64,000 nucleotides of DNA. Source: Candidatus Nomurabacteria bacterium (GTDB taxonomy: Bacteria; Patescibacteriota; Minisyncoccia; Phycocordibacterales; UBA9973). Shown piece after piece: positions 1-64,000 of the stretch; positions within the stretch are counted from its first letter, which is position 1, and each line of letters opens with the position of its first letter. The notes below the pieces were generated by a model. It ran no database searches and was not told the DNA's origin. It saw only the letters and a list, made by a program, of their open reading frames with translations. The stretch lies in NCBI GenBank assembly GCA_023898605.1, contig CP060230.1, positions 67,944 to 131,943 of the forward strand. The letters are read 5' to 3'. Position numbers and translations under genes: made by a program.

Positions 1-1
1 A

Positions 2-508
2 AGAGATAGTCTAGATAATTCTCTAGGAACTCTTCTCAAGAAACTAGATACTCCTTCTGAAAAAAAACCTGATTTCAAAAAATCCAAAAAACCTTCTTTT
101 GTTTTAAAGAGCGATATTCAGAAAGGGCTGGACGAAAAGATAATTATAGAAAAAAAAGAAGAGAAACATATGAGTCTCGGTTCTCTAAAACAAAGACCTC
201 CAGAAGTAAAGTCTCCGAGTATAAAGTTTGATCCAAGCAAAGACGCTTCAGACGAGAAAAGAAATGCTCTCAAAGAAGCTCTTTCCAAGGTTTCTATAAC
301 TTCCAAGGTTTTTGTAGATAAAAAAGAGGAGAAGAAAGAAGAAATCCCAGAAGCAAAGAAAAAGACTATAGAGGATTTCAACAAAAGTATAAGTAGTATC
401 AAAGAAGACGAGCCTACTAGAGTCATAGAAAAACCAAAAGAAACAAAGAAAGAACCAGAAAAAAACAAAATTTCACCTGAAGAATTATTAAAAATTTTTG
501 ATGAATAA
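2..508 (+). CDS. hypothetical Lys/Glu/Ser-rich protein, 5' end outside window
   Basis: The frame of ORF 170..508 stays open back to nt 2. The translation is low-complexity and KE-rich, with no recognisable domain. Confidence 0.4.
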   Translation, partial: RDSLDNSLGTLLKKLDTPSEKKPDFKKSKKPSFVLKSDIQKGLDEKIIIEKKEEKHMSLGSLKQRPPEVKSPSIKFDPSKDASDEKRNALKEALSKVSITSKVFVDKKEEKKEEIPEAKKKTIEDFNKSISSIKEDEPTRVIEKPKETKKEPEKNKISPEELLKIFDE

Positions 509-1970
509 AGTAGGCAAGATCACAATATTTGTTTTTATATTTTTGTTTTTTACACAAAGGGCGAGTGCGCTCGTTATAAACGAGGTCATGTATGATCTAG
601 ATGGAACTGACACAGATAGAGAGTGGATAGAGATTTACAATGACGGAGGTTCTAGCTTGGACATAGAGGGATACAAGTTTTTTGAAGCAAACAGTAATCA
701 TACTCTTACAATATATTCTGGTAGTTATGTTTTGCCAGCAGGGTCTTATGCTGTGATTTGTCAAAAACCAGAAACTTTTCTTTCTGATTGGCCGGGTTTT
801 ACTGGTACTCTTATAGATTCTAGTTTCTCTCTTTCCAACGAGTCTGGAGAGTATCTAGAGATAAGAGATTCCAACCTCGCTACGGTTGCAACTCTTTCTT
901 ATGATCCAAGTATTGGTGCCGCTGGTGATGGTAATTCGCTTAACCGCAATGGTTCGTCTTGGATAGCGGCTTCTCCGTCTCCTGGGTCTAGCAACAATAC
1001 TTCTTCTAATTCTAGTAACGACAATACTGACAACACAACTACTACCACAACTACAACAGCTTCTTCTAGCTCCGGATCACCGACTTCTTCTGGAGAAACT
1101 GTACAGAAGCAATCTTCTTGGTCTATCACTTTTTCTATGCCGAGTTCCGGATATGTGGGTGACGAAATAGAGATAGAAGGGATTGTAAAAAATCTTTTTC
1201 TAGAAAGAATACGGTCAGGGTTTTTTTTCTGGAATATGGGAGATGGATCTGTGTATGAAGGAGAAAAACTTTCTGAGATAACACACACTTATAAATATCC
1301 AGGAGATTATATAATCGTTTTGGAGTATTGGAGAAATGGATCTTTTGAACCAGAAGTTATTGCTAGAAAAAATATAACTATAGAAAATAGTAGTATCAAG
1401 ATTTCTCCAATTTCTTCACCAAACGGAACAAGTATCAAGATAGAAAACTCTGGCAAGGGCGAGATAGATCTTGGTGGTTGGGAAGTTATGCTTGTCGGAA
1501 GTTCGTATATCTTGCCTAAGAATACTATAATCTTGCCATCAAAAACTATAACTCTTATGCCAGAGCAGACAGGATTTACCTTTGTCGGAAACTCTCTTTC
1601 TCTCATGGCGCCTGACCATACACTAGCTTCAACTTACAGTACTCAGCCCGTTACGAGTTATGCTTATAGTTCCGGGGGTGGGTCTACTGGGATTTCTAGA
1701 GCAGTTTCTTATGGTGGTGATAGTGATGTCGATGTGCTTCCTAGGGCATCATTTACCGATGAAGAATCTAGTAATCTTTCTGCAAACGTTATAGATTCTG
1801 GCATTTCTAAAAATACTTCCGTGTATGCGTTTTTTGTAATATTTCTTTTCTTGGTTTCTCTAGGATATTTGTATATAAGAAGAACGAGCTTTGCCAAAGC
1901 CGGAGAAGATATAGAAGACACGGCTCCAGAAGAAGAGGAAGACGGCTATGATTTCAAACTTCTAGAGTAA
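498..1970 (+). CDS. secreted/membrane-anchored protein with two lamin-tail-domain (LTD)-like modules and a PKD-like module
   Basis: There is an N-terminal hydrophobic signal-like segment. LTD-like strings are LVINEVMYDLDGTDTDREWIEIYN and IKIENSGKGEIDLGGWEV; a PKD-like string is GDGSVYEG..HTYKYPGDYII. It also has a poly-Thr/Ser/Asn linker and a C-terminal TM helix. Confidence 0.7.
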   Translation: MMNKVGKITIFVFIFLFFTQRASALVINEVMYDLDGTDTDREWIEIYNDGGSSLDIEGYKFFEANSNHTLTIYSGSYVLPAGSYAVICQKPETFLSDWPGFTGTLIDSSFSLSNESGEYLEIRDSNLATVATLSYDPSIGAAGDGNSLNRNGSSWIAASPSPGSSNNTSSNSSNDNTDNTTTTTTTTASSSSGSPTSSGETVQKQSSWSITFSMPSSGYVGDEIEIEGIVKNLFLERIRSGFFFWNMGDGSVYEGEKLSEITHTYKYPGDYIIVLEYWRNGSFEPEVIARKNITIENSSIKISPISSPNGTSIKIENSGKGEIDLGGWEVMLVGSSYILPKNTIILPSKTITLMPEQTGFTFVGNSLSLMAPDHTLASTYSTQPVTSYAYSSGGGSTGISRAVSYGGDSDVDVLPRASFTDEESSNLSANVIDSGISKNTSVYAFFVIFLFLVSLGYLYIRRTSFAKAGEDIEDTAPEEEEDGYDFKLLE

Positions 1971-1972
1971 AT

Positions 1973-2542
1973 CTAATTAGAAATTTTCTTCAATATAAGC
2001 GGTACTTTTTTGAAATCATTTATTAGAGTTTCTCTCATTCCTCCGTTATATAGTGCGGCTGCGGGGTGGTAAAGTGGCAAGAAATATTCTGTTTGTATAT
2101 TTTTGAATTTTTTGTGTATTAGTTTACCGTGAGCTTCCGATATTTTTAGTTCAGGAAAAAAGTCATTCATAGAGTGCCTCCCGAGAAAAATTATAAGTTT
2201 TGGTTTTATAAAGTTTAGCTCTCCCAGAAGCCACTCTCTGCACGCATCTTTTTCTTCTGGTAGAGGGTCGCGGTTATCTGGTGGGCGATACTTTACTATG
2301 TTTGTTATGTAGATATCTTCTCTTTTTAGTTTTGTCGTTTCTAGCATTTCTGACAAGAATTTGCCGGCAGCTCCTATAAAAGGCCTACCTTCCTGGTCTT
2401 CTTTTTTGCCAGGTGCTTCACCAATAAATACTATATCGGATTTCGGGTTTCCGTCTCCAAACACGGGCCTAGTTGCTGACTTTTTCAATTCACATTTTGA
2501 AGATTCGTGCCATTTTTGTTGGAGTTCTGATAGATTCGCCAT
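1973..2542 (-). CDS. uracil-DNA glycosylase, family 4
   Basis: Shows the motifs GEAPGKKEDQEGRPFIGAAGKFL and HPAAAL, which are typical of family-4 UDG. Confidence 0.8.
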   Translation of the reverse strand: MANLSELQQKWHESSKCELKKSATRPVFGDGNPKSDIVFIGEAPGKKEDQEGRPFIGAAGKFLSEMLETTKLKREDIYITNIVKYRPPDNRDPLPEEKDACREWLLGELNFIKPKLIIFLGRHSMNDFFPELKISEAHGKLIHKKFKNIQTEYFLPLYHPAAALYNGGMRETLINDFKKVPLILKKISN

Positions 2543-2583
2543 GCTTTTATTATACTTGTTTTTCTGATATAGTGCAGAGTGCT

Positions 2584-2883
2584 ATGTCAATCAAGAAATT
2601 TATAATGAAAAACGCCCTTAGGGCAAAAGGTGTTTCAAAAGAAGATGCTGAGAATTTTGCAAGCAAGATAGAGGGTAACCCAGAACTGATCGCCTCTATG
2701 AAAAAACTAGAAGAAAACAAAGAAGTAAAAGCACTTTTTGAGAAAATACAAAAAGAAATAGAAGAAAAGAAAAAAACCATGCCCGAGATGTATGCAACTG
2801 TTCAGGTTATGGGTAAATACAAACAAGAAGTCATGAAGCACAGAGATGAGCTCATGCCACTTTTTGAAATGATGAACAAGTAA
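2584..2883 (+). CDS. hypothetical small helical protein
   Basis: I place the start at the internal ATG at 2584, which avoids overlap with the UDG gene. The charged KE-rich sequence has no recognisable domain. Confidence 0.4.
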   Translation: MSIKKFIMKNALRAKGVSKEDAENFASKIEGNPELIASMKKLEENKEVKALFEKIQKEIEEKKKTMPEMYATVQVMGKYKQEVMKHRDELMPLFEMMNK

Positions 2884-2900
2884 AAAAGTCAAAAATCATA

Positions 2901-3272
2901 ATGCAAAACTCAAAAGTTAAATTCAAAACAGACTTAATTGAAAGAGCGTATGATTTTGGTTTAAAAGTTATATTTCTTTGTGACAAGTTACCGCAAAAAA
3001 GAAGTTCTTGGGTTATATCAGATCAAATAATAAGATCTGGCACATCTATCGGAGCAAACCTTGTTGAAGCAAAGTCCTCAAGTTCTAGATTGGAATTTAA
3101 AAGGTTTTACGAAATAGCCTTGAAAAGTGGGAACGAGTCTGTTTATTGGCTTAGACTTTTATTTGATGCAAGTTTAATAAACAAAAAAGATTTTGATTCA
3201 TTAAAAGAAGAGTTAGATGAAATAAATAAAATGGTCGCTAAAAGTGTTATTAGTTTGAAGAAAAAGTTATAA
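2901..3272 (+). CDS. four-helix-bundle protein (23S rRNA intervening-sequence protein family)
   Basis: The string SIGANLVEAKSSSSRLEFKRFYEIALKSGNESVYWLRLL matches the family signature (IGANI.EA....S..DF...L.IA.GS..E..YWL). Confidence 0.75.
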   Translation: MQNSKVKFKTDLIERAYDFGLKVIFLCDKLPQKRSSWVISDQIIRSGTSIGANLVEAKSSSSRLEFKRFYEIALKSGNESVYWLRLLFDASLINKKDFDSLKEELDEINKMVAKSVISLKKKL

Positions 3273-3321
3273 GTCATATTTGTACTTTTGACTTTTAAAT
3301 TTTAATTTTTAAATTATTATT

Positions 3322-4449
3322 ATGCTCAAGATAGGAATTGTTGGACTTCCCAATGTAGGTAAATCAACGCTTTTCAATGCGCTTACAAAAAAGTGTGTTC
3401 CGGCTGAGAATTATCCGTTTTGTACTATAGACCCATCTGTGGGTATTGTTCCTGTGCCAGATGAAAGAGTAGAACTACTTTCAAAGTTTTCTAATTCCGA
3501 GAAGTCTATACCGGCAGCGATAGAGTTTGTCGATATAGCAGGACTCGTAGAAGGTGCAAGCAAGGGAGAGGGCTTGGGAAATAAATTCCTGTCTCATATA
3601 AGAGAAGTAGATGCGATACTAGAAATGGTTAGACTTTTTCCCGCCTCCGCCAAGGCTACAGGCGGGCAAGCCCCTTCTGGCGATATTGTTCATGTCTATG
3701 GGAATATAGACCCACTCAGAGATATCAAGGTTATAAATCTAGAACTTATACTTGCTGATCTAGAAGTTGCAGAAAAAAGAATCGGAACTCTAGCAAGAGA
3801 TGTGAGAAGTGGCAACAAGGAAGCGATACTAGAAGAATCTATTTTGAAAAAAATAATCCCCGCTCTAGAATCAGAAAAGATGATAAACGAAATCGAGTTT
3901 GATGAGAAAGAGGCTGCAAAACTAAAAAGCATGAACTTTCTAACTTCCAAAAAGATAATTTATGGCCTCAACAAGAAAGCCGGTGCCAAAAACTTTGATG
4001 AGTCTGATCCAGAAAAGTTCAAAGAGTTTTGTGATTATATCGAGTCTTCAGGTGCTGGTTGGGTTCTACTCGATGCCAAGATAGAAGATGAACTCAAGGA
4101 TTTCGAGGGTTCAGAAAAAAACGAGATGAGAGAAGCTATGGGCGGAGATGATGATGGTGTGGACCATCTCATAAAAAGGTCTTATGAAATTCTAGGATTA
4201 GAAACATATCTAACAACTGGTCCAGATGAAACTCGTGCGTGGACTATCAAGAAGGGTAGTACTGCACCAGTTGCTGGTATGGCTATACATACAGATTTCA
4301 AAGACAAATTTATCCGTGCAGAAGTTGTCTTCTGGAAAGATCTACTTGATGCAGGTTCTTATGCTGAAGCTAGAGCAAAGGGAAAAGTTAGGACGGAAGG
4401 GAAAGACTATATCGTAAAAGACGGAGATGTGATTGAATTTAAAATATAA
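3322..4449 (+). CDS. ychF: ribosome-binding ATPase YchF
   Basis: Has the P-loop GLPNVGKST, then FCTIDP, DIAGLVEGAS, and the C-terminal TGS-like string TRAWTI..GSTAP.AG.IHTDF..FIRAEV. Confidence 0.95.
   Translation: MLKIGIVGLPNVGKSTLFNALTKKCVPAENYPFCTIDPSVGIVPVPDERVELLSKFSNSEKSIPAAIEFVDIAGLVEGASKGEGLGNKFLSHIREVDAILEMVRLFPASAKATGGQAPSGDIVHVYGNIDPLRDIKVINLELILADLEVAEKRIGTLARDVRSGNKEAILEESILKKIIPALESEKMINEIEFDEKEAAKLKSMNFLTSKKIIYGLNKKAGAKNFDESDPEKFKEFCDYIESSGAGWVLLDAKIEDELKDFEGSEKNEMREAMGGDDDGVDHLIKRSYEILGLETYLTTGPDETRAWTIKKGSTAPVAGMAIHTDFKDKFIRAEVVFWKDLLDAGSYAEARAKGKVRTEGKDYIVKDGDVIEFKI
3640..3678 (+). repeat. in-frame 39-nt GC-rich hairpin module inside ychF (encodes PASAKATGGQAPS)
   Basis: Stem cccgcct (3640-3646) pairs with aggcggg (3660-3666). 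It interrupts the conserved YchF string F..D.IVHV. A related core (caaggctac.ggcggg) recurs upstream of leuS. Confidence 0.6.
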
Positions 4450-4468
4450 AAATATTTTAAATTCAATC
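4431..4468. repeat. perfect 17-bp-stem palindrome spanning the ychF stop codon
   Basis: The sequence is gattgaatttaaaatat-aaaa-atattttaaattcaatc. Confidence 0.8.
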
Positions 4469-4488
4469 ATCCTGAGCTTGTCGAATGG

Positions 4489-4509
4489 GTAATAGAATTC
4501 AAAATATAA
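4489..4509 (+). repeat. second copy of the ychF 3' end (reads VIEFKI-stop)
   Basis: gtaatagaattcaaaatataa compares with gtgattgaatttaaaatataa at the true ychF terminus. It shares the 19-bp atagaattcaaaatataat with 4818-4836. Confidence 0.7.
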
Positions 4510-4514
4510 TTAAT

Positions 4515-4543
4515 TTGACATTAATACAATATTGTGTTAGTAT
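4515..4543 (+). promoter_or_regulatory. sigma70-like promoter TTGACA-17-TAGTAT
   Basis: TTGACA lies at 4515-4520, followed by a 17-nt spacer and TAGTAT at 4538-4543. Confidence 0.55.
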
Positions 4544-4603
4544 GTAGAGAAACTAGGATTTTATTCTAACGCTGTCTAGTACAATCAAAAAAAAGGAGGC
4601 AAT

Positions 4604-4741
4604 ATGTTTTGGCATACTATTGGTCAATACCAGTACGAACATGATGCAAATGGGTACACGGGATGGTACCGTTGCGTCGGAGGTAAAATGGCCAACGGCC
4701 ACTGGCCCGAGTGGAATAACAGAACTGGAGCCACGCGGTAA
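4604..4741 (+). CDS. small ORF, 45 aa (MFWHTIGQYQYEHDANGYTGWYRCVGGKMANGHWPEWNNRTGATR)
   Basis: A strong SD (AAGGAGG) precedes the ATG. The ORF has its own promoter and terminator and is locally GC-enriched. It falls below the ORF-track size cutoff. Confidence 0.4.
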   Translation: MFWHTIGQYQYEHDANGYTGWYRCVGGKMANGHWPEWNNRTGATR

Positions 4742-4759
4742 AATCGCAAAAAATCAACA

Positions 4760-4794
4760 CCCCATCTAGTAGCGAAAGCGAACGATGGGGTTTT
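4760..4794 (+). terminator. intrinsic terminator after the 45-aa ORF
   Basis: Stem ccccatc pairs with gatgggg and is followed by tttt. Confidence 0.6.
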
Positions 4795-4814
4795 GAACTT
4801 ATTAAGGTGGCAAG

Positions 4815-4835
4815 GTCATAGAATTCAAAATATAA
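4815..4835 (+). repeat. third copy of the ychF 3' end (reads VIEFKI-stop)
   Basis: The sequence is gtcatagaattcaaaatataa. It is followed directly by a terminator. Confidence 0.7.
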
Positions 4836-4840
4836 TAAAA

Positions 4841-4862
4841 CCCCGTTTTCACGGGGCTTTTT
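4841..4862 (+). terminator. intrinsic terminator (probably the ancestral ychF terminator)
   Basis: Stem ccccgt pairs with acgggg and is followed by a T-run. Confidence 0.6.
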
Positions 4863-4899
4863 CTGTATTTGTTTTGTTTTTTTGATATAATGGAAATAC

Positions 4900-5202
4900 A
4901 TGCAAAAGTACGTAAAATATTCTCTTAAATTAGCATATAGTTTTGTTTTGTCAGTCGTATTTTCTTTTTGTTTATCTGCAAGTATACCTATGATCTTTGG
5001 TGACAATTTAAGAGATTTTTTTGATTTTCAGGATAAACCATATGGATATGTAGGATTGTTTCTGCTTACTATATCTAGTATTTTATTTTTTGTGTTATAC
5101 GAAAAAAATAATAGTATCTTTAGGTCATTTGAAAGAATAACAATACTTCTTATTTATTTTGTCATTTTATCCTCATTTTTTACAGCGAGTGTGCAATATT
5201 AA
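4900..5202 (+). CDS. hypothetical polytopic membrane protein
   Basis: Contains several hydrophobic helices. No family was recognised. Confidence 0.4.
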   Translation: MQKYVKYSLKLAYSFVLSVVFSFCLSASIPMIFGDNLRDFFDFQDKPYGYVGLFLLTISSILFFVLYEKNNSIFRSFERITILLIYFVILSSFFTASVQY

Positions 5203-5206
5203 ATAT

Positions 5207-5488
5207 ATGAAAACTATAGAAAAGATATACAAATTTATATACTCAGTCTTTCTTTCTCTACCAATTATTTTACTTATAAATGTAACTTTTATTCTTTTTT
5301 TTAAGAGAGCCTCTTTTTTTCATAGTTTTGCCACTATTGGCATAGCTATAGTTCTCTCTATACCTTTTACATTTTTGATATTCAGATCAGTTTTAAGAGA
5401 GCGAAGATTTATTTTGGTTGTAGAAAGGTCTATTATAGTTTTAGTATTCTTTTTTATTGCATTTATTTTTTCAAGATTAATTTTCTAG
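5207..5488 (+). CDS. hypothetical membrane protein
   Basis: I place the start at the internal ATG at 5207, just after the upstream stop. The protein has hydrophobic helices. Confidence 0.4.
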   Translation: MKTIEKIYKFIYSVFLSLPIILLINVTFILFFKRASFFHSFATIGIAIVLSIPFTFLIFRSVLRERRFILVVERSIIVLVFFFIAFIFSRLIF

Positions 5489-5527
5489 ACAAAAATTAAT
5501 CTTTGTTTTATATAAATCAGTATCTCT

Positions 5528-5725
5528 TTACTCTTCAAAAATTCGGGGGATTTTTACTACAATTGATAGACATGGATCATCGAAATTATGGATAAGAAAT
5601 GGCGGAGACGCTCTCCCTTCACTTCTTTTGACAACGATACTCATATCATCATTTTTTTCAGGGATGAAAATCGTTGCCCCAGTCGGACAGGTATAGCATT
5701 TCTGCTTTTTGTTTTTTTCTGACAT
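5528..5725 (-). CDS. hypothetical protein, 65 aa
   Basis: Supported only by the ORF itself. No motif was recognised. Confidence 0.25.
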   Translation of the reverse strand: MSEKNKKQKCYTCPTGATIFIPEKNDDMSIVVKRSEGRASPPFLIHNFDDPCLSIVVKIPRIFEE

Positions 5726-5831
5726 AAGAAAGATCCAATTTAGTTATCACCATATTACATCATATAAACTATAGTGTCAAGTTGTAATATTTATCGAAAA
5801 ATATACGTTTTTTTGCTATAATCGAGGGACA

Positions 5832-5870
5832 ATGGAGGGGAAATATGACCATAAAAACATAGAAAAAAAT
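5832..5870 (+). pseudogene. relic of the leuS 5' end (MEGKYDHKNIEKN..)
   Basis: YDHKNIEK parallels the real LeuRS N-terminus NYDHKGIERKW. The relic runs straight into a GC-rich insert. Confidence 0.5.
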
Positions 5871-5932
5871 GGCCCTCCTTCGCTTCTTCTTCGCCAAGTC
5901 TACGAAGAACAAGGCAAGGCTACGGCGGGCGC
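5871..5932 (+). repeat. GC-rich structured insert between the leuS 5' relic and the functional leuS start
   Basis: Contains the hairpin ttcttcg..cgaagaa and the core caaggctacggcgggc, which is also seen inside ychF. Confidence 0.5.
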
Positions 5933-5970
5933 ACAGATATATGCACTAAGGTGAAATATTTAATTTAAGT

Positions 5971-8900
5971 ATGAATAACTATGATCACAAAGGAATAGAA
6001 CGTAAGTGGCAAGAGAGGTGGGAGAAAGACGGTATTTATACTGTTTCGGACAAGGAAGAAAACAAAGATAATTTCTATACTCTAGTAGAATTTACATATC
6101 CATCTGGAGATTTGCATGTTGGCCACTGGTACGCGTTTGCAGTGCCAGATATTTTCGCACGATATAAAAGGATGCAAGGATACAACTCACTTTATCCTAT
6201 GGGATTTGATGCGTTTGGACTACCAGCAGAAAATGCAGCGATAAAACTAGGCGCAGATCCAAAGGTTTGGACATATGAGCAGATGGACAAGATGCGTGGG
6301 CAATTCAAAACAATGGGAGCAAGTTTCGACTGGGATAGAGAGGTAGTTTCTTGCGACCCGAATTATTACAAATGGACACAGTGGATGTTCAACCAATTTC
6401 TAAAAAATGATTTGGTTTATCGCGATACTACCAAGGTAAACTGGTGTCCCAAAGACAAGACAGTTCTTGCCAATGAACAAGTTGTAGACGGCAAATGCGA
6501 GCGATGTGGAAGTGAAGTAGAGCAGAAGAACCAGGATCAGTGGATGATTCGTATTACAAAATATGCCGATAGATTGATAGACGATCTGGATATTCTAGAT
6601 TGGCCAGATGCGATAAAAGATGCACAAAAAGCATGGATAGGAAGAAGCGAAGGAAGTGAGATAAGTTTTTCTCTAAATTATGAAAAAGAAAAAGTAAAAA
6701 ATGAATATTTCAAGTTTAGACCAGAACTTGTTGAATTAATTGAAAAAGGTTTGAAGACAGCAACCTTTAGAATGGAAGCTAAAAATGTTTCTGTTGGCGA
6801 TATTGTTAGTTTGATTAATTGGTCAGATGGCAAAGAAAGTAATCAAAAAGAGTTTGATAAAGCTAAAATAATAAAAGTCTCGGAACATAAATTAGGAGAT
6901 TTGCCACTTGATTATCCTGGTCACGAAAAAGATTCTTCAGTAGAAAAAAGACTTGCAAGGTATCAAGAATACTATGGCGACCACATAACAAACGATTCAA
7001 CTGTTTATATATATGAATTTCTTCCTCTTTCAATTCGTGTTTTCACCACTCGCGCAGACACACTATTTGGCGTGACATATGTTGTACTTGCTCCAGAACA
7101 CCCACTAGTAAATAAACTTCTTGATCAAGTAGAGAACAAAGAAGAAGTAGAAAAGTATATAGAAGAAACAAAGAAAAAGTCAGAACTAGAAAGACAAATT
7201 GGTTCAAAAGATCCTTCGACTGGCTCAGGACTAGGAAAAACTGGCGTAGAATTAAAAGGTATAACTGCAATAAACCCAGCAAATGGTGAAGAAGTGCCAG
7301 TTTGGATTGCAGACTATGTGCTTGCTGGGTATGGTACAGGTGCTGTTATGGCGGTACCTGCTCACGATGAGCGAGATTTTGAATTTGCAAAGAAATATGG
7401 ATTAGATTCTAAAATAGTTATTGTGAATTCGACCGGAGAGTGTACAGACGATGCTATTTCAAGAAATGTTGTTAAATCTTTTATAGAAAAGGACGGAAAT
7501 GTATATTTAGTAAGAGATATAGGTCCAAGCGGAAAGTCTTACTGGTCACTTCCTGGTGGTGGATATGAAGATGCAGAAGACGATATCTCTGCACTTACAA
7601 GAGAAATCATGGAAGAAACTCCATTTCGAAATATAAAAATTGGACAATTCATAGGGGCATCAAGACATTGCTATGATTTCAAAGCTATAAAAAATTCACG
7701 TTTAACAAAAATATTTTACGCAAGTTATGATATTGAGAATAAAAATTCAAACCCTCAAGTTCCTGGAAACTGGTTTCCAAAAGATGAGGCAATAAGGATG
7801 CTTTTGGAAGATGGAATAATAATAGAAGGAAACATACTAAGTAACTACTTTGAAGGAAAAATTAATACAGATAATGGAATTTTGATAAATTCTGGAAATT
7901 TTAATGAAATAACTTCAGAAGAAGCTAAGAAAAAAATCACAGAATTTGTTGGAGGAAAAATGGTAAAGACTTACAGACTTCGTGACTGGGGAATAAGCCG
8001 CCAGAGATATTGGGGTTGTCCTATACCTATAGTTTACGATCCGGAAGGAAAAGCTCACGCGATCCCAGACGAACATTTGCCATGGATATTGCCGACAGAT
8101 GTAGATCATACTCCAGACGGAACACCACCTCTTGCAAGAAGCAAAGAGCTTTTTGAACGAACAGAAAAAATATTTGGCGAAGGTTGGAAGCCAGAAGTAG
8201 AAACAATGGATACATTTGTAGATTCTTCTTGGTATTTCTATAGATACTTAGATAACAAAAACGAAAAAGAATTTGCATCGATAGATAGTATGGATGCATG
8301 GATGCCGATAGATATGTACATGGGAGGAGCAGAGCATACAACTATGCACTTACTATATTCACGATTCTGGACAAAAGCTCTTTATGATCTCGGACTAGTA
8401 AAAGATAACGAGGCATATAAGATGAGACGAAACAGAGGGCTTATACTTGGTCCAGATGGAAACAAGATGAGTAAATCAAAAGGAAACGTCATAAATCCAG
8501 ACGAAGTTGTAGATAGGCTTGGTGCAGATACGGTGCGATTGTACCTTTGTTTTATGGGGCCATACGGAGTGACTGTAAACTATCCGTGGGATCCAAACGG
8601 GGTTGTAGGTGTGAGAAGATTTCTAGAAAGAGTTTGGAAATTGAAAGAAAAAATAGATCCAGAGAAAAAAGTTTGTCGTACAGACCCACTTGTACACAAA
8701 ACAATCAAAGGCGTCACGAGTGACATGGAAGAGTTCAAGTTTAACACTGCTATATCCAAGATGATGATACTATCCAACGCTTTGGAAGGAGAGGATAAGA
8801 TAGTAGAAGCTTCTTATAAAGCCCTGCTTCGTCTTCTTTCACCATTTGCACCACACATAACAGAAGAGTTATGGCAATCTTTTGGACATTCTTCGTCAGG

Positions 8901-9159
8901 CTCAGAACAAGGAACAGAAAGTATCCACCTTTCTTCTTGGCCAGAATACGATGAGAGCATGACAAAAGACGAGACCGTTATGATTGGTATTCAGATTAAC
9001 GGCAAGGTTCGTGGTGAAGTAGAGGTTGGAGACGAAGATACAGAAGAATCAGTGAGAGAGAAGGTTATGTCTATAGACAAGATAAAACCATGGTTAGAAG
9101 GAAAAGAAATCAAGAAATTTATCTACGTAAGCAAGAAGATTGTTAACATTGTCGTATGA
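5971..9159 (+). CDS. leuS: leucyl-tRNA synthetase with two extra inserted domains
   Basis: Has a HIGH-type motif (HVGH), the CP1 strings TTRADTLFG and AVPAHDERDFEFAKKYGL, and KMSKS. At 1062 aa it exceeds the roughly 800-860 aa I recall for bacterial LeuRS. Confidence 0.95.
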   Translation: MNNYDHKGIERKWQERWEKDGIYTVSDKEENKDNFYTLVEFTYPSGDLHVGHWYAFAVPDIFARYKRMQGYNSLYPMGFDAFGLPAENAAIKLGADPKVWTYEQMDKMRGQFKTMGASFDWDREVVSCDPNYYKWTQWMFNQFLKNDLVYRDTTKVNWCPKDKTVLANEQVVDGKCERCGSEVEQKNQDQWMIRITKYADRLIDDLDILDWPDAIKDAQKAWIGRSEGSEISFSLNYEKEKVKNEYFKFRPELVELIEKGLKTATFRMEAKNVSVGDIVSLINWSDGKESNQKEFDKAKIIKVSEHKLGDLPLDYPGHEKDSSVEKRLARYQEYYGDHITNDSTVYIYEFLPLSIRVFTTRADTLFGVTYVVLAPEHPLVNKLLDQVENKEEVEKYIEETKKKSELERQIGSKDPSTGSGLGKTGVELKGITAINPANGEEVPVWIADYVLAGYGTGAVMAVPAHDERDFEFAKKYGLDSKIVIVNSTGECTDDAISRNVVKSFIEKDGNVYLVRDIGPSGKSYWSLPGGGYEDAEDDISALTREIMEETPFRNIKIGQFIGASRHCYDFKAIKNSRLTKIFYASYDIENKNSNPQVPGNWFPKDEAIRMLLEDGIIIEGNILSNYFEGKINTDNGILINSGNFNEITSEEAKKKITEFVGGKMVKTYRLRDWGISRQRYWGCPIPIVYDPEGKAHAIPDEHLPWILPTDVDHTPDGTPPLARSKELFERTEKIFGEGWKPEVETMDTFVDSSWYFYRYLDNKNEKEFASIDSMDAWMPIDMYMGGAEHTTMHLLYSRFWTKALYDLGLVKDNEAYKMRRNRGLILGPDGNKMSKSKGNVINPDEVVDRLGADTVRLYLCFMGPYGVTVNYPWDPNGVVGVRRFLERVWKLKEKIDPEKKVCRTDPLVHKTIKGVTSDMEEFKFNTAISKMMILSNALEGEDKIVEASYKALLRLLSPFAPHITEELWQSFGHSSSGSEQGTESIHLSSWPEYDESMTKDETVMIGIQINGKVRGEVEVGDEDTEESVREKVMSIDKIKPWLEGKEIKKFIYVSKKIVNIVV

Positions 9160-9196
9160 CAAAAGAGTTAGTTTTGTTTATACTTTAGTTTAGATT

Positions 9197-11473
9197 ATGC
9201 TAAAAAAAATCTCTAGAAAAATAACGAGAGGAGATAGACTGCTATTTTTGTTCTTGTCTTTGGGTATGTTTTTGTCTATGACATTTTTCTTACCCGACAC
9301 TTCTCTTATAGATTCTGCTTCAAAAGGTTTTTTCTACTCACTATTTGCATTGGTTATATTTATAGCAACTGTCTCACTTGTTTTATTTAGAAACAGATTT
9401 TCCTTTTCTAGCAGGCCGTTTCTTTATAGTGTTATTTTATTGGTTGTACCACTATCGTTACTTTTGTTTTTGACAAACTCTTTTTCTAGATCTTTTTTGG
9501 GAAGCGATTTTAGTCCAAACACGTATATATTTCTTTTTTCTAGTATTGTATATATTTCTTCAGCGCCATTTTTTGTAAATTCAGAAAGGAGGATAACGAC
9601 ACTACTATTTTTGCCACTCATTGTCTTTCTTATTGCAGCTAGCCTTTCTTTCTTGCAGGTTTCTGGAGTAGATATATTTTCTGGTGAGTTTATAAATCCT
9701 GTAGGTTCATGGGCGGCACTTTCTGTATTGGCTGGACTTATGTTTGTGTTTGTTATGGTTTCGCTCGAGTTTTTCAAACTAAACAAAACAGAAAAAGTTT
9801 TATCTTATATATTGGCAATTTTGTCACTACTTATTTTTACCCTTGTTAGAAACGAGGCGATACTTGTAGCTGTGGGACTTACTTCACTATCGGTTATCTC
9901 TCTCAAGACACTTCTTCCTGGACACAGAGAAGCTAGAGCGCCATTTTACGCGTTCTTTTCGATCATACTTGTAGCACTACTTCTTTTCGTGGGCGGATAC
10001 TTCAGTAATTTCTTGGGGAACACTTTTGGACTTTCTTTTGTAGATATAAGACCATCTTTTAGTTCAACTACTTCTGTCATAAAAAGTAGTTGGGGTGGTG
10101 AGGGATTCCTTGTCGGTTCTGGTATAAACAGCTTCTCTAATTCTTGGAATTTGTATAGACCAGAAGCAGTTATTTCTTCCGATATTGCGTTCTCGAGTTT
10201 TTCAAATGGTTTTGGTTATATAATGACTCTTTTTGGAGAACTTGGTCTTATTGTCGGAGTTGCTTTGACGATATTTTTGATTCATGGATTAATCATGGCT
10301 TGTCGAGTTTCTATGATGGTGGTTAGTGACAAGAGTGAAAATAGAAAAAATATCTTTTTGATTCTTCCACCTATCATGATGCTTTATAGTTTTGCAATAC
10401 TACTACTTTATTCTGGTTCTGTACCAACGGTTGCTTTGTTTGTTTTGAGCTACGCACTTGTACTTGCGTCACAGAGATTCCTTGGCATCGGAAAAACTTT
10501 TAGAATAGATATTTCCAAGGATCCAAGACTTGCATTTGTTTCTATGATTTTTGGCATATTCCTTTCTATATTTGCAGTCTTTTCTATAGCAGGTGTTTCT
10601 TCTCGGATGACTGGAAACTTCTTTTATCAAAAAGCTATAAATAGTGCTAGGGCAGGGAACCTAGATTCATACTACTTATTTACAGACAAGGCATCGAGAT
10701 CGAATCCCGCAGATTTTGCCCTTATAGAGAGAGCAAGAGCAGAAATTTCTATACTCGGTAGAGCGCAAGCTGACGGAACACAGATAGACGAAAATCGTGC
10801 TAGTAATATTTTCTCTAGTGCAGAGAGTTATGCTCTTCGGGCAATAGAGTATGACGCAAGAAACGCAGACAATTGGGCGTTCCTAGGCAACTTATACAAA
10901 AACTTTATTTCAAAAGACAACGAACAGTTTTACCAAAACTCTATAGTCGCCTTTGACAAAGCTCTAGAGTTCCGACCAAACGATCCGTCTATATATCTTT
11001 TCGAAGGAGAAGCTGCTCTTAGAAAAGATGATGTGGCTCTTGCAAGATCTATGGGAGAAAAAGCACTTTCTATAAAAAACAATTATGGAGATGCATTTGT
11101 TTTCTTGATATCACTAGAAAGTAGTATAGAGAACTACAAAGATGCTGTTAGACTTGCTGAAGCAATGGTGGAGAATATACCGAGCATAACTTCTTTCCAG
11201 ATTTTGGGAGAAGTATATGATTTGTCTGGTGACAAAACAAAAGCTAGGAGTGCATACGAAACAGCATACTTGCTTTCTGGTAGAAGCTTTGAGCTTTCAA
11301 ATGTCCTTGCTAGCTTTTATTCAAAATATGGTATAAATGATGGTCTAGATATGCTTATAAGTGACGAGAATTCACTGAGAGGAAATATAGACTATATAAA
11401 CTATCTTCTTGGTCTCAAGAGTAAGCCTGTCGTAGAAGAGACTTCTCCAGAAGAAGAATCTTCCGAAGAGTAA
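9197..11473 (+). CDS. polytopic membrane protein with C-terminal TPR repeats (O-antigen-ligase/Wzy-like candidate)
   Basis: The N-terminal part has more than 10 predicted TM helices. The C-terminal part has TPR-like repeats (AWAFLGNLY, AFDKALEFRPND). Confidence 0.5.
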   Translation: MLKKISRKITRGDRLLFLFLSLGMFLSMTFFLPDTSLIDSASKGFFYSLFALVIFIATVSLVLFRNRFSFSSRPFLYSVILLVVPLSLLLFLTNSFSRSFLGSDFSPNTYIFLFSSIVYISSAPFFVNSERRITTLLFLPLIVFLIAASLSFLQVSGVDIFSGEFINPVGSWAALSVLAGLMFVFVMVSLEFFKLNKTEKVLSYILAILSLLIFTLVRNEAILVAVGLTSLSVISLKTLLPGHREARAPFYAFFSIILVALLLFVGGYFSNFLGNTFGLSFVDIRPSFSSTTSVIKSSWGGEGFLVGSGINSFSNSWNLYRPEAVISSDIAFSSFSNGFGYIMTLFGELGLIVGVALTIFLIHGLIMACRVSMMVVSDKSENRKNIFLILPPIMMLYSFAILLLYSGSVPTVALFVLSYALVLASQRFLGIGKTFRIDISKDPRLAFVSMIFGIFLSIFAVFSIAGVSSRMTGNFFYQKAINSARAGNLDSYYLFTDKASRSNPADFALIERARAEISILGRAQADGTQIDENRASNIFSSAESYALRAIEYDARNADNWAFLGNLYKNFISKDNEQFYQNSIVAFDKALEFRPNDPSIYLFEGEAALRKDDVALARSMGEKALSIKNNYGDAFVFLISLESSIENYKDAVRLAEAMVENIPSITSFQILGEVYDLSGDKTKARSAYETAYLLSGRSFELSNVLASFYSKYGINDGLDMLISDENSLRGNIDYINYLLGLKSKPVVEETSPEEESSEE

Positions 11474-11476
11474 TTT

Positions 11477-13165
11477 ATGGTTGAGAGGATTGTACACGTA
11501 CTTAGCAAAGAATTTAGTACCACTAGTAAGGCAGCACTTATACTGGGTCTTTTTTCTTTTTTGTCACAAATTTTTGGTCTTGTTCGAGACAAACTACTCG
11601 CTTTCTATATAGGACCCTCTGAAACGCTCGACATATACTACGCTGCATTTAGAATGCCAGATCTTCTTTTTGTAACGATGGCGTCTATTACTTCTGTTAC
11701 GATACTTCTTCCTTTTCTGGTAGAGATGAGAGGTGATACAAAAGGCGTTGGTAATTCTAGAAAACTCATAAACAGTGTTACAACAACTTTTTTCTTTATA
11801 ATGACGATTTCTATTGCGATCGTCTTTTTGTTTGCTCCACTTATTTCAAAGGCTTTGGTTCCAGGTTTCGATGAAGAAGCAAGAGAGTTGTACGTAACCA
11901 TAACTAGGATCATGCTGTTTTCTCCACTGTTTCTAGGTATTTCAAACTTGTTTGGTTCTATAACGCAGATGTTCAACAAGTTTATGCCTTATGCTCTGGC
12001 CCCAGTTTTTTATAACCTAGGTATAATTGTCGGAGTATTTTTGTATGTACCTATGGGCATAGAAGGTCTAGCACTCGGAGTTGTTATAGGATCACTTATG
12101 CATGCCTTTGTTCAGCTTCCAGTTGTTTTCAAGTATAAAGCTGTACCCAAAATAACTTTCGATATTGACTGGCCACTCGTTAGGAGGGTTGGTAAGGTTA
12201 CGATACCTAGAACTTTGGCTCTTTCTCTAAACAACGTTTCTCTTATTGTTATCGTTTTGTTTGCTTCTAAACTAAGCGAGGGTTCTATCTCTATCTACAA
12301 CTTTTCTATGCACATACAAGCTGTACCACTCGGAATAATAGGTATATCGTATGCTGTTGCAACTTTCCCGATTCTGACAAAATCTTTCCAAGATAAAAAG
12401 ATAGATGAATTTTTGAGTAGCATTGTTTCTTCTATGAGACAGGTTGTTTTCTGGTCTATTCCGATAGCGGTTCTTTTCATCGTTCTGCGAGCTCAGATTG
12501 TTAGAGTCATACTTGGATCAGGACAGTTCGATTGGGGCGATACGAGACTAACTGCTGCGTCGTTTGCACTTTTTGCAGTTTCTATTGTTTCTCAAAGTGC
12601 GATTGTTCTACTTGTACGAGGTTTTTATGCTGCATCAAATACAAAAATCCCTCTTGTTATAAATCTCATATCTTCTACGATTATAGTTGTTCTCGTTCCA
12701 GTTCTTCTTCAGTTTTATCATGTGTATCCATACTTCCGAGAATTTATAGAAGTAACTCTCAAGGTCAAAGATGTTCCGGGCGGTGAAGTTCTGATGCTGC
12801 CTATGGCTTACTCTATAGGTACGATACTAAATAGTGTTCTTCTTTGGATGTTCTTCAAAAAGAAATATATGAAAGGTTTGAGATATTCGTTTAATCGAAC
12901 ACTTGTACACTCTGTTTCGTCTGCTTTGTTTGGAGGTATATTTGCTTATATGTTCCTCATGGTTTCTTCTTCTTTGTTTGAGATAGATCGATTCTATGAA
13001 ATATTTATACAAGGATTCCTTTCTGGGGTTATCGGTATAATCGCAACCGCTACATCTCTCCAGATTCTAAAAAACGAAGAATACTTCCATATCATGAAGT
13101 CTATAAAGAGCAAACTAAACGTCAAAAAACAACTAGTATTCTACGATACAGAAGAGTTAAATTAG
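11477..13165 (+). CDS. murJ: lipid II flippase MurJ
   Basis: The N-terminal string GLVRDKLLAFYIGPSETLDIYYAAFRMPDLLF and about 14 TM helices fit the MviN/MurJ family pattern. Confidence 0.85.
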   Translation: MVERIVHVLSKEFSTTSKAALILGLFSFLSQIFGLVRDKLLAFYIGPSETLDIYYAAFRMPDLLFVTMASITSVTILLPFLVEMRGDTKGVGNSRKLINSVTTTFFFIMTISIAIVFLFAPLISKALVPGFDEEARELYVTITRIMLFSPLFLGISNLFGSITQMFNKFMPYALAPVFYNLGIIVGVFLYVPMGIEGLALGVVIGSLMHAFVQLPVVFKYKAVPKITFDIDWPLVRRVGKVTIPRTLALSLNNVSLIVIVLFASKLSEGSISIYNFSMHIQAVPLGIIGISYAVATFPILTKSFQDKKIDEFLSSIVSSMRQVVFWSIPIAVLFIVLRAQIVRVILGSGQFDWGDTRLTAASFALFAVSIVSQSAIVLLVRGFYAASNTKIPLVINLISSTIIVVLVPVLLQFYHVYPYFREFIEVTLKVKDVPGGEVLMLPMAYSIGTILNSVLLWMFFKKKYMKGLRYSFNRTLVHSVSSALFGGIFAYMFLMVSSSLFEIDRFYEIFIQGFLSGVIGIIATATSLQILKNEEYFHIMKSIKSKLNVKKQLVFYDTEELN

Positions 13166-13204
13166 TTTTCAAAAAAGGCTTTTTCTGGTAGTATCGACTT
13201 GTTT

Positions 13205-15004
13205 ATGGATATAAATAACATAAGAAATTTCTCTATAATAGCCCACATAGATCACGGTAAATCCACTCTGGCAGACCGGTTTCTTGAAGTTACTGGTACT
13301 GTAGAAAAAAGAAAGATGAAAGACCAGGTTCTAGATTCGATGGAACTAGAAAGAGAGAGGGGAATCACGATCAAGATGCAGCCAGCCAGGATGGAATACA
13401 AACTTGGCAAAGATAAATACATTCTCAATCTTATAGACACTCCTGGACACATAGACTTCTCATATGAGGTTTCTAGGGCTATGAAGGCTGTAGAGGGTGC
13501 GATATTACTCGTAGACTCCACTCAGGGCGTTCAGGCGCAAACTATGACCACTCTAGAGATGGCCAAGAAGGCTGGGCTTGTTATAATCCCAGCTATTTCC
13601 AAGGTTGATTCGCCACTTTCTAGACCAGAAGAGGTTTCTTCTGAAATTGCAAAACTTCTAGATTGCGATCCAAAAGAGGTTATGAAGGTTTCTGGTAAAA
13701 CTGGTGAGGGCGTAGAAGATCTTCTAAGAAAGATAGTCGATACAGTACCAGCTCCTAAAAAGAGCGATACAGATATGCTCCAATCTCTAGTTTTTGATTT
13801 TAGTTACTCTAGTCACAGGGGTATCGTTGTATACATGAGAGTTTTCAGCGGTTCGGTCAAAAAGGGCGATACGCTTACATTTCTTGCTTCAAACGAGTCT
13901 TTTATCGTAAATGAAGTTGGAGTAACAAAACCAGAAGAACTACCTGTTTCTTCACTAGGTTCAGGAGAAATAGGTTATATAGTCACTGGTATCAAAAAAC
14001 CAAAGATCGCATCAGTTGGAGACACGCTTACACTAACAAAACAAAAAGCAAAACCACTTTCTGGTTACGAAAAACCAAACCCTGTTGTTTGGGCATCTAT
14101 TTTTCCGGAGAGCCAAGATGATTTTACAATACTAAGACAAGCTCTAGAGAGACTACAACTTTCTGATTCTTCACTTACTTTCGAAGAAGAATCTTCTGGA
14201 GTTTTGGGTAGAGGTTTTAGAATAGGTGTTTTGGGTATGCTTCACCTTGAAATAGTAACAGAAAGACTAAAGCGAGAGTTCAAGCTCGATCTTGTTATCA
14301 CGACTCCGTCTATAACTTATAACGTTATCAAGAAAAACGGTGAAAGCGAGATAGTTTATTCTCCTCACAAATTTCCAGATGACGGTTCTGTCAAAGAAGT
14401 TCATGAGCCTTGGGCTGATATCGTTATAATCTCTCCAGACAAATATCTGGGAACTATCTCGAGTCTACTTTTTGAACACGAAGGAGATATAACTCACACC
14501 GAAACCATGAGCGGTGGAAACGCCAAACTTTCTGTTTCTATGCCACTAAGAGAGCTTATGAGAAACTTTTTCGACAAACTAAAAAGCGCGACTCAGGGCT
14601 ACGCCTCTATATCTTATGAAATAGTTGGAGACCTGCCTGCAGACGTTGTGAGACTAGACATACTTATAAACGAAGACGTTGTTCCTGCTTTTTCTTCGGT
14701 TGTTTCTAGAAGAAGAGCATACGAAGAAGCCGAAGAAGCTGTAGAGACACTAGAGAAAATTCTTCCAAGACAACAAGTTGCCATAAAGATACAAGGTAGA
14801 GCTTTGGGTAGAATAGTTGCTTCTAGGAAGCTTTCAGCTTTCAGAAAGGACGTTACTCAGCACATGTATGGTGGAGATATCACTCGAAAAATGAAACTTA
14901 GAGAAAAACAGAAGAAAGGTAAGAAGAAAATGCAGGAAGGTGCAAAGGTAAACATACCTCACGACGTTTTCCTGAAGATGATGAGAAGGGGAGGAGATAA
15001 GTAG
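13205..15004 (+). CDS. lepA: elongation factor 4 (LepA)
   Basis: Shows IRNFSIIAHIDHGKSTLADR, DTPGHIDF and the LepA C-terminal domain. I prefer the ATG at 13205 to the TTG at 13199. Confidence 0.95.
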   Translation: MDINNIRNFSIIAHIDHGKSTLADRFLEVTGTVEKRKMKDQVLDSMELERERGITIKMQPARMEYKLGKDKYILNLIDTPGHIDFSYEVSRAMKAVEGAILLVDSTQGVQAQTMTTLEMAKKAGLVIIPAISKVDSPLSRPEEVSSEIAKLLDCDPKEVMKVSGKTGEGVEDLLRKIVDTVPAPKKSDTDMLQSLVFDFSYSSHRGIVVYMRVFSGSVKKGDTLTFLASNESFIVNEVGVTKPEELPVSSLGSGEIGYIVTGIKKPKIASVGDTLTLTKQKAKPLSGYEKPNPVVWASIFPESQDDFTILRQALERLQLSDSSLTFEEESSGVLGRGFRIGVLGMLHLEIVTERLKREFKLDLVITTPSITYNVIKKNGESEIVYSPHKFPDDGSVKEVHEPWADIVIISPDKYLGTISSLLFEHEGDITHTETMSGGNAKLSVSMPLRELMRNFFDKLKSATQGYASISYEIVGDLPADVVRLDILINEDVVPAFSSVVSRRRAYEEAEEAVETLEKILPRQQVAIKIQGRALGRIVASRKLSAFRKDVTQHMYGGDITRKMKLREKQKKGKKKMQEGAKVNIPHDVFLKMMRRGGDK

Positions 15005-15006
15005 AT

Positions 15007-15114
15007 TTATCCTCTCAAGCTAGGCATAAATAGCATTATCATAGAAATTATGACAAGAATGCTTATTATTCCCCAAATTCTTATTATTATTTTTCTGTGC
15101 TTTTGTTTAAACAT
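15007..15114 (-). CDS. possible 35-aa small membrane protein
   Basis: The ORF MFKQKHRKIIIRIWGIISILVIISMIMLFMPSLRG has a single TM helix. It is below the track cutoff. Confidence 0.25.
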   Translation of the reverse strand: MFKQKHRKIIIRIWGIISILVIISMIMLFMPSLRG

Positions 15115-15159
15115 AGTCTTTTATGATATAGTTTTCTATATAAGAAGATTACCAGTCTA

Positions 15160-15525
15160 ATGAAAAAATATCAAGAATCAAAAAAGGGTAGCTTTTGGGG
15201 ATCGAAGGTCTGTTTTTTTCTCCTTTGTTTTTTTTGTTTTTTTATATTTTTGGGAGTTTTTAGGAGCTTGGAGAGTTATAAAATAGCAAAAGGTAAGTAT
15301 ATACAAGCAGTTCAAGAAAACGAGCTTGTAAACAAGTCCAAAGATAAAATAGAAGACTCTATAATCTCTTTTGATAGCCCTCTCGAAAAAGAAAGAATAA
15401 TAAGAGAAAATTATAATGTTTCTAGAGATGGTGAAGGAGTTATAGTGGTAGTAGATAAAGAAGAAGAAGTAGAAGAAAAGACTACTTTTGGATTTATAAA
15501 AAACCTGTTCTCCAAAGAAGATTAG
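15160..15525 (+). CDS. septum-formation initiator (FtsB/DivIC-like) protein
   Basis: Has an N-terminal TM helix, a coiled coil, and the C-terminal string ERIIRENYNVSRDGEGVIVV typical of the family. Confidence 0.6.
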   Translation: MKKYQESKKGSFWGSKVCFFLLCFFCFFIFLGVFRSLESYKIAKGKYIQAVQENELVNKSKDKIEDSIISFDSPLEKERIIRENYNVSRDGEGVIVVVDKEEEVEEKTTFGFIKNLFSKED

Positions 15526-15615
15526 ATAAACTTGACAGAGGTGATATAATATAAGAGTAAAGATAAAAGTATCTTGTTTATAAGTATTAAGTAGCATGGC
15601 TAGGCTTGTAACAAA

Positions 15616-15849
15616 ATGAAATCAGTAACTATATATTCAACACCGTCATGTCACTTTTGTCATATGGCAAAAGAATTTTTAGGAGAAAAAAACATCGAAT
15701 TTACAGATTACGATGTATCTTCTGATGCAGCAAAAAGACAAGAAATGGTTGAAATGACTGGACAACTTGGTGTACCTGTAATCAAGATAGGAGATGACAT
15801 AATGGTTGGATTCCATCAGGGGAAAATCGAAGAACTTCTAGGGCTTTAA
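15616..15849 (+). CDS. glutaredoxin-like protein (NrdH/YruB type)
   Basis: The 77-aa protein carries a CHFC redox motif and the thioredoxin-fold string GVPVI. Confidence 0.85.
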   Translation: MKSVTIYSTPSCHFCHMAKEFLGEKNIEFTDYDVSSDAAKRQEMVEMTGQLGVPVIKIGDDIMVGFHQGKIEELLGL

Positions 15850-15923
15850 AAAACTTATAAATTAATGTAGAATCAGAAAACCGGTTTATGCCGGTTTTTT
15901 GATTGAGAGAAACGCCCCCGTAG

Positions 15924-15966
15924 CCCCGACGCTATGGTCGGGGTCCATACAACTTCACTCGTCGGG
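15924..15966 (+). repeat. family-A GC hairpin module (ccccgacgctatggtcgggg...cgtcggg)
   Basis: The 27-nt string gtagccccgacgctatggtcggggtcc is shared with 16641-16667. Confidence 0.7.
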
Positions 15967-16040
15967 ATTAAATGGACCCCAGTTGTAGAGCAAAGCTCAC
16001 AACGGGGCACAGTAGAACAGTTCCGCGCGCCCCGTATCAT

Positions 16041-16112
16041 GTCTCCGTAGTTAAATGGATATAACAGCTCCGTCCTAAGGAGTAGTTGTGGGTTCGATTC
16101 CTGCCGGAGACA
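16041..16112 (+). tRNA. tRNA-Arg (anticodon CCT)
   Basis: I folded the cloverleaf by hand. The acceptor is GTCTCCG/CGGAGAC, the anticodon loop is GTCCTAA and the T loop is TTCGATT. No CCA is encoded. Confidence 0.85.
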
Positions 16113-16195
16113 CAAATTGTTAGAGACATTGATATCGGGGGGGGTTCTACTTTGTCCTTCGAAACTTTAGTGAAGAAGGAAGGAATAGTTCTGGG

Positions 16196-16224
16196 CTTGC
16201 CCTGTCTGAAATAGGCGGGGTGAA
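16196..16224 (+). repeat. family-B GC hairpin module (degenerate copy) in the T-loop position of the ghost tRNA
   Basis: cttgccctgtctgaaataggcggggtgaa compares with cttgccccgcctgaaataggcggggtgaa at the Val locus. Confidence 0.65.
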
Positions 16225-16283
16225 ATTCCTGGCGGGGGCACAAAATCTATCTACTAAACTTTATTTTTGATATAATTTAATGG

Positions 16284-16616
16284 ATGGAAATAGACAATAA
16301 TAAAAAAATTGATGAGATCTTGGAGCTTTTGGAGGAGAATAACAAAATGCTTAGACACATAAGAGGCTCACAGAGAAGATCTCAGATTTTTAGGTTGCTT
16401 TATATTGTGGTTATCATAGCTCTTACAGCCGGTGCTTACTACTATATAAATCCATATATAAGTCAGGTTATGGACGCCTATTCTGGAATTCAAGATACTC
16501 TGGGCGGTATAGGTGAAATACCATCCAACATTTCCAATACAAATCAAGAGGCTGGAAATTTGTTAAAAGGCGGAAATTTTGATATAAATTCTTTACTAGA
16601 AGGACTAGGGCAGTAG
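16284..16616 (+). CDS. hypothetical single-TM protein
   Basis: The 110-aa ORF has a central TM helix. No family was recognised. Confidence 0.4.
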   Translation: MEIDNNKKIDEILELLEENNKMLRHIRGSQRRSQIFRLLYIVVIIALTAGAYYYINPYISQVMDAYSGIQDTLGGIGEIPSNISNTNQEAGNLLKGGNFDINSLLEGLGQ

Positions 16617-16633
16617 CCCTTTCTTTCTTAGAT

Positions 16634-16699
16634 GCTCAGGTAGCCCCGACGCTATGGTCGGGGTCCCGTACTTCTACAAAGTAGAACGTCGGGGCTCAG
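16634..16699 (+). pseudogene. 5' fragment of a ghost tRNA-Phe (GCTCAGGTAG[51-nt insert]CTCAG)
   Basis: Removing 16644-16694, which has ccccgacg...cgtcgggg termini, restores GCTCAGGTAGCTCAG. That string is close to the start of the intact tRNA-Phe. Confidence 0.55.
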
Positions 16700-16702
16700 A
16701 AT

Positions 16703-16963
16703 ATGGCGTGGGTGTATATATTAAAAACTAAATCTGGTAAGTTTTATATTGGTAGCACTATCAATTTAGAGCAAAGATTAAAACACCATAAAGGTGGGAA
16801 TACTCCTTCGACATATAGGTTGAAGTTTGATAGTCTTTTATTGTCTCAAGAATATGATACTTTGAAAGATGCCAGGAGTGTTGAATCAAAATTGAAAAAA
16901 CTCAAACGAAAAGATTATTTACAAAAAATTGTTGAAGATGGTTTTATTAAAATAAAACCCTAA
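16703..16963 (+). CDS. GIY-YIG nuclease family protein (86 aa)
   Basis: Shows VYILKTKSGKFYIGSTINLEQRLKHHKGG. The ATG lies 3 nt after the ghost D-arm CTCAG. Confidence 0.9.
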   Translation: MAWVYILKTKSGKFYIGSTINLEQRLKHHKGGNTPSTYRLKFDSLLLSQEYDTLKDARSVESKLKKLKRKDYLQKIVEDGFIKIKP

Positions 16964-16992
16964 CGTTGAAAATAAAAATTTGTTTACAAAGT

Positions 16993-17066
16993 GCTCGGGT
17001 AGCTCAGTTGGTTAGAGCACTCGCCTGAAGAGCGAGGTGTCGGCAGTTCGAGTCTGCCCCCGAGCA
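16993..17066 (+). tRNA. tRNA-Phe (anticodon GAA)
   Basis: The acceptor is GCTCGGG/CCCGAGC, the anticodon loop is CTGAAGA and the T loop is TTCGAGT. The flanks tttacaaagt and actttgtaaa extend the acceptor helix by 10 bp. Confidence 0.9.
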
Positions 17067-17092
17067 CTTTGTAAATAAGATTAGATGTGTAT

Positions 17093-17215
17093 GCTCAGTA
17101 CCGACGTCCCGACATGTGGTCGTCGGGAGCACGGAGAGCCGACAGAATCGTCGGCTTTGGTTAGAGCACTCGCCTGAAGAGCGAGGTGTCGGCAGTTCGA
17201 GTCTGCCCCCGAGCA
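17093..17215 (+). pseudogene. 3' part of the ghost tRNA-Phe with a ~57-nt double-hairpin insert after GCTCAG
   Basis: 17157-17216 is a 60-bp perfect repeat of 17008-17067. There is no matching 5' acceptor strand. The insert holds the hairpins tcccgac/gtcggga and gccgac/gtcggc. Confidence 0.6.
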
Positions 17216-17249
17216 CAAGATATAACCTAGTCAATTCTAATTTTAAAAA

Positions 17250-17327
17250 ATGGTACACTACACTTACATTTTAAAAAGCTTAAAGGATGGCAAGTATTAT
17301 ATAGGGTCAACCTCCGATTTGGGCTAG
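17250..17327 (+). pseudogene. truncated GIY-YIG N-terminal remnant (25 codons)
   Basis: Reads MVHYTYILKSLKDGKYYIGSTSDLG and then a stop. Confidence 0.6.
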
Positions 17328-17346
17328 CTTCACCCCAAAGATGTTC

Positions 17347-17375
17347 TTGACATAAAAGTATTATTATACTATAAT
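17347..17375 (+). promoter_or_regulatory. consensus promoter TTGACA-17-TATAAT
   Basis: Both hexamers match the consensus exactly and the spacer is 17 nt. Confidence 0.65.
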
Positions 17376-17389
17376 GTTAGAGATAGTTT

Positions 17390-17914
17390 ATGATCTTTAA
17401 CTTAAAATACTTTATCATGTCGAATAATAATGAAACAGTTGAAAACCCTACCACTTCTGTAGATAAAGTGGTAATTTCAATCTCTAAACGATCGATCTGG
17501 TCATTTATTGGACTGCTTGTGGTAGCTGGCTTCAGCTATCTCCAATGGATAGGCTATTTATTGCCAACCTTTAAGCAGATATTTATTTTGATTGAGGAAG
17601 CAGATGCTTCAATTTTAAGCGTAAGCCAAATAGGGTTGATGTGGGTGCCCGTAATATCGTACGCCCTAGTGGCGTTAAATATCTGTCTTTTTTTTAATAT
17701 ATTTAAGGAATTAAAGAAAGAGAAAGGTCTCATTGCGGGTCTCATTGTGGGTCTCATTTGGGGTCTTTGGGGTCTCATTGCGGGTCTCATTGCGGGTCTC
17801 ACTGCGGGTCTCATTGTGGGTCTCATTTGGGGTCTCACTTGGGGTCTCACTTGGGGTCTCACTGCGGGTCTCATTATGGGTCTCATTATGGGTCTCAAAA
17901 ATGAGTACTCATGA
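17390..17914 (+). CDS. membrane protein with C-terminal (G-L-I/T-x) tetrapeptide repeat array
   Basis: Two N-terminal TM helices are followed by about 14 in-frame GLIAGLIVGLIWGL... repeats. Confidence 0.6.
   Translation: MIFNLKYFIMSNNNETVENPTTSVDKVVISISKRSIWSFIGLLVVAGFSYLQWIGYLLPTFKQIFILIEEADASILSVSQIGLMWVPVISYALVALNICLFFNIFKELKKEKGLIAGLIVGLIWGLWGLIAGLIAGLTAGLIVGLIWGLTWGLTWGLTAGLIMGLIMGLKNEYS
17726..17896 (+). repeat. 12-bp tandem repeat GGTCTCAYTRNG, about 14 units, in-frame
   Basis: I counted the units directly. One unit is shortened to 9 bp. Confidence 0.9.
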
Positions 17915-17990
17915 AAATACAAAAGAGCTTGTCTTGGATGAGCTCTTTTTTAATTTTTATAAATTAATATTCGAATATCAAAGACATAAC

Positions 17991-18018
17991 AAAACCACCC
18001 GTATATGGGTGGTTTTTT
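17991..18018. terminator. bidirectional intrinsic terminator
   Basis: The sequence is aaaaccaccc-gtatat-gggtggtttttt. Confidence 0.7.
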
Positions 18019-18020
18019 AT

Positions 18021-18551
18021 TTATAGTGATTTTACCTTGATAGTTGTTTGTTTGTCTTTGTCTATCTTTGGAAGTCTTATTGTTAGAAGTCCGTGTTTTT
18101 CTATCGCTTCGGCTCTTTCTGGTTCGATTTCTTGTGGGAGAATTATAGTTCTAGAGAATGCACCCCAATATAGTTCCTTTGTGAAATAATCTTGTTCTGG
18201 TATGGCACGATTTTCTTCTCTTCGTCCTTTTATAACAATTGAGTCTCTAGTTATGCTTATACCCAAGTCTTCTGGCCTCACTCCAGCCACCATTGTTTGT
18301 ACTATTATTTCTCCTGGTGTTTGGTATACGTCTACAGTTAGTTGACCCTCTTCTTCTTGCCACGCGTCTTCTTCTTCTACCACAATTTGAGATTGTGGGC
18401 TTTGGGATTTAACCTTGAGTGTTCTTACGTCTTTTTGTGCTAGAGGTTTTTCTTCTTCCTGTGCGAACACATCATCGTCTTCCATCAAGTCTTCGTCAAA
18501 GCGAATACTTCCTGTCAGTCTTTCGAAGAGAGATTTTCTTTTTTTTATCAT
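18021..18551 (-). CDS. Hsp20/alpha-crystallin small heat-shock protein
   Basis: Shows alpha-crystallin domain strings: DVYQTPGEIIVQTMVAGVRPEDL, FSRTIILP, GLLTIRLPK. Confidence 0.85.
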   Translation of the reverse strand: MIKKRKSLFERLTGSIRFDEDLMEDDDVFAQEEEKPLAQKDVRTLKVKSQSPQSQIVVEEEDAWQEEEGQLTVDVYQTPGEIIVQTMVAGVRPEDLGISITRDSIVIKGRREENRAIPEQDYFTKELYWGAFSRTIILPQEIEPERAEAIEKHGLLTIRLPKIDKDKQTTIKVKSL

Positions 18552-18556
18552 AATAA

Positions 18557-19285
18557 TTAATTTATTGTCGGCTGAATGTTTTCTTTGTAATAAATAGCGT
18601 CAGATATTCTTCTAAGTCTTTCGAAGAATAGCATACTAACAATTGCGAGAACCCATAGAACGCCATAAAGTCTCCAGAATTGTTCTCCTGTATCATTAAT
18701 TATAAGGAAATTAAACGTTCCGTGCAATAAAATTGCCACCATAATCCCCACAATACTATAAAAGACTCTGACTATTTTTAGATATCTAAACCCTAGTCCC
18801 ATGCCTATACCTATTGCTGCACTCGATATAGTGTGCAGGATTGATGCACCCAAGAATCTGAGTCCGCCTGTAAGAAGACTAACTGTAGTGTCTTGTGTTG
18901 TTATCGGATCAAACAAGAACATAGAGTTTTCTAGCGCAGAAAATCCAAGAGCAATCGTTATAAAATAGATAGGGAAGTCTATAGGTTCGTCTGCCTTGCC
19001 ACTAGGCAAGATTATTATTATGAACATCAAGAATTTTAGGATTTCTTCTGATGCTGCAGCAAGTCCGACAAATGTTTTGTCGTCGATAGAAATACTGCTC
19101 AAAAACTCCTGTATAGGCAAGACAAGTGGTACAGCTATCATTCCTCCTAGGAATGCCAAAAACAAAAGACCTTTTGGTTCGGGTCTTTTGTCATCTTCTT
19201 TGAGCCAAAACCATAGCCAGACTAGAGCTGGAATGATTCCACTTGCTATAGCAACCAATATATTGTTTATGCTTTGATACTCCAT
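18557..19285 (-). CDS. PrsW-family intramembrane metalloprotease
   Basis: A polytopic protein with the EEILKF and HGTFNF motifs. Confidence 0.7.
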   Translation of the reverse strand: MEYQSINNILVAIASGIIPALVWLWFWLKEDDKRPEPKGLLFLAFLGGMIAVPLVLPIQEFLSSISIDDKTFVGLAAASEEILKFLMFIIIILPSGKADEPIDFPIYFITIALGFSALENSMFLFDPITTQDTTVSLLTGGLRFLGASILHTISSAAIGIGMGLGFRYLKIVRVFYSIVGIMVAILLHGTFNFLIINDTGEQFWRLYGVLWVLAIVSMLFFERLRRISDAIYYKENIQPTIN

Positions 19286-21456
19286 TTCTCTACCATAAGA
19301 GGACTATCGTGTCCCAAGAGTGACCATATTTCTTCTGTTACAAATGGCATGAATGGATGAAGCGCTTTGATCTGTTCTTTTAGTAGATACAGAAGCGTAT
19401 ATTTTGCAGAGTCATTCATGTCTTTTTTACACTCTTCTATTATGATATCAGCAAATCTGTGCCAGAAGAAGTGGTAAAGCTTCTCGCCGACTAGGTATAA
19501 CTTGTATTCTGTCATTTCTTTTGTAATTTCTTCCAAAAGTTTTTGCCACTCGTCTATATATTCTTGGTGAGAAGGATCTAGTTTTGGAGTAATAGAAGTA
19601 TCGAAGTCAGAAGTATTTTCTAAAACAAATCTTGTAGCGTTCCATATCTTGTTACCAAACTTTTTGTAAGCTTTGATTTTTTCTTCGCTCAAGTTGTTGT
19701 CTCCTCCTGGTCCTATGCCAACGATTAGACCCATACGTAGCGCGTCAGCACCGTAGTCTTTTATAACATCTACTGGGTCTAGTGTGTTTCCTAGAGATTT
19801 ACTCATCTTTCTTCCTTGTTTGTCACGAACGAGCCCGTGTAGATATACGTTCTTGAACGGTATTTCTCCTATTAGGTATTTTGTCATAAGAACCATTCTT
19901 GCAACCCAGAAAAAAATTATGTCATAACCAGTTTCGAGAACAGTTGTTGGGTGGTATATGCTATCTTTCGAATTCGCGAGCCATTTCTTGAGATCTATAT
20001 CATAAACTTCTTTGTCTAGAAGCGTAGAGAATGTCCAAAGACCGGAAGAAAACCAAGTGTCTAGTGTATCTTCGTCTTGTACCCAGCCGTCTCCAGGAGA
20101 AGTTTTTGAAACTTCTATTTTTCCGTCTTTGTGCCAAGCTGGAACTCTGTGCCCATACCATATTTGTCTAGAGATATTCCAGTCACGCAAGTTTTCTATC
20201 CAGTTTGTATAAACTCTCTCATATCTTTCTGGCATTATGTTTATTTCGCTCTCTTTTACAACATCTAACATTAGATCTTTGAGACTTTTTCCTGTTTCGT
20301 TTTTCTTGTTTACATCAACCCACCATTGCATTTTAGGTAGTGGTTCTATAATCCCGCCAGTACGTTCTGCTGTTGCAACGCTTTGCACAACCTCTTCTTC
20401 ATTTATTAGAAGGTTTTCTTTTCGTAGCCACTCAACAACAGCTTCTCGCGCTGCTTCAACTTTTGTATCTTTTACTCCTTCCATACCAACTGTCATCTTG
20501 GCGTATTCGTTTATAACTTGTTTCATTGGTAGGTTGTGTCTTTCCGCGATTTCCCAGTCTGTTTGACTATGCGCTGGAGTAACACCAAGAGCGCCAACTC
20601 CAAACTCTGGATCGACTTCTTCGTCGGCAATTATTTTTACAGTTACAGTTTCGCCTGCAAACTCGAAAGAATATTCTTTGCCTACGTATTCTTTATATCT
20701 AGCATCATCTGGGTGTACAGCAACTGCAGTATCTCCAAGTTTTGTTTCTGGTCTTGTTGTTGCTATAGGGAAGGGGAAGTCGTTAGAGTATTTGAAAGTG
20801 TACATTTTACTTTTTCTTTCTTCTCTAACTATTTCGTCATCGGAAATAGTCGTTTGACCTTTTGGATCCCAGTTTACTATTCTTTCTTTTCTGTATATAA
20901 GTCCGTCGTCATACATCTTTTTAAACGCAGAGAAGACAGCTTCATGTCTTGTTTCGTCTAGTGTGTAAGCTTCTCGTGACCAGTCGAGTGATGCACCCAT
21001 CTTTATACATTGAGAAATGATAGTGTCGTGAGAGTCCTGTGCGAACTTCTCAACTCTTTTCAAGAATTCTTCACGTCCCAAATCTTGTTTTCTAATTTTT
21101 TCTTTTGCCAACTCTTTTTCTACTTTTGACTGTGTTGCTATGGCTGCATGATCTGTTCCTGGTATCCAAAGTGTCCTGAGTCCTCGCATTCTAGCGAAAC
21201 GAACCATTATGTCTTCTATTGCGAGCATAGAAGCGTGTCCTGTGTGCAGTGTTCCTGTTACGTTTGGAGGAGGGAGAACAATAGAGAAAATCTCGGCGTC
21301 TTTGTCTGTAAAACCTTTTTCTATACAAATATCTGGATTAAAAAGTCCGCTTTTTTGCCACATATCATATATGCGATCTTCTGTGTCTATGTGGTCGTAT
21401 GGAGACAAGAATTTCTCCGGTATGCTTGTCCCGTTAGATTTTTCATTTGAATTCAT
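19267..21456 (-). CDS. valS: valyl-tRNA synthetase (short form, no C-terminal coiled coil)
   Basis: Shows PPPNVTGTLHTGHA and KMSKSLGN. It ends at 729 aa, right after the anticodon-binding domain. Confidence 0.95.
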   Translation of the reverse strand: MNSNEKSNGTSIPEKFLSPYDHIDTEDRIYDMWQKSGLFNPDICIEKGFTDKDAEIFSIVLPPPNVTGTLHTGHASMLAIEDIMVRFARMRGLRTLWIPGTDHAAIATQSKVEKELAKEKIRKQDLGREEFLKRVEKFAQDSHDTIISQCIKMGASLDWSREAYTLDETRHEAVFSAFKKMYDDGLIYRKERIVNWDPKGQTTISDDEIVREERKSKMYTFKYSNDFPFPIATTRPETKLGDTAVAVHPDDARYKEYVGKEYSFEFAGETVTVKIIADEEVDPEFGVGALGVTPAHSQTDWEIAERHNLPMKQVINEYAKMTVGMEGVKDTKVEAAREAVVEWLRKENLLINEEEVVQSVATAERTGGIIEPLPKMQWWVDVNKKNETGKSLKDLMLDVVKESEINIMPERYERVYTNWIENLRDWNISRQIWYGHRVPAWHKDGKIEVSKTSPGDGWVQDEDTLDTWFSSGLWTFSTLLDKEVYDIDLKKWLANSKDSIYHPTTVLETGYDIIFFWVARMVLMTKYLIGEIPFKNVYLHGLVRDKQGRKMSKSLGNTLDPVDVIKDYGADALRMGLIVGIGPGGDNNLSEEKIKAYKKFGNKIWNATRFVLENTSDFDTSITPKLDPSHQEYIDEWQKLLEEITKEMTEYKLYLVGEKLYHFFWHRFADIIIEECKKDMNDSAKYTLLYLLKEQIKALHPFMPFVTEEIWSLLGHDSPLMVEKWSIKA

Positions 21457-21655
21457 AATTTTCTCTTTATTTTAAGATCGAAAGCCTATATTTGTCTCAT
21501 AAAAATAAAACAAAATCTGTTCGGGATTTCTCTCTGACATGAAAAAAATATAGCATTTTATAGCCTTTTTTTCCAGGAATCATTACTATAGATTGAGTAT
21601 TGACTAGATACAATAATTATTATATAATAATATTACCTCTAAAGATTGAGGTTAT

Positions 21656-21793
21656 ATGGCAATGACAATGTCATTAATGGCGCTGATGCAAGGTTATAGA
21701 GACCAATCCGTCTTTGTTTGTTGTGGCGTTTACAACAAACTAGTCGATACCTTTCAAGGAAGGGAGACGATAAATAGCAGTTCTTTATTATGA
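21656..21793 (+). CDS. possible 45-aa leader ORF coupled to the downstream gene
   Basis: A GAGG RBS precedes the ATG. Its stop TGA overlaps the ATG of 21790 (ATGA). Confidence 0.3.
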   Translation: MAMTMSLMALMQGYRDQSVFVCCGVYNKLVDTFQGRETINSSSLL

Positions 21794-22386
21794 AAAATAT
21801 CATTGTTGGTCTTTTCTTGGTGATCGTATGTGTTTGGATTACTTACGTAATTTCATTCATTTGGTTCTTCGATAAATACAAGGAAACCAAAGATCCTGGT
21901 TACCCGTTTGTCTTTTTTACACTTATTGTTTTGTTGGGTTTTGCCCATGTTGAGCTTTACACTGGCATTCAAAAGCGTTTTGCTGATATTGCAAACAAAG
22001 CAACAAACACAAACAAGCATCAACCTAAGAAAAGGAAAACCTTGCGGGATTATCTGCGAGAAACCAGTTTCACTTTTGATCTGGAAGATGAAAATCGATT
22101 GATTTCAAAAAATAATCCAGGCCTTGTTATAAGGGTTAGTAAGGGACATTCAATTGACGATGTGAATATTTACACAAATCGTCCACATGAATTAAATGAG
22201 GAAGATGAGATTTGTGTGACAAACCAGATTCTTTTCATCCGTAATTTTTTTTACCATATGGGAAGTCACGAAATCAATATCTACAAAAGTCCAGCGGCTA
22301 AGTGGGAAGATTTCTCTCAGGAACTGATTGAAACAATCTTTAATCTGTATGAAGGAAAGTATCAGGTTGAAGAACACGAAGCTTAA
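21790..22386 (+). CDS. hypothetical membrane-anchored protein (2 TM plus soluble domain)
   Basis: Has hydrophobic N-terminal helices. No family was recognised. The gene is locally GC-enriched. Confidence 0.5.
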   Translation: MKNIIVGLFLVIVCVWITYVISFIWFFDKYKETKDPGYPFVFFTLIVLLGFAHVELYTGIQKRFADIANKATNTNKHQPKKRKTLRDYLRETSFTFDLEDENRLISKNNPGLVIRVSKGHSIDDVNIYTNRPHELNEEDEICVTNQILFIRNFFYHMGSHEINIYKSPAAKWEDFSQELIETIFNLYEGKYQVEEHEA

Positions 22387-22397
22387 AGTTCTTTACC

Positions 22398-22432
22398 ATG
22401 CGCGGCAAGTAATTACTTGCCGCGCATTTTTT
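22398..22432. terminator. strong intrinsic terminator between convergent genes
   Basis: The 13-bp stem atgcgcggcaagt/acttgccgcgcat is followed by a T-run. Confidence 0.75.
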
Positions 22433-23585
22433 ATCCTTCGATTCGGAGATTTCCTTCGGCACGGATTTCATCCACCGGTATACTTTGACCGAAATAAAAC
22501 GAAGCTATCGCAACCATGAGAGCGTTGTCTCCAGACAGATCACTTCTCGGATAGAATATTTTTGTATCAGATAGTTCTTTTATGAGTCTTTCTTTTAGGT
22601 AAGAGTTAGCAGCTACTCCACCACCAACAACAAGCATGTTTGATCCAAACTCTTTCATGGCATCCACAGTTTTCTTTACTAGTACATCTACAGCTGCATC
22701 TTCGAACGCTCTCGCTACTTCAGACTTGTCCATGTCATCTTGGTTTTTCTCGACATAGTATCTAACTGCTGTCTTGAGTCCAGAAAAAGAAAAATCATAA
22801 CTTTTTTCGTGCATCATAGGTCGTGGAAAGCCAATTTCTTCTTTTTCGTGTATCTTTCTATGCTTGTCGGCTATTTTAGATATTTCTGGTCCGCCAGGAT
22901 ATGGGAGTCCGAGCATTCTTGCTACTTTGTCAAAAGCTTCACCTACAGCGTCGTCTTTGGTTTCGCCAAGTATTTTGTACATGCCCCAGCCATCTACTTT
23001 TACAAGTTCTGAGTGTCCTCCGGAAACTAGTAGTGATATAAATGGAAACATATCTTCTCTTATTGTGAAGTTTTTGTTTCCGTCTTCTGCAAATACAGAA
23101 AATATATGACCTTCCATGTGGTTTATAGGTATAAGAGGTATATCCCACAACACTGATAGTGCTTTTGCAAAGTTTATACCAACCCACAATGTCGGCTCTA
23201 GTCCTGGTCCTCTTGTAACCGCTAGCTGATCTACTCCCTTGATATCGTATTTTTTTGCAAAGACTAGTAGATCTTCGTATAGTCCAGTTTCTCTTTCTAG
23301 TATTTCTTTGGCTTTTTCTAATCTTGTTTTGTCTACTTCTCCAGACTTTTCTTGTATCATTCCTGCTTCACGAAGTGCGAGTTCTAGTATGGGAACGAGT
23401 GCTTTGGCGTGTTCTCTTTTTGCGACAGCAGGGAAAACACCACCGTATTTGGCGTGGATCTGCGCTTGTGATGCTATGCAATTAGAAAGTATCTCGAAGT
23501 GTGTTTCTTCGTCGCTATCTTTTTGTGTACTAAGTATCGCTATGGCTGTTTCGTCACAAGATGTTTCTATCCCCAAAATTTTCAT
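22431..23585 (-). CDS. tsaD: tRNA N6-adenosine threonylcarbamoyltransferase TsaD
   Basis: Shows MKILGIETSCDETA, HMEGH and VSGGHSELV, with the full Kae1/Gcp architecture. Confidence 0.95.
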   Translation of the reverse strand: MKILGIETSCDETAIAILSTQKDSDEETHFEILSNCIASQAQIHAKYGGVFPAVAKREHAKALVPILELALREAGMIQEKSGEVDKTRLEKAKEILERETGLYEDLLVFAKKYDIKGVDQLAVTRGPGLEPTLWVGINFAKALSVLWDIPLIPINHMEGHIFSVFAEDGNKNFTIREDMFPFISLLVSGGHSELVKVDGWGMYKILGETKDDAVGEAFDKVARMLGLPYPGGPEISKIADKHRKIHEKEEIGFPRPMMHEKSYDFSFSGLKTAVRYYVEKNQDDMDKSEVARAFEDAAVDVLVKKTVDAMKEFGSNMLVVGGGVAANSYLKERLIKELSDTKIFYPRSDLSGDNALMVAIASFYFGQSIPVDEIRAEGNLRIEG

Positions 23586-23634
23586 GTCTATATATTATAC
23601 AAGATTTTTGTTTGATGCGTGTTATATTGTTGTT

Positions 23635-24600
23635 ATGTTTTCAGAAGACGAAGAAAAAAGTGAAAAATTAACAAAGATTTTAGATCAAAATGGTTTTACC
23701 AAAAAGGAAATCGGTATAGCCATTATTGACTTGAAAGAACCTGAGCCAAAGATTTTTGGGTATAATTTTGAGCACTTTATATATCCTGCCTCTGTTTACA
23801 AAGTCTTTATTGGCGCGGAAGCATTGCGTAGAATTGAGTCCGGTGATTTTTCACTAGAGCAAGTTATTGAAGTAAAGTATCCAAATGATGTAGATAAAGA
23901 TGCAAAGATTTTTCCAGGAGATAACAGAAATCTTTTAAAATCTGGCGATAGAGTAACTATAGATTATTTGCTTGATCTTATGTTTACTCGTAGCGACAAT
24001 ACAGCATCCAATTGTCTTATAGATTTAGTGGAAAGAGAAAGTATAACTAAAAATATAATATACAAATATAACTGGCAGGGAAGTGAAGTAACAAGAAAGT
24101 TTTTGGATAGAACAAAAGAAGATAAACCATATAGATATTCGGATACTACTATGACATGCGCAAGACATGTTGCAGAATTTTTTTACCTTGTTGAAAAAGA
24201 AGAACTTGTGTCCCCGTGGGTGTCTAAAAATTTAAAAGAATATATGCTCCGATGGAATACTGGGGGGAGAAAGGGTTTATCATTATCTGATTATATTTCT
24301 TATTATAGAAAGGGTGGATATTTGGAAAACAATTTGTATCTTCCGTTTTATCGTGAATATTACAAAAAGGCAGGCTTTGCGCTAGACTATGCAGCTATCG
24401 GTGTATTTAGACTCATAAAAACAATTGTCACAAAAGGTTGGGCATTTATACGTTGGGTAAACGATGCAGGAGTAGTAACAGGAAAAAATTCACACTATGT
24501 TATATCTTTCTTTTCAGTAAACAAACAAATAAATCCTTACAAAAAATTTAATTCAGAAAAATTAGCGAAACTCATATTTGAGTTTATGGAAAATAGATAA
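23635..24600 (+). CDS. class-A beta-lactamase-like serine hydrolase
   Basis: Has an SxxK motif (SVYK) and an SDN motif. I place the start at the ATG at 23635, because the long upstream extension lies antisense to tsaD. Confidence 0.65.
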   Translation: MFSEDEEKSEKLTKILDQNGFTKKEIGIAIIDLKEPEPKIFGYNFEHFIYPASVYKVFIGAEALRRIESGDFSLEQVIEVKYPNDVDKDAKIFPGDNRNLLKSGDRVTIDYLLDLMFTRSDNTASNCLIDLVERESITKNIIYKYNWQGSEVTRKFLDRTKEDKPYRYSDTTMTCARHVAEFFYLVEKEELVSPWVSKNLKEYMLRWNTGGRKGLSLSDYISYYRKGGYLENNLYLPFYREYYKKAGFALDYAAIGVFRLIKTIVTKGWAFIRWVNDAGVVTGKNSHYVISFFSVNKQINPYKKFNSEKLAKLIFEFMENR

Positions 24601-24858
24601 TTTTTTGGTATCTTTATACTACCACACTCGAACATTTTTCCGAAAGAAATGAATACTTTTTGTTCAGGTTTAAAAATGCAAGCAAGCGCTGCTTTTCCGA
24701 TTCGCGAAATACTTTTCATTTTTAAAAGAATTTTACCGCAACGTGCGATGCCGAGATGATTTGTTTTCTTTTGACATTCTGCGAGTTTCTCCGTTCTCGT
24801 TATATCTACTAATTCAAGTAGGAAGTAGATTAACCTAGGAGCAGTATAGCATAACTGC

Positions 24859-24887
24859 TTGACAAAACCAAATGCTTATGCTATGAT
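24859..24887 (+). promoter_or_regulatory. promoter TTGACA-17-TATGAT
   Basis: The hexamers and the 17-nt spacing were read directly from the sequence. Confidence 0.55.
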
Positions 24888-24926
24888 ATTGGTAATTCTT
24901 TAAAAAATATTGATTTTTAGGGTTTA

Positions 24927-24980
24927 TTTTGAAAGTTATCAGAACTGCCAGAAACTTGGCTTGTCTGATAACTTTCAAAA
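24927..24980 (+). promoter_or_regulatory. 17-bp perfect inverted repeat in the 5' leader of the 25007 gene
   Basis: ttttgaaagttatcaga pairs with tctgataactttcaaaa across 20 nt. The spacer contains an inner hairpin, gcca/tggc. Confidence 0.5.
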
Positions 24981-25006
24981 TTCATAAAAAATTAAAAATC
25001 AATAAA

Positions 25007-25519
25007 ATGGAAAAATCAAAGAAAGGCTCTCGTGCTATGAGTACTGCTGCAATTTTCGCAATCATTATTTCTGTCGTTGGCTCTTTAATTTTAAGAGTTA
25101 ATACAGAAAATATGGTAATGGATGTTTTACTCGGACTTTTTGTCTTTGGAAAATTTGCCATGACCATGATGTTTACCCAAGGGTGGAAAGTGTTCAACCA
25201 CAAAACAATTCTCGGAATGCCACGCCTTTTGTTTGTTTTTTATATCATTGTTGGAACTCTTTTGGTTTCAATTTTTGTAACAAGCAGACAATTCGGTCCT
25301 GACTTAGCTTCTTCTGCAAAAAACATTCTCGGTTTCGTAATTTCAGCTTCGGCTGGATTGATCGGAACTTTGTATATGTGGTATGCCGGAGTTAATGAAT
25401 GGATGGCAGGTGGTAGTGAATATGATGCACGGATGCAATTCAAAAGTAAAGGTGATTCAGATGAAGTAACCGAGGAAAAAGTTATTAAACTGAAAAACCT
25501 TGGCGTTATTCCATCTTAA
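25007..25519 (+). CDS. hypothetical 4-TM membrane protein
   Basis: I place the start at the ATG at 25007, downstream of the leader hairpin. The protein has hydrophobic helices. Confidence 0.5.
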   Translation: MEKSKKGSRAMSTAAIFAIIISVVGSLILRVNTENMVMDVLLGLFVFGKFAMTMMFTQGWKVFNHKTILGMPRLLFVFYIIVGTLLVSIFVTSRQFGPDLASSAKNILGFVISASAGLIGTLYMWYAGVNEWMAGGSEYDARMQFKSKGDSDEVTEEKVIKLKNLGVIPS

Positions 25520-25644
25520 TATCTTTGCCAGAAAAAATTCGAGCTTCACTAATTTTTTAGTGAAGCTCTTTTGTTTTTCTATTTGCCCGCCCCGCCAAAA
25601 AACAAATTCGTCCGCTTTATTTATTTTGAAAACAGGTTCCATTT

Positions 25645-25765
25645 TGGTGGGCGATACAGGACTCGAACCTGTGGCCTTTTCAACGTCATCCCGCCTATTT
25701 AGGACGGGATAAAATGAACGCTCTAGTTCACCCCGCCTATTTCAGGCGGGGCAAGCTGAGCTAAT
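25645..25765 (-). pseudogene. 3' portion of a ghost tRNA-Val (encodes CCA) with hairpin inserts in the D loop and anticodon loop
   Basis: On the minus strand it reads ATTAGCTCAG[29-nt hairpin]CTAGAGCGTTC[27-nt hairpin insert]TGACGTTGAAAAGGCCACAGGTTCGAGTCCTGTATCGCCCACCA. Confidence 0.6.
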
Positions 25766-25992
25766 TTTTCTTTGTAATCTTTATTTTTCTTTTTTAGCCA
25801 CTTTTCGTGTTTTCTGGCTAGCTCATAATTTTTATATTCTTTGGTGTAAACTAAAACATATGGTTTTAGTTTAGAGGAGGTTTTTAATTTACCACTATTG
25901 TGTTCTTTTAATCGCCTAGTTGGATTATCAGAAATACCCACATAAAAACTTTGGTTTATTTTACTTTTTATAAGATAAACAAAGCAAGACAT
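25723..25992 (-). CDS. GIY-YIG nuclease family protein (89 aa)
   Basis: Shows FVYLIKSKINQSFYVGISDNPTRRLKEHNSG. The start codon lies 1 nt after the tRNA-Val 3' end. The last 14 codons read through the ghost D arm and hairpin. Confidence 0.85.
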   Translation of the reverse strand: MSCFVYLIKSKINQSFYVGISDNPTRRLKEHNSGKLKTSSKLKPYVLVYTKEYKNYELARKHEKWLKKKNKDYKEKLAQLAPPEIGGVN

Positions 25993-25993
25993 G

Positions 25994-26066
25994 TGAGCGA
26001 TAGAGGATTCGAACCTCTGACCTTTCCCACGTCAAGGGAACGCTCTACCGACTGAGCTAATCGCTC
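25994..26066 (-). tRNA. tRNA-Val (anticodon GAC)
   Basis: The cloverleaf folds as GAGCGAT-TA-GCTC-AGTCGGTA-GAGC-G-TTCCC-TTGACGT-GGGAA-AGGTC-AGAGG-TTCGAAT-CCTCT-ATCGCTC-A. Confidence 0.9.
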
Positions 26067-26474
26067 GCTCAAATAAAATTACTACAGTACAAATTGTATC
26101 AATAAAAAATAAAATATGCTCTACTTCACCCCGCCTATTTCAGGCGGGGCAAGCTGAGCTAATCGCTCGCTCAAATAAAATTACTACAGTACAAATTGTA
26201 TCAATAAAAAATAAAATATGCTCTACTTCACCCCGCCTATTTCAGGCGGGGCAAGCTGAGCTAATCGCTCGCTCAAATAAAATTACTACAGTACAAATTG
26301 TATCAATAAAAAATAAAATATGCTCTACTTCACCCCGCCTATTTCAGGCGGGGCAAGCTGAGCTAATCGCTCGCTCAAATAAAATTACTACAGTACAAAT
26401 TGTATCAATAAAAAATAAAATATGCTCTACTTCACCCCGCCTATTTCAGGCGGGGCAAGCTGAGCTAATCGCCC
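26051..26474 (-). repeat. four perfect 102-bp tandem units plus the ghost tRNA-Val 5' end
   Basis: Units start at 26051, 26153, 26255 and 26357, with a partial unit at 26459. On the minus strand each unit contains an AT-rich promoter-like region, GAGCGATTAGCTCAG, a 29-nt hairpin and GTAGAGC. The array ends in GGGCGATTAGCTCAG (26474-26460), which matches the ghost 3' acceptor. Confidence 0.85.
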
Positions 26475-26574
26475 TAGTGGGTTATAGAATATAACAATTG
26501 AGATCAAAAGTCGAATGGTTGCCTTGCCTTGGTTTGTGTTATAGTATCATCCTAAATAAATTTAAGTTTTTTAT

Positions 26575-27243
26575 ATGAGAAGAAGAGATATCAAAGCACC
26601 CGAAGGAAACAGAGTCCTTGTTTTTGCTTCTGGCTCCAAGGATGGAGGCGGTAGTGGTTTCGAGGCTATGGTTACTAGTCCCTACGGACTCAATGTTGTT
26701 GCCGTGGTTTCAAATCATGAAAACGGTGGAGTGAGACAAAGAGCTGATAGGTTGGGAGTACCTTTTATTTTTTTCGACGGACCTTTTACAGAAGAAGGTT
26801 ACAATTCGATTTTAGAAAAAGTTGGAGAAGTTGATCTCATCTTTTTGTCTGGTTGGCTCAAGCTTGCAAAAGGTCTTGATCCGACAAAGACTCTGAACAT
26901 ACACCCTGGTCCACTTCCTCGTTTTGGAGGAAGGGGAATGTATGGGCACCATGTTCACGAGGCTGTGATGGAGGCATACAGGAAGTTCGAGATTGCAACT
27001 TCCGAAGTCAACATTCACTTTGTTACCGACGAGTATGATCGAGGTCCGGTTGTATTCAAAAAGCAGGTATCTATCTATCCGTTTTATACGGTTGATATGC
27101 TTGCAACTGAGGTCAACAAGGTGGAACATCAATTCCAGTCAGAAGTTGCGGCAGCATTTCTGATGGGAAAGATCAGCTGGAGTGGAAAAATGGAGGACTC
27201 TCCAACAACATTTCCAAATTATCTAGGAGTCGCCCCTATGTAG
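26575..27243 (+). CDS. PurN-like formyltransferase (stand-alone N-terminal formyl-transferase domain)
   Basis: Shows LNIHPGPLPRFGG (the NIHPSLLP motif), HFVTDEYDRGPVV (catalytic Asp region) and the N-terminal VLVFASGSKDGGGSG. Confidence 0.75.
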   Translation: MRRRDIKAPEGNRVLVFASGSKDGGGSGFEAMVTSPYGLNVVAVVSNHENGGVRQRADRLGVPFIFFDGPFTEEGYNSILEKVGEVDLIFLSGWLKLAKGLDPTKTLNIHPGPLPRFGGRGMYGHHVHEAVMEAYRKFEIATSEVNIHFVTDEYDRGPVVFKKQVSIYPFYTVDMLATEVNKVEHQFQSEVAAAFLMGKISWSGKMEDSPTTFPNYLGVAPM

Positions 27244-27314
27244 GGCGACTTTTTTATTTTTGACAAAAAAGGCAATATGGGTGTATATTCAGAAATGAAT
27301 CAAACCCTCGCACC

Positions 27315-27857
27315 ATGCAAAACCCAAACTTGATTATTCGGTACATTTTTCCATTGATTAATTCAAATGGAATTGACTCTAGTATTGGATTTTTGACCGA
27401 CACAGAGATACAGGGTTGTAATATACACTTTGTATCCAATTTCTTCTGGAATGAATTTTATCCCACTAAGTATAGTGGAATGGAGATTCTAGAAGAGTGC
27501 ATCAATCAGTCACTCATGGAAAATCCACGAGAAATTTTTTTGTTTCTTGTTCAGATGAAGCAGGCAGACAAACTGATTTCGCGTGAGAAAATACCCATGC
27601 CATGCATTCACCCCAAAGACATGATTCTCGGAAACACTGTTCTGGAAATTCAAAACATTTCAGAACTAAAAAAGATGAGAGGTGGAGTACCTGCTTCGAT
27701 TTCGGATATACCTTATATCGAGGTTGGCTCAAAGAGGAGAGATCATGTCATCTATCCGTTTACCTTTGAGTTCGACATTGATCCAAAAGAAGTCGGAAGG
27801 CCATTTTTTGGAATCGACAGCGTCGAATTTCCAAACCACAAAAAACAGATATCTTAA
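27315..27857 (+). CDS. hypothetical protein, paralog 1 of a tandem pair
   Basis: Shares blocks with 27944..28504: FWNEF..KYSGMEILE vs YFWKQ..KYFGMEKLE, and IPMPCIHP vs IPMPMIPP. It has its own promoter and terminator. Confidence 0.5.
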   Translation: MQNPNLIIRYIFPLINSNGIDSSIGFLTDTEIQGCNIHFVSNFFWNEFYPTKYSGMEILEECINQSLMENPREIFLFLVQMKQADKLISREKIPMPCIHPKDMILGNTVLEIQNISELKKMRGGVPASISDIPYIEVGSKRRDHVIYPFTFEFDIDPKEVGRPFFGIDSVEFPNHKKQIS

Positions 27858-27864
27858 ATCACAA

Positions 27865-27888
27865 GCACCCCACGTCGGGGTGCTTTTC
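27865..27888 (+). terminator. terminator hairpin gcaccccacgtcggggtgc plus T-run, fused to the next -35 TTGACA
   Basis: Read directly from the sequence. A near-identical module lies at 28511-28534. Confidence 0.7.
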
Positions 27889-27943
27889 TTTGACAAGAAA
27901 TATTATATGGGTGTATATTCAGAAATGAATAAAACCCTCAGTT

Positions 27944-28504
27944 ATGAAAGAAACATATCTCATTTTGAGACAACTGTACTTTACCAGTATAGGAGAACCT
28001 TATATCTTCGTAAGCGAAGATGAACTTTTCCACGGAAGGAATTTTAACACCAGGGTTGAAGAAATTTATATTGTTTCTGAATACTTTTGGAAACAAAACC
28101 CTCATAAGTACTTTGGAATGGAAAAATTAGAATCTTTAATTTCTGAACGCGTTGAAGATCATAGGTCTGCACGTATTATTTTTTTCTTTATGGAGAAAAA
28201 TTATCTTGATAAAATTATCAAGAGATCTTGTATTCCTATGCCAATGATTCCTCCCGGGTGTATTGCCTACGGTATTGATATTCGCCCCATGCTTTTTTAT
28301 TCTATAGAAATCGATAAAAATCTTCGCATCGGACATATCGGAGACAAAGAAGCACCCATTGTGTGGACAGATGAGGAAAAACCAAGACCTTTGGTTGGAT
28401 CAGTATTTTTCAATTATGATTCCATGTTAAAATATCCGGACGGCATAATACCTTTGTATATAGCTGGTCCAGGCTTCAATGACGCTCGCTTTAAGGTTAT
28501 CTGA
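27944..28504 (+). CDS. hypothetical protein, paralog 2 of a tandem pair
   Basis: See the evidence for paralog 1. Its 5' region is nearly identical over 35 nt to that of paralog 1. Confidence 0.5.
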   Translation: MKETYLILRQLYFTSIGEPYIFVSEDELFHGRNFNTRVEEIYIVSEYFWKQNPHKYFGMEKLESLISERVEDHRSARIIFFFMEKNYLDKIIKRSCIPMPMIPPGCIAYGIDIRPMLFYSIEIDKNLRIGHIGDKEAPIVWTDEEKPRPLVGSVFFNYDSMLKYPDGIIPLYIAGPGFNDARFKVI

Positions 28505-28510
28505 AATAGT

Positions 28511-28534
28511 GCACCCCGCGTCGGGGTGCTTTTC
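28511..28534 (+). terminator. terminator hairpin gcaccccgcgtcggggtgc plus T-run
   Basis: Read directly from the sequence. Confidence 0.7.
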
Positions 28535-28583
28535 TTTTGACAAAATCTGATTTTTGATGTAATTTAACAAAAAATTGAAAACT

Positions 28584-29135
28584 ATGGTTAAGAAATATTT
28601 ATTTCCCAGGAACAGACTCGTTTTGACATTCAGGGGTTTAAGATTCACAATTGCTTTTGGATACGACAAAAACTGTTTTGGAGGGAAGAATAATATATTT
28701 TTTTCTTCTCTACTTTATTCTCAGGTCTATTTCTTTTTGGAGGTCCCCAATGACCTGGGCGGTATCGAAGCTTTTCATAGAATCCAGCCATCTTCTGGTA
28801 AAAAAGTGTATGCCGAAGGTGCTGGGGGACCGTTTTTCTACCCAAGTGAATTTTTTGATTTCATGGTTTCGGATATTTCTGAAGCAATTATGAATAATAA
28901 ATCACAGCAAGCAGAAGAATGGAAAAGGTTTATGAATAGCATCGTCGTTATAACCGTTGGTCCCCAGAAAAATATCGTGGGTTTCTGGTTCGAGGATGAT
29001 GTGATTCATGAGATTGGTGGAGCAGTTCTCACCAAAAGGTTCGAAGATCTCCAGCACGTGTTTGAATCTTTTCCAAGACGTATGGTTTTGGCTGCTGTAA
29101 AAAAAAGGGCGGGAAACAACAAAGGAAAAAGATAA
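28584..29135 (+). CDS. hypothetical protein
   Basis: I prefer the ATG at 28584. No family was recognised. The gene is followed by the terminator aaaaagcgccacttggcgcttttt. Confidence 0.45.
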   Translation: MVKKYLFPRNRLVLTFRGLRFTIAFGYDKNCFGGKNNIFFSSLLYSQVYFFLEVPNDLGGIEAFHRIQPSSGKKVYAEGAGGPFFYPSEFFDFMVSDISEAIMNNKSQQAEEWKRFMNSIVVITVGPQKNIVGFWFEDDVIHEIGGAVLTKRFEDLQHVFESFPRRMVLAAVKKRAGNNKGKR

Positions 29136-29565
29136 CTCAAAAAGCGCCACTTGGCGCTTTTTATTTTTGTGAAGTTTTGCCACCCTCCCGTTCGTGTGTG
29201 CGTAAAACCCCGCTCGTAAGGACGAGAGGGGGAGGTGCGAGCGGGGCTCCCTAAAAACAAAACCACTCATATTATAAGTGGTTTTGGAGCAAGGTATACT
29301 CATCTGTCGCTATCTAAGTTACCAGTTCTTATACAACTGCTCATCAAGCTCTAAAGATATTGATAACTATTGCTCAGTCTGACCTTTATTTTCCGCGTCG
29401 TTGGCGCAAAGCACTTGCGGCAACAGATTTTTCTTTTTTTCGAGGGAGGTCCTTTCTCAAAAGTTTTGATGCAAGTTTGCCAACTTTTTTACTAGTTTTT
29501 GCCATAAAATTATATAAATTAATTATTAATATCGACCAATATAGAAATATGTGGAAAACTGTACA

Positions 29566-29594
29566 TTGAAAACTTTCTATATATTTTCTATAAT
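29566..29594 (+). promoter_or_regulatory. promoter TTGAAA-17-TATAAT giving a near-leaderless lexA-MTase mRNA
   Basis: The TATAAT ends 7 nt before the ATG at 29602. The promoter is flanked and overlapped by the inverted repeat atatagaaa (29539-29547) / tttctatat (29574-29582). Confidence 0.55.
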
Positions 29595-29601
29595 ATCATA
29601 C

Positions 29602-31050
29602 ATGATTACAAAAAAGCAAAAAAATGTGCTGGATTTTATAAAAAATTTTCAGCAAAAAAATGCTATATCCCCATCATTAGAAGAAATTAAGAAAAAATTT
29701 GGTTTAGCTTCCGTTTCTACAGCTTCTTATTATGTTGAAAAACTAGAAAGCAAAGGATATTTAAAAAAAGACGACAAACAACACAGAGGAATATCGGTTT
29801 TTGAAAACGAAAGCATGGTAAAAATACCTTTACTTGGCGTAATTGCTGCTGGAGAACCAATACAATCCATAGAAAACCGTGAAGAGATTGCACTTCCAAA
29901 GAGTAGGATAGGCAACAACAATAATGTTTTTGCATTGAGGGTCTCAGGAGACAGTATGATCGACGAAAATATACAAGACGGTGATGTGGTTGTTGTAAGA
30001 GAAACTAAAAACCCCACAAACGGTGATAAGGTTGTCGCATTAATAGATCGAGAGAATGTTACTTTAAAAACTTTTTATAAGGAAAAAAAACAAATTTTAC
30101 TTAAACCAGCAAATAAAAAATATGACTCGATTGTCATAGATAAAAATAGAGAATTTGAAATTCAAGGAGTGATGATTGATATTGTAAAACAATCATTTAA
30201 CAATCCTGTAGATATTATATTTCCAGAAAAGGCGCAGAAACGAAAAACGACTATTCCTCTAAATAAAGTAGTGTGTGGAGATTGTGTTGATGTGATGAAA
30301 AATATACCAGACAACTCCGTTGACATGGTCGTTACTTCTCCACCTTATGATGATGTAAGAAACTATAATGGTTTTAGTTTTAACCTACACGACACAGGTA
30401 AAGAAATCTTTAGAATTTTAAAAGACGGTGGTGTTGTAGCTATGGTTATCCAAGATCAAACAAAAAATTTTGGTAAAAGTTTAACATCTTTTAGAACTAT
30501 CGTTGATTGGGTGGATAATATAGGTTTTAAATTATTTGAAACAGTAATTTATAGAAAACATGGTACCGAGGGGGCATGGTGGAAATATCGTTTTAGGGTA
30601 GATCATGAATATATGCCAATTTTTATTAAAGGAGAAAGACCCAGCTATTTTAATAAAGAAAATCTTAAGATACCCTCAAAGCATGGTGGAAAAGTAATGA
30701 CTGGTAGTGGAAATAGAAAGACTGATGGAACAACAACAAAAACAGTTACAAGACCTATAAATTTAAATAAATGCCGTGGAACTATTTGGGATTATTTGAA
30801 TGCAGGTGATAAGAATCCATTAAAAAGAAAACATCCAGCTGTATTCCCAGATCAAATTCCTGTGGATTTTATAGATTGTTTTTGTCCGCCTAAAGGCATA
30901 GTCCTTGATCCGTTTGTAGGTTCAGGATCAACACTAGTTGCCGCTAAAAAGCTCGGGAGAAATTATATTGGGATTGATATCTCACAAGAGTATTGTGATC
31001 TAACAGAGGAAAGATTAAAAAAGGATATACCAAACACCTTATTTAAATAG
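29602..31050 (+). CDS. LexA (wHTH plus S24 peptidase) fused to a beta-class N4/N6 DNA methyltransferase
   Basis: The N-terminal half has LexA features: cleavage site VIAAGEP, the Ser motif VSGDSM and the Lys motif VTLKTFY. The C-terminal half has MTase motif IV (TSPPY) and motif I (DPFVGSGST). The frame is continuous. Confidence 0.85.
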   Translation: MITKKQKNVLDFIKNFQQKNAISPSLEEIKKKFGLASVSTASYYVEKLESKGYLKKDDKQHRGISVFENESMVKIPLLGVIAAGEPIQSIENREEIALPKSRIGNNNNVFALRVSGDSMIDENIQDGDVVVVRETKNPTNGDKVVALIDRENVTLKTFYKEKKQILLKPANKKYDSIVIDKNREFEIQGVMIDIVKQSFNNPVDIIFPEKAQKRKTTIPLNKVVCGDCVDVMKNIPDNSVDMVVTSPPYDDVRNYNGFSFNLHDTGKEIFRILKDGGVVAMVIQDQTKNFGKSLTSFRTIVDWVDNIGFKLFETVIYRKHGTEGAWWKYRFRVDHEYMPIFIKGERPSYFNKENLKIPSKHGGKVMTGSGNRKTDGTTTKTVTRPINLNKCRGTIWDYLNAGDKNPLKRKHPAVFPDQIPVDFIDCFCPPKGIVLDPFVGSGSTLVAAKKLGRNYIGIDISQEYCDLTEERLKKDIPNTLFK

Positions 31051-31053
31051 ATT

Positions 31054-32079
31054 TTATTCCATCTTATCAGGAGTTTCTAAGGTGTATTCTATATTTATTC
31101 CACTTGTCATTGCCCAAGATAATGGGTTTTTATCAAAAAACGCCTTGAAATTAACATTTGTTAATGTTTTTCCGTCTTTTTCGAAACTGCTTTTTGTAAA
31201 TTTATACAATTTAAATCCATTCCATCTCCACGAATTTTTCTTGTATTCCCACTTAGTTAAAGAGCCAAGCAATGTTAAGAATTTTTCAATTCTCTCCACT
31301 GCACCTTGATTAATTTTATAGCTAGTTCCATCTTCCTCAGTATTGTAATGTTCGCCATCTTTAGTTGATATTTTTAATCTATCACCCCTTTCGTGAGGAA
31401 TACTTATTTTATCCCTTTCTCTAAAGAAATTATCCATCTCTCTCATCAAGTTTATAATTGTTGTATATTTTTCATTTTCAAAAATTACATTTAAAGGGCT
31501 ATTTTTTTTATCAGCATCAAGATAATTTAACCAATTTAAAACATTCTCCGGATAACTAAATAAAACATTGAAAACACCATCTGTGAAATATAGTGGCGGT
31601 ATAGAATCCTCATCCAAAGCGACACGAGTGTGTTCGTTTACTATTCCCATAAGAATATGAATTGTTGCCAGTGGATATTTAAGACGAAAGTCATGTTTTC
31701 CGTCATACTCTCTTAAATTATTTGGCTGGATACAGTTTTTAAATTTTTCATCCCAATTTGCAGGTTTATTATTTTTATTTAAAAGCAACATATGGTGACC
31801 CAAACTACGAATATCGCCTCTGGAGATTTCCATGTCTAAAAAGATACAATCTTTTGGTTTAATTCCATCCTTTAAAACCATAACCTTCCCATCATAAAAA
31901 CCTTCTATAGTCCAATCAAAATAATGAGACATGAACAGCCCACATAGCAAACCGTCACTATCCGGACTAAGAATTGCTTTATGATTTCTCTCAACGATCC
32001 AAGGATATTTTTTGATTAAATCTTTATAATCAATTTTATCATTGTGTCTATTTTCTAATAATCTCTGTATATTTGACAT
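31054..32079 (-). CDS. putative type II restriction endonuclease
   Basis: The call rests on context. The gene is convergent with the MTase (3-bp gap) and 4 nt downstream of a C-protein-like HTH gene. No family was recognised by eye. Confidence 0.45.
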   Translation of the reverse strand: MSNIQRLLENRHNDKIDYKDLIKKYPWIVERNHKAILSPDSDGLLCGLFMSHYFDWTIEGFYDGKVMVLKDGIKPKDCIFLDMEISRGDIRSLGHHMLLLNKNNKPANWDEKFKNCIQPNNLREYDGKHDFRLKYPLATIHILMGIVNEHTRVALDEDSIPPLYFTDGVFNVLFSYPENVLNWLNYLDADKKNSPLNVIFENEKYTTIINLMREMDNFFRERDKISIPHERGDRLKISTKDGEHYNTEEDGTSYKINQGAVERIEKFLTLLGSLTKWEYKKNSWRWNGFKLYKFTKSSFEKDGKTLTNVNFKAFFDKNPLSWAMTSGINIEYTLETPDKME

Positions 32080-32083
32080 AAAT

Positions 32084-32305
32084 TTATTTAACGAAAAAAT
32101 CTAGCGATTTTTTATAAAGTTTTGCAAACTCTTTGAGTTGCAAAACATCAAAGCGTCTTTGTCCAGATTCTATCTTTGAGACATAAGATTGAGTTCTGCC
32201 AAGTTTTTCAGAGACTCCAATCTGACTTAAACCAGCTTCAAGACGCGCTTTTTTCAAGCGTTCTACTATTTTCTTATGGTCGTCTTGATAAATCGCTCTT
32301 GGCAT
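32084..32305 (-). CDS. XRE-family HTH, controller (C) protein-like
   Basis: The 73-aa protein shows LSQIGVSEKLGRTQSYVSKIESGQR and sits immediately upstream of the putative REase. Confidence 0.7.
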   Translation of the reverse strand: MPRAIYQDDHKKIVERLKKARLEAGLSQIGVSEKLGRTQSYVSKIESGQRRFDVLQLKEFAKLYKKSLDFFVK

Positions 32306-32365
32306 ATATCTATATAATAGTATTCCATTGTGTATTATTCCAAATTGCCATATAATTTATATAGA

Positions 32366-32455
32366 CCCGCCCGAAGCCCCATCGCCATACCTTTTCAAAA
32401 AGAATCCCTTCGCGAAAAAGAAAAAGAATGGAGATGCGGAACGGGGCGAGGGCGG
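32366..32455. repeat. GC-rich long imperfect inverted repeat at the island edge
   Basis: cccgcccgaagccccatcgcc is roughly complementary to ggagatgcggaacggggcgagggcgg across an A-rich loop. Confidence 0.4.
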
Positions 32456-32737
32456 AGCGCCGAGGTACAAGGTGCTAGTCGGCATGATTAGTAGTTTTCG
32501 AAAAAAGTTCGCGCATTGGTTATAATTTCATCACAAAGTACACAAAAATCCCACGCAGGTGGGATTTTTGGTCTTTGTGACCCTAGTCGTGGTGCGACCA
32601 TACGATTCGTTGCTCCCACAATGCTTTTTTGGCTTTTTCTATTATATCAAGTCGACCCTTGTCGAGCGACAAAAAGTGACAAAAGTGACACAGGTTTAAA
32701 TAAAAAGGTTACAGCAATCTGTAACCTTTTTGCTACT

Positions 32738-34030
32738 TTATGGATTTAATCGCTTAACATCTCTTGGGAGATAAGTCGCCTCGCGAACATTTGGCAGGTC
32801 GAGGATTTTCATAATGAATCGTCCAGGACCAATACCTGCACCTCCATGTGGAGAGCATCCCCATCGGAAAAAGTTGAGATAATCTTTTAATTCTTCAAGA
32901 GACATACCTTTCTCTTTTGCTTGTTTCTCAAGTATCTCAATGCGGTGCTCACGTTGTGCAAGAGTCGTTACTTCAATACCTTTAAACAAAAGGTCTGCGC
33001 GCTTGCCCCGACCTTCTTCGTTGCGCATATGATAAAAGGCACTTTTTGATACATGGTATTCAGTAATGAAGACGAAGTCGTGATTGTGCTTTTCTCGTAC
33101 GTATTCACTGATAGCGCGCTCTTCTTCTGGAGAGAGATCGTGTTCTTCTCCGCTTGCCACACCACGCTCTGCAAGTATCTTTTTTGCTTCAACCATCGTA
33201 ATCTGCGGAAAAGGCATACTAGGGATTTCTAGTTGGAGCTCTGGAAACTTTTCTTTTAATCGGGTAAATCCAGAAACTATCATATTTTCCTCGGCAACAA
33301 TGATGTCCTGATGAGATTCAATGTAGGCCATTTCAAAATCCCAACCAGTAAATTCTGTAAGGTGTCGGGTTGTAAATGAAAGCTCTGCTCGAAATACAGG
33401 ACCTGTCATAAACACTCTTTCAAAACCACTTGCAATAGCCATTTGTTTATAGAACTGTGGTGACTGTGCAAGATATGCCTTGCGGTCAAAGTAGTTAACT
33501 TCAAAGACTTCAGCACCAGTTTCGCTTGGCGTTGACATGAATGAGGGTGTATAGATTTGAATAAAATTATTTTTATCCCAGTAGTCACGGAAGCCTTTTT
33601 CAAGTTCCGTCCATACCTTGAAAATCTTTAGATGATCTGGTTTACGAAGATCAATCCAGCGATAGTCGAAACGTATAGGTGCTTCAGTTTCTTCTCCACC
33701 CTTCTTTTCAATAATTGGTATCGGTAGCTGTGCATCGGCAGCTGAAAGTACTTCGATTGAAGTAGCTTCTATTTCATAACCACAAGGTGCCTGAGCTGCC
33801 TCTTTCACAAGGCCTACAACTTTAACCACTGATTCTGTAGTAAGTTCCTTGGCAATTTGAAAAGCCTCGGCCTGTTCAATGGTAACGACTGTTTGCAAGA
33901 TACCAGTTACATCCCGAACAATAAGGAATGCGATTTTACTTTGCGCACGTATAGTATGAGCAAAGCCTACGACAGTAGTCTCTTTCCCTGAATACTCAGG
34001 AATGTCTTTAATATAGGTTCTTATAATCAT
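32738..34030 (-). CDS. aspS: aspartyl-tRNA synthetase, archaeal/type-2 (possibly non-discriminating)
   Basis: A 430-aa class IIb aaRS with an N-terminal OB fold and class II motifs. The C-terminal string GGAGIGPGRFIM..REATYLPRDVKRLNP favours AspRS over AsnRS. Confidence 0.8.
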   Translation of the reverse strand: MIIRTYIKDIPEYSGKETTVVGFAHTIRAQSKIAFLIVRDVTGILQTVVTIEQAEAFQIAKELTTESVVKVVGLVKEAAQAPCGYEIEATSIEVLSAADAQLPIPIIEKKGGEETEAPIRFDYRWIDLRKPDHLKIFKVWTELEKGFRDYWDKNNFIQIYTPSFMSTPSETGAEVFEVNYFDRKAYLAQSPQFYKQMAIASGFERVFMTGPVFRAELSFTTRHLTEFTGWDFEMAYIESHQDIIVAEENMIVSGFTRLKEKFPELQLEIPSMPFPQITMVEAKKILAERGVASGEEHDLSPEEERAISEYVREKHNHDFVFITEYHVSKSAFYHMRNEEGRGKRADLLFKGIEVTTLAQREHRIEILEKQAKEKGMSLEELKDYLNFFRWGCSPHGGAGIGPGRFIMKILDLPNVREATYLPRDVKRLNP

Positions 34031-34039
34031 ATTTATTAG

Positions 34040-34260
34040 AGATGAAGGAACAAAAATGCCCCTTCGAACTTATGTTGATAAGCTCGCAGGGGCGATAGTA
34101 TATCGCGGTGCCACCCTACTTTTTTCTCTGGCTCCGTATCGTTGCCTCCCCGTTGTCAGTGGTTCAAAGGCTTCGATATGCAGTAACGCTACTATATCAC
34201 AAACACATACTTAAGTAAAGCGGTAGCGAAAAGCTTTTCGCAAGTATGCTATGTATTTCT
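34040..34260 (-). promoter_or_regulatory. T-box leader upstream of aspS
   Basis: The minus strand carries AGGGTGGCACCGCG (complement of 34104-34117), matching the T-box consensus. The terminator GCCCCT..AGGGGC plus T-run lies at 34093-34052. A candidate specifier GAC-A is seen in cactGACAacgg. Confidence 0.6.
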
Positions 34261-34310
34261 AGTCCTGCATAGTCTTAGCAAACATAGTGAACTCTGTCAT
34301 CAATATATAC

Positions 34311-35594
34311 ATGACAGAAATAATAAAAGACAATTTAAAGTATTGTTTGTACGCCCGCAAATCAACCGAAGCAGAAGAAAAACAAGCTCTTTCTATTGAT
34401 TCCCAAATCAAAGAAATGAAGCAAATAGCTGATCGTGAAGGGTTAAATATTGTTGAGATTCGTCGTGAATCTCATAGTGCAAAAGAATCAGGTCAACGAC
34501 CAGTATTTGAAGAAATACTAAAGGATATAGACGACGGCATATTTAACGCCATTATCACTTGGGCACCAGATAGATTAAGTCGTAATGCAGGAGACCTAGG
34601 AAAACTGGTTGATCGTATAGATCAAAAGAAACTAACTCAAATCAAAACTTTTGGTCAGACATTTACAAACTCACCAAGTGACAAATTTCTTCTTATGATT
34701 TTGTGTTCTCAAGCAAAACTTGAGAATGACAACAAGAGTATTAATGTGAAGCGAGGTATGAGAGCACGGTGTGAAATGGGATTATGGCCAGTACAGCCAC
34801 CAACTGGATATAGAAAGCCAAATGAGAGATTGTCTAAATGTGAAGTAGAGATTGATCCAGAAAGAGCACCGGTTATCAAACAAATTTTTGAAAAGATTGC
34901 ATACGAACGATGGAGCGGAATGAGAGTATATTCGTGGTTGCGATATGAATTAAATTTTAAAACACACAAAGGATTCTATTTAAGTGTCGGAAATGTATTT
35001 AAGATAATCAACAACACCTTTTATTACGGACGATTTGAATTTCCACAAGGAAGTGGAAACTGGTATGACGGAAAACACACACCAATAATCAGTAAAGAAC
35101 TTTTTGATGATTGTCGATCTGCAATTAAAACACAGGTCATAAAAACCCATGGAAAAGAGTTTGCGTTTACTCGAATGGTGAAATGTGGATCGTGCGGATC
35201 GGGGATTACTGCTGATGAGAAGTTCAAGAAGTTGCTAAACGGAGGAGTAAATAGACATGTCTATTATAGGTGTACGAAGTCGAAAGATAGAAAATGTACG
35301 AATCCTGCAATAAACGAAGACGATCTATTAAAAGAATTTCAGAAAATGGCAGGAACTTTGGAACTTAATGAAGTACAACTTAATGAGAAATTAAATCTTG
35401 AAATTAAGAAATTCAAAAAACTTCAAGCGATGTTTTTAGGAAAGGACAACCCAGCAGATATACAGAAAGTTGATCTCAGAAATTACATGAAATTCGTTTT
35501 GAAAGACGGAACAATTTTAGAAAAACGATCGGTTCTTGATTGTATAAAAAACGATCTAGTTTTGAAAAATAAGATCATAATAGTTAAAGAGTAA
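34311..35594 (+). CDS. large serine recombinase
   Basis: Shows YARKSTEAEEKQALSIDSQ (catalytic Ser region), a recombinase domain and a Cys-rich zinc ribbon (CGSCGSG...YYRC). I prefer the ATG at 34311. Confidence 0.9.
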   Translation: MTEIIKDNLKYCLYARKSTEAEEKQALSIDSQIKEMKQIADREGLNIVEIRRESHSAKESGQRPVFEEILKDIDDGIFNAIITWAPDRLSRNAGDLGKLVDRIDQKKLTQIKTFGQTFTNSPSDKFLLMILCSQAKLENDNKSINVKRGMRARCEMGLWPVQPPTGYRKPNERLSKCEVEIDPERAPVIKQIFEKIAYERWSGMRVYSWLRYELNFKTHKGFYLSVGNVFKIINNTFYYGRFEFPQGSGNWYDGKHTPIISKELFDDCRSAIKTQVIKTHGKEFAFTRMVKCGSCGSGITADEKFKKLLNGGVNRHVYYRCTKSKDRKCTNPAINEDDLLKEFQKMAGTLELNEVQLNEKLNLEIKKFKKLQAMFLGKDNPADIQKVDLRNYMKFVLKDGTILEKRSVLDCIKNDLVLKNKIIIVKE

Positions 35595-35710
35595 AACTAA
35601 CTTTTTAAACAAAAATACCTAACGAGATCATCGTTAGGTATTTTTGTTATTCTTTATAGCAAGGGTATTTAGTGACCCTTGTCGAGTGCTCGAACTAGCA
35701 CTCGACTCTG

Positions 35711-35782
35711 TGACCCTACGGGGAATCGAACCCCGATTACCGGCTTGAAAAGCCGATGTCCTAACCGTTAGACGATAGGGCC
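35711..35782 (-). tRNA. tRNA-Glu (anticodon TTC)
   Basis: The reverse complement is GGCCCTATCGTCTAACGGTTAGGACATCGGCTTTTCAAGCCGGTAATCGGGGTTCGATTCCCCGTAGGGTCA, which folds as a cloverleaf. Confidence 0.9.
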
Positions 35783-35898
35783 ATTTGGTGGAAAGATTAT
35801 AACACAAGAAAATGATAAAGCAAACGGTATTTCCTTGTCAGATATATGTTTTGTGGTAAGATTTGTTTAAGCGTTTTTTCTGAAAAATCGGGGGAATA

Positions 35899-36048
35899 AT
35901 GGTGGGTTTTTGGCGTCGTCATTATAGTACGTCTGATTCCGTGGTTGTTTTCTGCCACCCCCGATTTTTTCCAAGTTCTTTACAATGGAAAACCCAGCGA
36001 CCGTCTGGTACGCCTCCATTATACGATTTTCTCGTTAAGTGTGTTTGA
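35899..36048 (+). CDS. possible 49-aa small ORF or structured sRNA
   Basis: The unit has the promoter TTGTCA-16-TAAGAT (35835-35862), a GGGGGA element before the ATG, and a terminator at 36065-36088. A 12-bp inverted repeat (35883-35894 / 35958-35969) spans it. Confidence 0.25.
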   Translation: MVGFWRRHYSTSDSVVVFCHPRFFPSSLQWKTQRPSGTPPLYDFLVKCV

Positions 36049-36064
36049 TTTTTTTGAATTCCGA

Positions 36065-36088
36065 CCCCCGTGCTTGCACGGGGGTTTT
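36065..36088 (+). terminator. intrinsic terminator cccccgtg-cttg-cacggggg-tttt
   Basis: Read directly from the sequence. Confidence 0.7.
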
Positions 36089-36140
36089 ATATTTGTAATA
36101 GATAAATTTCTATGTATAATCAAAAAAAACCCCTGCACCT

Positions 36141-36710
36141 ATGAAAAATATGCAAACCCTCTCCGACCATCAATTGGTCCAAATGTTCATGAGTGATGGA
36201 AATGAACAAGCTTTTGGTGAAATCTATCTTCGGTACGAAAATCCCGTGAGAGATTTTATTAAAAAATTGTTTTACGGCAGTAAAATGCCAAACTGTCAGG
36301 ACGAAGATGATATCGTTCAAGAAACCTTCCTGAATGTACATAGTGCCTTGAAAAGAGGCCTGTACAAGAATGAAGGGAGAATGAAGGCATGGATCTTTAC
36401 TGTCGCAAAGAATCTTTTTCTGACAATTTTCCAAAAAAACAAAAGGAAGCCAGTGTCGGAACTCAATGATTGGTATTCTAAAATGGTGTTTTTGCCAGAT
36501 ATAGAGAACAGAATGTTCTCCGAAAGGGCTTTCGAATTTCTACTAAAAAGCGGTAGAGATTATGATTGTTTGTTTTTGTATGCGATTGGTTTGAAATACA
36601 ACCAAATTGCAGAAGTCATGAATATCTCCAAAAACACCGTAGGGGCAAAAATATTTAAACAAAGAAAATCTTTGGAAGAGGTTTTTGCCCCAGAGAGATC
36701 AGAACGTTGA
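36141..36710 (+). CDS. ECF-type sigma-70 family factor
   Basis: Region 2 reads DIVQETFLNVHSAL...AWIFTVAKNLF. Region 4 reads the HTH YNQIAEVMNISKNTVGAKIFKQRKSL. Confidence 0.8.
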   Translation: MKNMQTLSDHQLVQMFMSDGNEQAFGEIYLRYENPVRDFIKKLFYGSKMPNCQDEDDIVQETFLNVHSALKRGLYKNEGRMKAWIFTVAKNLFLTIFQKNKRKPVSELNDWYSKMVFLPDIENRMFSERAFEFLLKSGRDYDCLFLYAIGLKYNQIAEVMNISKNTVGAKIFKQRKSLEEVFAPERSER

Positions 36711-36809
36711 AAACAACAACTGCGTGCCCCGTGCTGCGCAGTTTTTTTGTGATAAAATATTCTGGTTAATCATTTAACTAAAAAATAAAAAAATATAAAA
36801 ATCGGCACT

Positions 36810-36838
36810 TTGACATAAGTGTCGATTTTATGTAGTAT
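36810..36838 (+). promoter_or_regulatory. promoter TTGACA-17-TAGTAT overlapped by an imperfect inverted repeat
   Basis: Hexamers and spacing were read directly. The repeat tcggcac..gtgtcga flanks the -35 hexamer. Confidence 0.5.
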
Positions 36839-36857
36839 CGAAAAAAAGCACATTCAT

Positions 36858-37904
36858 ATGTCCAATAAAAAACCAGAAATGACCATAGACTATTCTAAGG
36901 CAGAAGAGGTTTTCGGAACATTGTATGATGCTTTCGAAAACAAAACTTTTCCTTTTGACCAAGTCGTTTTACCTCAAAGGAGGGATAACATGCCTGACTC
37001 GATAGAGTGGGGTGGTCGCGATCACGCACTTTTTCTGTTTACTCTATGCTACTACATGAGAGGTCAGATAAAGAGTGAAACTGCTGTAAAAAATCTCAAG
37101 AAAATATGGGAAGACAACAAAGATTTGTTCGACCCAGATTACTTGAAATTTGCGGACCACGAAACAGTTTCCAAGATTATCGAAGACAAGTTGTTTTTTA
37201 ACGGCCTCGGATTCGGATCAAAGTCCATTGCACCCCAATGGTGTCTCAACAAAGTCAAAATAGCCAATCATTGGTCAAGTGATCCACGTAAACTGTTTGA
37301 AAATGTTTCCGGATATGAAGACGCTCTAAAGGTCGTAGCAAACAAGGGTAAATGGAAAGCCGAGAAGCCAAACGGTTTCTATGGTTTCCAAGAGAAAATG
37401 GTTTCCATGCTCGCATATTTTTATGTTGATGCAGGAATTATTTCACCCCTGAGATTCCCGCCACCAATAGATTTTCATATCTTGAGAGTTCTGGTTTCAA
37501 ACGAAGTTTTGAAGATCAGTAACTTCTATCCCGGAATGAGTTTCTATTATGGTAAGACCACCGATATGGCAAGAGAGGTGACAAATTGGTGGTTGGAGAA
37601 ACATTCTAAAGATCCGATGATACTTTCCAACGTTCTGTGGCTTATGTCTCGGGACAACTGTGAAAGATCCCCAACAAACGGATCAATCATTGGAGAGTAC
37701 AAAGCAAGGAGTACTAAGGTGAATCCAAAAAATCTTTCTTTCAAGATGGCCACTAAAAGGTTCGAGAATACCTGCTTCAGGTGTCCGATCAAAGATAGTT
37801 GTAGGTATGATATACCATCGGCTTCTTATTATACACACGGAAAACTCGAAGTAAGGCAAGAGAAGAAAAAGGACTATCTGGTACAACTAAGGTTGAAACT
37901 ATAA
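36858..37904 (+). CDS. HhH-GPD-superfamily-like protein (putative DNA glycosylase) with C-terminal Cys cluster
   Basis: FYGFQEKMVSMLAYFYVDAGII..PPPIDFHILRVLVSN aligns by eye with the EndoIII hairpin region (GVGRKTA....VDTHI.RV). The C-terminal CFRCPIKDSC has C-x2-C-x5-C spacing. Confidence 0.4.
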   Translation: MSNKKPEMTIDYSKAEEVFGTLYDAFENKTFPFDQVVLPQRRDNMPDSIEWGGRDHALFLFTLCYYMRGQIKSETAVKNLKKIWEDNKDLFDPDYLKFADHETVSKIIEDKLFFNGLGFGSKSIAPQWCLNKVKIANHWSSDPRKLFENVSGYEDALKVVANKGKWKAEKPNGFYGFQEKMVSMLAYFYVDAGIISPLRFPPPIDFHILRVLVSNEVLKISNFYPGMSFYYGKTTDMAREVTNWWLEKHSKDPMILSNVLWLMSRDNCERSPTNGSIIGEYKARSTKVNPKNLSFKMATKRFENTCFRCPIKDSCRYDIPSASYYTHGKLEVRQEKKKDYLVQLRLKL

Positions 37905-37978
37905 GCGTTTGATTTGAATTTTCAGTCAAACGCTTTTTCTTTTTGCATAAAGTGGGGGATAGGAATATAATTTACATT

Positions 37979-38581
37979 ATGATAAAAGTTGACTACAAAG
38001 AAGCTTTTTTGGGGATACTAGGTGCGGTTCTTGTAATTGTTGCTATCGGAGTTGCACCACTGGAAAAAATCAAAAATTCTTCTACAAACAAAGGTGAGGT
38101 CGGTGTTTCTGATTATGAAAAAACTGTAAACGAAATACTGTCTGTTATTGCTCTATCTTCGGAAGTAAACGAGCCGGTGGGGTCTTTGTTTGAAGAATAC
38201 TACTCAACACATTCTTCTTCTGATATGAGTGTTGCAGAAAAGAATCTACTTGATCAAGCAAGACGAAGACTAGATGGGGCAGGGGTTTCACTCAGGATAC
38301 CAACTGTCGAAGGTGTGAATTTATACTCTATGCAAGGAGGTGACGGATACGGTGGATATTTCTGGGTCCTGTGGCTTTCTGAAGAAAGAAGAGCTGGACT
38401 AGTAGGTAATCCAGATATAACAATAAACTTCCCAGTAGAAGATCCGAGCGTGCTTATGGTCAGAACAGAAAAGTTTATGGTAGACGGAGAAGACCAGCCA
38501 TTAGTCAGGGGTTATCTTATAGAAAATGGTTTTGCAAACCCAACAGTCGGACCGTCTCCAGTGTTTGTAGAATATAAATAA
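37979..38581 (+). CDS. hypothetical N-terminally anchored exported protein
   Basis: Has a single N-terminal TM helix. No family was recognised. Confidence 0.45.
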   Translation: MIKVDYKEAFLGILGAVLVIVAIGVAPLEKIKNSSTNKGEVGVSDYEKTVNEILSVIALSSEVNEPVGSLFEEYYSTHSSSDMSVAEKNLLDQARRRLDGAGVSLRIPTVEGVNLYSMQGGDGYGGYFWVLWLSEERRAGLVGNPDITINFPVEDPSVLMVRTEKFMVDGEDQPLVRGYLIENGFANPTVGPSPVFVEYK

Positions 38582-38602
38582 AAATCTCCGCACAAAGCGG
38601 AG

Positions 38603-38654
38603 TTTTTTTATTCTCTATCTACTCTCTCATCGAGAAGTACTGGCTCTATGTCGC
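38603..38654. repeat. 52-bp duplicate of the rmuC 3' end (copy 1)
   Basis: Identical to 39673-39724: tttttttattctctatctactctctcatcgagaagtactggctctatgtcgc. Confidence 0.9.
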
Positions 38655-38675
38655 CAAAACTTTTTATATTTATAT

Positions 38676-38704
38676 TTGACTTATATATATTTATATAGTA
38701 TAAT
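38676..38704 (+). promoter_or_regulatory. promoter TTGACT-17-TATAAT
   Basis: Hexamers and spacing were read directly. Confidence 0.6.
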
Positions 38705-38723
38705 ATAAAAAAATAACAACAAA

Positions 38724-39668
38724 ATGCACCTTAACAAAAGCCAACAAAAAGAAGTACAAAAATTTCTACAGATGGTAGGTGCTAAAAAGCCACTTACCTT
38801 AGAAGAAGAAAAAAGACTCTTTGAAAAGAGTCTTTCAAAAGACCAAATTAAAAAATTATTGATTTCGCACAATGCTCGTTATATTGTGCATGTAGTGAAA
38901 GAACACCTTTACGAAGGTGTTGAAATAGCTGACCTTCTACAAGAAGGATTGGTAGCGACTTATGTCGCTGCCGATAAATTTGACCATACTCGTGGTTTTA
39001 AATTTATCAGCTACGCTACTCATTACATGAAAGCGTATATTTTGAAATTTTGTTCAGAGGAGATTAATTTTAGCCTAAGTGAGATGCTAAAACACATTAA
39101 GGTAAAAAAAATTTCTTCAATTTTTGAACAAAAGTTTGGGATATACCCTCTAATTCAAGATATTGCCTTTGACGAGGAGGTGATGGAATACCTTGGAATT
39201 AGTAGTGGGAATCTTAAAAAAATTTTTTACAAAATAGAGGTTCTTTCCTTGGAAGCTACTTACAAGGAAAGAAGGGATGGAGAATCCTATACCTCAAGTG
39301 TTTCACCAATCGATGTGTTGATTGATGAAACCTTCGCGATCGATCCTGAGATGGAGAAGGAGTCCTTCAGGATGGACTTAAAAGAGTTTTTCAAAATCTT
39401 AAATATCCGTCTAAGGACGGACTTGTCCTTTCTTATCTTCAATATAGGTTCGCAAGAGCTTATAAAAGATTCGAAGGACAATCTCGTCCAAGAATTGATG
39501 GAAGAATATCCATCAGGATATGAAGTTGACTTGGAAACCCTGGGACTCGTCTTGGGGATTAGCAAGGAAAGGGTAAGGCAAAGGATTCATAAGAGCATCT
39601 CTGAGCTAAGAAAAAGGGAGAAGCTTGTGAGTCTGTTTTTTGAAAAACATAGAAGCCTTCTTAATTGA
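38724..39668 (+). CDS. sigma-70 family RNA polymerase sigma factor (group 3/4-like)
   Basis: Region 2 reads DLLQEGLVATYVAADKFDHTRGFKFISYATHYMKAYI. Region 4 reads LGISKERVRQRIHKSISELRK. Confidence 0.8.
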   Translation: MHLNKSQQKEVQKFLQMVGAKKPLTLEEEKRLFEKSLSKDQIKKLLISHNARYIVHVVKEHLYEGVEIADLLQEGLVATYVAADKFDHTRGFKFISYATHYMKAYILKFCSEEINFSLSEMLKHIKVKKISSIFEQKFGIYPLIQDIAFDEEVMEYLGISSGNLKKIFYKIEVLSLEATYKERRDGESYTSSVSPIDVLIDETFAIDPEMEKESFRMDLKEFFKILNIRLRTDLSFLIFNIGSQELIKDSKDNLVQELMEEYPSGYEVDLETLGLVLGISKERVRQRIHKSISELRKREKLVSLFFEKHRSLLN

Positions 39669-39672
39669 AGGC

Positions 39673-39724
39673 TTTTTTTATTCTCTATCTACTCTCTCAT
39701 CGAGAAGTACTGGCTCTATGTCGC
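39673..39724. repeat. 52-bp repeat (copy 2), including the true rmuC stop and last 15 codons
   Basis: Identical to 38603-38654. Confidence 0.9.
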
Positions 39725-40718
39725 TAGATGCTCCAGCGATACGCAAGACGTCTTTGTCGACTTTCTTGAGTTCTTTTCCAGAAGAGTTATAGTGATTTAC
39801 TGCAGTCGATAAGGTGTTGCCGAGTTTGTTATGATAATCCTCATAAGCTTTCAAGTGTTTACCTAGATCTTCAACTCTTTTGATTATTTCTTGTGCGCGT
39901 TCTTCTATCTCTAGAGCTTTGAGCCCTTGGAGAACAGTTTGGAGGAATGCTAGGAATGAAGTAGGAGAGACTATGATAACTTTTTTTTCTTTGAACGCAT
40001 AGTCTATGAGGTCACGAGTGTTGACCTTGATACCGCCGACTTGAGCAACAAGAAGATCATAATATATAGCTTCGTGAGGTATGAACATAAACGCAAAGTC
40101 CATAGTTCCTTCGCTTGGTTTTACGTATTTACTTGTTTCGTCGATACGAAGCTTGAGATCGTTCTTGAACTGCTTCTCCAACTCTTCTCTTCGAGACTTA
40201 TCTTTTTCTTCGACAAGACGGTTGTAGTTTTCTAGAGAAAACTTGGAGTCTATCGGTATAATCTTGTCTTTGACGAAAACAACTGCATCGACAATAGTAC
40301 CGTCTTTGAAACCATACTGTACTTGGTATGAGCTTGGAGGAAGAACATTTTTCAAAACTGTTTCTAGATAATATTCGCCCAAGATACCTCTTTGTTTTGG
40401 ATTCTTGAGTATGTCCTGGAGACTTTCTAGCTGTTCGGCGAAACCTACAACTTGTTTTCCGGTTTCTTTGACTTCAGTAAGTTCGCGAGTTATTTCTCGT
40501 ATTATTTTTTGTGATTCTCCCGCTTGGTATCGTATAGATTCGTTGACTTGTCTTTCTGTTTCGCGGAGTTTCTGATCGAGAGTATTGGAGAGGTTGTTTA
40601 GTTGCTGTAGTAGTAGGGAAGAGTCGCCATCTTTTGGAGAAGAGTTCTTGTTTTTGGAAAGATAAAAAATAATCCCCAAAAGCATGATGACTATAATTCC
40701 AAAAAAGATGTTTTCCAT
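39678..40718 (-). CDS. rmuC: DNA recombination protein RmuC
   Basis: Has an N-terminal TM helix, a coiled coil, and the RmuC nuclease-like core (DAVVFVKDKIIPIDSKFSLENY). Confidence 0.9.
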   Translation of the reverse strand: MENIFFGIIVIMLLGIIFYLSKNKNSSPKDGDSSLLLQQLNNLSNTLDQKLRETERQVNESIRYQAGESQKIIREITRELTEVKETGKQVVGFAEQLESLQDILKNPKQRGILGEYYLETVLKNVLPPSSYQVQYGFKDGTIVDAVVFVKDKIIPIDSKFSLENYNRLVEEKDKSRREELEKQFKNDLKLRIDETSKYVKPSEGTMDFAFMFIPHEAIYYDLLVAQVGGIKVNTRDLIDYAFKEKKVIIVSPTSFLAFLQTVLQGLKALEIEERAQEIIKRVEDLGKHLKAYEDYHNKLGNTLSTAVNHYNSSGKELKKVDKDVLRIAGASSDIEPVLLDERVDRE

Positions 40719-40755
40719 ATCGGTTAATTATATCAGATTTTGAGTATTAAAAAAT

Positions 40756-40960
40756 TTGACTTTTGACTGATAATGTTTAATATCGGTTTTGAATAAAGCA
40801 CATATAGATGAAAGAAAAAAATATACAAAAAGTGCCCATTGTCTGGGCACCAGGGCATCATGTATCTGTAAAAACTATGGACCAGTTGCCTAGCCACAAC
40901 TACGAAACACCGGACTATTTAGTTCGGAAATGACCCAAGGCCGCGTTTGCGGCCTTTTTT
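40756..40960 (+). ncRNA. orphan small transcription unit (sRNA or 41-aa ORF at 40808..40933)
   Basis: The promoter is TTGACT-16-TAATAT (40756-40783). The body is GC-enriched. A strong terminator (aggccgc-gttt-gcggcct plus T6, 40938-40960) is oriented for the plus strand. Confidence 0.3.
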
Positions 40961-41708
40961 ATTGTTCGAGGAAATATTTGAGAGTATATAGCCAGTCTTC
41001 TTCTCCATCAGGGTTTTTTAGTTTTTCGTTGTACATCCACTCTAGATAACCTCTATCCATTTTGGCAACGTCTTCTACTTTTTGTCCGTTATATTTTCCA
41101 AAACCAAAAACTCTCATTATAGAAGGCTTGCTAGAGATTTCTATCATTTCTTTTATTGCTTCTTCTTCGTCGCCATTGTTTTTGTCTAGAAACTTTTTGT
41201 AGAGTCTTTCAAATAGTTTTCCCAGAACCAAAACATCACCCTTGGCATCATGAGCTTGAGCATCTACATCCATATCTAGAAAGTATCTTAGGTACTGCAA
41301 GTTGTATCTCGGTATTTTGGAGTCTTTGTCCATATGGCGTACGAGTCTCAGTGTGCAGATAAAGTCACCGATGTTTATGTCTTCTTTTGAAAACATATTT
41401 ATATCGAAAGGTGCGTTGTGTGCTACTGGTATATTATCTCTATCTTCAAAAAGTTTTTTGATTTTTTCATAATCAGAACTTTTTTTGAAAGCTTCTTTTC
41501 CTTCTACCATTTTGTTTGAGATATGATGAACTGCACTTGCTTCTGGTGGTATGGGTTTTCCAGGATTGTACAACTCTACAAAAATCTCACCATCTTCAAA
41601 GCTTGTGTCACCACGCTCTTTCTTGGCATAAGCTATTTGGCATAGTACATCTTCTTCTGTGTTTCCAGTAGTTTCTGTATCAAAAAATATAAAATTCTTC
41701 ATAGCCAT
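40959..41708 (-). CDS. DEDDh 3'-5' exonuclease with C-terminal DUF3820-like domain
   Basis: Shows FFDTETTG, HNAPFDINM and HDAKGDV. The C-terminal part reads KYNGQKVEDVAKMDRGYLEWMY. I place the start at the ATG at 41708. Confidence 0.8.
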   Translation of the reverse strand: MAMKNFIFFDTETTGNTEEDVLCQIAYAKKERGDTSFEDGEIFVELYNPGKPIPPEASAVHHISNKMVEGKEAFKKSSDYEKIKKLFEDRDNIPVAHNAPFDINMFSKEDINIGDFICTLRLVRHMDKDSKIPRYNLQYLRYFLDMDVDAQAHDAKGDVLVLGKLFERLYKKFLDKNNGDEEEAIKEMIEISSKPSIMRVFGFGKYNGQKVEDVAKMDRGYLEWMYNEKLKNPDGEEDWLYTLKYFLEQ

Positions 41709-41738
41709 ACTATACAACTTTTGATATAATCTTTCTAT

Positions 41739-42191
41739 ATGAGTTTGCAAACAGACATAAAAGAAAAAATAAAAGAAGCAATGTTGGCAAAGGACCAAGT
41801 AAGGCTTGGTGTTATGAGGATGCTAACTAGTGCGTTTACAAATGAGCTTGTAGCCAAGGGTAAAAAGCCGACAGAAGAACTTTCTGACGACGAGGCATTG
41901 GCCGTGATTGCAAGGCTTGCAAAACAGAGAAAAGACTCAATAAGTCAGTTCGAAGCCGGTGGAAGAATGGATCTTGTAGAAGAAGAGAAGGGTCAGCTAA
42001 CTATTCTAGAAGAATTTTTACCAGAAATGATGGGAGAAGATGAAGTTAGAAGTTTTGTTTCTACAAAGAAAACAGAGCTCGGAGTAGATGATCCAAAAGA
42101 CAAAGGAAAGCTTATGTCAGAAGTTATGAAAGAATTAAAAGGTCGAGCCGATGGAGGCATTGTAAAAAGTGTAGTAGATAGTTTGTTTTAA
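41739..42191 (+). CDS. GatB/YqeY domain protein
   Basis: Shows IKEAMLAKDQVRLGVMRMLTSAF and a 150-aa family pattern. Confidence 0.85.
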   Translation: MSLQTDIKEKIKEAMLAKDQVRLGVMRMLTSAFTNELVAKGKKPTEELSDDEALAVIARLAKQRKDSISQFEAGGRMDLVEEEKGQLTILEEFLPEMMGEDEVRSFVSTKKTELGVDDPKDKGKLMSEVMKELKGRADGGIVKSVVDSLF

Positions 42192-42206
42192 ATTTTTTAA
42201 TTATGA

Positions 42207-42484
42207 ATCCCGTTAGAGATTAATCATGTTTTATGTTTACGTATTACAGAGTAAAAAAGACGGGAAAATGTATACAGGAAGTACCAAAGATCTTCGGAAG
42301 CGCTTTTTGCAACACGAAAAAGGATTATCAACTTGGACAAAAGGAAGAGGTCCATTTATAATGGTTTATTATGAAGCATGTCTCAATGAGCAAGATGCTC
42401 GGTCGCGTGAGACATATTTAAAATCAGGTATGGGAAAGCGTTATCTAAAAAATAGACTTAAGCGCTTCCTATCTCTAACGGGAT
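42207..42484 (+). mobile_element. minimal GIY-YIG element bounded by perfect 14-bp terminal inverted repeats
   Basis: atcccgttagagat (42207-42220) is the reverse complement of atctctaacgggat (42471-42484). ATGAA/TGAA is present on both flanks. Confidence 0.65.
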
Positions 42485-42486
42485 GA
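42226..42486 (+). CDS. GIY-YIG nuclease family protein (86 aa)
   Basis: Shows FYVYVLQSKKDGKMYTGSTKDLRKRFLQHEKG. Confidence 0.9.
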   Translation: MFYVYVLQSKKDGKMYTGSTKDLRKRFLQHEKGLSTWTKGRGPFIMVYYEACLNEQDARSRETYLKSGMGKRYLKNRLKRFLSLTG

Positions 42487-42821
42487 AAATTATAGTTCAT
42501 TGGCTTATCCTAACTCTAGCGGTATTTGCTGTACCATATTTTGTTGGAGGTATATCAGTAGATAGTGTAGTTGTGGCGATTATTGTCGGTGCGTGTCTTG
42601 CGTTTATAAATATGGTTGTAAAACCTGTTATATCTATCCTAACTCTACCCATAAACATAATTACTCTAGGACTTTTCTCTTTAGTTATAAATGCGGGGCT
42701 TTTCTACCTAGTTTCGACAGTCGTCGAAGGTTTTAGTGTAGATGGGTTCATGCCGGCACTTTGGGGATCTCTGGTTGTTTCAATAATAAACTGGTTTTCT
42801 GGTAAAGTCGTAAGAGATTAA
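42483..42821 (+). CDS. phage-holin-family-4 / YvlD-like membrane protein
   Basis: A 112-aa protein with 4 TM helices and the string FINMVVKPVISILTLPINIITLGLFSLVINA, typical of the family. Confidence 0.7.
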   Translation: MKIIVHWLILTLAVFAVPYFVGGISVDSVVVAIIVGACLAFINMVVKPVISILTLPINIITLGLFSLVINAGLFYLVSTVVEGFSVDGFMPALWGSLVVSIINWFSGKVVRD

Positions 42822-42822
42822 G

Positions 42823-43737
42823 GTGATAAAATTTTTCCAAAAAAGAAAAACTATAGTTACTCATGACTCGTCTTTTCACGCGGACGATCTTTTTGCTTGT
42901 GCAACGCTAAAAATCTTGTATCCAAATGCAAAAATAATAAGAACTAGAGACGAGAAGATAATCCAAAAGGGAGATATTGTTCTAGATGTTGGTGAAATAT
43001 ATGACGAAGATAAAAAAAGGTTTGATCACCACCAAAAAGAGGGTGCAGGTTTTCACGATATAGATACTTCTATTCCATATGCGTCTTTTGGGTTGATATG
43101 GAAAAATTTTGGATTAGAGATTTGTGGTGGCGACAAAGATGTATGGAGAAAAATAGAAAAAAATATTGTTCTGCCTATAGATGCGACAGACAACGGAGTA
43201 AGTACGATAAACCTCATAGGTAATGTTTCGCCATATTTTGCGCCCGAAACTTTTTTGGCGTTTTCTCCTTCGTGGAAAGAAGATAAATCAAATATAGATA
43301 AAATATTTCTTGAACAAGTTGAGAAAGTAAAGACACTGCTTTTACGAGAAATAAAAGTAGCCAAAGATGACATAGACGGAGAGAGACTTCTAGAAAAAGC
43401 ATATCAGGATGCAGAGGACAAAAGATTTTTGATTGTAGATGTAAATATGCCGAGACCTCTTTATCAGGGATATCTTCCGGTAAAAAGCGAAGTTTGCTTT
43501 CTTATATATCCATCTAGTGACAAAAAGAGTTGGAAAGCAGAATCTATAAGAGCTGATTTTGGGACAATGAACTCTAGAAGATATTTCCCTCAAAACTGGA
43601 GAGGGTTAGGAGAAGAAAAACTTCGAGAAGTTACTGGAATAGATGACGCTATCTTCTGTCACAGGGCTGGATTTCTAGTTATGGCTGAGACTTTCGAAAG
43701 TGTAAAAAAAATGGTAGAAATAGCACTACAAAACTAA
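42823..43737 (+). CDS. MYG1-family metal-dependent hydrolase
   Basis: Shows THDSSFHADDLFACATLK and FDHHQ. It uses a GTG start. Confidence 0.85.
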   Translation: MIKFFQKRKTIVTHDSSFHADDLFACATLKILYPNAKIIRTRDEKIIQKGDIVLDVGEIYDEDKKRFDHHQKEGAGFHDIDTSIPYASFGLIWKNFGLEICGGDKDVWRKIEKNIVLPIDATDNGVSTINLIGNVSPYFAPETFLAFSPSWKEDKSNIDKIFLEQVEKVKTLLLREIKVAKDDIDGERLLEKAYQDAEDKRFLIVDVNMPRPLYQGYLPVKSEVCFLIYPSSDKKSWKAESIRADFGTMNSRRYFPQNWRGLGEEKLREVTGIDDAIFCHRAGFLVMAETFESVKKMVEIALQN

Positions 43738-43738
43738 T

Positions 43739-44713
43739 ATGCATTTAGTAGATGAAGTAAAAATAAAAGCAGTAGCCGGAAAGGGGGGTGACGGCGTCAT
43801 ACGTTGGCGTCATGAGAAATTCGAACCCAAAGGGGGTCCTGCTGGTGGAGATGGTGGACGCGGAGGAAGCGTTTATTTTGAGGCGGTCAGAGATCCGTTT
43901 TTACTTGCTAGTTATACTGACAAAAAGGTCTACAAGGCAGAAAATGGTATGCCAGGAAGTGACGGCAAGAAGAAAGGTAAAGACGGTGAAGATCTTGTTA
44001 TCAAGGTTCCAGTTGGATCAAAAATAATAAACCTTTCGACAGACGAAGAAGCAGAACTTCTAGAAGAAGGACAAAAAGTAAAAATGCTTTCTGGAGGAGA
44101 AGGTGGACTCGGAAATGATAGATTCAAGTCTTCTAGAGAAACAACTCCATATATAGCAACGCCGGGAAAGATTGGTGAAGAATCAGAGTTTTTGATAGAG
44201 CTATCTCTTCTTGCTGATATAGGACTTGTCGGTTTTCCAAATGCAGGAAAAAGCTCTCTTCTAAACTCTATAACAAACGCAAATGCAAAAGTTGGAGAGT
44301 ACGAGTTCACAACACTAGAACCAAACCTTGGAGACATGCACGGATTTGTTATTGCAGATATTCCGGGTCTTATAGAGGGTGCAAGCGAGGGTAGGGGACT
44401 TGGGAGTAAGTTTCTAAAACACATTTCTCATACAAGACTTATAGCTCACCTCGTATCTTGTGAGGCCGGTATGAATATGATGAAGGCCTACAAAGAAATA
44501 AGAAAAGAACTAGAATCATACGGTAGAGGTCTTTCAGAAAAGGACGAGATAATCATACTTTCTAAAACAGATGCCTTTACTGATAACAAAGAAATAGAAA
44601 AGAAAGTGGCTGATTTCAAGAAGCTCGGAAAACCAGTTTTTGCAGTATCTTTGTTTGACGAAGAATCTATCAAAAATCTAAAAGACGGTCTCGTAAAAAT
44701 ACTAGAGAAATAA
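43739..44713 (+). CDS. obg: GTPase Obg
   Basis: The Obg fold reads AGKGGDGVIRWRHEKF.PKGGPAGGDGGRGGSVYF. The G domain shows GFPNAGKSS and DIPGLIEGAS. Confidence 0.95.
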   Translation: MHLVDEVKIKAVAGKGGDGVIRWRHEKFEPKGGPAGGDGGRGGSVYFEAVRDPFLLASYTDKKVYKAENGMPGSDGKKKGKDGEDLVIKVPVGSKIINLSTDEEAELLEEGQKVKMLSGGEGGLGNDRFKSSRETTPYIATPGKIGEESEFLIELSLLADIGLVGFPNAGKSSLLNSITNANAKVGEYEFTTLEPNLGDMHGFVIADIPGLIEGASEGRGLGSKFLKHISHTRLIAHLVSCEAGMNMMKAYKEIRKELESYGRGLSEKDEIIILSKTDAFTDNKEIEKKVADFKKLGKPVFAVSLFDEESIKNLKDGLVKILEK

Positions 44714-44775
44714 AACCTTGATAATAGTGGATTTTGCTAGAGGCTTTATTTATGTATAATTGAATCTATATAAAT

Positions 44776-45831
44776 ATGCCACTAGACTTCATAAAAATCT
44801 TCTTGCCATCAACACTTTCTTTTCTGGTAGGTATTTTGGTAACTCCTAGACTTACGTATTATTTCTACAAATACAAAATGTGGAAGAGAGTGTCTAGAAA
44901 AGACAACTTTGTTGAAATGAGTGAAGAGTGGAAGAAAATCCACAATGAGAAAGAAGAAGTTTCTACTCCTAGAGTTGGTGGTATTGTGATCTGGCTATCT
45001 GTTTTTTTGATAACAGCTATACTCTGGGTTCTTTCTAGGGTTTCTTCTGGAGAAATAATAGAGAGATTTGATTATGTTAGTAGAAGTCAGACATGGCTTC
45101 CGTTTTTTGCACTACTTGTTGGAGGAATAGTTGGTCTTATAGAGGATTCACTAGAGATTTTTACAAGCAAAACTAAAACTCTTTCTCATGGACTCGACAA
45201 AAGAGTTCTTATATCGATTATCGTTGCGATAGGACTTTTCTTTGGATGGTGGTTCTTTGCAAAGCTCGGAGTTAGTACTGTTCATATACCGTTTGATGGC
45301 GATGTAAATCTCGGGATTTTGTTTATACCGTTTTTTATATTAGTTACACTCGGAATATTTTCTTCTAGAGTTATCGACGGTATAGACGGTCTTTCTGGTG
45401 GAGTTTTGGCGATTATATTTGCATCGTATTCACTTATAGCATTTTTCAATAATCAGATAGACCTGGCTACTTTTTCTGGAGTAGTTGCAGGAGCGATACT
45501 TGCGTTTCTTTGGTTCAATATACCACCAGCAAGATTCTATATGGGAGAAACGGGAATGCTGGCTCTTGCACTATCGCTTTCTATAGTTGTGTTTATGACA
45601 GGAGAAGTTTTGATGCTTATATTGATCGGTCTTCCTCTGGTTATTACTTCTATTTCTTCTGCACTACAGATTTTTTCAAAAAAATATTTTGGTAAAAAGG
45701 TTTTCAAGATCGCACCTCTACACCACCACTTTGAAGCACTAGGTTGGTCTAGACCCAAGATAGTTATGCGTTATTGGATTGTGTCGCTTGTTTGTGGGTT
45801 TTTGGGAGTCATAATCTCTATTGTTAGTTAA
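44776..45831 (+). CDS. mraY: phospho-N-acetylmuramoyl-pentapeptide transferase
   Basis: A polytopic protein with DGIDGLSGG and APLHHHFE, sitting in the mraY-ftsW-murG context. Confidence 0.85.
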   Translation: MPLDFIKIFLPSTLSFLVGILVTPRLTYYFYKYKMWKRVSRKDNFVEMSEEWKKIHNEKEEVSTPRVGGIVIWLSVFLITAILWVLSRVSSGEIIERFDYVSRSQTWLPFFALLVGGIVGLIEDSLEIFTSKTKTLSHGLDKRVLISIIVAIGLFFGWWFFAKLGVSTVHIPFDGDVNLGILFIPFFILVTLGIFSSRVIDGIDGLSGGVLAIIFASYSLIAFFNNQIDLATFSGVVAGAILAFLWFNIPPARFYMGETGMLALALSLSIVVFMTGEVLMLILIGLPLVITSISSALQIFSKKYFGKKVFKIAPLHHHFEALGWSRPKIVMRYWIVSLVCGFLGVIISIVS

Positions 45832-45845
45832 ACATAAAAATAGCT

Positions 45846-46964
45846 ATGTACACTTCGAAGAAAGGAGAAATAGATAAATTCTTTCTTTACACGACAATGG
45901 TGTTGGTTGGTTTTGGAGTACTAGCGTTTATTTCTGCGGCCTTTGGTATATATGCAAAAAGCCAGGAAAAGTTTTTTTCTATACTTTTTAGTCAGCTAGT
46001 TTTGGGACTTGGACTCGGACTTCTGGTTGCTTATTTTACATCGAAAGTAAATTACAAATTTTGGAGAAAACACTCACTAGTTTTTTTTATAATTTCTATC
46101 GTGGCGTGTCTTTTGGTTTTTGTTCCCGGAATAGGTGTTTTGTATAACGGAGCAAGGCGTTGGATATCGATAGGACCCATATCTTTCCAGCCTGCAGAGT
46201 TTTTGAAAATTGCAGTTATATTATATCTTTCTGCATGGCTTTCTTTTGTAAGGAACAAGCCAAAAAATTTCTGGTGGAGTTTGGTCCCGCTAGTTGCGAT
46301 TTTAGGAGTGGCGGGAATTATTCTTGGTTTTCAACCAGACACAAAGAGTTTTATTCTCATAGTTGCTGCATCTCTTGTCATGATTTTTGTTTCCGGAGTT
46401 AGTTTCAAGTATATAGGTATAGCTCTTGCGCTTATCGCAGTAACTTTGACACTTATGATACTTTTTAGGCCATATGTTGCTACTAGAATAAAAACATATG
46501 TTGACCCTAGTTCTGACCCTCTCGGTTCTTCGTGGCAGATAGATAACTCAATGATCGCTATTGGTTCGGGGGGATTTTTTGGTAGAGGTTATGGCCAGAG
46601 TATCCAAAAGTTCACATATCTTCCAGAACCACACGGAGACTCTATATTTGCAGTAATAGGGGAGGAAATGGGATTTTTGGGGACAACATTTTTGGTTTTG
46701 CTGTACGCAGCTTTTGGTTTGAGAGGTTTCAAGATAGCCATGATGGCACCAGACACGTATAGTCGATTTTTGGTTGTTGGTATAATCGGACTACTTTTGT
46801 CTCAGTCCTTTCTCAATATTCTTTCTATGACCGGACTTTTCCCACTAACGGGAGTACCTCTTGTTTTTGTAAGTCACGGCGGTACATCTCTGCTTTTCTC
46901 ATTTTTTGCTGTCGGTATAGTTATGAACGTATCTAGATACACCAAAATAACATCTTTGGTATAA
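45846..46964 (+). CDS. ftsW: SEDS-family peptidoglycan glycosyltransferase FtsW
   Basis: Shows SFQPAEFLK, PEPHGDSIFAVIGEE and GGTS. Confidence 0.9.
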   Translation: MYTSKKGEIDKFFLYTTMVLVGFGVLAFISAAFGIYAKSQEKFFSILFSQLVLGLGLGLLVAYFTSKVNYKFWRKHSLVFFIISIVACLLVFVPGIGVLYNGARRWISIGPISFQPAEFLKIAVILYLSAWLSFVRNKPKNFWWSLVPLVAILGVAGIILGFQPDTKSFILIVAASLVMIFVSGVSFKYIGIALALIAVTLTLMILFRPYVATRIKTYVDPSSDPLGSSWQIDNSMIAIGSGGFFGRGYGQSIQKFTYLPEPHGDSIFAVIGEEMGFLGTTFLVLLYAAFGLRGFKIAMMAPDTYSRFLVVGIIGLLLSQSFLNILSMTGLFPLTGVPLVFVSHGGTSLLFSFFAVGIVMNVSRYTKITSLV

Positions 46965-46973
46965 TATAGTCCT

Positions 46974-48110
46974 ATGAGAATACTTTTTGCTGGAGGAGGC
47001 ACAGGAGGACATTTTTACCCGATAATCGCTGTTGCCGAGGAATTAAACGCACTTGCTGACAAAGAAAAAATAATAGAACTAAAACTTCACTACGCCTCTA
47101 CAGAACCGTATGACAATGCGGCGCTTCTTAGAAACGGGATCAAGTTTGAACAAATATATGCTGGAAAAGTTAGAATATATTTTTCTCCAAAAAACATTAT
47201 AGATATATTCAAAACTTTTGTTGGTTTTATCAAAGCCCTAGGGATGGTCTATAGACTTTATCCAGATGTTGTTTTCTCCAAGGGTGGTTACGCGAGTGTC
47301 CCTACTGTTTTGGCGGCGAGAATTTTAGGTATACCTGTTATCATTCACGATTCAGATTCAGTTCCCGGAAGGGCGAATCTTTTTGCTGGTAAGTTTGCAA
47401 AACGAATCGCGCTTTCTTTTGAGTCTGCAGCGAGTTATTTCAAACACAAAGATAGGATTGCCATAACAGGACAACCAGTAAGACGTGACTTGCGCGAGGC
47501 GACTAGAGAGGGTGCATATGAGCATTTTGATCTTGATCCAACCAAAAAGACAATACTTATATTTTGCGGTTCACAAGGTGCACAAAAAATAAACGATATA
47601 GTTTTGGATACACTGCCACATATCTTGAAAGAGTATCAGGTTATACATCAAACTGGAGACAAGAACAAAGATATAGTTATGAAAGAGGCAAAAGTAATCC
47701 TAGGAAAAGATTACGAAACCCTTTCAAAAAATTACAAAGTTTTTGGTTTTCTAAACACACTTTCTACAAAACTTGCTGGTGGGATTGCTGATGTTTCGAT
47801 AGCTAGAGCGGGATCTTCTATTTTTGAACTTTCACTTTGGGGCGTGCCGTCTATATTGATACCAATAACAAGTTCGAATGGTGATCACCAAAGAAAGAAT
47901 GCATATGCAGTAGCTAGAACTGGCGGGGCAGTGGTTATAGAAGAAGCAAACATGAAAGATACAATAATAATCTCCGAAATAGAAAGAATACTCAAAAATG
48001 AGACACTTCATGATCAAATGTCTAGAGATATAAAACATTTTGCTACACCCGACTCAGCGGGAATAATAGCGGGGGAGATATTGCGTGTTGCTCTAGATCA
48101 CGAAAAATAA
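46974..48110 (+). CDS. murG: UDP-GlcNAc:lipid I GlcNAc transferase MurG
   Basis: Shows AGGGTGGHFYPIIAV and the C-terminal string ARAGSSIFELSLWGVPSILIP. Confidence 0.9.
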   Translation: MRILFAGGGTGGHFYPIIAVAEELNALADKEKIIELKLHYASTEPYDNAALLRNGIKFEQIYAGKVRIYFSPKNIIDIFKTFVGFIKALGMVYRLYPDVVFSKGGYASVPTVLAARILGIPVIIHDSDSVPGRANLFAGKFAKRIALSFESAASYFKHKDRIAITGQPVRRDLREATREGAYEHFDLDPTKKTILIFCGSQGAQKINDIVLDTLPHILKEYQVIHQTGDKNKDIVMKEAKVILGKDYETLSKNYKVFGFLNTLSTKLAGGIADVSIARAGSSIFELSLWGVPSILIPITSSNGDHQRKNAYAVARTGGAVVIEEANMKDTIIISEIERILKNETLHDQMSRDIKHFATPDSAGIIAGEILRVALDHEK

Positions 48111-48150
48111 AAAAGATGAAAATATAAGGATTTTTTGCTAGAATGGTGGC

Positions 48151-49491
48151 ATGAAAGAAAATGGAGTAGTAACAAGATTTGCACCGTCTCCCACTGGGAG
48201 ATTTCATGTTGGAGGAGTCAGAACAGCTCTTTATAACTACCTTTTTGCAAGACATACTGGTGGCAAGTTTATTCTAAGAATAGAAGATACAGACAAAGAA
48301 AGATCTAAGAAAGAATATGAAGACGAAATCATGGATCTTTTCTCATGGCTTGGACTAGAGCATGACGAATTCTATAGACAGTCTGATAGAACTTCTACAT
48401 ACAGGAAATATCTTGAGAAGATGATAGAAGAGGGAACTGCTTATGTCTCAAAAGAAGAAAATCCAAAAGAAGGACAAAGAGATGAAGTTATAAGATTTAA
48501 AAATCCAAACAAAGAAGTTACTTTCAAAGACGAGATTTTGGGAGAAATAACGTTTGATACAACAGAGCTTGCAGATTTCGTTATTGCTAGAGATTTGGAC
48601 AACCCTGTTTATCACTTTACTGTTGTGGTAGATGATTTTGAGATGGGCGTTACACATATCATAAGAGGACAAGAACATATTTCAAATACACCAAGACAAC
48701 TACTTCTTCAAGAAGCTATCGGAGCGACACGTCCTTTGTATGCTCATATACCACTTATACTTTCGAAAGATAAAACAAAACTTTCAAAAAGAGATCCATC
48801 TGTTGTACCTGCGATTGAATATAGAGATTTGGGTTATCTTCCAGAAGCACTACTGAACTTTTTAGCGCTTATTGGATGGAACCCCGGTGGAGACAAAGAA
48901 GTTTTTTCAAAAGATGAACTTGTAAAAATGTTTGATATATCCAAGGTCCAAAAGAGTGGGGGAGTTTTCAATAATGAAAAACTAGAATGGTTTAATCGTG
49001 AGCATATAAAACTTCTAAGCCAGGAAGAAAAGATAGATGCAATAGTAAAAAACCTAACAGATGAATTCAAAAATGACCCAAATTTTTCTGAAGAAAAGAT
49101 AGGGAAGGGGGTAGAGGCCATCCTAGAGAGAATATCCGTTTTTGGTGAAATAAGCTCTCTGTGCGCCTCTGGAGAGCTAAATTGGCTTATAAAACAGCCT
49201 GTTTATGACGGAAAAATGCTCCTGTGGAAAACTTCTACAGCCGATTCTACCAAAAACCATCTTAATAAGGTTTTGTCAATAGTTCAAGATTTGGACTCTA
49301 ATGGCGACGCTTCTTACTGGAAAGAAAACATTTTTCCTTATGCAGATGAAGTTGGTCGTGGTGATGTTCTCTGGCCCCTACGCGTATCTCTATCTGGCTT
49401 AGAAAAATCCCCTGACCCTTTTACACTCATGAGTATTCTTGGCAAAGATGAATCTATTTCTAGGATTAAGTTTGCTATAGGCCTATGCTAA
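48151..49491 (+). CDS. gltX: glutamyl-tRNA synthetase
   Basis: Shows RFAPSPTGRFHVGGVRTALYN (HIGH region) and KLSKR. Confidence 0.95.
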   Translation: MKENGVVTRFAPSPTGRFHVGGVRTALYNYLFARHTGGKFILRIEDTDKERSKKEYEDEIMDLFSWLGLEHDEFYRQSDRTSTYRKYLEKMIEEGTAYVSKEENPKEGQRDEVIRFKNPNKEVTFKDEILGEITFDTTELADFVIARDLDNPVYHFTVVVDDFEMGVTHIIRGQEHISNTPRQLLLQEAIGATRPLYAHIPLILSKDKTKLSKRDPSVVPAIEYRDLGYLPEALLNFLALIGWNPGGDKEVFSKDELVKMFDISKVQKSGGVFNNEKLEWFNREHIKLLSQEEKIDAIVKNLTDEFKNDPNFSEEKIGKGVEAILERISVFGEISSLCASGELNWLIKQPVYDGKMLLWKTSTADSTKNHLNKVLSIVQDLDSNGDASYWKENIFPYADEVGRGDVLWPLRVSLSGLEKSPDPFTLMSILGKDESISRIKFAIGLC

Positions 49492-50786
49492 AGACTTTCT
49501 TTAGATATTTAGCATCTTTTCTTATTTTGTTTTCGATGACGTTTTCTAGCGCTCTCGCTAATAGTGCTGTTACTGATCTTGAAAACAAAATAGAAAGCCA
49601 CCAAACTGAAATAGAAAAACTAAACCAAGAACTAGAGATTTTTCAACGAGAATTGAATAGTCTTTCTCAAGAAAAGAATACTTTATCAAATGAGGTAAAG
49701 AAGCTAGATATCACAAAAAAGAAACTAGAAACAGACATAAGGCTGACTGAAGAAAAGATAACAAAAACAGATCTTTCGATAAAAGAACTCGGTATCGATA
49801 TAACAAACAAAGATGAACTTATAAAAAACAAAAAGACTGCTATAGCAAAGGCTTTGAGACAGCTCTATGATGATTCAGGACAAAACAGTCTCATATTTTA
49901 TATTGCTAGCGGTAAAACTCTAGCTGATACTTGGAGACACGCAGATAGCATACTTAGATTCCAAGAAGAACTAGAACAAGATATAGTAGAACTTTCTGAC
50001 ACAAAACAACTTCTAGAAGCTGATAAGAAAGAAGCTGAGAGCTTAAAAGAAGAGCTTATATCACTCAAGTCAGAACTTGGAGACCAAAAAAAGATAGTTG
50101 TTTCAAACGAAACAGAAAAGAATAATCTTCTTTCTGAAACAAAGAATCAAGAATCTAAATATGCAGCTCTTGTCAAAGAAAAGGAAGCTCTTATTGCTGC
50201 TTTTGAAGCAGAACTTCAGGCTTATGAGTCTGAACTCCAATACATACTTGATCCATCCAAACTTCCGGCACCAGGTTCAGGACCACTTGGTTGGCCGCTT
50301 TCTAGTGTTCTTATAACACAGCAGTTTGGAGTTACCGCAGACTCTGGGAGGCTTTATGCAACTGGTTCGCACTCAGGAGTAGACTTTAGAGCATCTACAG
50401 GAACGCCGGTCTTTGCTATGGCAAACGGTACAGTGGTTGATTATGGAGATACAGATATAGCTTGTAGAGGTGCATCTTTTGGTAAATGGGTTCTTATAAG
50501 GTATTCAAATGGTCTTGCGGCTACATTTGGACACTTATCACTTGTAAAGGTCTCAAAGGGCCAAATGGTGACTCCAAATACGCTCATAGCTTATAGTGGT
50601 AATACAGGTAGATCTACAGCGCCACATCTACACGTAACAGTTTACGCTGGAGATGCGGTCAAAGTTGAAGGTAAAGAATCCTTGGCATGTACTGGTAAGA
50701 TTTTGGTTCAGCCAAGAGCGGCGACAAATGCATATCTTGATCCACTTCTTTATATGCCGAAAACAACTTCCTCAATGTTTAAGTAA
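49485..50786 (+). CDS. M23 peptidase with N-terminal coiled coil (EnvC-like)
   Basis: Has a signal sequence, long heptad repeats, and the strings HSGVDFRA and GNTGRSTAPHLH. Confidence 0.85.
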   Translation: MLKTFFRYLASFLILFSMTFSSALANSAVTDLENKIESHQTEIEKLNQELEIFQRELNSLSQEKNTLSNEVKKLDITKKKLETDIRLTEEKITKTDLSIKELGIDITNKDELIKNKKTAIAKALRQLYDDSGQNSLIFYIASGKTLADTWRHADSILRFQEELEQDIVELSDTKQLLEADKKEAESLKEELISLKSELGDQKKIVVSNETEKNNLLSETKNQESKYAALVKEKEALIAAFEAELQAYESELQYILDPSKLPAPGSGPLGWPLSSVLITQQFGVTADSGRLYATGSHSGVDFRASTGTPVFAMANGTVVDYGDTDIACRGASFGKWVLIRYSNGLAATFGHLSLVKVSKGQMVTPNTLIAYSGNTGRSTAPHLHVTVYAGDAVKVEGKESLACTGKILVQPRAATNAYLDPLLYMPKTTSSMFK

Positions 50787-51000
50787 TTTATTTTTCTAAA
50801 GCCCGCCAAAACAATAGGCGGGTTTTTGTATGCTAGACACCAGGGATTGAAGAGCCTTTATAAGTAGACTATTTCTCCCTTATATAATGTCGCAAAAGGT
50901 ATATTGTGCGACTATATATTTATTTATGTATATAATATAAAAACAAAATAAGGGTTGCCCCCTATCTCCCGATCTATGACACAACTCTTAAAAAACAACT

Positions 51001-51447
51001 TTAGCTATTTGAACATTCTCTCCAGATTGCTACGAGTTGATTATATTCTGTAATTAATTCTTCAGTTTCTTGATAAAAACTATTGTAGTATTGTGCGTCT
51101 TGGTTATAGTTTTCAACTCGATCTTTGTAACCAGTCTCATATGGCGCATACGGCTTTTCTAGGGATTCTTTTTCTATATCTAAACTAAGCTTTAGATCGT
51201 CTAACTCAAGCCTTCTTTTTTCTATGTCTTCATACATTTCTTTTTCTGGAGGCAAACATATGTCTGATATATCTTTTCCAGTAGTAAAGTATGAGTCAAC
51301 AATAAGAACATTTTTGTCTTCTCCAACCTTATACTTGTAATATGCTTTCTTGATGTCTTCTTTGAGTAGAGTTATTGTAACAACAACAAAAAGTACAACA
51401 AACATATTTATTATTATTCTATTTCTAGCACCTTTAGTTATTGCCAT
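51001..51447 (-). CDS. hypothetical N-terminally anchored protein
   Basis: Has a single TM helix. No family was recognised. Confidence 0.4.
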   Translation of the reverse strand: MAITKGARNRIIINMFVVLFVVVTITLLKEDIKKAYYKYKVGEDKNVLIVDSYFTTGKDISDICLPPEKEMYEDIEKRRLELDDLKLSLDIEKESLEKPYAPYETGYKDRVENYNQDAQYYNSFYQETEELITEYNQLVAIWRECSNS

Positions 51448-51848
51448 AAGTCATCACAAACTTTTGATTTTTCGTAACCAGCGTCTTCAGCTGATTCTTG
51501 AGTTTCAAAAAATATTTTATTGTCTTCTTTTATACTGTTTGCACCGCTACATCCTACAGAATAGTACTTTTGGCCATTGATAGAGGCTACATAGTTTGAA
51601 GGTCCGTTTGTAGGTCTCGAAACACTGGTATTTTGCCCCAGGACTTCCCCGTCCAGATTTTCAGAATAAGAGTAACCATAAACATAGACATTTTGGTCTT
51701 TTTCTTCGGTTTTTTGCTTGTCTACAGAGAGTCTACCTAGCCCAAATGAGATTATTCCTGTCATGACAAGGACAATAAGCGTAAATACCTCCATTTTATC
51801 AACCCCGGCTCCCCTGCCCTTGATATTTTTGGCTATATTTGTTATCAT
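51438..51848 (-). CDS. hypothetical anchored protein with C-terminal Cys-containing metal-binding-like motif
   Basis: Has a TM helix. The C-terminal part reads YYSVGCSGANSIKEDNKIFFETQESAEDAGYEKSKVC. Confidence 0.4.
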   Translation of the reverse strand: MITNIAKNIKGRGAGVDKMEVFTLIVLVMTGIISFGLGRLSVDKQKTEEKDQNVYVYGYSYSENLDGEVLGQNTSVSRPTNGPSNYVASINGQKYYSVGCSGANSIKEDNKIFFETQESAEDAGYEKSKVCDDLWQ

Positions 51849-51904
51849 ATATCCACCTGATTATAACACATTATAGCAGTAATAACCTTTATTTTTATTG
51901 ATTT

Positions 51905-52183
51905 ATGGCACATAGAAAGGCTGCCGGAACAGCCAAAAACTTAAGAGATTCAAATCCAAAGTACCTAGGTACCAAGCTTTACGATGGACAAGTTGCCAAA
52001 GCTGGTAGTGTTATCGTAAGACAAAGAGGATCAAAAATACTAGCTGGAAACAATGTTTCTATGGGTAAAGATCATACTCTTTTCGCTCTAAAGCCTGGAA
52101 CAGTTAGGTTTGGCTCAAAAAGAAAAACAAACTTTGATGGAAGTGTATCTAGAAAAAAAGTAGTACACGTTGATCAAAAATAA
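51905..52183 (+). CDS. rpmA: 50S ribosomal protein L27
   Basis: Begins [22 protein letters not shown]. Confidence 0.95.
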
Positions 52184-52217
52184 AAACTCCGCGAATCTCG
52201 CGGAGTTTTTATTTTGT

Positions 52218-52667
52218 TTAATCTTCTTTTCTCGAAACAACTAATTCTAGGTTTTCATCTACACTATCTCTCACAACTCTAACGGTATATATTCCAAGCT
52301 GTTTTATGTGTTCAGCCAGTTTTATGTAGTCTTTTGGTATAGTAATACCAAACGTTTTCTTTATTTCTTCGCTTATTCTTTCTTCGTGTATAACTGAATA
52401 AAGTACGCCTTTTTCGTTTGCCTTTTCTTCTAGATGTATTTTTTGACCTCTGATTTTTTCTAGTTCTTTTTCAAATAGACTTGATTGGATGTCTTTTTCT
52501 GCAACTAGGCTAGCTTTTCTTTTTTGTAATTTATCTACAGATTTTGAATCTGCTGGTATGGCTAATTGTTTTGGTATGAGGTAGTTCTGGGCGTATCCAG
52601 AGTTAACTTCTTTTATTTCGTCTTTTTGTCCTACTTTCGGAACAGATTTCAAGAGTATTACTTTCAT
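52218..52667 (-). CDS. rplI: 50S ribosomal protein L9
   Basis: Begins MKVILLKSVPKVGQKDEIKEVNSGYAQNYLIP. Confidence 0.95.
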   Translation of the reverse strand: MKVILLKSVPKVGQKDEIKEVNSGYAQNYLIPKQLAIPADSKSVDKLQKRKASLVAEKDIQSSLFEKELEKIRGQKIHLEEKANEKGVLYSVIHEERISEEIKKTFGITIPKDYIKLAEHIKQLGIYTVRVVRDSVDENLELVVSRKED

Positions 52668-52677
52668 ATTCTTTGGG

Positions 52678-53865
52678 TTAATTGTTTAATAATTCGATCG
52701 CTTTTTCCATTTGTGGATCTCTACCGTTTTCTACATCTTCTTTTGTGAACTCGACTTCATAATCTGGAGTTAGTCCTTGTTCACTTATAGATATACCGTT
52801 TGGTGTTAGCCATTTTGCTACAGTTATCTTGATAGAAGAATTTTCGGTTACAGGTATTAGTTCTTGTACTGAACCCTTACCAAATGTTTGCTCTCCGACA
52901 AGAGTTGCTTTTCCATGCTCACTCATAGCTCCAGCCATGATTTCTGAAGCTGAAGCAGAACCCTGGTTTACTAGTATTACTACATCGTATCCAGTCCCAA
53001 ACACATTGTAACCTCTACTTCTATATTCTTTTTTCTCACCTTCTTTTCCTATAGATTCTATAACTACAGTTTTACCACTAGGAAGGAACCAGCTAGTCAT
53101 ATCGATTGCGCTATCTAGGTATCCTCCTGGATTGTCTCGAAGGTCAATAATTAGTTTCTTTGTTCCAGACTTTAGAAACCTATTTAGAGAGTCTCTAAAA
53201 TCTACATGTGAGTTTTGAGAGAAACTGTATATTTGTATAACGTATATATTGTTTTCTGTGTCTTTGTAATCGTGAACATTTGGTACGTTTATGACGGCTC
53301 TTTGTACATTGATATCTAGATATTCCTCGTCTCTTTTTAAACCAAGTTTTACAGTAGTTCCTTCTTCGCCTCTTATCAAACTAACGCCTTCGCTTAGAGA
53401 AAGTCCTAGAGTGCTTATGTCGTCAATAGATATAACTATGTCTCCAGATCTGATACCAGCCTTTTCTGCTGGAGATCCTGGTAGTGGTGCAACGACAACT
53501 ATTGCTCCGTCTTTTTCATCTACTTCCATACCAACCCCACTAAACTTACCATTGACTCCTTCTAGGAATTTTTGGCTTTCTTCAGGTGTAAAAAATTCTG
53601 TGTACGGGTCCCCTACTGATTCAGTAAGGCCTTTTATTGAACCCCAGATCTTTTCTTCGTCTGTAACTTCTTTGATTGATTTTGATTCTATTATATTCCA
53701 AACCTTCCAATAAGATGCAAAGTTTGCTTCGCTTTCTTCTGCTAGTGCTCCCTCCCCTAGGCTTACTTCCAGTTTGTGGCTACCTAAAGATATACCAACA
53801 AAAAAAGACAGAACACAGAAAGTTAGTATTGTAAATAGTCTAAAAAGGTTTGTGTTTTTGTTCAT
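52678..53865 (-). CDS. ctpA: S41 C-terminal processing peptidase
   Basis: Has a PDZ region (PAEKAGIRSGDIV), the string NQGSASASEI and the catalytic Lys region. Confidence 0.9.
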   Translation of the reverse strand: MNKNTNLFRLFTILTFCVLSFFVGISLGSHKLEVSLGEGALAEESEANFASYWKVWNIIESKSIKEVTDEEKIWGSIKGLTESVGDPYTEFFTPEESQKFLEGVNGKFSGVGMEVDEKDGAIVVVAPLPGSPAEKAGIRSGDIVISIDDISTLGLSLSEGVSLIRGEEGTTVKLGLKRDEEYLDINVQRAVINVPNVHDYKDTENNIYVIQIYSFSQNSHVDFRDSLNRFLKSGTKKLIIDLRDNPGGYLDSAIDMTSWFLPSGKTVVIESIGKEGEKKEYRSRGYNVFGTGYDVVILVNQGSASASEIMAGAMSEHGKATLVGEQTFGKGSVQELIPVTENSSIKITVAKWLTPNGISISEQGLTPDYEVEFTKEDVENGRDPQMEKAIELLNN

Positions 53866-53909
53866 ATTATCTGAACATTATCTCAAATATAAGGAGTTTT
53901 TTCAACCAA

Positions 53910-55103
53910 CTAATTTCCTGCTTCAGATGGCTCGAGAGCTTTTTCTGTGTATGTATTTGCAGGGTCCCATATAAGCCATGAATCTATACCCGCATCGTAT
54001 GTTGCTGTGATTTGTGCTCTAACCATGTCTGCTGTATATGTCGCACCGAGATTGAAGTCTTGTATCCAAGGGCGCAAGTTTTCTGCTGACTTTCCTATAG
54101 CTATAGCTCTATCTACAGCACTTTTCATTGCAATATAAACAACATCATAAGGAACTTCGGCTGGTTTTGGGAAGCCATGCCATGTGTCTGGATAATGTGA
54201 TGGATACACCATAGGACATACGTAGTCGAAATTGCGAAGCCCGTCTTCTAGAATTTGTCCTATATTTAGATCATCTGTATTTGTAGTGGTCATACCAAAT
54301 AGATCCGCAGAGCTGGGTATGCCGTCAGCTCTAAGCTTGTCACCAATAAAAGTATAAAAAGAGTTCATGACTTCTGACTTAACTTTGCCTTCGGAAACTG
54401 GATAATATATATCTTTCATATCTCCATCTGATGGGAATCTTATGTAATCAAAGTTTATTTCATCAAAACCAAGGTCATAGGAACCTTTTGCAATCCGGTA
54501 AGTATAATCCCAAACCCTTTCACTTCCTGCATCTATCCAACTTATACCTTTTCTGTCTTTCCAAACAGAATTTTTATCGCTAGCTTTTTTTACTGCTTCT
54601 TCTGGCCAAACTTTTACAATATGCGGATCTTGAAATACTGCGACCCTACCTATAACATAAATATTTTTTGAGTGCAGCTCTTCTATAAGAGACTCTATAT
54701 CTCTTATTCTGTTCTCGGTTGATCCTATTTCTTGTATAACTTCGTCATCTATCTGAAAAGCAACTTTTCCAGTGTAGTCCTTGATATCGATTATTATAGA
54801 GTTAACCTCAGTTCTTTCTACAAGAGAAATAACCGAATTTCTTATAGACGGTGTTCCTGCTACCCAACTAGTCATATAGACAGCCTTCATGCTGTCTGGA
54901 GTTTCTATATGAGAAGCTACTTTTTTGGGTTCTTCTTCTACTTCTACCTTGGCTTCGACATCACTTTCGATTAGAGATGTTTCAGCTTCGCTTTTTTGGT
55001 TTATTGCGATTAGTCCGTCTAGTTTTATATCTGGAGCTTTATAACCGACAAAGGTAAAAACACCTAGTCCGATTATTCCAAATATAAAATGATTAAACTT
55101 CAT
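53910..55103 (-). CDS. putative glycoside-hydrolase-like TIM-barrel protein (DUF4015-like)
   Basis: Has an N-terminal anchor and the strings MKAVYMTSW..NSIIIDIKDYTG and FDEINFDYIRFP. Confidence 0.55.
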   Translation of the reverse strand: MKFNHFIFGIIGLGVFTFVGYKAPDIKLDGLIAINQKSEAETSLIESDVEAKVEVEEEPKKVASHIETPDSMKAVYMTSWVAGTPSIRNSVISLVERTEVNSIIIDIKDYTGKVAFQIDDEVIQEIGSTENRIRDIESLIEELHSKNIYVIGRVAVFQDPHIVKVWPEEAVKKASDKNSVWKDRKGISWIDAGSERVWDYTYRIAKGSYDLGFDEINFDYIRFPSDGDMKDIYYPVSEGKVKSEVMNSFYTFIGDKLRADGIPSSADLFGMTTTNTDDLNIGQILEDGLRNFDYVCPMVYPSHYPDTWHGFPKPAEVPYDVVYIAMKSAVDRAIAIGKSAENLRPWIQDFNLGATYTADMVRAQITATYDAGIDSWLIWDPANTYTEKALEPSEAGN

Positions 55104-55467
55104 CTTTTAGATTCAAAACTTCTTTTCTTCTTATTCTTCTTCTTGGTGTTGGTTTTTCTTCTTCACTCATTACTGATATTTCTATCCCACGATCTTCTTC
55201 TGGTTCGTTTTCTGGATCTGAAGACAATTCTTCTTCCTCTTCCATTTCTACAGAAGAATCATCCTCTTCTCCGAAGTTTTCAAATCTAAGAGATCTTTTT
55301 TCTCTTATTAGTTTTGCTCTTCTCTTTTTTCTAAAAGAGTAAGAGAAAAATATGATTACTATACCGGTTATTATATAAAGTATTTTTTTGGTATCAGCTG
55401 GAAATCCAGAAAAAGACAGAACAATATTCCAGATACCAATTATCATCAAGATTCTGTATTTTGCCAT
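55093..55467 (-). CDS. hypothetical membrane protein with acidic tail
   Basis: Has 2 TM helices and a Glu-rich C-terminus. Confidence 0.4.
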   Translation of the reverse strand: MAKYRILMIIGIWNIVLSFSGFPADTKKILYIITGIVIIFFSYSFRKKRRAKLIREKRSLRFENFGEEDDSSVEMEEEEELSSDPENEPEEDRGIEISVMSEEEKPTPRRRIRRKEVLNLKDEV

Positions 55468-55502
55468 GGTCTAATTTTACTTTAAAGCTATATTTTTGGC
55501 AA

Positions 55503-56207
55503 TTATTCTCCCCTCGGATAAACCACTACGGTTATCTCTCCTTTTACAACGGTTTTTCTTTCTAATTCTTTTATAACTTCTTCTGGGTAGCCGTATATAT
55601 GCTCTTCGTATATTTTTGTCATCTCGCGTGATACTAAAATTTTTCTAGTATTGTCTTCTTTTTTTATTTCAGAAATAGTTTTTATTATTCTGTGAGGAGA
55701 CTCGTAAAATACACACGTGTGTTCTGTCGACAAAATTTCTTTGATTGTGGAGAGCTTTCCTTTTTTTGTTGGCATAAAACCAAAAAAAGTAAATTTGTTT
55801 GAGGGTGCACCACTCACAGACAAAGATGCAATAATCGCACTCGGTCCAGGTATGGTGAAAATATTTATTTCGGGGTGATTGTCACGAATCTCTTTTAGAA
55901 GTTTTGATCCAGGATCAGAAATTGCTGGTGTTCCTGCGTCTGTGACGAGTGCTAAGTTTTTACCTTCTAGTAGTAGATCGATTATTTTTTCTGAAGAAAA
56001 AACGTTGCTTTTTGAATGATAAGAAATATATGAATTTTTTATTCCAAAAGAACTGAGCATGGTACCAGTTTTTCTTGTGTCTTCTGCAATTATATAATCA
56101 ACTTCTCGAAGTGTGTTTAGCGCTCTCTCCCCTATGTCTCCTAGATTCCCTATTGGAGTTGCTACGACGTAGAGTGTGCTTTCTGTTTTTTTATTTTCCT
56201 TTGGCAT
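55503..56207 (-). CDS. rsmI: 16S rRNA (cytidine1402-2'-O)-methyltransferase
   Basis: Shows LYVVATPIGNLGDIGERALNTLREVDYIIAEDTR. Confidence 0.9.
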   Translation of the reverse strand: MPKENKKTESTLYVVATPIGNLGDIGERALNTLREVDYIIAEDTRKTGTMLSSFGIKNSYISYHSKSNVFSSEKIIDLLLEGKNLALVTDAGTPAISDPGSKLLKEIRDNHPEINIFTIPGPSAIIASLSVSGAPSNKFTFFGFMPTKKGKLSTIKEILSTEHTCVFYESPHRIIKTISEIKKEDNTRKILVSREMTKIYEEHIYGYPEEVIKELERKTVVKGEITVVVYPRGE

Positions 56208-56997
56208 AAAAGAGTTTTTTACCTACGTGTAGTGGGATAAGCGCGCTAGTAACTTTCTTATATTCTTCGTATTCTTGATTGCCGGCGTATCTTTTTTCTA
56301 GAAGTGGTATGCCAGAAACTTTTGTTATTAGAATAGTTATAGTTATAGGTCCTATAATTCCAAACATAAAACCTTGAGTACACAAAGTCATAAGCCATAT
56401 TCCCCACCAAAGTGTTACTTCTCCAAAATAGTTTGGATGTCTTGTGTATTTCCACAAACCTTCTTTCATTATTTTCCCCTTATTTTCTTCTTTTTTCAAA
56501 AATCTGGAAAGCTCATAATCTCCAACTGTTTCGTATAGAAATCCAGCTACAAAAACAAGAAATCCAAATATAACAAAAATATTTTTGTAAGTTTCTGGAC
56601 TAGTACTCATGCCGATAGATACAGGTAAAACGATTAGAGAAAGCATAAATCCTTGAAGAAGATAAACTTTCAAGAAAGATTTTATTATAAAATTTTTACC
56701 CCACTTTTCTCTCCACTCTTTATATCGCCAGTCTTCTTTTTTGCTAGTATTTCTTTTTGAGATATGTACAAGTAGTCTCGTTGCCCACAAAAACACAAGT
56801 GCAAGGATTATTATTTTTGGAGTATTGATTTCACTTATATTTGTCAGAAAAAAAGAAATCGTTACAAACAAAAATCCAGGCCCCCAAGCGCTATCGGCTA
56901 TATCATTTCGATTTAGAAGCATGCCAAGCAAAAATATAACTGACATGTAGATAGTCGCAAGAATTATATTTGAGATAAGTATTTCTATTATATTCAT
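56191..56997 (-). CDS. DUF1295 / steroid-5-alpha-reductase-like membrane protein
   Basis: Shows GLWKYTRHPNYFGEVTLWWG. Confidence 0.7.
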   Translation of the reverse strand: MNIIEILISNIILATIYMSVIFLLGMLLNRNDIADSAWGPGFLFVTISFFLTNISEINTPKIIILALVFLWATRLLVHISKRNTSKKEDWRYKEWREKWGKNFIIKSFLKVYLLQGFMLSLIVLPVSIGMSTSPETYKNIFVIFGFLVFVAGFLYETVGDYELSRFLKKEENKGKIMKEGLWKYTRHPNYFGEVTLWWGIWLMTLCTQGFMFGIIGPITITILITKVSGIPLLEKRYAGNQEYEEYKKVTSALIPLHVGKKLFYAKGK

Positions 56998-57000
56998 AGC

Positions 57001-57495
57001 TTATTTTAGGAATCTATCTAGGGCTATATTTACCCTTTTTCTAAAGTCTTCTTTTTGGCTTTCAAACTCTGAAACAGGCCCTACATATACGTTTTTTGGG
57101 TCTACAAAGCCCTCTAGAGCGTTGACTACGAGTTTTAGGCCTTCTATACCGCGAGCCCCTCCAACTGTCCCAGAAGAGACGCCACAAAATAGCCACTTTT
57201 TTCCACTATAGTTTGGGACCGCTCCGGCGTCTATCAGCATTTTTAGTTCCCCTGGATATCCATGATTGTATTCTGGTGTGACAACTATAAAGTGCGTTGC
57301 AACTGTGATCAGGTCATTCCACTCTTTTGTTTTTTCTGAAGATAGCCCCTCTGTATAATCATGAGCAAAGTCTCTTACATCTACTGTTTTTATTTTTGTA
57401 CTTCTTTCTTTTACTATATTTACCATCTCAGAAAAAACTTGTTCTGACTCTCTCCCCTCTCTTCCTGTTCCAAGTATGATCAAAATATTTTTCAT
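57001..57495 (-). CDS. NAD(P)H-dependent FMN reductase family protein
   Basis: Shows ILGTGREGR and TPEYNHGYPGELKMLID. Confidence 0.8.
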   Translation of the reverse strand: MKNILIILGTGREGRESEQVFSEMVNIVKERSTKIKTVDVRDFAHDYTEGLSSEKTKEWNDLITVATHFIVVTPEYNHGYPGELKMLIDAGAVPNYSGKKWLFCGVSSGTVGGARGIEGLKLVVNALEGFVDPKNVYVGPVSEFESQKEDFRKRVNIALDRFLK

Positions 57496-57496
57496 A

Positions 57497-58516
57497 TTAT
57501 TTTTTTACGATTATTGTCTGTGTTGGATAAGCAATTTCTATTTTTTCTTTAGTGAATTTTTCGAATATGCTTAGCATTATTTTTTCATTTTTGTTCATAT
57601 AGGTTGCATAGTCACTTGAGTTTACGTAATAAACATTTTCAAAGATTATCGAAGAGTCTCCGAAACTAAGTAGGTTTGATCTATCGAACCTTACATCACT
57701 AACGCTTTCATGTGCAGACTTTATTATTCCAGGTATTTTTTCAAGAACATTTTTTGGTGTGTCATATGATACTCCAACGTTGAAAACTACCCTTCTCTCC
57801 TCCAATCTTTTGAAGTTTTGGATTCTAGAAGATGTTAGGTCACTGTTTGATATAACTATTTGCTCTCCTTGCAAGGCTCTTAATCTCGTTGTTTTTATTC
57901 CTATTTTTTCAACTGTACCCATTTTACCGTCTATCATGATCGTGTCTCCTATTTCAAATGGTTTGTCAAAAAATATAGAAAACGAGCTGAATAGATCAAC
58001 CAATATATTTTGTAAAGCTATCGCGATAGCGATACCACCTATACCAAGTGATGCTGCTAGAGAGGTTATATTTACACCCAAGTTCGACAAAACAAAAAGA
58101 AGTGCGATAACCCATATAACTGCACGTATTATGTTTTGTATAAATAATGCTGCTGACTTGGAGGAATCATTCTCTTCTTTGCCTATATATATTTTTGTAT
58201 AGTGTTTAACTGCAGTATTTATGATTATAACTATTTGTGTTGAAAGAAGTACTAGAAATAACTTGTCTCCCACCGACGAAAGTTTGACTCCTAAATCTTT
58301 TGAGAAAATTAGATAAAACGACAAATAAAGTAGGAACCAGTTTTTAACTGACTTAATCATACTCAATATAAGGTCATCAAACGTATTGGATGTTTTTTTA
58401 GAAAACGACGCAAAACCTTTCTTTATAAGTATGTGTACTATTTTGATTGCCAAAAAAAGTACAGCAAAAATTACAAGATCTCTTATGTATGTATTTTCTA
58501 TAATTTGTTCAAACAT
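57497..58516 (-). CDS. MscS-family mechanosensitive channel
   Basis: Has TM helices and the beta-domain string PFEIGDTIMIDGKMGTVEKIGIKTTRLR. Confidence 0.85.
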   Translation of the reverse strand: MFEQIIENTYIRDLVIFAVLFLAIKIVHILIKKGFASFSKKTSNTFDDLILSMIKSVKNWFLLYLSFYLIFSKDLGVKLSSVGDKLFLVLLSTQIVIIINTAVKHYTKIYIGKEENDSSKSAALFIQNIIRAVIWVIALLFVLSNLGVNITSLAASLGIGGIAIAIALQNILVDLFSSFSIFFDKPFEIGDTIMIDGKMGTVEKIGIKTTRLRALQGEQIVISNSDLTSSRIQNFKRLEERRVVFNVGVSYDTPKNVLEKIPGIIKSAHESVSDVRFDRSNLLSFGDSSIIFENVYYVNSSDYATYMNKNEKIMLSIFEKFTKEKIEIAYPTQTIIVKK

Positions 58517-58518
58517 TT

Positions 58519-59223
58519 TTATATATTTATTGTGTCGGGTTGCGCTGCTTCTTTCTTGTGCATATTTCTTATTTCTCTATGATGTCTTTGGAATTGGAAT
58601 AGAGAGAAAACAAATATTGCAGAACCAACTATACCTATTATGTTTACGATAAATGTAGCGAGCGCATCTCTAACTAGAAGTAGTTCAAGTGAAGCAATAC
58701 CAACTCCGATACCAGCAAGTGGTGGGATAAGAGATACAGCTATTGCGACTCCCGGCATTGCGCCACCTATTCTAGGGTGAGCTATACCATACGATGCAAT
58801 CAACCCAGAAACTGTTGCAGTTAGGAATGATAGAAATAGATCACTAGAGAAAAATATGAAGTTTTGTTCGCTTACACCCTGTCTTCCAAAAAGAAAGGCA
58901 ACAATTGTAGAGAGTATCAATGCAAAAACTACGGATCTTATAACCATCTTGATAGAACTACTCATGATAACTGGATCATTTATAACAACACCAAGACTTA
59001 TGGTAAGTATCGGATAAAGTATCGGTGCTACGAGCATACTGGCGATAAGAACTGGTATGTTGTCTAGCATTATTGCAAAAGTCGCCAGCATAACTGACGC
59101 TACAACTAGAACGAAAAATTCTTGTTTTGGAGATGAGTTTTTAATCAAGAGAGATAGACTGTCTCGGATCTCTTGGTCCGTTACGCCTTTTGTAAGGCTG
59201 AAAAATTTCTTATTTTCTTCCAT
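58519..59223 (-). CDS. DUF389-like hydrophobic membrane protein
   Basis: A polytopic protein. LVAPILYPI and the repeat architecture resemble DUF389. Confidence 0.5.
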   Translation of the reverse strand: MEENKKFFSLTKGVTDQEIRDSLSLLIKNSSPKQEFFVLVVASVMLATFAIMLDNIPVLIASMLVAPILYPILTISLGVVINDPVIMSSSIKMVIRSVVFALILSTIVAFLFGRQGVSEQNFIFFSSDLFLSFLTATVSGLIASYGIAHPRIGGAMPGVAIAVSLIPPLAGIGVGIASLELLLVRDALATFIVNIIGIVGSAIFVFSLFQFQRHHREIRNMHKKEAAQPDTINI

Positions 59224-59311
59224 ATGATATATATGCTATCACAAACGTTCTGGGTTATCTATTTGAGAGAAGTTTAAGCCCCGGAATAGAATCCCGGGGC
59301 TGGTTTCAGAT

Positions 59312-59722
59312 TTAGGCCGCTTTTTTGGCCGGCAGTTTTTGCTCATTTCGAAACTCCTTCGATCCTTTTTTTTGCCAGTGTTGGTGGTATTTCACTTCAA
59401 CATTCTTTCCTGTGTACCATGTGATCTTTACATCAAAGCTTCTCTTTGTGTTTCTGCACTTTATAGTGCCGATGGTTTTTTCAGGAAAAACGTGATTGAA
59501 GAATAAAATATCTTCTTCTGGAGCCACGACATATACGAAAAAATTTTCTTCGAAGAACTTTTGGACAGTTTTGGCTAATCCGTATGCATCGTTTTTGTCC
59601 CACCTTTTGTTATGAGTGGTTATTTTTATGTCCTTGCCGTGAACTCGTCTTAGTGCAATTATTTGCTTGCATCCTTTAGAAAGTTTGTGCCTCGAAATGA
59701 ATACTACTTTTTGTTCTCTCAA
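59312..59722 (-). CDS. hypothetical basic protein
   Basis: Supported only by the ORF. No family was recognised. Confidence 0.35.
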   Translation of the reverse strand: MREQKVVFISRHKLSKGCKQIIALRRVHGKDIKITTHNKRWDKNDAYGLAKTVQKFFEENFFVYVVAPEEDILFFNHVFPEKTIGTIKCRNTKRSFDVKITWYTGKNVEVKYHQHWQKKGSKEFRNEQKLPAKKAA

Positions 59723-59777
59723 ATTTACAAGGGTTTGTTTAACCCAGTTTATAAAAAATAAGAAATTCTGTCAAAAT

Positions 59778-60641
59778 TTACTTTCCAACAGAAAAGAGAT
59801 TGATTCTTTCTTCGATTAGATGTGAGACTGCATCTACTGCAGGTTTTAGAATCTTATACGGAGCGATTTCTTCTGGGTCGTCTTGGAGTGAAAGTTTAAG
59901 GGCGTTTTTATACGCATTTCTTATCTCTGTGTTTATATGAACAACACTTACTCCAGCTTTGATTGCTTCTACGAAATCTTCATCTGTAATTCCAGATCCC
60001 CCATGAAGTACAAGAGGTAGACCAGTAGCTTCTTTGATATCTTTGACTCTTTGTACATCTATTCTAGGATTACCACCTTTTACCATTCCATGTATGTTTC
60101 CTATTGCCGGAGCTAGGATGTGTATACCTGTATCACTGCTATAACTTTTTGCCTCTTCTGGATCTGTCATCGTTATGCCTTCTGGTATTTCTTCTAGATT
60201 CTTTGAAGAGCTACCTATATAGCCTAGCTCTCCTTCTACTAGGACTTCTCTTCCCTCTTTTTCCATAATTTCTTTTGCGTATTCGACACATTGTTTTGTT
60301 AGAGCAACGTTCTCATCATAAGGAAGTTTTGCTCCATCTACGATAACCATGTCGAAACCTGCATCTATAGCAGCTTTTACTTTCTCGAAGCTATAGTGGT
60401 GATCAGCATTTAGAAAAACAGGTATTCCCTCTTTCTCTCTCATGTTTCTGACCATTGCTACTGCTGTGGTTAATCCTACGAAACTTTCTTCTCCTTCTGA
60501 AAGTCCTAGGATTACAGGTTTTCCAGTTTTGCGTGCCGCTGAAATGATTCCGTTAAATATCCCGATTGTTGAGAAGTTGAAGTGTCCTAATGCATAACCC
60601 TCGTCTCTCGCCTCTTGTATGTATTCTTTTAGTGTTTTCAT
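59778..60641 (-). CDS. fba: class II fructose-bisphosphate aldolase
   Basis: Shows GHFNF, ADHH and LVLHGGSG. I prefer the ATG at 60641 to the TTG at 60653. Confidence 0.9.
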   Translation of the reverse strand: MKTLKEYIQEARDEGYALGHFNFSTIGIFNGIISAARKTGKPVILGLSEGEESFVGLTTAVAMVRNMREKEGIPVFLNADHHYSFEKVKAAIDAGFDMVIVDGAKLPYDENVALTKQCVEYAKEIMEKEGREVLVEGELGYIGSSSKNLEEIPEGITMTDPEEAKSYSSDTGIHILAPAIGNIHGMVKGGNPRIDVQRVKDIKEATGLPLVLHGGSGITDEDFVEAIKAGVSVVHINTEIRNAYKNALKLSLQDDPEEIAPYKILKPAVDAVSHLIEERINLFSVGK

Positions 60642-60642
60642 T

Positions 60643-60798
60643 TTATATTCCAAAAAATTTTAATAAATAAATAATAAGTAGTGCAATGATAATAAGCTGA
60701 GCGACCTTGTCAAAAGGATCCTCTAATTTTGCTGTTAGTTTGTAGAATATCCCTAGGATTACTACAACCACAAGAAGCGAAGTTAAACTCTCTATCAT
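60643..60798 (-). CDS. 51-aa two-helix small membrane protein
   Basis: The sequence is MIESLTSLLVVVVILGIFYKLTAKLEDPFDKVAQLIIIALLIIYLLKFFGI. Its stop lies 1 nt before the fba ATG. It is below the track cutoff. Confidence 0.45.
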   Translation of the reverse strand: MIESLTSLLVVVVILGIFYKLTAKLEDPFDKVAQLIIIALLIIYLLKFFGI

Positions 60799-60837
60799 AT
60801 ATGTAGATTATATAACATTTTATGTAAATAAAAAAAG

Positions 60838-61296
60838 TCACGCATCGCGTGACTCTAAATCTTCCCAAAAATCTTTTGTTCTTGTTAATGCAAGAGCAAG
60901 TCCCTTCATGTTGTCTATGGGATTTTTGACTTTTGGACATAATTCACTTGGAATTTCAATTGGGAAGCAATTATACAAAATAACTTTCATATTCTCCAAA
61001 AAAGGATAGTATATACCATCCTTGCTGGGGTTTATTTTCCAGTTGTATAGTATATTTGCTTCCTCGTCTGATATTCTGATACTTTCTCTGACTCGCGTCC
61101 TAAATAATTCCAAATAAATTCTTGCTTTTTCTTTGATTTTTTCTTTTTGGATGTCTGTTTTTGGAGGGTCAGCAATTAGTTGGTTTTCATAGTGTTGAGA
61201 TTTTCTTTGAATCTTTTTACATAAGGACTCAAGAATGTTTTTTTTGACAACTTTTCTCAACTCTGCGATTAATCTTAGGCAGTCGATGTCGGTCAT
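60838..61296 (-). CDS. hypothetical protein
   Basis: The 152-aa ORF has no recognised family. Confidence 0.4.
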   Translation of the reverse strand: MTDIDCLRLIAELRKVVKKNILESLCKKIQRKSQHYENQLIADPPKTDIQKEKIKEKARIYLELFRTRVRESIRISDEEANILYNWKINPSKDGIYYPFLENMKVILYNCFPIEIPSELCPKVKNPIDNMKGLALALTRTKDFWEDLESRDA

Positions 61297-61484
61297 ATTG
61301 TCTTAAGGTGCTTTTCTATATTTATACCATATTTTCCACAGTTTCTCAATAGGTTTTATATGATATAATTTTATAAACAAAGACTAGAATTTCGAGCATC
61401 TCTGATATAACCCCCAAGAAAAATCGCTATATAACCAATATGGCAGGTCTTTTTGTTTTTATTATTTTTAATTTCTAACTAATC

Positions 61485-62486
61485 ATGGGTATTTTTTCAA
61501 AAAAAATTGATTTTCTCGCGATCGGAGACAACGTAACAGACGCTTTTATAAAAATAAGTGATGCAAAAACTCACTGTAAACTAGATCAAACAAACTGCGA
61601 GCTTTGTGTACGTTTTGGTGACAAGGTTCCTTTTGACGATCTTATCGTTGTTCCGGCTGTTGGTAACGGTCCAAATGCTGCGGTTGCTGCTGCAAGGCTT
61701 GGGCTAAGCTCTGCCCTATCGGCTGCAATGGGAAAAGATACTTATGGAAAAGAGTGTCTAGAAGCACTCAAGAAAAATGAAGTCATAACTGACTATATAG
61801 ATATTGATCCAAAACTTCCTACAAACTATCACTTTATATTATGGTATGACGTAGAAAGAACTATACTTGTAAAGCATCAAGCATATGTAAGAAAACTAAA
61901 TCCAAAGATGCCAAAGCCAAGATATATATATCTAACATCTTTGGGAGAGAACACTCTAGATTTTCACAACGAGATCGCTGATTATCTAGAAAAAAACCAA
62001 GATATATTTCTTGCCTTCCAGCCCGGAACATTTCAAATGAAAATGGGTATAGAGAAACTAGGAAGAATCTACTCTAGATCAAACCTGTTTTTCTGCAATG
62101 TAGAAGAAGCACAAAGAATACTCGGAGAAGAATCGAGAGATGTAAGTATGCTTCTAGACAAGATTCATAATCTTGGACCAAAAAATGTTGTTATAACTGA
62201 CGGTATAGAGGGTGCATATGCCAGAGAAGAAAATGGCAAGAAATTCTTCGTGCCTGTTTACCCTCACGAACCATTTGAAAGAACTGGTGCTGGAGACGCT
62301 TTTGCATCTACTGTTACTGCTTACCTTGCAATGGGACTAACTTTCGAAGAAGCTCTGATAAGAGGCCCTATAAACTCTATGTCTGTAGTTCAGAAAATTG
62401 GCGCACAAGAAGGCCTACTTCCTAAAAAAGATCTAGAAGACTACCTAGCAAAAGCTCCTAGTGATTACAAAATCAAGGAGATATAA
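61485..62486 (+). CDS. PfkB-family carbohydrate kinase
   Basis: Shows GNGPNAAV and the anion-hole motif TGAGDAFAS. Confidence 0.85.
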   Translation: MGIFSKKIDFLAIGDNVTDAFIKISDAKTHCKLDQTNCELCVRFGDKVPFDDLIVVPAVGNGPNAAVAAARLGLSSALSAAMGKDTYGKECLEALKKNEVITDYIDIDPKLPTNYHFILWYDVERTILVKHQAYVRKLNPKMPKPRYIYLTSLGENTLDFHNEIADYLEKNQDIFLAFQPGTFQMKMGIEKLGRIYSRSNLFFCNVEEAQRILGEESRDVSMLLDKIHNLGPKNVVITDGIEGAYAREENGKKFFVPVYPHEPFERTGAGDAFASTVTAYLAMGLTFEEALIRGPINSMSVVQKIGAQEGLLPKKDLEDYLAKAPSDYKIKEI

Positions 62487-62492
62487 AACCAT

Positions 62493-62900
62493 ATGATAAG
62501 AGAAGGATTTTTCGGAAAAGATAATAGTGAAAATAATAAAAGACTAGAGAATCTGGGTGTTCAGTTAGAGTTGGATATATCAGAAGAAAAAAGTCCTGAA
62601 CAAGGACCAAAAGTTTTGAAACTTTCTGAAATACCATCATCAGAACTTTCTGACATTTTGGAAGATATGATAAAAGAATCTAGTCCACTAGATTCATGGT
62701 TAGACTTGAGAGATGAGTTCAAAGCAAAGATACAAGATTATGAAGCAAAAATACAAAACATAGAAAATGATCCAGAGTTAGAAAAGGCTGAAAATAAAAT
62801 AATGAGAAAAGAAGGACTTTTGAAAGAATATCATAGCAGTATTGCGTCTCTTAAATCTAGAGTTGAACTTTGTCAAAGAGAAATAAATAAATACAATTAA
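62493..62900 (+). CDS. hypothetical acidic coiled-coil protein
   Basis: The ORF has charged heptad-like sequence. Confidence 0.4.
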   Translation: MIREGFFGKDNSENNKRLENLGVQLELDISEEKSPEQGPKVLKLSEIPSSELSDILEDMIKESSPLDSWLDLRDEFKAKIQDYEAKIQNIENDPELEKAENKIMRKEGLLKEYHSSIASLKSRVELCQREINKYN

Positions 62901-62904
62901 TCTT

Positions 62905-63567
62905 ATGAGAAGATTTGAATTTTTTTCAAAGCCGGAAGATAGAGAAAAAGCAAAAGAAGCTATCAAAAAAATAGACCACAATAACTTCCCTTCTGAGGAT
63001 GCATTTGAGGAAACAAAAAACGAACTAGAAGAATCAAATAGAATCGAAACAATAATAAATTCTGAAAAAGAAAAAGGAGAATTTGGAGAAGTTGGTACAA
63101 ACAAGGCCTTGAGAGAGGCTTATAGTAAGATAGTTTCTTCAGAAGAGTATATAGAAAACTTCGAGACAGATCTAAGTGAAATACTTATATTTTTTGAGTC
63201 TCTTGAACAAAACGAGAAGTTCCCAGATGAAATAAAAGAAGCGTATAGTCGCATACCTATGTTTATAGATGCTTTAGAAAAAAGACTAGCTAATCTTTTT
63301 TCGCTAGAAAATTTCAGTGACAAAAAGTATAAAAGAAGTGAATCATACAAAGAAAGACCGGAAAAAGAAGATTCTCTTGAATATCAAGAAGGTGCAAGAG
63401 TTTTGCTTCAAAGGATCAAAAAAATAGTAGAATCAAAACCTATAGAAGACCTAGACGGAAACGAAATAAGAGAGCTAGAAAGTTTACAAGGAATTCTCAT
63501 AGCATCTTCTTCACAAATAAGACAAATAGCTTACCCAGATCTTGATGAGGGTGCTAGTTTGAACTAG
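62905..63567 (+). CDS. hypothetical acidic protein
   Basis: Supported only by the ORF. No family was recognised. Confidence 0.4.
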   Translation: MRRFEFFSKPEDREKAKEAIKKIDHNNFPSEDAFEETKNELEESNRIETIINSEKEKGEFGEVGTNKALREAYSKIVSSEEYIENFETDLSEILIFFESLEQNEKFPDEIKEAYSRIPMFIDALEKRLANLFSLENFSDKKYKRSESYKERPEKEDSLEYQEGARVLLQRIKKIVESKPIEDLDGNEIRELESLQGILIASSSQIRQIAYPDLDEGASLN

Positions 63568-63571
63568 AAAT

Positions 63572-64000
63572 CTATCTATTTCCTACAAAGTCTAGTATTG
63601 AGTTTTTTATACCTTCTTCGTCTAATCCGTAGAATTTCAATAGTTCTTCTGGCTTTCCACTTTGACCAAATTCGTCGTTTATACCGAGTCTTTTTATACG
63701 AGTCGGAAGCCTTTCTCCTAGTAGTTCGGAAACAGCACTACCAAGTCCACCTGCTATCTGGTGCTCTTCTATCGTAACTATTGCACGTGTTTCTTTTGCC
63801 AGAGTAAGTACTGCTTCTTCGTCTAGTGGTTTTATAGTAGATATGTTTAGTACTTTTGATTTTATGCCTTTTTTTTCTAGAGCCTTGGCTGCAAGAATTG
63901 CATTTCTTACAAGTGATCCTGTTGCGATTATACCGACGTTTGGTAGGCCATCAGATGCAAAAAATATCTCTCCCTTCCCTATTTTGAAAGGAGTTTCTTT
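63572..64000 (-). CDS. transketolase-family protein, C-terminal part (5' end outside window)
   Basis: The minus frame is open to the window edge. It reads ...GKGEIFFASDGLPNVGIIATGSLVRNAILAAKALEKKGIKSKVLNISTIKPLDEEAV...IAGGLGSAVSELLGE...GQSGKPEELLKFYGLD. Confidence 0.85.
   Translation of the reverse strand, partial: KETPFKIGKGEIFFASDGLPNVGIIATGSLVRNAILAAKALEKKGIKSKVLNISTIKPLDEEAVLTLAKETRAIVTIEEHQIAGGLGSAVSELLGERLPTRIKRLGINDEFGQSGKPEELLKFYGLDEEGIKNSILDFVGNR

Follow-up and report, generated by a model that had tools for sequence, protein, structure and literature searches.

A large serine recombinase gene beside tRNA-Glu probably marks a 3.1-kb integrative element carrying an aspartyl-tRNA synthetase gene

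A gene for a large serine recombinase (LSR) lies next to a tRNA-Glu gene in a Candidatus Nomurabacteria bacterium; the question is which of the neighbouring genes the recombinase moves. The window considered here is the whole 64,000-nucleotide stretch that was analysed. A preliminary description placed the recombinase at the left edge of an island running rightward over 34311-38602. The features that it named (LSR, tRNA-Glu, ECF sigma factor, HhH-GPD-fold protein, membrane protein and a 52-nt repeat) are all present where it put them. It also advised locating the boundaries through related genomes; comparison with about 100 related loci (given L numbers) places the limits at 32577 and 35713. 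The idea of an integrated element stands, in that an intact recombinase marks an element at the tRNA gene; its extent does not, as the element runs leftward and does not reach 38602. Window 32577-35713 is very probably a 3,133-bp integrated mobile element, with the 427-aa LSR as its integrase. This reading is based on its boundaries, identity pattern, conserved ends, tRNA adjacency, occurrence in multiple contexts and purifying selection.

The left boundary of the element is the terminal motif P' (GTGACCCTAGTCGTGGTGCGACC; 32577-32599, plus strand), where identity to L001, L015 and L101 ends. P' includes the left copy of a shared core, GTGA (32577-32580). It is followed by the aspartyl-tRNA synthetase (AspRS) gene with a T-box-like leader, by the recombinase gene and by the right terminal motif P (GACCCTTGTCGAGTGCTCGAACTAGCACTCGACTCT). 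P and the GTGA core at 35710-35713 form attR (35674-35713, plus strand); the P motif is conserved in about 45 loci. The GTGA of attR is formed by the final four bases of tRNA-Glu(UUC) (35710-35782, minus strand; ARAGORN; Rfam, 64.6 bits), the integration target and an intact host gene. The 10-bp-stem hairpin noted earlier right after the tRNA is confirmed at 35681-35706, directly 3' of tRNA-Glu; it lies within the P motif and is part of the conserved end of the element. AspRS and LSR are the only genes inside, and AspRS, to the left of the recombinase, is the sole cargo. The terminator scan places one hairpin terminator behind AspRS, within the element (32701-32732), and one just outside its left end (32543-32570, minus strand). 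The latter is probably the original tRNA-Glu terminator and the host arm of attL; the left flanks of other family members likewise finish in a hairpin and T-run right before GTGA.

The recombinase gene (34311-35594, plus strand) encodes Resolvase, Recombinase and Zn_ribbon_recom domains, all of which exceed their Pfam cut-offs. The catalytic domain, PF00239, scores 76.7 bits against a cut-off of 23.3; PF07508 (40.8 bits) and PF13408 (39.5 bits) lie C-terminal to it. The protein matches an integrase in PHROG (E 6e-63), and in an alignment with the SPbeta recombinase YokA its YARKS motif falls on YLRRS. Comparison with copies in other hosts gives a dN/dS of 0.027-0.057. The LSR is intact and under purifying selection. 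The gene ends in a terminator with an 18-bp stem (35608-35648, plus strand; terminator scan), and this stem is preserved by compensatory changes in homologous loci. The promoter scan found no upstream promoter at 9/12 or better.

The same module is found in different hosts. In L003, L004, L008 and L009, which have a different flank, its DNA is 100% identical to window 32574-35738; in L001 it is 99.66% identical. DNA beyond the module limits is only 65-75% identical. Between the window and L001, LSR and AspRS are each 100% identical at the protein level; the corresponding values for flank proteins are 82% for RmuC, 69.5% for the homologue of p212 (described below), 64% for YqeY, 60% for LeuRS, 54% for ExoX, 53% for HSP20, 50% for TsaD and 49% for PrsW. 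Even the anticodon stem of tRNA-Glu differs between the two, despite the identical module. The left boundary (32574-32577) is the same in four flanks (window, L001, L015 and L101), and P' is present at the left ends of 15 further loci. Most copies of P lie directly before the 3' end of a tRNA gene: Glu-UUC, Glu-CUC or Arg-GCG. The AspRS-LSR module thus occurs in four distinct contexts with precise and conserved ends. One of these, L015, adjoins tRNA-Arg(GCG) instead of tRNA-Glu at its right end, and similarity ends at GTGA. The module has moved very recently between far-apart CPR hosts.

GTGA is the only sequence common to both junctions. In the proposed mechanism, the element would carry an att site made up of P as its right arm, GTGA, and P' as its left arm, and the recombinase would join this site to the 3'-terminal tetranucleotide of a tRNA gene, which reads TCAC in the tRNA sense; the tRNA here is tRNA-Glu(UUC). 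Crossover would take place inside GTGA and the window LSR would be the catalyst. The AspRS gene in the element is complete and self-contained, having a leader and a terminator of its own. After insertion, tRNA-Glu would be intact and parted from its old terminator at 32543-32570, with the P arm directly behind it. Several observations count against this explanation. Large serine recombinases use a 2-nt crossover, and their att sites are some 40-50 bp long and contain inverted repeats that are imperfect; the core shared by both junctions here is 4 nt. The P and P' arms are defined and conserved, and no clear dyad symmetry or inverted repeat was seen around the core; the preliminary description had named short imperfect inverted repeats as typical of such sites. 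The 3.1-kb copy lacks a gene for a recombination directionality factor. Position 5 of P' is C in the window and L001, as in the tRNA, and G in all other copies.

Junctions of the form P-GTGA-P', representing tandem or circular forms, were found in L087 and eight metagenome contigs (nine in total). Tandem P-P' junctions are unexpected under canonical attP x attB chemistry, and count against the proposed mechanism. The metagenome contigs gave 0 matches to the empty-site (attB) pattern for the window species, and a circular junction of exactly the window module was not found, P-P' junctions being seen only in relatives; because of this, we infer the polarity of insertion and any current activity. 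The element may still be mobile today.

The cargo gene (32738-34030, minus strand) encodes a non-discriminating AspRS (NCBIfam NF003483, 447 bits against a cut-off of 353). It is an AspRS of the usual Paceibacteria type and shares 84-86% identity with copies on chromosomes. In these relatives the native gene order is DUF1653, AspRS, ScpA, ScpB, MraY, FtsW, MurG, with neither LSR nor end motifs, and similarity to the window is restricted to the coding sequence; the flanks share none. Since it resembles the chromosomal genes there, the window AspRS was probably captured from a Paceibacteria chromosome. In many LSR relatives above 85% identity, the part in common with the window is restricted to the LSR segment (34195-35784), so a minimal LSR unit could have acquired AspRS late. 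Upstream of AspRS is a T-box-like leader (34085-34285, minus strand), a weak match to RF00230 (27.9 bits, below the gathering threshold of 93; E 1.4e-4). Stem I is mostly absent, and the good part of the match is confined to the T-box/antiterminator; the window and L015 copies both have the T-box motif UAGGGUGGCACCGCG. A tentative reading is that the element-borne AspRS is the only AspRS of its host: a selfish cassette would have captured an essential gene, would displace the native copy while spreading, and could not be lost. If so, the P' arm would mimic the tRNA 3' end, insertions would recreate the target and tandem islands would grow, and the element would be a visible vehicle by which, in ultra-small genomes, aminoacyl-tRNA synthetase (aaRS) genes are replaced and islands grow.

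To the right of tRNA-Glu, the ECF sigma, HhH-GPD-fold and membrane-protein genes are chromosomal; they are outside the element and none is its cargo. The stretch from tRNA-Glu to rmuC is a flexible interval in which each gene has its own expression signals and gene content varies between species. Also outside the element, it contains at 35835-36086 (plus strand) a promoter-like site, a strong additional terminator (36063-36086) with no obvious gene and, as read by eye, a possible ORF of 49 aa (35900-36049). The ECF-type sigma factor gene (36141-36710, plus strand) matches TIGR02937 (48.1 bits against 42.9) and Sigma70_r2 (31.3 against a cut-off of 24); region 4_2 is below its cut-off (21.9 against 25.7). 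The gene has a promoter at 36093-36120 and a terminator at 36718-36743, and a degenerate repeat, about 67 nt in length, lies on either side of it (36056-36122 and 36717-36772). The sigma factor has nearly no relatives, and its region (35783-36772) is the only lineage-specific part right of tRNA-Glu. No anti-sigma factor is co-transcribed with it: the gene has its own terminator, and its neighbours encode the HhH-GPD-fold protein and a protein with just an N-terminal membrane segment.

The next gene (36858-37904, plus strand) encodes a 348-aa protein, p348, a putative Fe-S DNA glycosylase that has an HhH-GPD fold by its AlphaFold model and Foldseek, and four invariant Cys. It has no match in Pfam (including PF00730), NCBIfam or PHROG, and its profile finds only AGOG in the PDB (E 0.57). 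The AF2 model has a pLDDT of 93.9, and the top 30 Foldseek matches are all HhH-GPD members (DUF2419 queuine salvage enzyme, MutY, EndoIII, OGG), with E values of 7e-5 to 4e-1 and TM scores of 0.36-0.48 on the query and at most 0.72 on the target. Invariant residues are K180, D205 (in PxPxDFHxxR) and C268/C306/C309/C315 (CxxCx5C); in the weak sequence-profile match, the D205 motif aligns with PVD of AGOG. The following gene (37979-38581, plus strand) encodes p212, a membrane or exported protein roughly 200 aa long that has a hydrophobic segment at its N terminus. It is followed by a bidirectional terminator (38586-38602; terminator scan). In L001 the gene order is Cyt-b5, a 123-aa gene, a p212 homologue and RmuC; in L116, Cyt-b5 and a 126-aa gene precede a p348 homologue (69%). 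The genes for p348 and p212 belong to a chromosomal neighbourhood common to relatives. Other p348 homologues are scattered over CPR chromosomes in unrelated contexts. Next to p212 is a separate 1,070-bp insertion (38603-39724, plus strand), in which a sigma-70-family gene (38724-39668) is bracketed by two perfect, directly repeated 52-nt copies of the rmuC 3' end (38603-38654 and 39673-39724); the insertion is missing from L001 and L078.

Promoter-like sites of at least 10/12 occur 8-20 nt before the start codons of the ECF, 348-aa, membrane-protein and second-sigma genes, and also upstream of tRNA-Glu. The scan lists hairpin terminators behind the LSR, ECF and membrane-protein genes; the hairpin after the 348-aa gene (37905-37935) was read by eye and is absent from the scan list. 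The proposal that every gene has its own promoter and terminator is thus correct for most, the LSR being the exception for its promoter. Terminator-like sites number 22 at 32-42 kb, against 6.2 +/- 2.3 expected; two other 20-kb stretches have 21 against 12.3 and 27 against 12.2. Genes are tightly packed at 42.5-50.8 kb and 52-59 kb.

Other explanations have been considered. The shared 3.2-kb block could be an assembly or binning artefact, with a repeat collapsed between co-occurring genomes, and in same-sample contigs the breaks do coincide with the limits of the block (L005 and L092; L016, L018 and L021). However, independent samples and assemblers back each context. Six contigs, each from a separate sequencing run, and one NCBI contig of 643 kb carry the L001-type flank, three ENA assemblies carry the window-type flank, and both window-context junctions are spanned (L005, L007, L010, L092); an artefact is hardly credible. 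It is unlikely, if less so, that the mobile unit is the LSR with its ends only (about 34240-35713), inserted between resident AspRS and tRNA-Glu genes, with AspRS identity arising from homologous recombination of a larger block. L016-L023 (LSR identity >85%) share just 34195-35784 and have other genes upstream, and dS between the window and L015 is 0.89 for LSR versus 0.43 for AspRS, which suggests a mosaic history. Against this, the left boundary and P' of the AspRS-LSR pair stay the same across four flanks that are unrelated to one another, among them one where another tRNA is the target; there is no terminal motif between AspRS and LSR, and the native AspRS loci of relatives have no flanking similarity.

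An island extending rightward from the recombinase (34311-38602), that is, a prophage remnant or element with one or more sigma factors and glycosylase-like and exported cargo that redirects transcription, is very improbable. Its genes are monocistronic with their own signals, the tRNA-Glu-to-rmuC content differs between species, the ECF sigma factor is nearly without relatives, and PHROG sigma-factor families match both sigma genes. However, the high-identity block and conserved end motifs are on the other side of the tRNA, and no att-type motif flanks 35783-38602. There is no compositional shift, and the window copy has no phage genes; the prophage proposal is thus unsupported. The neighbourhood shared with L001 and L116, and the scatter of p348 in CPR chromosomes, speak against the glycosylase-like and exported proteins being island content. 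Nor is p212 an orphan, as a 69.5% identical homologue adjoins rmuC in L001.

The leftward AspRS-LSR element is a pared-down member of a tRNA-end-targeting family. Elements delimited by these end motifs occur in many Paceibacteria and measure 2.7-15.6 kb from P' to P. Cargo in the same frame includes a methyltransferase (L021), a helicase (L018) and an acetyltransferase-like 439-aa protein (L050; read by eye). Two larger relatives were annotated: L028 has a type I restriction-modification system and TerS/TerL, and L093 has a diversity-generating retroelement (DGR), a type III restriction-modification system and TerS/TerL. Only 4 contigs in IMG/VR encode a relative. Since larger elements carry defence cargo and terminase genes, this recombinase family may be a major island builder at Patescibacteria tRNA genes. 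No description of the family was found in the literature; the window element is a tRNA-targeting integrative element of a variant for which no earlier description was found.

CPR/Patescibacteria have tiny genomes, and phylogenetic incongruence of aaRS genes is well known. Here a defined vehicle (recombinase, both ends and tRNA-end target) has moved a complete aaRS gene, with 100% DNA identity between hosts whose LeuRS is only 60% identical; this provides a concrete mechanism for such incongruence. The recombinase and its short, defined ends are also a candidate genetic tool for organisms which currently have none.

The element can be compared with several known systems. LSR elements and phage integrases of the SPbeta SprA/YokA, TP901-1 and phiC31/Bxb1 type have the same three-domain recombinase and YxRxS motif, a recombinase gene adjoining one element end, and site-specific integration. 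YokA and the TP901-1 integrase are the best solved relatives of the window LSR, although sequence similarity to YokA is low (E 2e-10). Unlike these, the window family targets the extreme 3' end of several tRNA genes, and the window element is 3.1 kb long. It has one housekeeping gene but neither phage genes nor a directionality factor; the core shared by its junctions measures 4 nt, and no inverted-repeat att architecture is evident. In staphylococcal SCC elements, the LSR Ccr inserts cassettes into the 3' end of rlmH, a conserved gene, and tandem composite arrays are well known. The window family likewise has an LSR that inserts cargo at the 3' end of a conserved gene, and shows tandem P-P' junctions. 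CcrB is the best NCBIfam match of the window LSR; at 127 bits against a 900-bit cut-off, the LSR is not a Ccr orthologue. The target here is a tRNA gene rather than rlmH, a single recombinase is present and the host phylum is different. Plasmid-borne ileS2/mupA is an auxiliary, horizontally transferred aaRS gene on mobile DNA that passes between lineages, as the window aaRS gene has done; here the vehicle and junctions are visible, and there is no evidence of a resistance role for AspRS.

Tycheposons of Prochlorococcus integrate at specific tRNA genes in streamlined genomes; some forms carry cargo, others bear terS and resemble phage satellites, and tandem junctions have been reported (bioRxiv 10.1101/2020.12.28.424599). 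Most use tyrosine recombinases and leave partial-tRNA repeats, and a minority use a large serine recombinase (bioRxiv 10.1101/2020.12.28.424599). The window family shares with them tRNA-gene integration, streamlined genomes, and cargo and terS-bearing forms. It differs in its hosts, which are Patescibacteria; the window copy, moreover, shows no replication module and has a gene essential for translation as its cargo.

The large serine recombinase (LSR; 427 aa; 34311-35594, +) and the adjacent archaeal-type, non-discriminating AspRS (32738-34030, -) form a module that is found in very different hosts. Comparison started from contigs encoding an exactly identical AspRS, namely the 643-kb contig L001 of another genome and several short contigs that carry the same recombinase beside AspRS, with other genes on both sides. 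By BLASTN, the window at 32574-35784 is 99.66% identical to L001, and four short contigs with an L001-type flank (L003, L004, L008 and L009) match the module at 100%; DNA outside the module is only 65-75% identical. LSR and AspRS are both 100% identical at the protein level between the window and L001, versus 82% for RmuC, 69.5% for the p212 homologue (the L001 counterpart of the membrane protein of ~200 aa), 64% for YqeY, 60% for LeuRS, 54% for ExoX, 53% for HSP20, 50% for TsaD and 49% for PrsW; very different hosts therefore share an identical 3.1-kb block. A chimeric origin of the shared block is ruled out, as both contexts are backed by independent samples and assemblers. With the same left boundary, the module is found in four flanks: HTH and restriction-modification-like genes in the window; a 223-aa gene and others in L001; tRNA-Arg in L015, where the module is 88.9% identical; and TrxR and FtsZ in L101, where it is 88% identical.

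The ends of the element were defined from junction alignments and from a scan of 75 genome loci encoding recombinase relatives. Two terminal motifs are conserved across loci: P' on the left ([T/G]GTGA[G/C]CCTAnTCGnGnTGCGACC; window 32576-32599) and P on the right (GACCCTTsTCGAGTGCTCGAACTAGCnCTC...; window 35674-35706). At most loci, P is immediately adjacent to a tRNA 3' end, either Glu-UUC, Glu-CUC or Arg-GCG (the last in L015 and L017). Similarity between elements ends at GTGA (TCAC at the tRNA end), which is all that the left and right junctions share; the window element therefore extends from the GTGA at 32577 to the GTGA at 35710-35713, the end of tRNA-Glu(UUC) (35710-35782, -), and measures 3,133 bp. 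We propose that LSR would integrate a small circular element into the TCAC at the end of tRNA-Glu, and that AspRS would be carried along as its passenger.

Host sequence directly left of the element contains a minus-strand terminator (32543-32570), which is what would be expected downstream of tRNA-Glu before insertion; other family members have the same hairpin and T-run before the left GTGA. The 10-bp-stem hairpin which the preliminary description placed after the tRNA is present, and belongs to the P arm of the element. Most family members conserve TCGAGTGCTCGAACTAGC of this arm but not the second hairpin arm; this suggests that the P arm may not be a terminator but a site for protein binding or a tRNA-like relic.

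The attP junction of the module was reconstructed as ...AGCACTCGACTCT-GTGA-CCCTAGTCGTGGTGCG... and the empty attB as ...GGGATTTTTGGTCTTT-GTGA-CCCTACGGGGAATCG.... The imperfect inverted repeats typical of LSR attachment sites are not convincingly found in the reconstructed attP, where CTCGAG palindromes sit asymmetrically about GTGA. P-GTGA-P' junctions (tandem arrays or circles) are seen in nine contigs; the circular or tandem junction pattern has no match in IMG/VR, and the exact 30-nt empty attB junction pattern for this species has none in metagenome contigs. At position 5 of P' (32577-32581), the window and L001 have C (GTGAC, as in tRNA-Glu) and all other copies have G (GTGAG), a difference which is not predicted by a crossover confined to GTGA. 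Some right junctions are irregular, and may mark insertion sites that are secondary or have decayed: in L076 (~14990), 17 nt of the tRNA 3' end are duplicated in tandem, and in L020, L032, L042 and L083 either a truncated piece of tRNA or DNA other than tRNA comes after the P arm.

Among solved proteins, the recombinase is closest to YokA of SPbeta and to the TP901-1 integrase. Its dN/dS of 0.027-0.057 points to strong purifying selection; some family copies are broken (L006, L021). P'-to-P length ranges from 2.7 to 15.6 kb across the family, and other members carry different cargo, placed on either the P' side or the P side of the recombinase. Cargo includes a methyltransferase (L021), a helicase (L018) and an acetyltransferase-like 439-aa protein (L050; read by eye from the translation). 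L028, a 15-kb version, holds a LexA-like repressor and a ParB-methylase, along with TerS, TerL and a type I restriction-modification system. The IMG/VR contig L093 combines TerS/TerL and a type III restriction-modification system with a DGR (Avd and reverse transcriptase). The link to virus particles is weak, since the family is on only 4-5 IMG/VR contigs. In several loci (L045, L053-L057, L062 and L065), recombinases of a subfamily 52-60% identical to that of the window are found at a distance of 1-2 kb from tRNA-Ser genes, which suggests that tRNA targets are subfamily-specific. Two recombinase subfamilies are present in some genomes (e.g. L033 and L046, or L052 and L057).

Relatives of AspRS with 84-86% identity are found in a core cluster of DUF1653, AspRS, ScpA, ScpB, MraY, FtsW and MurG. 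This native cluster has neither recombinase nor end motifs, and its similarity to the window is limited to coding sequence; ScpA, ScpB, TrpRS and DUF1653 of the cluster are absent from the window. Between the window and L097, a related contig, identity reaches 85.6% for AspRS but only ~53% for MraY, FtsW and MurG. Given this pattern, the AspRS of the element looks like a chromosomal gene of Paceibacteria, captured and now moving together with the recombinase. AspRS is preceded by a weak T-box-like leader (34085-34285, -; 27.9 bits, E 1.4e-4) with a perfect core motif, UAGGGUGGCACCGCG, which is kept in the L015 copy. The leader is almost without Stem I; a terminator hairpin and U-run before the start codon are apparent by eye. 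A literature search gave no paper on T-box riboswitches in CPR, the ultra-small bacteria also called Patescibacteria.

The preliminary description had proposed an island running rightwards from the recombinase (34311-38602). Its gene inventory is accurate: LSR has all three defining Pfam domains and the ECF sigma (36141-36710, +) is above the TIGR02937 cut-off. The island survives in its recombinase, but not in the direction, extent or nature of the element, and no att-type motif is found around 35783-38602. In L001, two unknown genes, Cyt-b5, a 123-aa membrane protein gene and the p212 homologue lie between tRNA-Glu and RmuC; L116, which encodes a 69% identical homologue of the 348-aa protein (36858-37904, +), has Cyt-b5, a 126-aa gene and then this homologue. 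L078 has only ~1.1 kb between tRNA-Glu and RmuC, and more distant homologues of the 348-aa protein are in unrelated chromosomal contexts. The genes for the 348-aa protein and the membrane protein (37979-38581, +) are therefore part of a chromosomal neighbourhood in which loss is patchy. No remnants of the Cyt-b5 or 123-aa genes are found in 35783-36140. The membrane protein had been called an exported orphan, a label removed by its 69.5% identical homologue. Lineage-specific sequence is confined to the ECF sigma region: the only relatives found for the ECF sigma are itself and one 48% match. A conserved pairing of the 348-aa and ECF genes was rejected, as homologue contexts differ.

The HhH-GPD-like assignment of the 348-aa protein is borne out at fold level: its AlphaFold model has a pLDDT of 93.9, and all 30 of its best PDB matches are HhH-GPD members, including the DUF2419 queuine salvage enzyme, MutY, EndoIII, OGG and MagIII. 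None of its 59 homologues has a Pfam domain, and those with source names are from CPR bacteria. The invariant residues (K180, D205 and four Cys, as CxxCx5C plus one upstream) fit a putative Fe-S glycosylase.

Both sigma genes lie between direct repeats. The sigma-70-family gene (38724-39668, +) is in a cassette (38603-39724) bounded by a perfect 52-nt repeat (38603-38654 and 39673-39724) which duplicates the 3' end of rmuC (39678-40718, -); the ExoX-like exonuclease (40959-41798, -) follows. The ECF cassette (36056-36772) has a degenerate ~67-nt repeat of terminator and promoter sequence (score 42 vs 20.3 +/- 3.5 in shuffles). This hints at a separate mode of single-gene cassette insertion, possibly the Campbell-type insertion of a circle by homologous recombination.

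Each gene had been credited with its own promoter and terminator, in contrast to the packed core genes. Promoter-like sites (score at least 10/12, directly upstream) are found for the ECF, 348-aa, membrane-protein and second sigma genes and for the tRNA, but LSR has no good match. The terminator scan gives hairpins after LSR (18-bp stem; 35608-35648, +), ECF and the membrane-protein gene; the hairpin after the 348-aa gene (37905-37935) was read by eye and is absent from the scan list. Terminator-like sites number 22 in 32-42 kb (6.2 +/- 2.3 expected), compared to 21 and 27 in two other 20-kb stretches (12.3 and 12.2 expected). Genes are indeed packed end to end at 42.5-50.8 kb and 52-59 kb. 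A stretch with no annotated gene, 35835-36086 (+), has a promoter-like site, a possible 49-aa ORF (35900-36049, by eye) and a strong, G+C-rich 10-bp terminator (36063-36086). The fold of the 35860-36095 transcript is not distinctive (z = -2.3), and Rfam gives nothing over 32200-36200 beyond the tRNA and the weak T-box, with no match for 35835-36086.

The window has a G+C content of 36-39% and small, packed genes, with no compositional anomaly or shift across the region. Its nearest matches among public records are MAGs of Patescibacteria (Candidatus Nomurabacteria / Paceibacteria). Left of the element, 29551-32305 is probably a type II restriction-modification unit. Here an N6/N4 DNA methylase carries a full LexA (DNA-binding and S24 peptidase) at its N-terminus (29551-31050, +), an unusual fusion; it is convergent with a 341-aa ORF without family match (31054-32079, -) and a controller-like HTH_3 gene (32084-32305, -). 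Elsewhere, tRNA-Phe (16993-17067) is followed by a ~90-nt spacer with two hairpins and a perfect copy of the 58 nt at the tRNA 3' end (17157-17216), where Rfam reports a partial tRNA (17153-17207). This duplication (16993-17216) looks like the footprint of another tRNA integration or excision.

No description of such elements was found in the literature on Patescibacteria or CPR and serine recombinases. Four features depart from textbook LSR systems: the core is 4 nt, dyad symmetry is lacking, position 5 of P' varies between C and G, and tandem junctions are seen in the family. Among known systems, LSR phage integrases, SCC elements and the tycheposons of Prochlorococcus come closest; tycheposons target tRNA genes in streamlined genomes, and carry cargo or resemble satellites.

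Follow-up and report, generated by a model that had tools for sequence, protein, structure and literature searches.

An exact 52-bp duplication of the rmuC 3' end flanks a species-restricted sigma factor gene in Candidatus Nomurabacteria

In a genome of Candidatus Nomurabacteria (Parcubacteria, CPR), the 3' end of rmuC is present twice, and the two copies, exact direct repeats of 52 bp, enclose a gene for an orphan sigma-70-family factor of 314 aa. Comparison with related genomes supports the interpretation of the sigma gene as a lineage-specific insertion accompanied by a target duplication that left rmuC intact. As to how it arose, we favour, with moderate confidence, one reciprocal crossover with a circular DNA carrying the rmuC tail, either site-specific or RecA-dependent; the circular intermediate and the type of recombination are what we infer. 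All coordinates below refer to the window, that is, the whole stretch of 64,000 nucleotides that was analysed.

The two copies, at 38603–38654 and 39673–39724, are identical at 52/52 nt, as an earlier interpretation made without database searches (hereafter, the sequence-only reading) had described them; they lie in direct orientation, with a start-to-start distance of 1070 bp. Chance matches to the repeat were found in 0 of 100 dinucleotide-preserving shuffles. The window contains neither a third copy at up to 3 mismatches nor a degenerate copy of the kind expected from tandem accretion. Copy 2 is contiguous with the rmuC gene and represents its functional 3' end, which takes in the stop codon with the 5 nt beyond it and 44 nt of coding sequence. 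The true rmuC stop and tail had been correctly assigned to this copy, except that the tail amounts to 14 2/3 codons and not 15. Copy 1 is an orphaned rmuC 3' end, consisting of the T-run, the stop and the last 14 2/3 codons, with no rmuC body attached. The first 7 bases of each copy are a T-run, which forms the U-tract for a GC-rich hairpin directly preceding it; since a T-run is found in any terminator, the extent of duplication for which homology is certain is 45–52 bp. The occupied junctions are GCGGAG + 52-mer + CAAAAC (junction A) and GAAGGC + 52-mer + TAGATG (junction B). The predicted fold of the 52-mer is no more stable than that of shuffled sequence (z = -0.7 and -0.35); neither the dyad symmetry nor the hairpin that characterises known att, attC or dif cores is present, and no known RNA was found in it. 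About 2 differences between the copies would be expected from neutral divergence and 0 are observed, which is a weak indication of copy homogenisation (P about 0.1).

The locus has the geometry hairpin, repeat, insert, second hairpin, repeat, rmuC. Leftward from rmuC, the window encodes the sigma factor, hyp212, hyp361, an ECF-type sigma factor, tRNA-Glu, a large serine recombinase and an Asp/Asn-tRNA synthetase; rightward, many Parcubacteria retain the order rmuC, ExoX, YqeY, holin-like, MYG1, Obg. The rmuC gene (39678–40718, minus strand) is intact and codes for 346 aa matching Pfam RmuC with E = 5.9e-55. Its C-terminal tail, EPVLLDERVDRE in the window, is homologous to EPVVLDDKINRE in L088 (GCA_041402165.1), a related genome; by this alignment, the tail encoded by copy 2 is the native rmuC tail, homologous in relatives. 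The left neighbour, hyp212 (37943–38581, plus strand), is membrane-anchored, with a likely start at 37979 that yields 200 aa, and has no match in Pfam, NCBIfam or PHROG. Hairpin A (CTCCGCACAAAGCGGAG, 38586–38602) is terminator-like on both strands, and the segment 38575–38665, folded as DNA, reaches -16 kcal/mol (z = -5.5). Together with the T-run of copy 1, hairpin A is predicted to form a bidirectional intrinsic terminator and is probably the original terminator common to hyp212 and rmuC.

Between the repeats, the sigma factor is the only ORF with any family match, and the sequence-only reading was right in placing no integrase there, as it was about the promoter, the 314-aa sigma-70-family gene and the hairpin terminator that make up the insert. 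The sigma-70-type promoter-like site, TTGACT-17-TATAAT (38676–38704, plus strand), agrees with the consensus at 11/12 positions, a consensus match only. It ends 20 nt upstream of the sigma ATG, the same promoter-to-ATG spacing as in the neighbouring genes, which have such sites at 36093–36120, 36810–36838 and 37942–37971. The sigma gene itself occupies 38724–39668 on the plus strand. Hairpin B (39651–39676), again terminator-like on both strands, is in combination with the T-run of copy 2 the predicted sigma terminator and, on the minus strand, now lies 3' of the rmuC stop. The promoter and terminator functions are putative assignments from these motifs.

The sigma protein comprises regions 1.2–2, part of region 3 and region 4.2, and in PDB alignment it matches regions 1.2–3.0 and 4.2 of SigA/RpoD. 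It scores above the cut-offs of Pfam Sigma70_r2 (40.0 bits versus 24) and Sigma70_r4 (25.6 versus 24.1) and of the sigma-70 superfamily model TIGR02937 (57.3 bits versus 42.9). None of the named orthologue groups (RpoD, RpoS, RpoH, FliA, SigK, ECF subfamilies) was matched, the best score being 69 bits versus cut-offs of 190–570. A word-index search of 5.8 billion proteins retrieved as close matches only same-species alleles (97–100% identity), followed by proteins with ≤31% identity over most of the length and up to ~42% over short stretches. Exhaustive HMMER analysis of 1.84 billion representatives yielded one protein at E < 1e-30, which is the cluster of the sigma factor itself, the next best match being 36% identical over partial length. 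A scan of metagenomes (JGI) recovered one relative with 29% identity, viral contigs contained none, and exact-protein look-ups with the sigma factor and YchF returned no records. By these searches, the 314-aa sigma gene is restricted to one species. Compositional foreignness of the gene was considered and rejected, its GC content and native-like codon usage being ordinary for the genome (z = -1.26). Between strains, sigma pN/pS is 0.15, indicative of purifying selection and, thus, of a functional gene. Furthermore, pS between strains is 0.07–0.08 for the sigma gene, 0.04–0.06 for rmuC and 0.10–0.15 for ExoX; since the sigma value is comparable to those of the neighbours, the insertion predates strain divergence.

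The duplication is present in independent data. Both copies are exact and equally spaced in three further assemblies of the species, one from NCBI (L001) and two from ENA (L002 and L004), which were obtained from different samples with different assemblers, and the name of one of these contigs, k141_36616, implies k = 141, which exceeds the 52 bp of the repeat. The four other same-species contigs, all from independent samples and assemblers, are 98–99% identical over the region, with unchanged gene order. The fourth of these assemblies (L003) stops 43 bp short of copy 1; we found nothing in favour of an artefact. We give next to no credence to the idea that assembly created the duplication, which had been raised as a possible objection and is ruled out by the three independent assemblies carrying both copies.

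All 5 genomes sampled from the species are occupied, the arrangement being fixed among them, yet it is absent from relatives, so that the other objection raised beforehand, fixation in all relatives, holds within the species and fails outside it. The sigma gene is missing from 80 species-level loci in which RmuC is 59–78% identical and also from the nearer loci L085–L089 and L093–L096 (RmuC 76–85%). A second copy of the own rmuC tail occurs in 0 of ~70 relatives with >1.5 kb of downstream sequence, which implies that the rmuC 3' end does not serve repeatedly as a target of integration. The nearest informative lineage (L088/L089/L094/L096), with RmuC 76–77% identical, has a hyp212 homologue (70%) beside rmuC. 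In this sister lineage, the hyp212 homologue and rmuC are separated by a small gene (orf89 or orf95) that has a promoter of its own and whose hairpin directly adjoins the rmuC tail at the same TTTTTTTATTCTCTAT start; there is no duplication. The possibility that orf89 and orf95 are different cassettes in one slot was rejected, as they are 38.6%-identical homologues with a common promoter. In L085 and L086, a hyp212-like gene (30–33%) adjoins an ECF sigma gene, both being located between rmuC and tRNA-Glu. Given its presence in relatives, the ECF sigma–hyp212–rmuC frame is ancestral, and the 314-aa sigma gene is the lineage-specific insertion.

The relatives with an uninterrupted region downstream of rmuC, for which the sequence-only reading had advised a search, were thus found in part: sigma gene and duplication are both lacking in ~70 relatives, and a precise same-species empty site was not encountered, the exact-protein look-ups with RmuC and hyp212 retrieving only occupied contigs. 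Sister species, with an rmuC protein ≤81% identical, lack both features and are too diverged to provide a precise empty site. The 52-mer matches the own-species rmuC tail at synonymous positions too, and the sister species differs from it at >10/52 positions. An exact-match scan of public contigs (JGI metagenomes) with the repeat core gave 0 hits outside the species; similarly, the public contigs scanned contained no other genomic context for the sigma gene or the 52-mer and no circular junction. A search of the literature on rmuC as an integration site turned up nothing relevant.

The nearest recombinase to the repeats is a large serine recombinase (34311–35594), 3 kb away, to which the sequence-only reading had tentatively linked the duplication. 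The link did not withstand closer comparison. The recombinase gene resides in a discrete 3.13-kb element (32576–35718) with a 10-bp repeat, TGTGACCCTA on the plus strand, at its ends in the window (32576–32585 and 35709–35718), corresponding to the 3' end of tRNA-Glu. Positions 32574–35784 of the window share 3211 bp with L088 at 99.66% identity, although the rest of the two loci is only 65–75% identical and the rmuC protein 76%. Moreover, relative to its conspecifics L096 and L094, L088 carries the element as a clean insertion: L094/L096 display a precise empty site, CCCCG-TAGGGTCACA-AATTAAAGCG, at the tRNA-Glu 3' end, and in the occupied site TAGGGTCACA stands on both sides of the recombinase, a T-box-like leader and the tRNA synthetase. 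The same 3.1-kb unit, with 89% nt identity and the same ends, is found in other Patescibacteria beside tRNA-Arg and, at one locus, without an adjacent tRNA. The junctions of the element have no similarity to the 52-mer. On the evidence of these alignments, the serine recombinase has its own attachment site, independent of the sigma unit.

It is very improbable, then, that this recombinase inserted the sigma cassette by recognising the 52-bp site, in the manner of an SCC-like array. Besides its proximity, such a scenario could draw on a weak similarity to the Ccr recombinases of SCCmec in NCBIfam (CcrB, 127 bits versus a cut-off of 900) and on the fact that the 3' end of a protein-coding gene is where SCC elements insert. 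However, the enzyme is tied to its own element at tRNA-Glu, and the ancestral ECF sigma and hyp212 genes intervene between it and the repeat. Furthermore, serine recombinases perform crossover at a 2-bp core and create no 52-bp identities, so that the duplication would not be left by their action.

Under the crossover explanation that we favour, the sigma unit, with its own putative promoter and hairpin terminator, would have entered the ancestor of this Nomurabacteria species in a single insertion, at the convergent terminator common to hyp212 and rmuC. The event would be a Campbell-type reciprocal crossover, in which a circle of ~1.07 kb recombined with the rmuC 3' end of the chromosome over the 45–52 bp that they shared; such a crossover yields the geometry seen at the locus and duplicates the homology, so that rmuC would keep its full reading frame and a terminator. 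The catalyst might have been a site-specific recombinase of the tyrosine type, encoded elsewhere, in which case the unit would be an integrase-less, CIME-like islet, or else RecA, acting on the 52-bp homology; the data fit either option. The length of 52 bp is close to the minimum efficient RecA substrate. No recombinase is encoded in or next to the sigma unit, and neither an integrase nor a tyrosine recombinase was found among the 36 window ORFs scanned. At present, the sigma factor would be a fixed chromosomal gene under purifying selection, expressed from its own putative promoter. Given the identical repeats, the unit would be formally excisable through the reverse reaction, for which the predicted junctions are GCACAAAGCGGAG + 52-mer + TAGATGCTCCAGC for the empty site and TTAATTGAAGGC + 52-mer + CAAAACTTTTTATA for the circle or a tandem. 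There is no sign of current mobility of the sigma unit, and its reading as a mobile element is unproven. The originally proposed attL/attR-like insertion into the rmuC 3' end therefore stands as regards the lineage-specific insert, the perfect target duplication, the intact rmuC and the attL/attR geometry, and falls short as regards a recombinase, a same-species empty site, another genomic context and recurrent targeting.

The identity of the 52-mer to the own-species tail, synonymous sites included, bears on the source of the crossover partner. Both copies are most simply host-derived, which argues against a foreign attP: a foreign element would not be expected to carry the 52-mer of this particular species, and this counts against a crossover with a foreign circle. 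Host-derived copies leave as options a host-derived circle, a template-switch accident or, less likely, insertion of the left block. The accident would be a one-off error of repair or replication involving no circle, by fork stalling and template switching or by homology-facilitated illegitimate recombination, in which synthesis at the rmuC tail switched to a sigma template and returned 45–52 bp behind its point of departure. We consider such an origin possible but rather unlikely. It accommodates well the own-species character of both copies, the uniqueness and fixation of the event, and the lack of a recombinase, of att-like symmetry and of site recurrence in relatives; in addition, the T-run in common could represent junction microhomology between two terminators. 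On the other hand, the other junction has no microhomology (GTCGC|CAAAAC versus GTCGC|TAGATG), a donor copy of the sigma gene was not found among the 1.84 billion representative proteins, and the insert is a complete promoter–gene–terminator unit, which is unexpected from an error-prone event.

Insertion of the left block would reverse the order of arrival. The sigma gene would already have stood beside rmuC, and the ECF sigma gene, hyp361, hyp212 and hairpin A, together with 52 bp of donor rmuC tail, would have been received from a conspecific whose hyp212 directly abutted rmuC, through an illegitimate join just upstream of the sigma promoter. This is an unlikely history, although some of the variation between strains resembles what it would leave behind: between the window and the other strains there are 0 differences over 36145–38654, a tract of ~2.5 kb with copy 1 at its end, the nearest difference beyond it (AC versus TT, 38659–38660) comes 5–6 nt past that copy, the sigma gene, rmuC and ExoX differ by 1–3%, and all four other assemblies break at 36.1–36.8 kb. 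However, apart from the dinucleotide, the SNP-free stretch reaches 39074, well inside the sigma gene, so that its boundary does not coincide with the repeat; the population is a mosaic with further SNP-free patches, such as those at MraY, Obg and the GIY-YIG gene; hyp212 and rmuC are also neighbours in the sister species, which makes their adjacency ancestral; and the origin of the sigma gene would still need explaining. In full, the SNPs between the window and the other strains lie at 38659–38660, then none until 39075, and are dense over 39401–39819. We accordingly rejected a SNP boundary at copy 1 (0 to the left versus 2–3% to the right), as the SNP-free run continues to 39074. Gene conversion as the cause of the 97 bp free of SNPs around copy 2 was likewise rejected, because a similar 100-bp gap (39413–39512) is present in the same SNP-dense tract. 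The strain-level SNP patterns do not discriminate between the origins, and we draw no conclusion from them.

Among known systems, the sigma unit invites comparison with CIMEs, elements without integration and transfer genes that retain attL and attR (PMC6323972). As in CIMEs, direct repeats of the target flank cargo devoid of integration and transfer genes, and the 3' end of a conserved gene is reconstituted. By contrast, the sigma unit is a single gene of ~1 kb, has no known cognate ICE or integrase and no second element at its site, and belongs to a CPR host without visible conjugative machinery. No cognate ICE or IME was found at the same candidate att site, either in the window, searched for the repeat, or in the ~70 relatives, searched for rmuC tails. 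Site-specific integration leaves an element flanked by copies of the attachment site of ~40 nt (bioRxiv 10.1101/2020.12.28.424599). The islands formed by tyrosine integrases and the tycheposons are similar to the sigma unit in that copies of this length flank the unit, one of them completing the target gene. They differ in that the sigma unit is without an integrase, its target, in place of a conserved tRNA, is a protein-coding tail specific to the species, and the rmuC site is not recurrent in the ~70 relatives. Campbell-type integration is matched by the duplication of homology as direct repeats around the insert, with both copies being host sequence, although no plasmid or circle carrying the sigma gene is known.

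SCC and pseudo-SCC elements offer a parallel in their recombinase-less cassettes, direct repeats and location at the 3' end of a housekeeping gene (rlmH for SCC), and a recombinase with distant similarity to Ccr is near the sigma unit; that recombinase, however, has an element and a tRNA-Glu target of its own. SCC repeats measure about 15–18 bp. With integron cassettes, the sigma unit shares the organization of a single gene bounded by repeated sites, whereas the 52-mer has no attC-like hairpin, the sigma gene has its own promoter and no integron integrase was seen. A DDE/IS transposon was rejected: the insert begins with CAAAAC... and finishes with ...GAAGGC, which do not form inverted repeats, the duplication measures 45–52 bp versus 2–15 bp, and there is no transposase. 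Overall, the structure is of a known kind, either an att-like integrase-less islet or a Campbell-type scar, and its cargo, an orphan sigma factor, is what is unusual.

A bolder interpretation would take the 52-bp repeats as working att sites of a minimal one-gene cassette that has no recombinase of its own and is mobilised in trans. We deem this decidedly unlikely, and no better prospects attach to the broader idea that such a cassette exemplifies a general route of single-gene gain and loss in streamlined CPR genomes. Three other repeats in the window would be further instances of that route. Downstream of ychF, a 24/26-nt repeat surrounds a promoter, a 45-aa ORF and a hairpin; the pattern there had been equated with that at rmuC, but the repeat lies in intergenic DNA and the ychF 3' end is not duplicated. 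As for the other two, the tRNA-Phe 3' end is duplicated over 60 nt, and a 27-nt repeat encloses tRNA-Arg together with an ORF.

The analysis documents a sigma factor without close relatives (>~36% identity) that is kept under selection in one species and a clean 52-bp duplication that preserves rmuC, to which the neighbouring serine recombinase is unrelated. A more useful lead may be the 3.13-kb element of that recombinase, by which an Asp/Asn-tRNA synthetase is carried between species. If the repeats were real recombination sites, the sigma unit would be a recombinase-less one-gene mobile cassette delivering a transcription factor to a CPR genome of ~0.6 Mb and, if true, this would show how reduced genomes acquire regulators.

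The sequence-only reading had described the duplication of the rmuC tail as following the same pattern as a repeat at ychF. In organization this likeness holds: the 326-bp unit between the repeats downstream of ychF has a promoter of the TTGACA type, an ORF of 45 aa whose ribosome-binding site is strong, and a hairpin, so that it shares with the sigma unit (promoter, sigma-70-family gene and hairpin between the 52-bp rmuC-tail copies) the order repeat, promoter, ORF, terminator, repeat. The likeness does not extend to the site, however, since the ychF-downstream repeat, a 26-nt direct repeat with 24 of 26 positions matching (4488–4513 and 4814–4839), is intergenic and does not correspond to the 3' end of ychF.

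In the sister lineage, a small gene encoding 89 or 95 aa (11093–11362 in locus L088; 7490–7777 in locus L094) lies between rmuC and the homologue of hyp212, the membrane-anchored protein gene found to the left of the sigma unit in the window. A family search with this gene gave no match. It is just 38.6% identical between genomes, whereas its flanks are 92–98% identical in DNA sequence. The promoter of the gene is conserved, and compensatory changes are seen in its terminator hairpin. The gene appears to be hypervariable. In the window, hyp361 (36819–37904; 348–361 aa) has the ECF sigma gene on one side and hyp212 on the other. Searches of Pfam, NCBIfam and PHROG produced no match for it, no homologue was found in the locus of any relative, and there are no flanking repeats. 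It represents a second single-gene insertion restricted to the window species, in the same region as the sigma unit. A small GIY-YIG gene (42226–42486; 86 aa) has the same sequence in all strains despite variable flanks. The nearest sister species lacks it here, and in other relatives it occupies scattered positions.

Several repeats are associated with tRNA genes. The 3' part of tRNA-Phe is duplicated exactly over 60 nt (17008–17067 and 17157–17216), with only 89 bp, comprising two hairpins, separating the copies. Immediately upstream lies a small GIY-YIG gene (16704–16963), and immediately downstream, at ~17251, an apparent truncated GIY-YIG start. The duplication is probably a leftover of integration at tRNA-Phe. 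A 27-nt exact repeat with a hairpin, GTAGCCCCGACGCTATGGTCGGGGTCC (15920–15946 and 16640–16666), bounds a 720-bp unit in which tRNA-Arg(cct) is found together with an ORF of 110 aa. Tandem 102-bp units (25950–26561), at least four of them near-identical, form an array that abuts and overlaps tRNA-Val (25993–26066, minus strand); every unit carries the hairpin CACCCCGCCTATTTCAGGCGGGGC, which recurs in inverted orientation at 16195–16224.

Repetition is also seen in coding regions. Within the 3' end of an ORF at 17390–17914, a 12-nt unit (GGGTCTCATTGC and variants; 17709–17909) is repeated in tandem about 15 times, and three paralogous genes of 180–186 aa lie in tandem at 27254–29135, promoter and terminator segments being repeated for each gene with a spacing of 630–646 bp. 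In a leucyl-tRNA synthetase of 1062 aa (5971–9159), inserted ASCH and NUDIX domains flank the editing domain on either side, and a single ORF of 499 aa (29551–31050) fuses LexA DNA-binding, peptidase S24 and N6/N4 DNA methyltransferase domains.

A 3.13-kb mobile element (window 32576–35718; L088 14687–17828; also loci L097–L100) is bounded at both ends by the 10-bp repeat TGTGACCCTA, which in the window and in L088 lies at the 3' end of tRNA-Glu. It carries the genes for a large serine recombinase and an Asp/Asn-tRNA synthetase, together with a T-box-like leader. The element is 99.66% identical between the window and the L088 species, for which RmuC protein identity is just 76%. Conspecifics of L088 lack it and have precise empty sites (~11686–11695 in locus L096 and ~11193–11202 in L094). 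Other Patescibacteria carry it at 89% nucleotide identity, with the same ends, adjoining tRNA-Arg. The recombinase family is very widespread and conserved, with at least 8000 homologues, the best 120 at 74–98% amino acid identity.

Follow-up and report, generated by a model that had tools for sequence, protein, structure and literature searches.

A GIY-YIG nuclease gene enclosed by covarying terminal inverted repeats and inserted at a host start codon in Candidatus Nomurabacteria is probably a 276-bp mobile element

The feature described here lies between two host genes in the window, that is, the whole 64-kb stretch of Ca. Nomurabacteria DNA that was analyzed. On its upstream side is yqeY (41739–42191, forward strand), encoding a 150-aa protein (Pfam PF09424 YqeY, 8.1e-41), and on its downstream side is a gene for a 112-aa membrane protein of family PF04020 (42483–42821, forward strand; 1.3e-30). 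Between them, on the same strand, is an 86-aa ORF (42226–42486) for a single-domain GIY-YIG nuclease (PF01541, 6.4e-16; 58.9 bits against a curated cut-off of 22.6). The order exoX/yqeY/PF04020 is kept in 25 species, most of which have MYG1 and/or obg next, and in these 25 syntenic relatives yqeY stands immediately 5' of the PF04020 gene. Because of this conserved housekeeping neighborhood, the PF04020 product is probably not a phage holin.

The catalytic motifs of the nuclease are intact, as judged from alignments: Y3, Y5, Y16-T17-G18, R26, H30 and E50 are invariant in sets of 65 and 26 sequences, and their catalytic roles are presumably those of the corresponding residues of BH0048 and I-TevI, to which they were aligned, and of GIY-YIG enzymes in general. 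An AlphaFold2 model (pLDDT 91.8) predicts strands at 2–9, 15–20 and 44–52 and helices at 23–31, 55–66 and 68–84, a beta-beta-alpha-beta-alpha fold in which the 86 residues would be wholly taken up by the catalytic domain and one basic helix. The nearest structures found with Foldseek are 1zg2 (UPF0213), At-HIGLE, Slx1 and I-TevI, with UPF0213 and Slx1 nearest in fold, and the best solved relative in sequence is also a UPF0213 protein (5.8e-8, 36% identity). Matches to TIGR01453 and to PHROG families are weak (the GIY-YIG domain is common to I-TevI and the Seg enzymes). The 86-aa protein has no Pfam domain beyond PF01541 and no DNA-binding module of the NUMOD/IENR1 type. Nor is there a transposase of any known class (DDE, DEDD, HUH, serine or tyrosine recombinase, Cas1), the nuclease being the only ORF.

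This ORF is bracketed by a perfect inverted repeat, ATCCCGTTAGAGAT at 42207–42220 and its exact reverse complement ATCTCTAACGGGAT at 42471–42484 (14 nt, 100% complementary, 250 nt apart), as a preliminary description of this DNA had already recognized. The repeat conserved among related elements is 13 nt long (42208–42220 and 42471–42483), the outermost A/T pair of the 14-mer being part of a flanking duplication. So delimited, the element is 276 bp (42208–42483), with the nuclease ORF as its sole gene. Its left terminal repeat, TCCCGTTAGAGAT (42208–42220, forward strand), is the 5' arm of an outer helix, complementary to the right arm with covarying pairs. The right terminal repeat, ATCTCTAACGGGA (42471–42483, forward strand), encodes the invariant C-terminus LSLTG of the nuclease; at the third position of the codons for S83, L84 and T85, conservation is complete (100%), compared to 40–70% elsewhere.

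Outside the repeats, ATGAA is present at 42203–42207, 12 nt from the end of yqeY, and again at 42483–42487. The preliminary description had seen in this a target duplication of 4–5 bp (TGAA/ATGAA); it is best described as a 4-bp TGAA (left copy 42204–42207, right copy 42484–42487, both on the forward strand), preceded in the target by an A, a description that draws on the sequence, on the single ATGAAAAT in the empty sites of relatives and on the family statistics given below. The original host ATG, made up of A42203 and the left TGAA, now opens a mini-ORF, MNPVRD* (42203–42223). The right copy supplies the nuclease stop codon (TGA, 42484–42486), so that the element itself has none, and it also supplies the TG of the start codon of the PF04020 gene (42483–42485), whose A is the final base of the right arm; stop and start thus overlap as ATGA. 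The earlier claim that the ATG of a holin-like gene had been rebuilt from the element end and the duplicated target stands as regards the ATG, but probably not as regards the holin.

How unusual is such a repeat? For perfect 14-nt inverted pairs with loops of 30–400 nt, 0.32 are expected per 64 kb by chance, and at least one occurred in 41 of 200 Markov simulations, so the repeat alone is only mildly unusual. To this extent it could have been by coincidence that an ordinary gene stands between such arms. What makes the repeat significant is where it lies, on either side of the ORF, and how little it varies among related elements, and the same repeat, at the same position and with compensatory changes, in 73 independent elements refutes coincidence, to which we give practically no weight. 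Without mismatches, the repeat sequence of the two arms occurs nowhere else in the 64-kb window. A one-mismatch match at 36241, within a sigma-factor-like ORF, and another TIR-like match at 52275 have no partner arm and are chance matches.

Comparison with relatives shows that the GIY-YIG unit is a lineage-specific insertion in this Ca. Nomurabacteria genome. In 23 of the 25 syntenic species, one ATGAAAAT-type start comes straight after yqeY, with no insert, and one of these empty sites is that of the sister species (L013), which pairs with the window species at 99–100% bootstrap. In three lineages that are not sisters, the very same nucleotide position holds an insert, the other two occupants (in other species) being ORF-less derivatives. 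The site is not demonstrably an insertion hot spot, since the difference between 2 of 25 focal sites and 0 of about 60 other ATGA(A/G) starts (a rough estimate for the same loci as the 25 focal sites) is not significant. Eight contigs of the same species from other samples, found by exact-protein look-ups of both flanking genes, are 100% identical across the element (three merely have no gene call for it), and none of the eight carries a polymorphic empty site or an excision junction.

The nuclease has 2816 homologues at E < 1e-5, and the best 120 of these, 72–84% identical, come from Nomura-, Terry-, Taylor-, Wolfe-, Giovannoni- and Berkelbacteria; going by these matches, the family is large and mostly from Patescibacteria. 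All close homologues end in ...RFLSLTG, and many gene calls begin with MNPVRD, which is the translated left terminal repeat. From other contigs, 73 non-redundant elements with the same ends were collected, 270–304 nt in length (most 272–284), and their 13-bp ends, [T/C]CCCGTTAGAGA, are almost invariant. Elements with these ends around homologous ORFs occupy more than 60 unrelated loci, and ORFs that are 91–95% identical sit in unrelated flanks. Two diverged copies lie 3 kb apart on a single Terrybacteria contig, and there is one copy in the 64-kb window. The preliminary description had considered that repeat and ORF might prove to be a fixed unit in all relatives, with neither empty sites nor further copies; instead, there are 23 empty sites and 73 elements, and its transposon-like reading is borne out by the empty sites, the many loci and the locus-specific direct repeats.

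Direct repeats of 3–5 nt, differing by locus, abut the ends in 42 of 72 cases (16.6 expected), and exact 4-nt repeats do so in 33 of 72 (14.1 expected). Ten of these 33 are not TGAA, against 0.65 expected, with TGAG, TAAA, TTAA, TAAG, TATG, TTCA and TCAA among the alternatives. Position -1 of the target is an A in 29 of the 33. Taken across these junctions, the preferred landing site is shown to be aTGA(a/g), in very many cases the start codon of a host gene. For at least 38 of the 73 elements, the host start rebuilt at the right junction is that of a genuine ORF downstream. On the left, an ATG flanks 29 copies and reads in frame with the element in 24; besides the element of the window, 18 copies use this ATG in frame, and five, which lack an ATG themselves, depend on that of the host. 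About 40% of the elements lack a clean direct repeat, there is a recurrent class flanked by TTTA...TGAA, and copies within ORF6N-domain genes show no duplication. The latter, metagenomic copies within coding sequence, might have been read as intron-like, but their hosts are multi-copy genes truncated near the C-terminus and unspliced.

ORF-less derivatives of 45–120 nt keep the same ends, with the outer stem and, at the position of the 3' arm of the inner helix described below, an adjacent hairpin; of 12 that were inspected, 7 are flanked by perfect 4-nt duplications of their own. One of them (L165) is inserted in the opposite orientation, with the same architecture and flank polarity. A viral vector was sought in IMG/VR, by protein scan and by DNA scan for the TIR pair, and nothing was found, the single pattern match (L173) being a chance match within a high-GC phage gene. 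Among plasmids there is no close relative, only one partial match at 39.7% identity.

Could the gene be a free-standing homing endonuclease gene of the intronless kind, like those for SegA–G of phage T4, whose product cuts the empty yqeY/PF04020 junction in relatives and which is copied by repair from the flanking homology? It has the catalytic domain of I-TevI and the Seg enzymes, I-TevI is among its fold neighbors, and the recurrent occupation of one nucleotide position is what such a gene might produce. However, those selfish genes, which likewise lie between host genes, encode long DNA-binding domains, cut dsDNA, spread by homologous repair and have neither TIRs nor duplications, whereas the present protein consists of the catalytic domain and one helix. 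The family is found at more than 60 unrelated loci rather than at one homologous site, homing does not generate locus-specific short duplications, the ORF-less derivatives have only the ends in common, and the other two occupants of the yqeY/PF04020 site have no ORF at all. We therefore consider homing quite improbable.

The inverted repeats are not the only paired sequences in the element. RNAalifold finds exactly two helices, the outer one and an inner one of 10 bp within the coding sequence, whose 5' arm is GGAAGCGCTT (42296–42305, forward strand, codons 24–27) and whose 3' arm is AAGCGCTTCC (42460–42469, forward strand, codons 79–82), one base from the right TIR. In the outer repeat, 70–73 of the 73 elements are paired at each position, with covarying pairs, and the inner helix has compensatory changes in 6 of its 10 pairs. 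Over both helices, 98% of cells are paired, and 130 cells have double changes, compared to 35.8 in shuffles and 2–22 in slid controls. Complementarity in the inner helix is 9.65 of 10 within elements versus 8.23 across elements (permutation p = 2e-4). Since the two ends and the inner helix covary, these alignments show that the element is constrained to fold single-stranded, as a predicted two-helix stem with the gene in its loop. In the outer stem alone, mismatches comprised 6 A.C and 0 G.T, but with the inner stem included there were 10 G.U and 16 A.C; these numbers are about equal and favor neither strand, and neither DNA nor RNA, and an assignment from wobble asymmetry was dropped.

Such helices could also act at the level of RNA, in which case the element would be tolerated because its transcript formed an interrupted helix of 25 bp, which might undergo processing (by RNase III, for example) or couple translation; rRNA intervening sequences and Correia elements would be parallels, and the covariation would reflect RNA function and not mobility. 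The element is predicted to be co-transcribed in a yqeY...obg operon whose genes are not separated by any terminator, folding of the sense RNA yields both helices (z = -3.3), the foot of the helix takes in the A of the host AUG, and GIY-YIG ORFs are known in non-intron insertions of CPR rRNA genes (PMC11270868). On the other hand, G.U is not favored over A.C, unlike in typical functional RNA helices, and the inverted ORF-less copy keeps the architecture and flank polarity. Ssn enzymes, the relatives discussed below, do not bind RNA (PMC11893778), and Rfam gives no match in the window at the gathering threshold, nor at E <= 1 in 42100–42600. Insertion, duplications and spread are left unexplained, so that an RNA function would at best complement insertion by a mobile element; as the explanation in its own right, it is highly improbable.

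Of the systems known so far, the Ssn family (cd10448) comes closest; its members are GIY-YIG nucleases with a single domain that are specific for ssDNA and recognize repeats in hairpin form (Chenal et al. 2025, Nat Commun, PMC11893778). Like the present protein of 86 aa, these have about 90–100 aa and no DNA-binding domain, their genes are tied to a hairpin-forming repeat with a TCCCG...CGGGA foot (for NTS, CGTCAT TCCCGCG MAV GCGGGAA TC), and in both cases the repeat also has many copies that lack the gene. The enzyme cuts ssDNA just upstream of the stem, even when the stem is assembled from two strands (PMC11893778), which would fit arms that are 250 nt apart. There are differences: Ssn genes are associated with two separate hairpins of 20–50 nt, whereas the element's arms flank the gene and leave it in the loop; the repeat sequence differs, with only the TCCCG/CGGGA foot in common; and the SRM motif HGTCWY-N0-2-YYVSBRH-N0-5-WNVSBRG-N0-2-RNCYNB has no match on either strand of the whole window. 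Duplications, empty sites, start-codon insertion, codon borrowing and the second covarying helix belong to the element only, and its hosts, Patescibacteria, go unmentioned in PMC11893778. The preliminary description had also suggested that GC hairpins elsewhere in the window are MITE-like derivatives of such elements. TIR-only derivatives do exist, but the window's other GC hairpins lack the TIR of the element and are terminators or NTS-like hairpins ([T/C]CCCG[A/C]C...G[G/T]CGGG[G/A]); the latter are neighbors of other GIY-YIG paralogues and of tRNA fragments, and all that they have in common with the element is the CCCG/CGGG foot.

Other small elements resemble it in part. IS200/IS605 and RAYT/REP elements are also very small, use DNA secondary structures as cis-acting sites and have a short specific target tetranucleotide adjoining one end, and RAYTs mobilize non-autonomous hairpin repeats (REP/REPIN) in trans. 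However, IS200/IS605 elements use an HUH tyrosine (Y1) transposase, which acts on hairpins in ssDNA, rather than a hydrolytic GIY-YIG nuclease, have separate subterminal hairpins instead of one long-range stem joining both ends, make no direct repeats, and are more than twice the size. The ORF-less copies are like MITEs (the Correia elements of Neisseria, ERIC, RUP) in being TIR hairpins of 45–120 nt with short duplications, often co-transcribed with their neighbors. The MITEs just named go back to DDE transposases or are assumed to be mobilized by them, whereas here there is only a GIY-YIG nuclease, and an autonomous 276-bp form exists. Slx1-like/UPF0213 proteins (BH0048, 1zg2; EF2693, 1ywl; E. 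coli YhbQ), the best matches in sequence and fold, have the same minimal domain; they were taken to be repair proteins that are inherited vertically (Dunin-Horkawicz 2006, PMC1564403), and no inverted repeats or mobility have been described for them.

The family is apparently undescribed: searches of the literature for GIY-YIG with TIR, TSD, MITE, Patescibacteria, UPF0213 and insertion sequence found no account of it. The preliminary description had likewise known of no such transposon-like features for small free-standing GIY-YIG genes. This holds for TIRs around the gene and for target duplications, which, like empty sites, insertions or a gene inside the hairpin, are not reported by Chenal et al., but these authors did describe small GIY-YIG genes with hairpin repeats on either side, an arrangement that they termed IS-like (PMC11893778).

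What, then, is the segment at 42208–42483? We think it probable that it is a full-length, 276-bp miniature mobile element whose GIY-YIG nuclease mobilizes it in an Ssn-like manner. The mechanism of movement can be inferred as follows. The nuclease would act like the Ssn enzymes, binding a hairpin in ssDNA and cutting just outside it; what it recognizes would be the (T/C)CCCG...CGGG(A/G) stem of the element ends, exposed in ssDNA during replication or DNA uptake. To our knowledge, GIY-YIG enzymes hydrolyze DNA and have no strand-transfer chemistry, so integration would need host functions, and excision and integration would be completed by host ligation or by repair via 3–5 nt of flanking homology. 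What insertion does to the reading frames is shown by the junctions: the left duplicate provides the element with a start codon and host translation signals, while the right one provides the stop codon and, with the last A of the element, rebuilds the host ATG in the stop/start overlap. Expression of the host gene would be kept up through translational coupling.

Alternatively, the gene might have been domesticated as a host nuclease of the Ssn type, together with its recognition hairpin, the unit having arrived once by insertion and now being fixed, with a role such as modulating ssDNA recombination or uptake, as for SsnA/NTS in Neisseria; the inverted repeats would then persist as the binding site of the enzyme and not through ongoing movement. 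The unit is indeed fixed and identical in the eight samples and present as a single copy in the window, and Chenal et al. propose the same for NTS-ssnA-NTS (PMC11893778). Selection on the ORF is strongly purifying (dN/dS about 0.15) and synonymous sites are saturated between copies, which argues for old, maintained genes. However, 23 syntenic species, the sister species among them, lack the unit, ORFs 91–95% identical to one another occur in unrelated flanks, and ORF-less copies keep the ends and have duplications of their own. The five copies that rely on a captured host ATG fit repeated, recent insertion better. On balance, domestication seems rather unlikely, and a mobile element remains the preferred reading.

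A bolder version, which we put forward tentatively and would sooner doubt than assert, is that no autonomous DNA transposon as small as this one (276 bp) has been seen before, and that it is the first with a hydrolytic GIY-YIG nuclease as its sole enzyme, moving via a folded single-stranded intermediate in which the ends and part of the coding sequence form the recognition stem. It would have evolved to land on start codons, taking its start and stop codons from the 4-bp duplication and leaving the host gene translationally coupled. If this is true, many of the "UPF0213/Slx1-like repair nucleases" and the Ssn/NTS systems would descend from such elements.

A mobile element of this kind would extend the enzymatic classes of prokaryotic transposable elements by GIY-YIG and shift their lower size limit. 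The insertions, empty sites and duplications are evolutionary evidence for past or present mobility of Ssn-type nuclease/hairpin systems. For annotation, they carry a warning, in that 95-aa gene calls beginning with MNPVRD... and fusions to neighboring genes are in fact junctions of elements. In practical terms, ssDNA tools might also benefit from a nuclease directed by a hairpin whose stem arms can be 250 nt apart. For the hosts, insertion at a start codon, use of host translation signals and restoration of the host start by duplication would amount to a parasite strategy suited to very compact genomes, and a family of such elements would explain the abundance and similarity of small GIY-YIG genes across distant CPR lineages.

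The 86-aa GIY-YIG ORF at 42226–42486 on the + strand (Pfam GIY-YIG, 6.4e-16) is bracketed by a perfect 14-nt inverted repeat, as the preliminary description had stated. The left arm, ATCCCGTTAGAGAT, was read from the window sequence at 42207–42220 (+), and a repeat search placed its exact reverse complement at 42471–42484 (+); beyond these two arms, the window holds no further perfect copy. The reported ATGAA on both sides is likewise there, one copy directly left of the element (42203–42207) and one spanning its right edge (42483–42487), where the ATG at 42483 starts a 112-aa PF04020 membrane-protein gene (+). yqeY lies upstream, and MYG1 and obg further downstream, all on the + strand. The genome is a MAG from the Patescibacteria/CPR, assigned to Candidatus Nomurabacteria. 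Chance would give 0.32 perfect inverted pairs of 14 nt with a 30–400-nt loop per window, and the inverted repeat alone is therefore not decisive.

Is the element an insertion? A scan for the PF04020 protein, using one genome per species, gave 80 loci, 25 of which keep the order exoX(−)/yqeY/PF04020, mostly followed by MYG1 and/or obg. In none of these 25 does a GIY-YIG gene separate yqeY from PF04020. The empty site that had been proposed is present in 23 of them, where a short gap leads directly from yqeY to a single start, as in the relative L013 (...taaataagatt|ATGAAAATCATT). With the element and a single ATGAA taken out, the window reads ...aattATGAAAATTATAGTT, in agreement with these empty sites. 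Two species, L021 and L026, carry ORF-less inserts of ~125 nt at the identical nucleotide, with the same ends as the element: ATGAATCCCGTTAGA(G/A)...TCTAACGGGATGA(A/G)AATTATT. In neighbour-joining trees of obg, yqeY and PF04020 (with or without exoX), the empty L013 is the window's sister (99–100% bootstrap), and L021 and L026 group far from it, in a clade where they sit among seven empty species and are not each other's sisters. These positions require two or three independent insertions at the same position, or many precise losses. The focal element is an insertion. (Eight contigs from other samples, recovered by exact matches to the proteins of the flanking genes, all carry the element at 100% identity, so that no polymorphic empty site came to light within the species.)

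The element belongs to a large family. A search with the focal protein gives 2816 homologues at E < 1e-5. The top 120 of these share 72–84% identity and come from many CPR lineages, and an exhaustive search gave 6117 50%-cluster representatives at E ≤ 1e-3. Every close homologue ends in ...RFLSLTG, which is the translated right repeat, and the N-terminal MNPVRD of many gene calls is ATGAATCCCGTTAGAGAT, the translated left repeat. Eighty metagenome loci were retrieved, giving 73 non-redundant elements, the window's included, that measure 270–304 nt from CCCG to CGGG (most 272–284 nt). The transposon-like character ascribed to the repeats is borne out by these copies, which have the same ends, complementary at positions −1 to +11 in 70–73 of the 73, with paired changes at −1 (T-A 44, C-G 26), +9 and +11. 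Purifying selection acts on the nuclease ORF (dN/dS ~0.15), whose synonymous sites are close to saturated; yet in the last three complete codons, which lie in the right repeat, every third position is 100% conserved, and the element ends are therefore constrained as nucleic acid. Conserved residues of the nuclease include Y3, Y5, Y16-T-G, R26, H30, E50 and R61-E62, as well as a basic C-terminal segment, GKRYLKNRLKRF. The AlphaFold2 model is confident (pLDDT 91.8) and shows a GIY-YIG fold plus a long C-terminal helix, with no second domain within the 86 residues. The nearest solved relative is UPF0213 BH0048 (1zg2; 5.8e-8 by sequence, and also top by fold), others being At-HIGLE, Slx1-Slx4 and the I-TevI catalytic domain.

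A second, inner helix is formed within the ORF by GGAAGCGCTT (42296–42305, codons 24–27) and AAGCGCTTCC (42460–42469, codons 79–82), the latter one base from the right repeat. Across 65 distinct ORFs, complementarity of these arms averages 9.65/10 within an element vs 8.23 between elements (p = 2e-4). From 64 elements, RNAalifold predicted only the outer and inner helices, with compensatory double changes in 12 of 25 pairs (one, for example, being A-U 36, G-C 14 and C-G 7). With the structure fixed, 98% of cells are paired and 130 show both-side changes, vs 35.8 in shuffles, a number reached by none of 500 shuffles; slid controls gave 2–22. The covarying sites include synonymous third positions, such as K25 (AAA/AAG/AAC) with R80 (CGT/CGC/CGG), for which protein constraint cannot account. 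Among non-Watson-Crick cells, G.U and A.C are about equally frequent, a balance that points to neither strand, and to neither DNA nor RNA, as the folding form. ORF-less derivatives consist of the outer stem and a hairpin immediately inside the 3' arm; one of them, at L165, lies in the opposite orientation and keeps its TGAA polarity relative to itself.

The short target duplication suggested for the window recurs across the family. An exact 4-nt direct repeat adjoins the ends in 33 of 72 elements, whereas pairing flanks across loci predicts 14.1 (p < 5e-5 by permutation), and allowing 3–5 nt raises this to 42, vs 16.6. The repeats are locus-specific: where the right 4-mer is other than TGAA, 10 of 33 match the left, vs 0.65 expected (TGAG three times, TAAA twice, and TTAA, TAAG, TATG, TTCA and TCAA). 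Reconstruction gives aTGA(a/g) as the target, position −1 being A in 29 of 33 cases. A clean repeat is absent from ~40% of elements, including a recurring class with TTTA...TGAA flanks and the copies within ORF6N-domain genes; inter-copy recombination or decay could be the cause. The latter copies comprise twelve loci with 91–99.6% nucleotide identity (L126, L138, L142, L151, L152, L157, L166, L167, L170, L100, L147 and L148), all without clean duplication; they lie in the C-terminal region of ORF6N-domain (KilA-N-like) genes, themselves multi-copy, at two recurrent positions. The sequence separating these positions is apparently missing from L148 and L152, and the hosts are seemingly GC-richer than CPR bacteria. 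At four other loci (L112, L136, L140 and L120), the ends of two elements abut or are nested, e.g. CTCTAACGGGATGAATCCCGTTAGAG, as if the second had inserted into the ATGAA regenerated by the first.

The elements borrow codons from their sites. Lacking its own stop, the ORF runs to the last sense codon (GGA or GGG) at the end of the right repeat, and TGA or TAA is supplied by the duplication. The idea that a downstream ATG is rebuilt at the junction holds well beyond the PF04020 gene at 42483, since the right-junction A|TG starts a real downstream ORF in at least 38 of 73 elements, with N-termini that by eye are enolase-, YchF- and L3-like. On the left, 29 elements are flanked by ATGA(A/G), and in 24 the nuclease ORF is in frame with the flank ATG; 18 of these 24 are open fusions (MNPVRD...), and five copies (L139, L144, L162, L163 and L172) carry no ATG themselves. 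In the window, MNPVRD* is read from the captured ATG, the nuclease's own ATG lies 2 nt past that stop (TAATCATG), and the nuclease stop overlaps the host start (ATGA), a layout from which we infer that the nuclease and the downstream gene are probably translationally coupled. Two database proteins, P0126 (600 aa) and P0129 (237 aa), are read-through fusions of the GIY-YIG ORF with the downstream host gene, as expected wherever the duplication gives no stop codon; such fusions are a source of misannotation. In the Terrybacteria contig L174 (6435–9591), one copy has a 130-aa PAS ORF on one side and, on the other, an 829-aa PAS/histidine-kinase ORF, which begins 1 nt past the element's stop; the insertion may have split a single sensor-kinase gene in two.

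Has such an element been seen before? The literature searched on GIY-YIG proteins with TIR, TSD, MITE or Patescibacteria describes none, and to that extent the supposed novelty stands; an insertion sequence-like layout of nuclease and hairpin repeats is, on the other hand, known from the Ssn family (PMC11893778), the closest known system. Minimal bacterial Slx1-like proteins have been regarded as vertically inherited repair enzymes (Dunin-Horkawicz et al. 2006, PMC1564403), and CPR rRNA genes carry insertions, not introns, with GIY-YIG ORFs (2024 survey, PMC11270868). Ssn proteins are 94-aa single-domain GIY-YIG enzymes that bind their hairpin repeat (NTS/SRM, CGTCAT TCCCGCG MAV GCGGGAA TCYRG) only as single-stranded DNA and cleave upstream of the hairpin, even when the stem is built from two separate strands, with no activity on double-stranded DNA or RNA (PMC11893778). 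SRMs flank 42% of ssn genes on both sides, and Chenal et al. (2025, PMC11893778) likened NTS-ssnA-NTS to an insertion sequence and suggested domestication. With these systems the focal element has in common its type of enzyme and the stem foot TCCCG...CGGGA. Unlike in Ssn, however, its gene lies inside one long-range stem, its repeat sequence differs (the SRM pattern has no match in the window), and its family shows insertions and empty sites, duplications, the use of start codons and a second helix that covaries.

The suggestion that the window's other GC hairpins are TIR-only, MITE-like derivatives found no support. By eye, about 10 of the 25 strong hairpins resemble terminators, with a T run after the stem. 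Another group clusters at 15.9–17.2 and 25.7–26.5 kb, in the neighbourhood of tRNA genes, tRNA fragments and two more GIY-YIG paralogues (CCCCGAC-GTCGGGG twice, TCCCGAC-GTCGGGA, AGCCGAC-GTCGGCT and CCCCGCC-GGCGGGG five times); these lack the CCCGTTAGAG repeat and look like the NTS/SRM-type hairpins of other Ssn-like genes rather than derivatives of the focal element. At 25640–26066 (−), tRNA-Val (25993–26066) is directly followed by an 89-aa paralogue (25723–25992), whose C-terminus is encoded by a CCCCGCC hairpin, and then by the 3' two-thirds of a further tRNA-like sequence, in which a second hairpin (TCCCGTCC...GGCGGGA) and an intact T-arm/CCA end are present and the 5' acceptor strand is absent; this looks like a hairpin-gene-hairpin (Ssn/SRM-like) unit inserted in a tRNA gene. 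Adjoining it, 26052–26470 (−) contains a minimum of four identical 102-bp units in tandem, each opening with the 5' 19 nt of the tRNA-Val gene (GAGCGAGCGATTAGCTCAG) and continuing with the same hairpin (CCCCGCC-tgaaata-GGCGGGG) in D-loop position and an AT-rich tail; they are either a genuine series of pseudo-tRNA 5' fragments or an assembly artefact. In the region 16993–17216, the 3' 60 nt of tRNA-Phe are exactly duplicated (17008–17067 and 17157–17216); the second copy has two GC hairpins (TCCCGAC..GTCGGGA and AGCCGAC..GTCGGCT) in D-loop position ahead of it, lacks a proper acceptor 5' strand, and is followed by a 23-codon N-terminal GIY-YIG fragment (17253–17321) 61% identical to the focal protein. 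The 27-nt sequence GTAGCCCCGACGCTATGGTCGGGGTCC is present twice without mismatch, upstream of tRNA-Arg (15920–15946) and again at 16640–16666, just ahead of a third GIY-YIG paralogue (86 aa, 16703–16963). The stretch 15906–16040 may be another hairpin-interrupted tRNA-like sequence; it has no Rfam match at the gathering threshold. Further on, a 174-aa ORF (17390–17914) has a long GL(I/T)(A/W)GL repeat region, with an RP(A/Q)(M/V)-repeat ORF on the opposite strand, and its predicted product is a low-complexity, membrane-like protein.

How might the element move? By analogy with Ssn, the nuclease would recognize the two-helix stem of the element's ends in single-stranded DNA and cut beside it. 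The flank tetranucleotide would be part of its cleavage specificity and would therefore set the target, and host ligation or repair, using 3–5 nt of homology, would complete excision and integration. Insertions at start codons, with some at stop codons, would presumably then be the ones that selection retains, since they alone spare genes in a compact genome and since they also supply expression signals. We give this single-strand, Ssn-like route about an even chance. The family combines insertion, paired conserved ends, short duplications, an aTGAr target, gene-less derivatives and an intact, selected nuclease; that the focal element is mobile is very probable, mobility itself being read from sequence comparison, and the original interpretation is supported together with the observation behind it. 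The very recently described Ssn kind of nuclease and hairpin repeat is thereby extended to a demonstrably inserted, probably mobile element that carries its gene within a hairpin and targets start codons.
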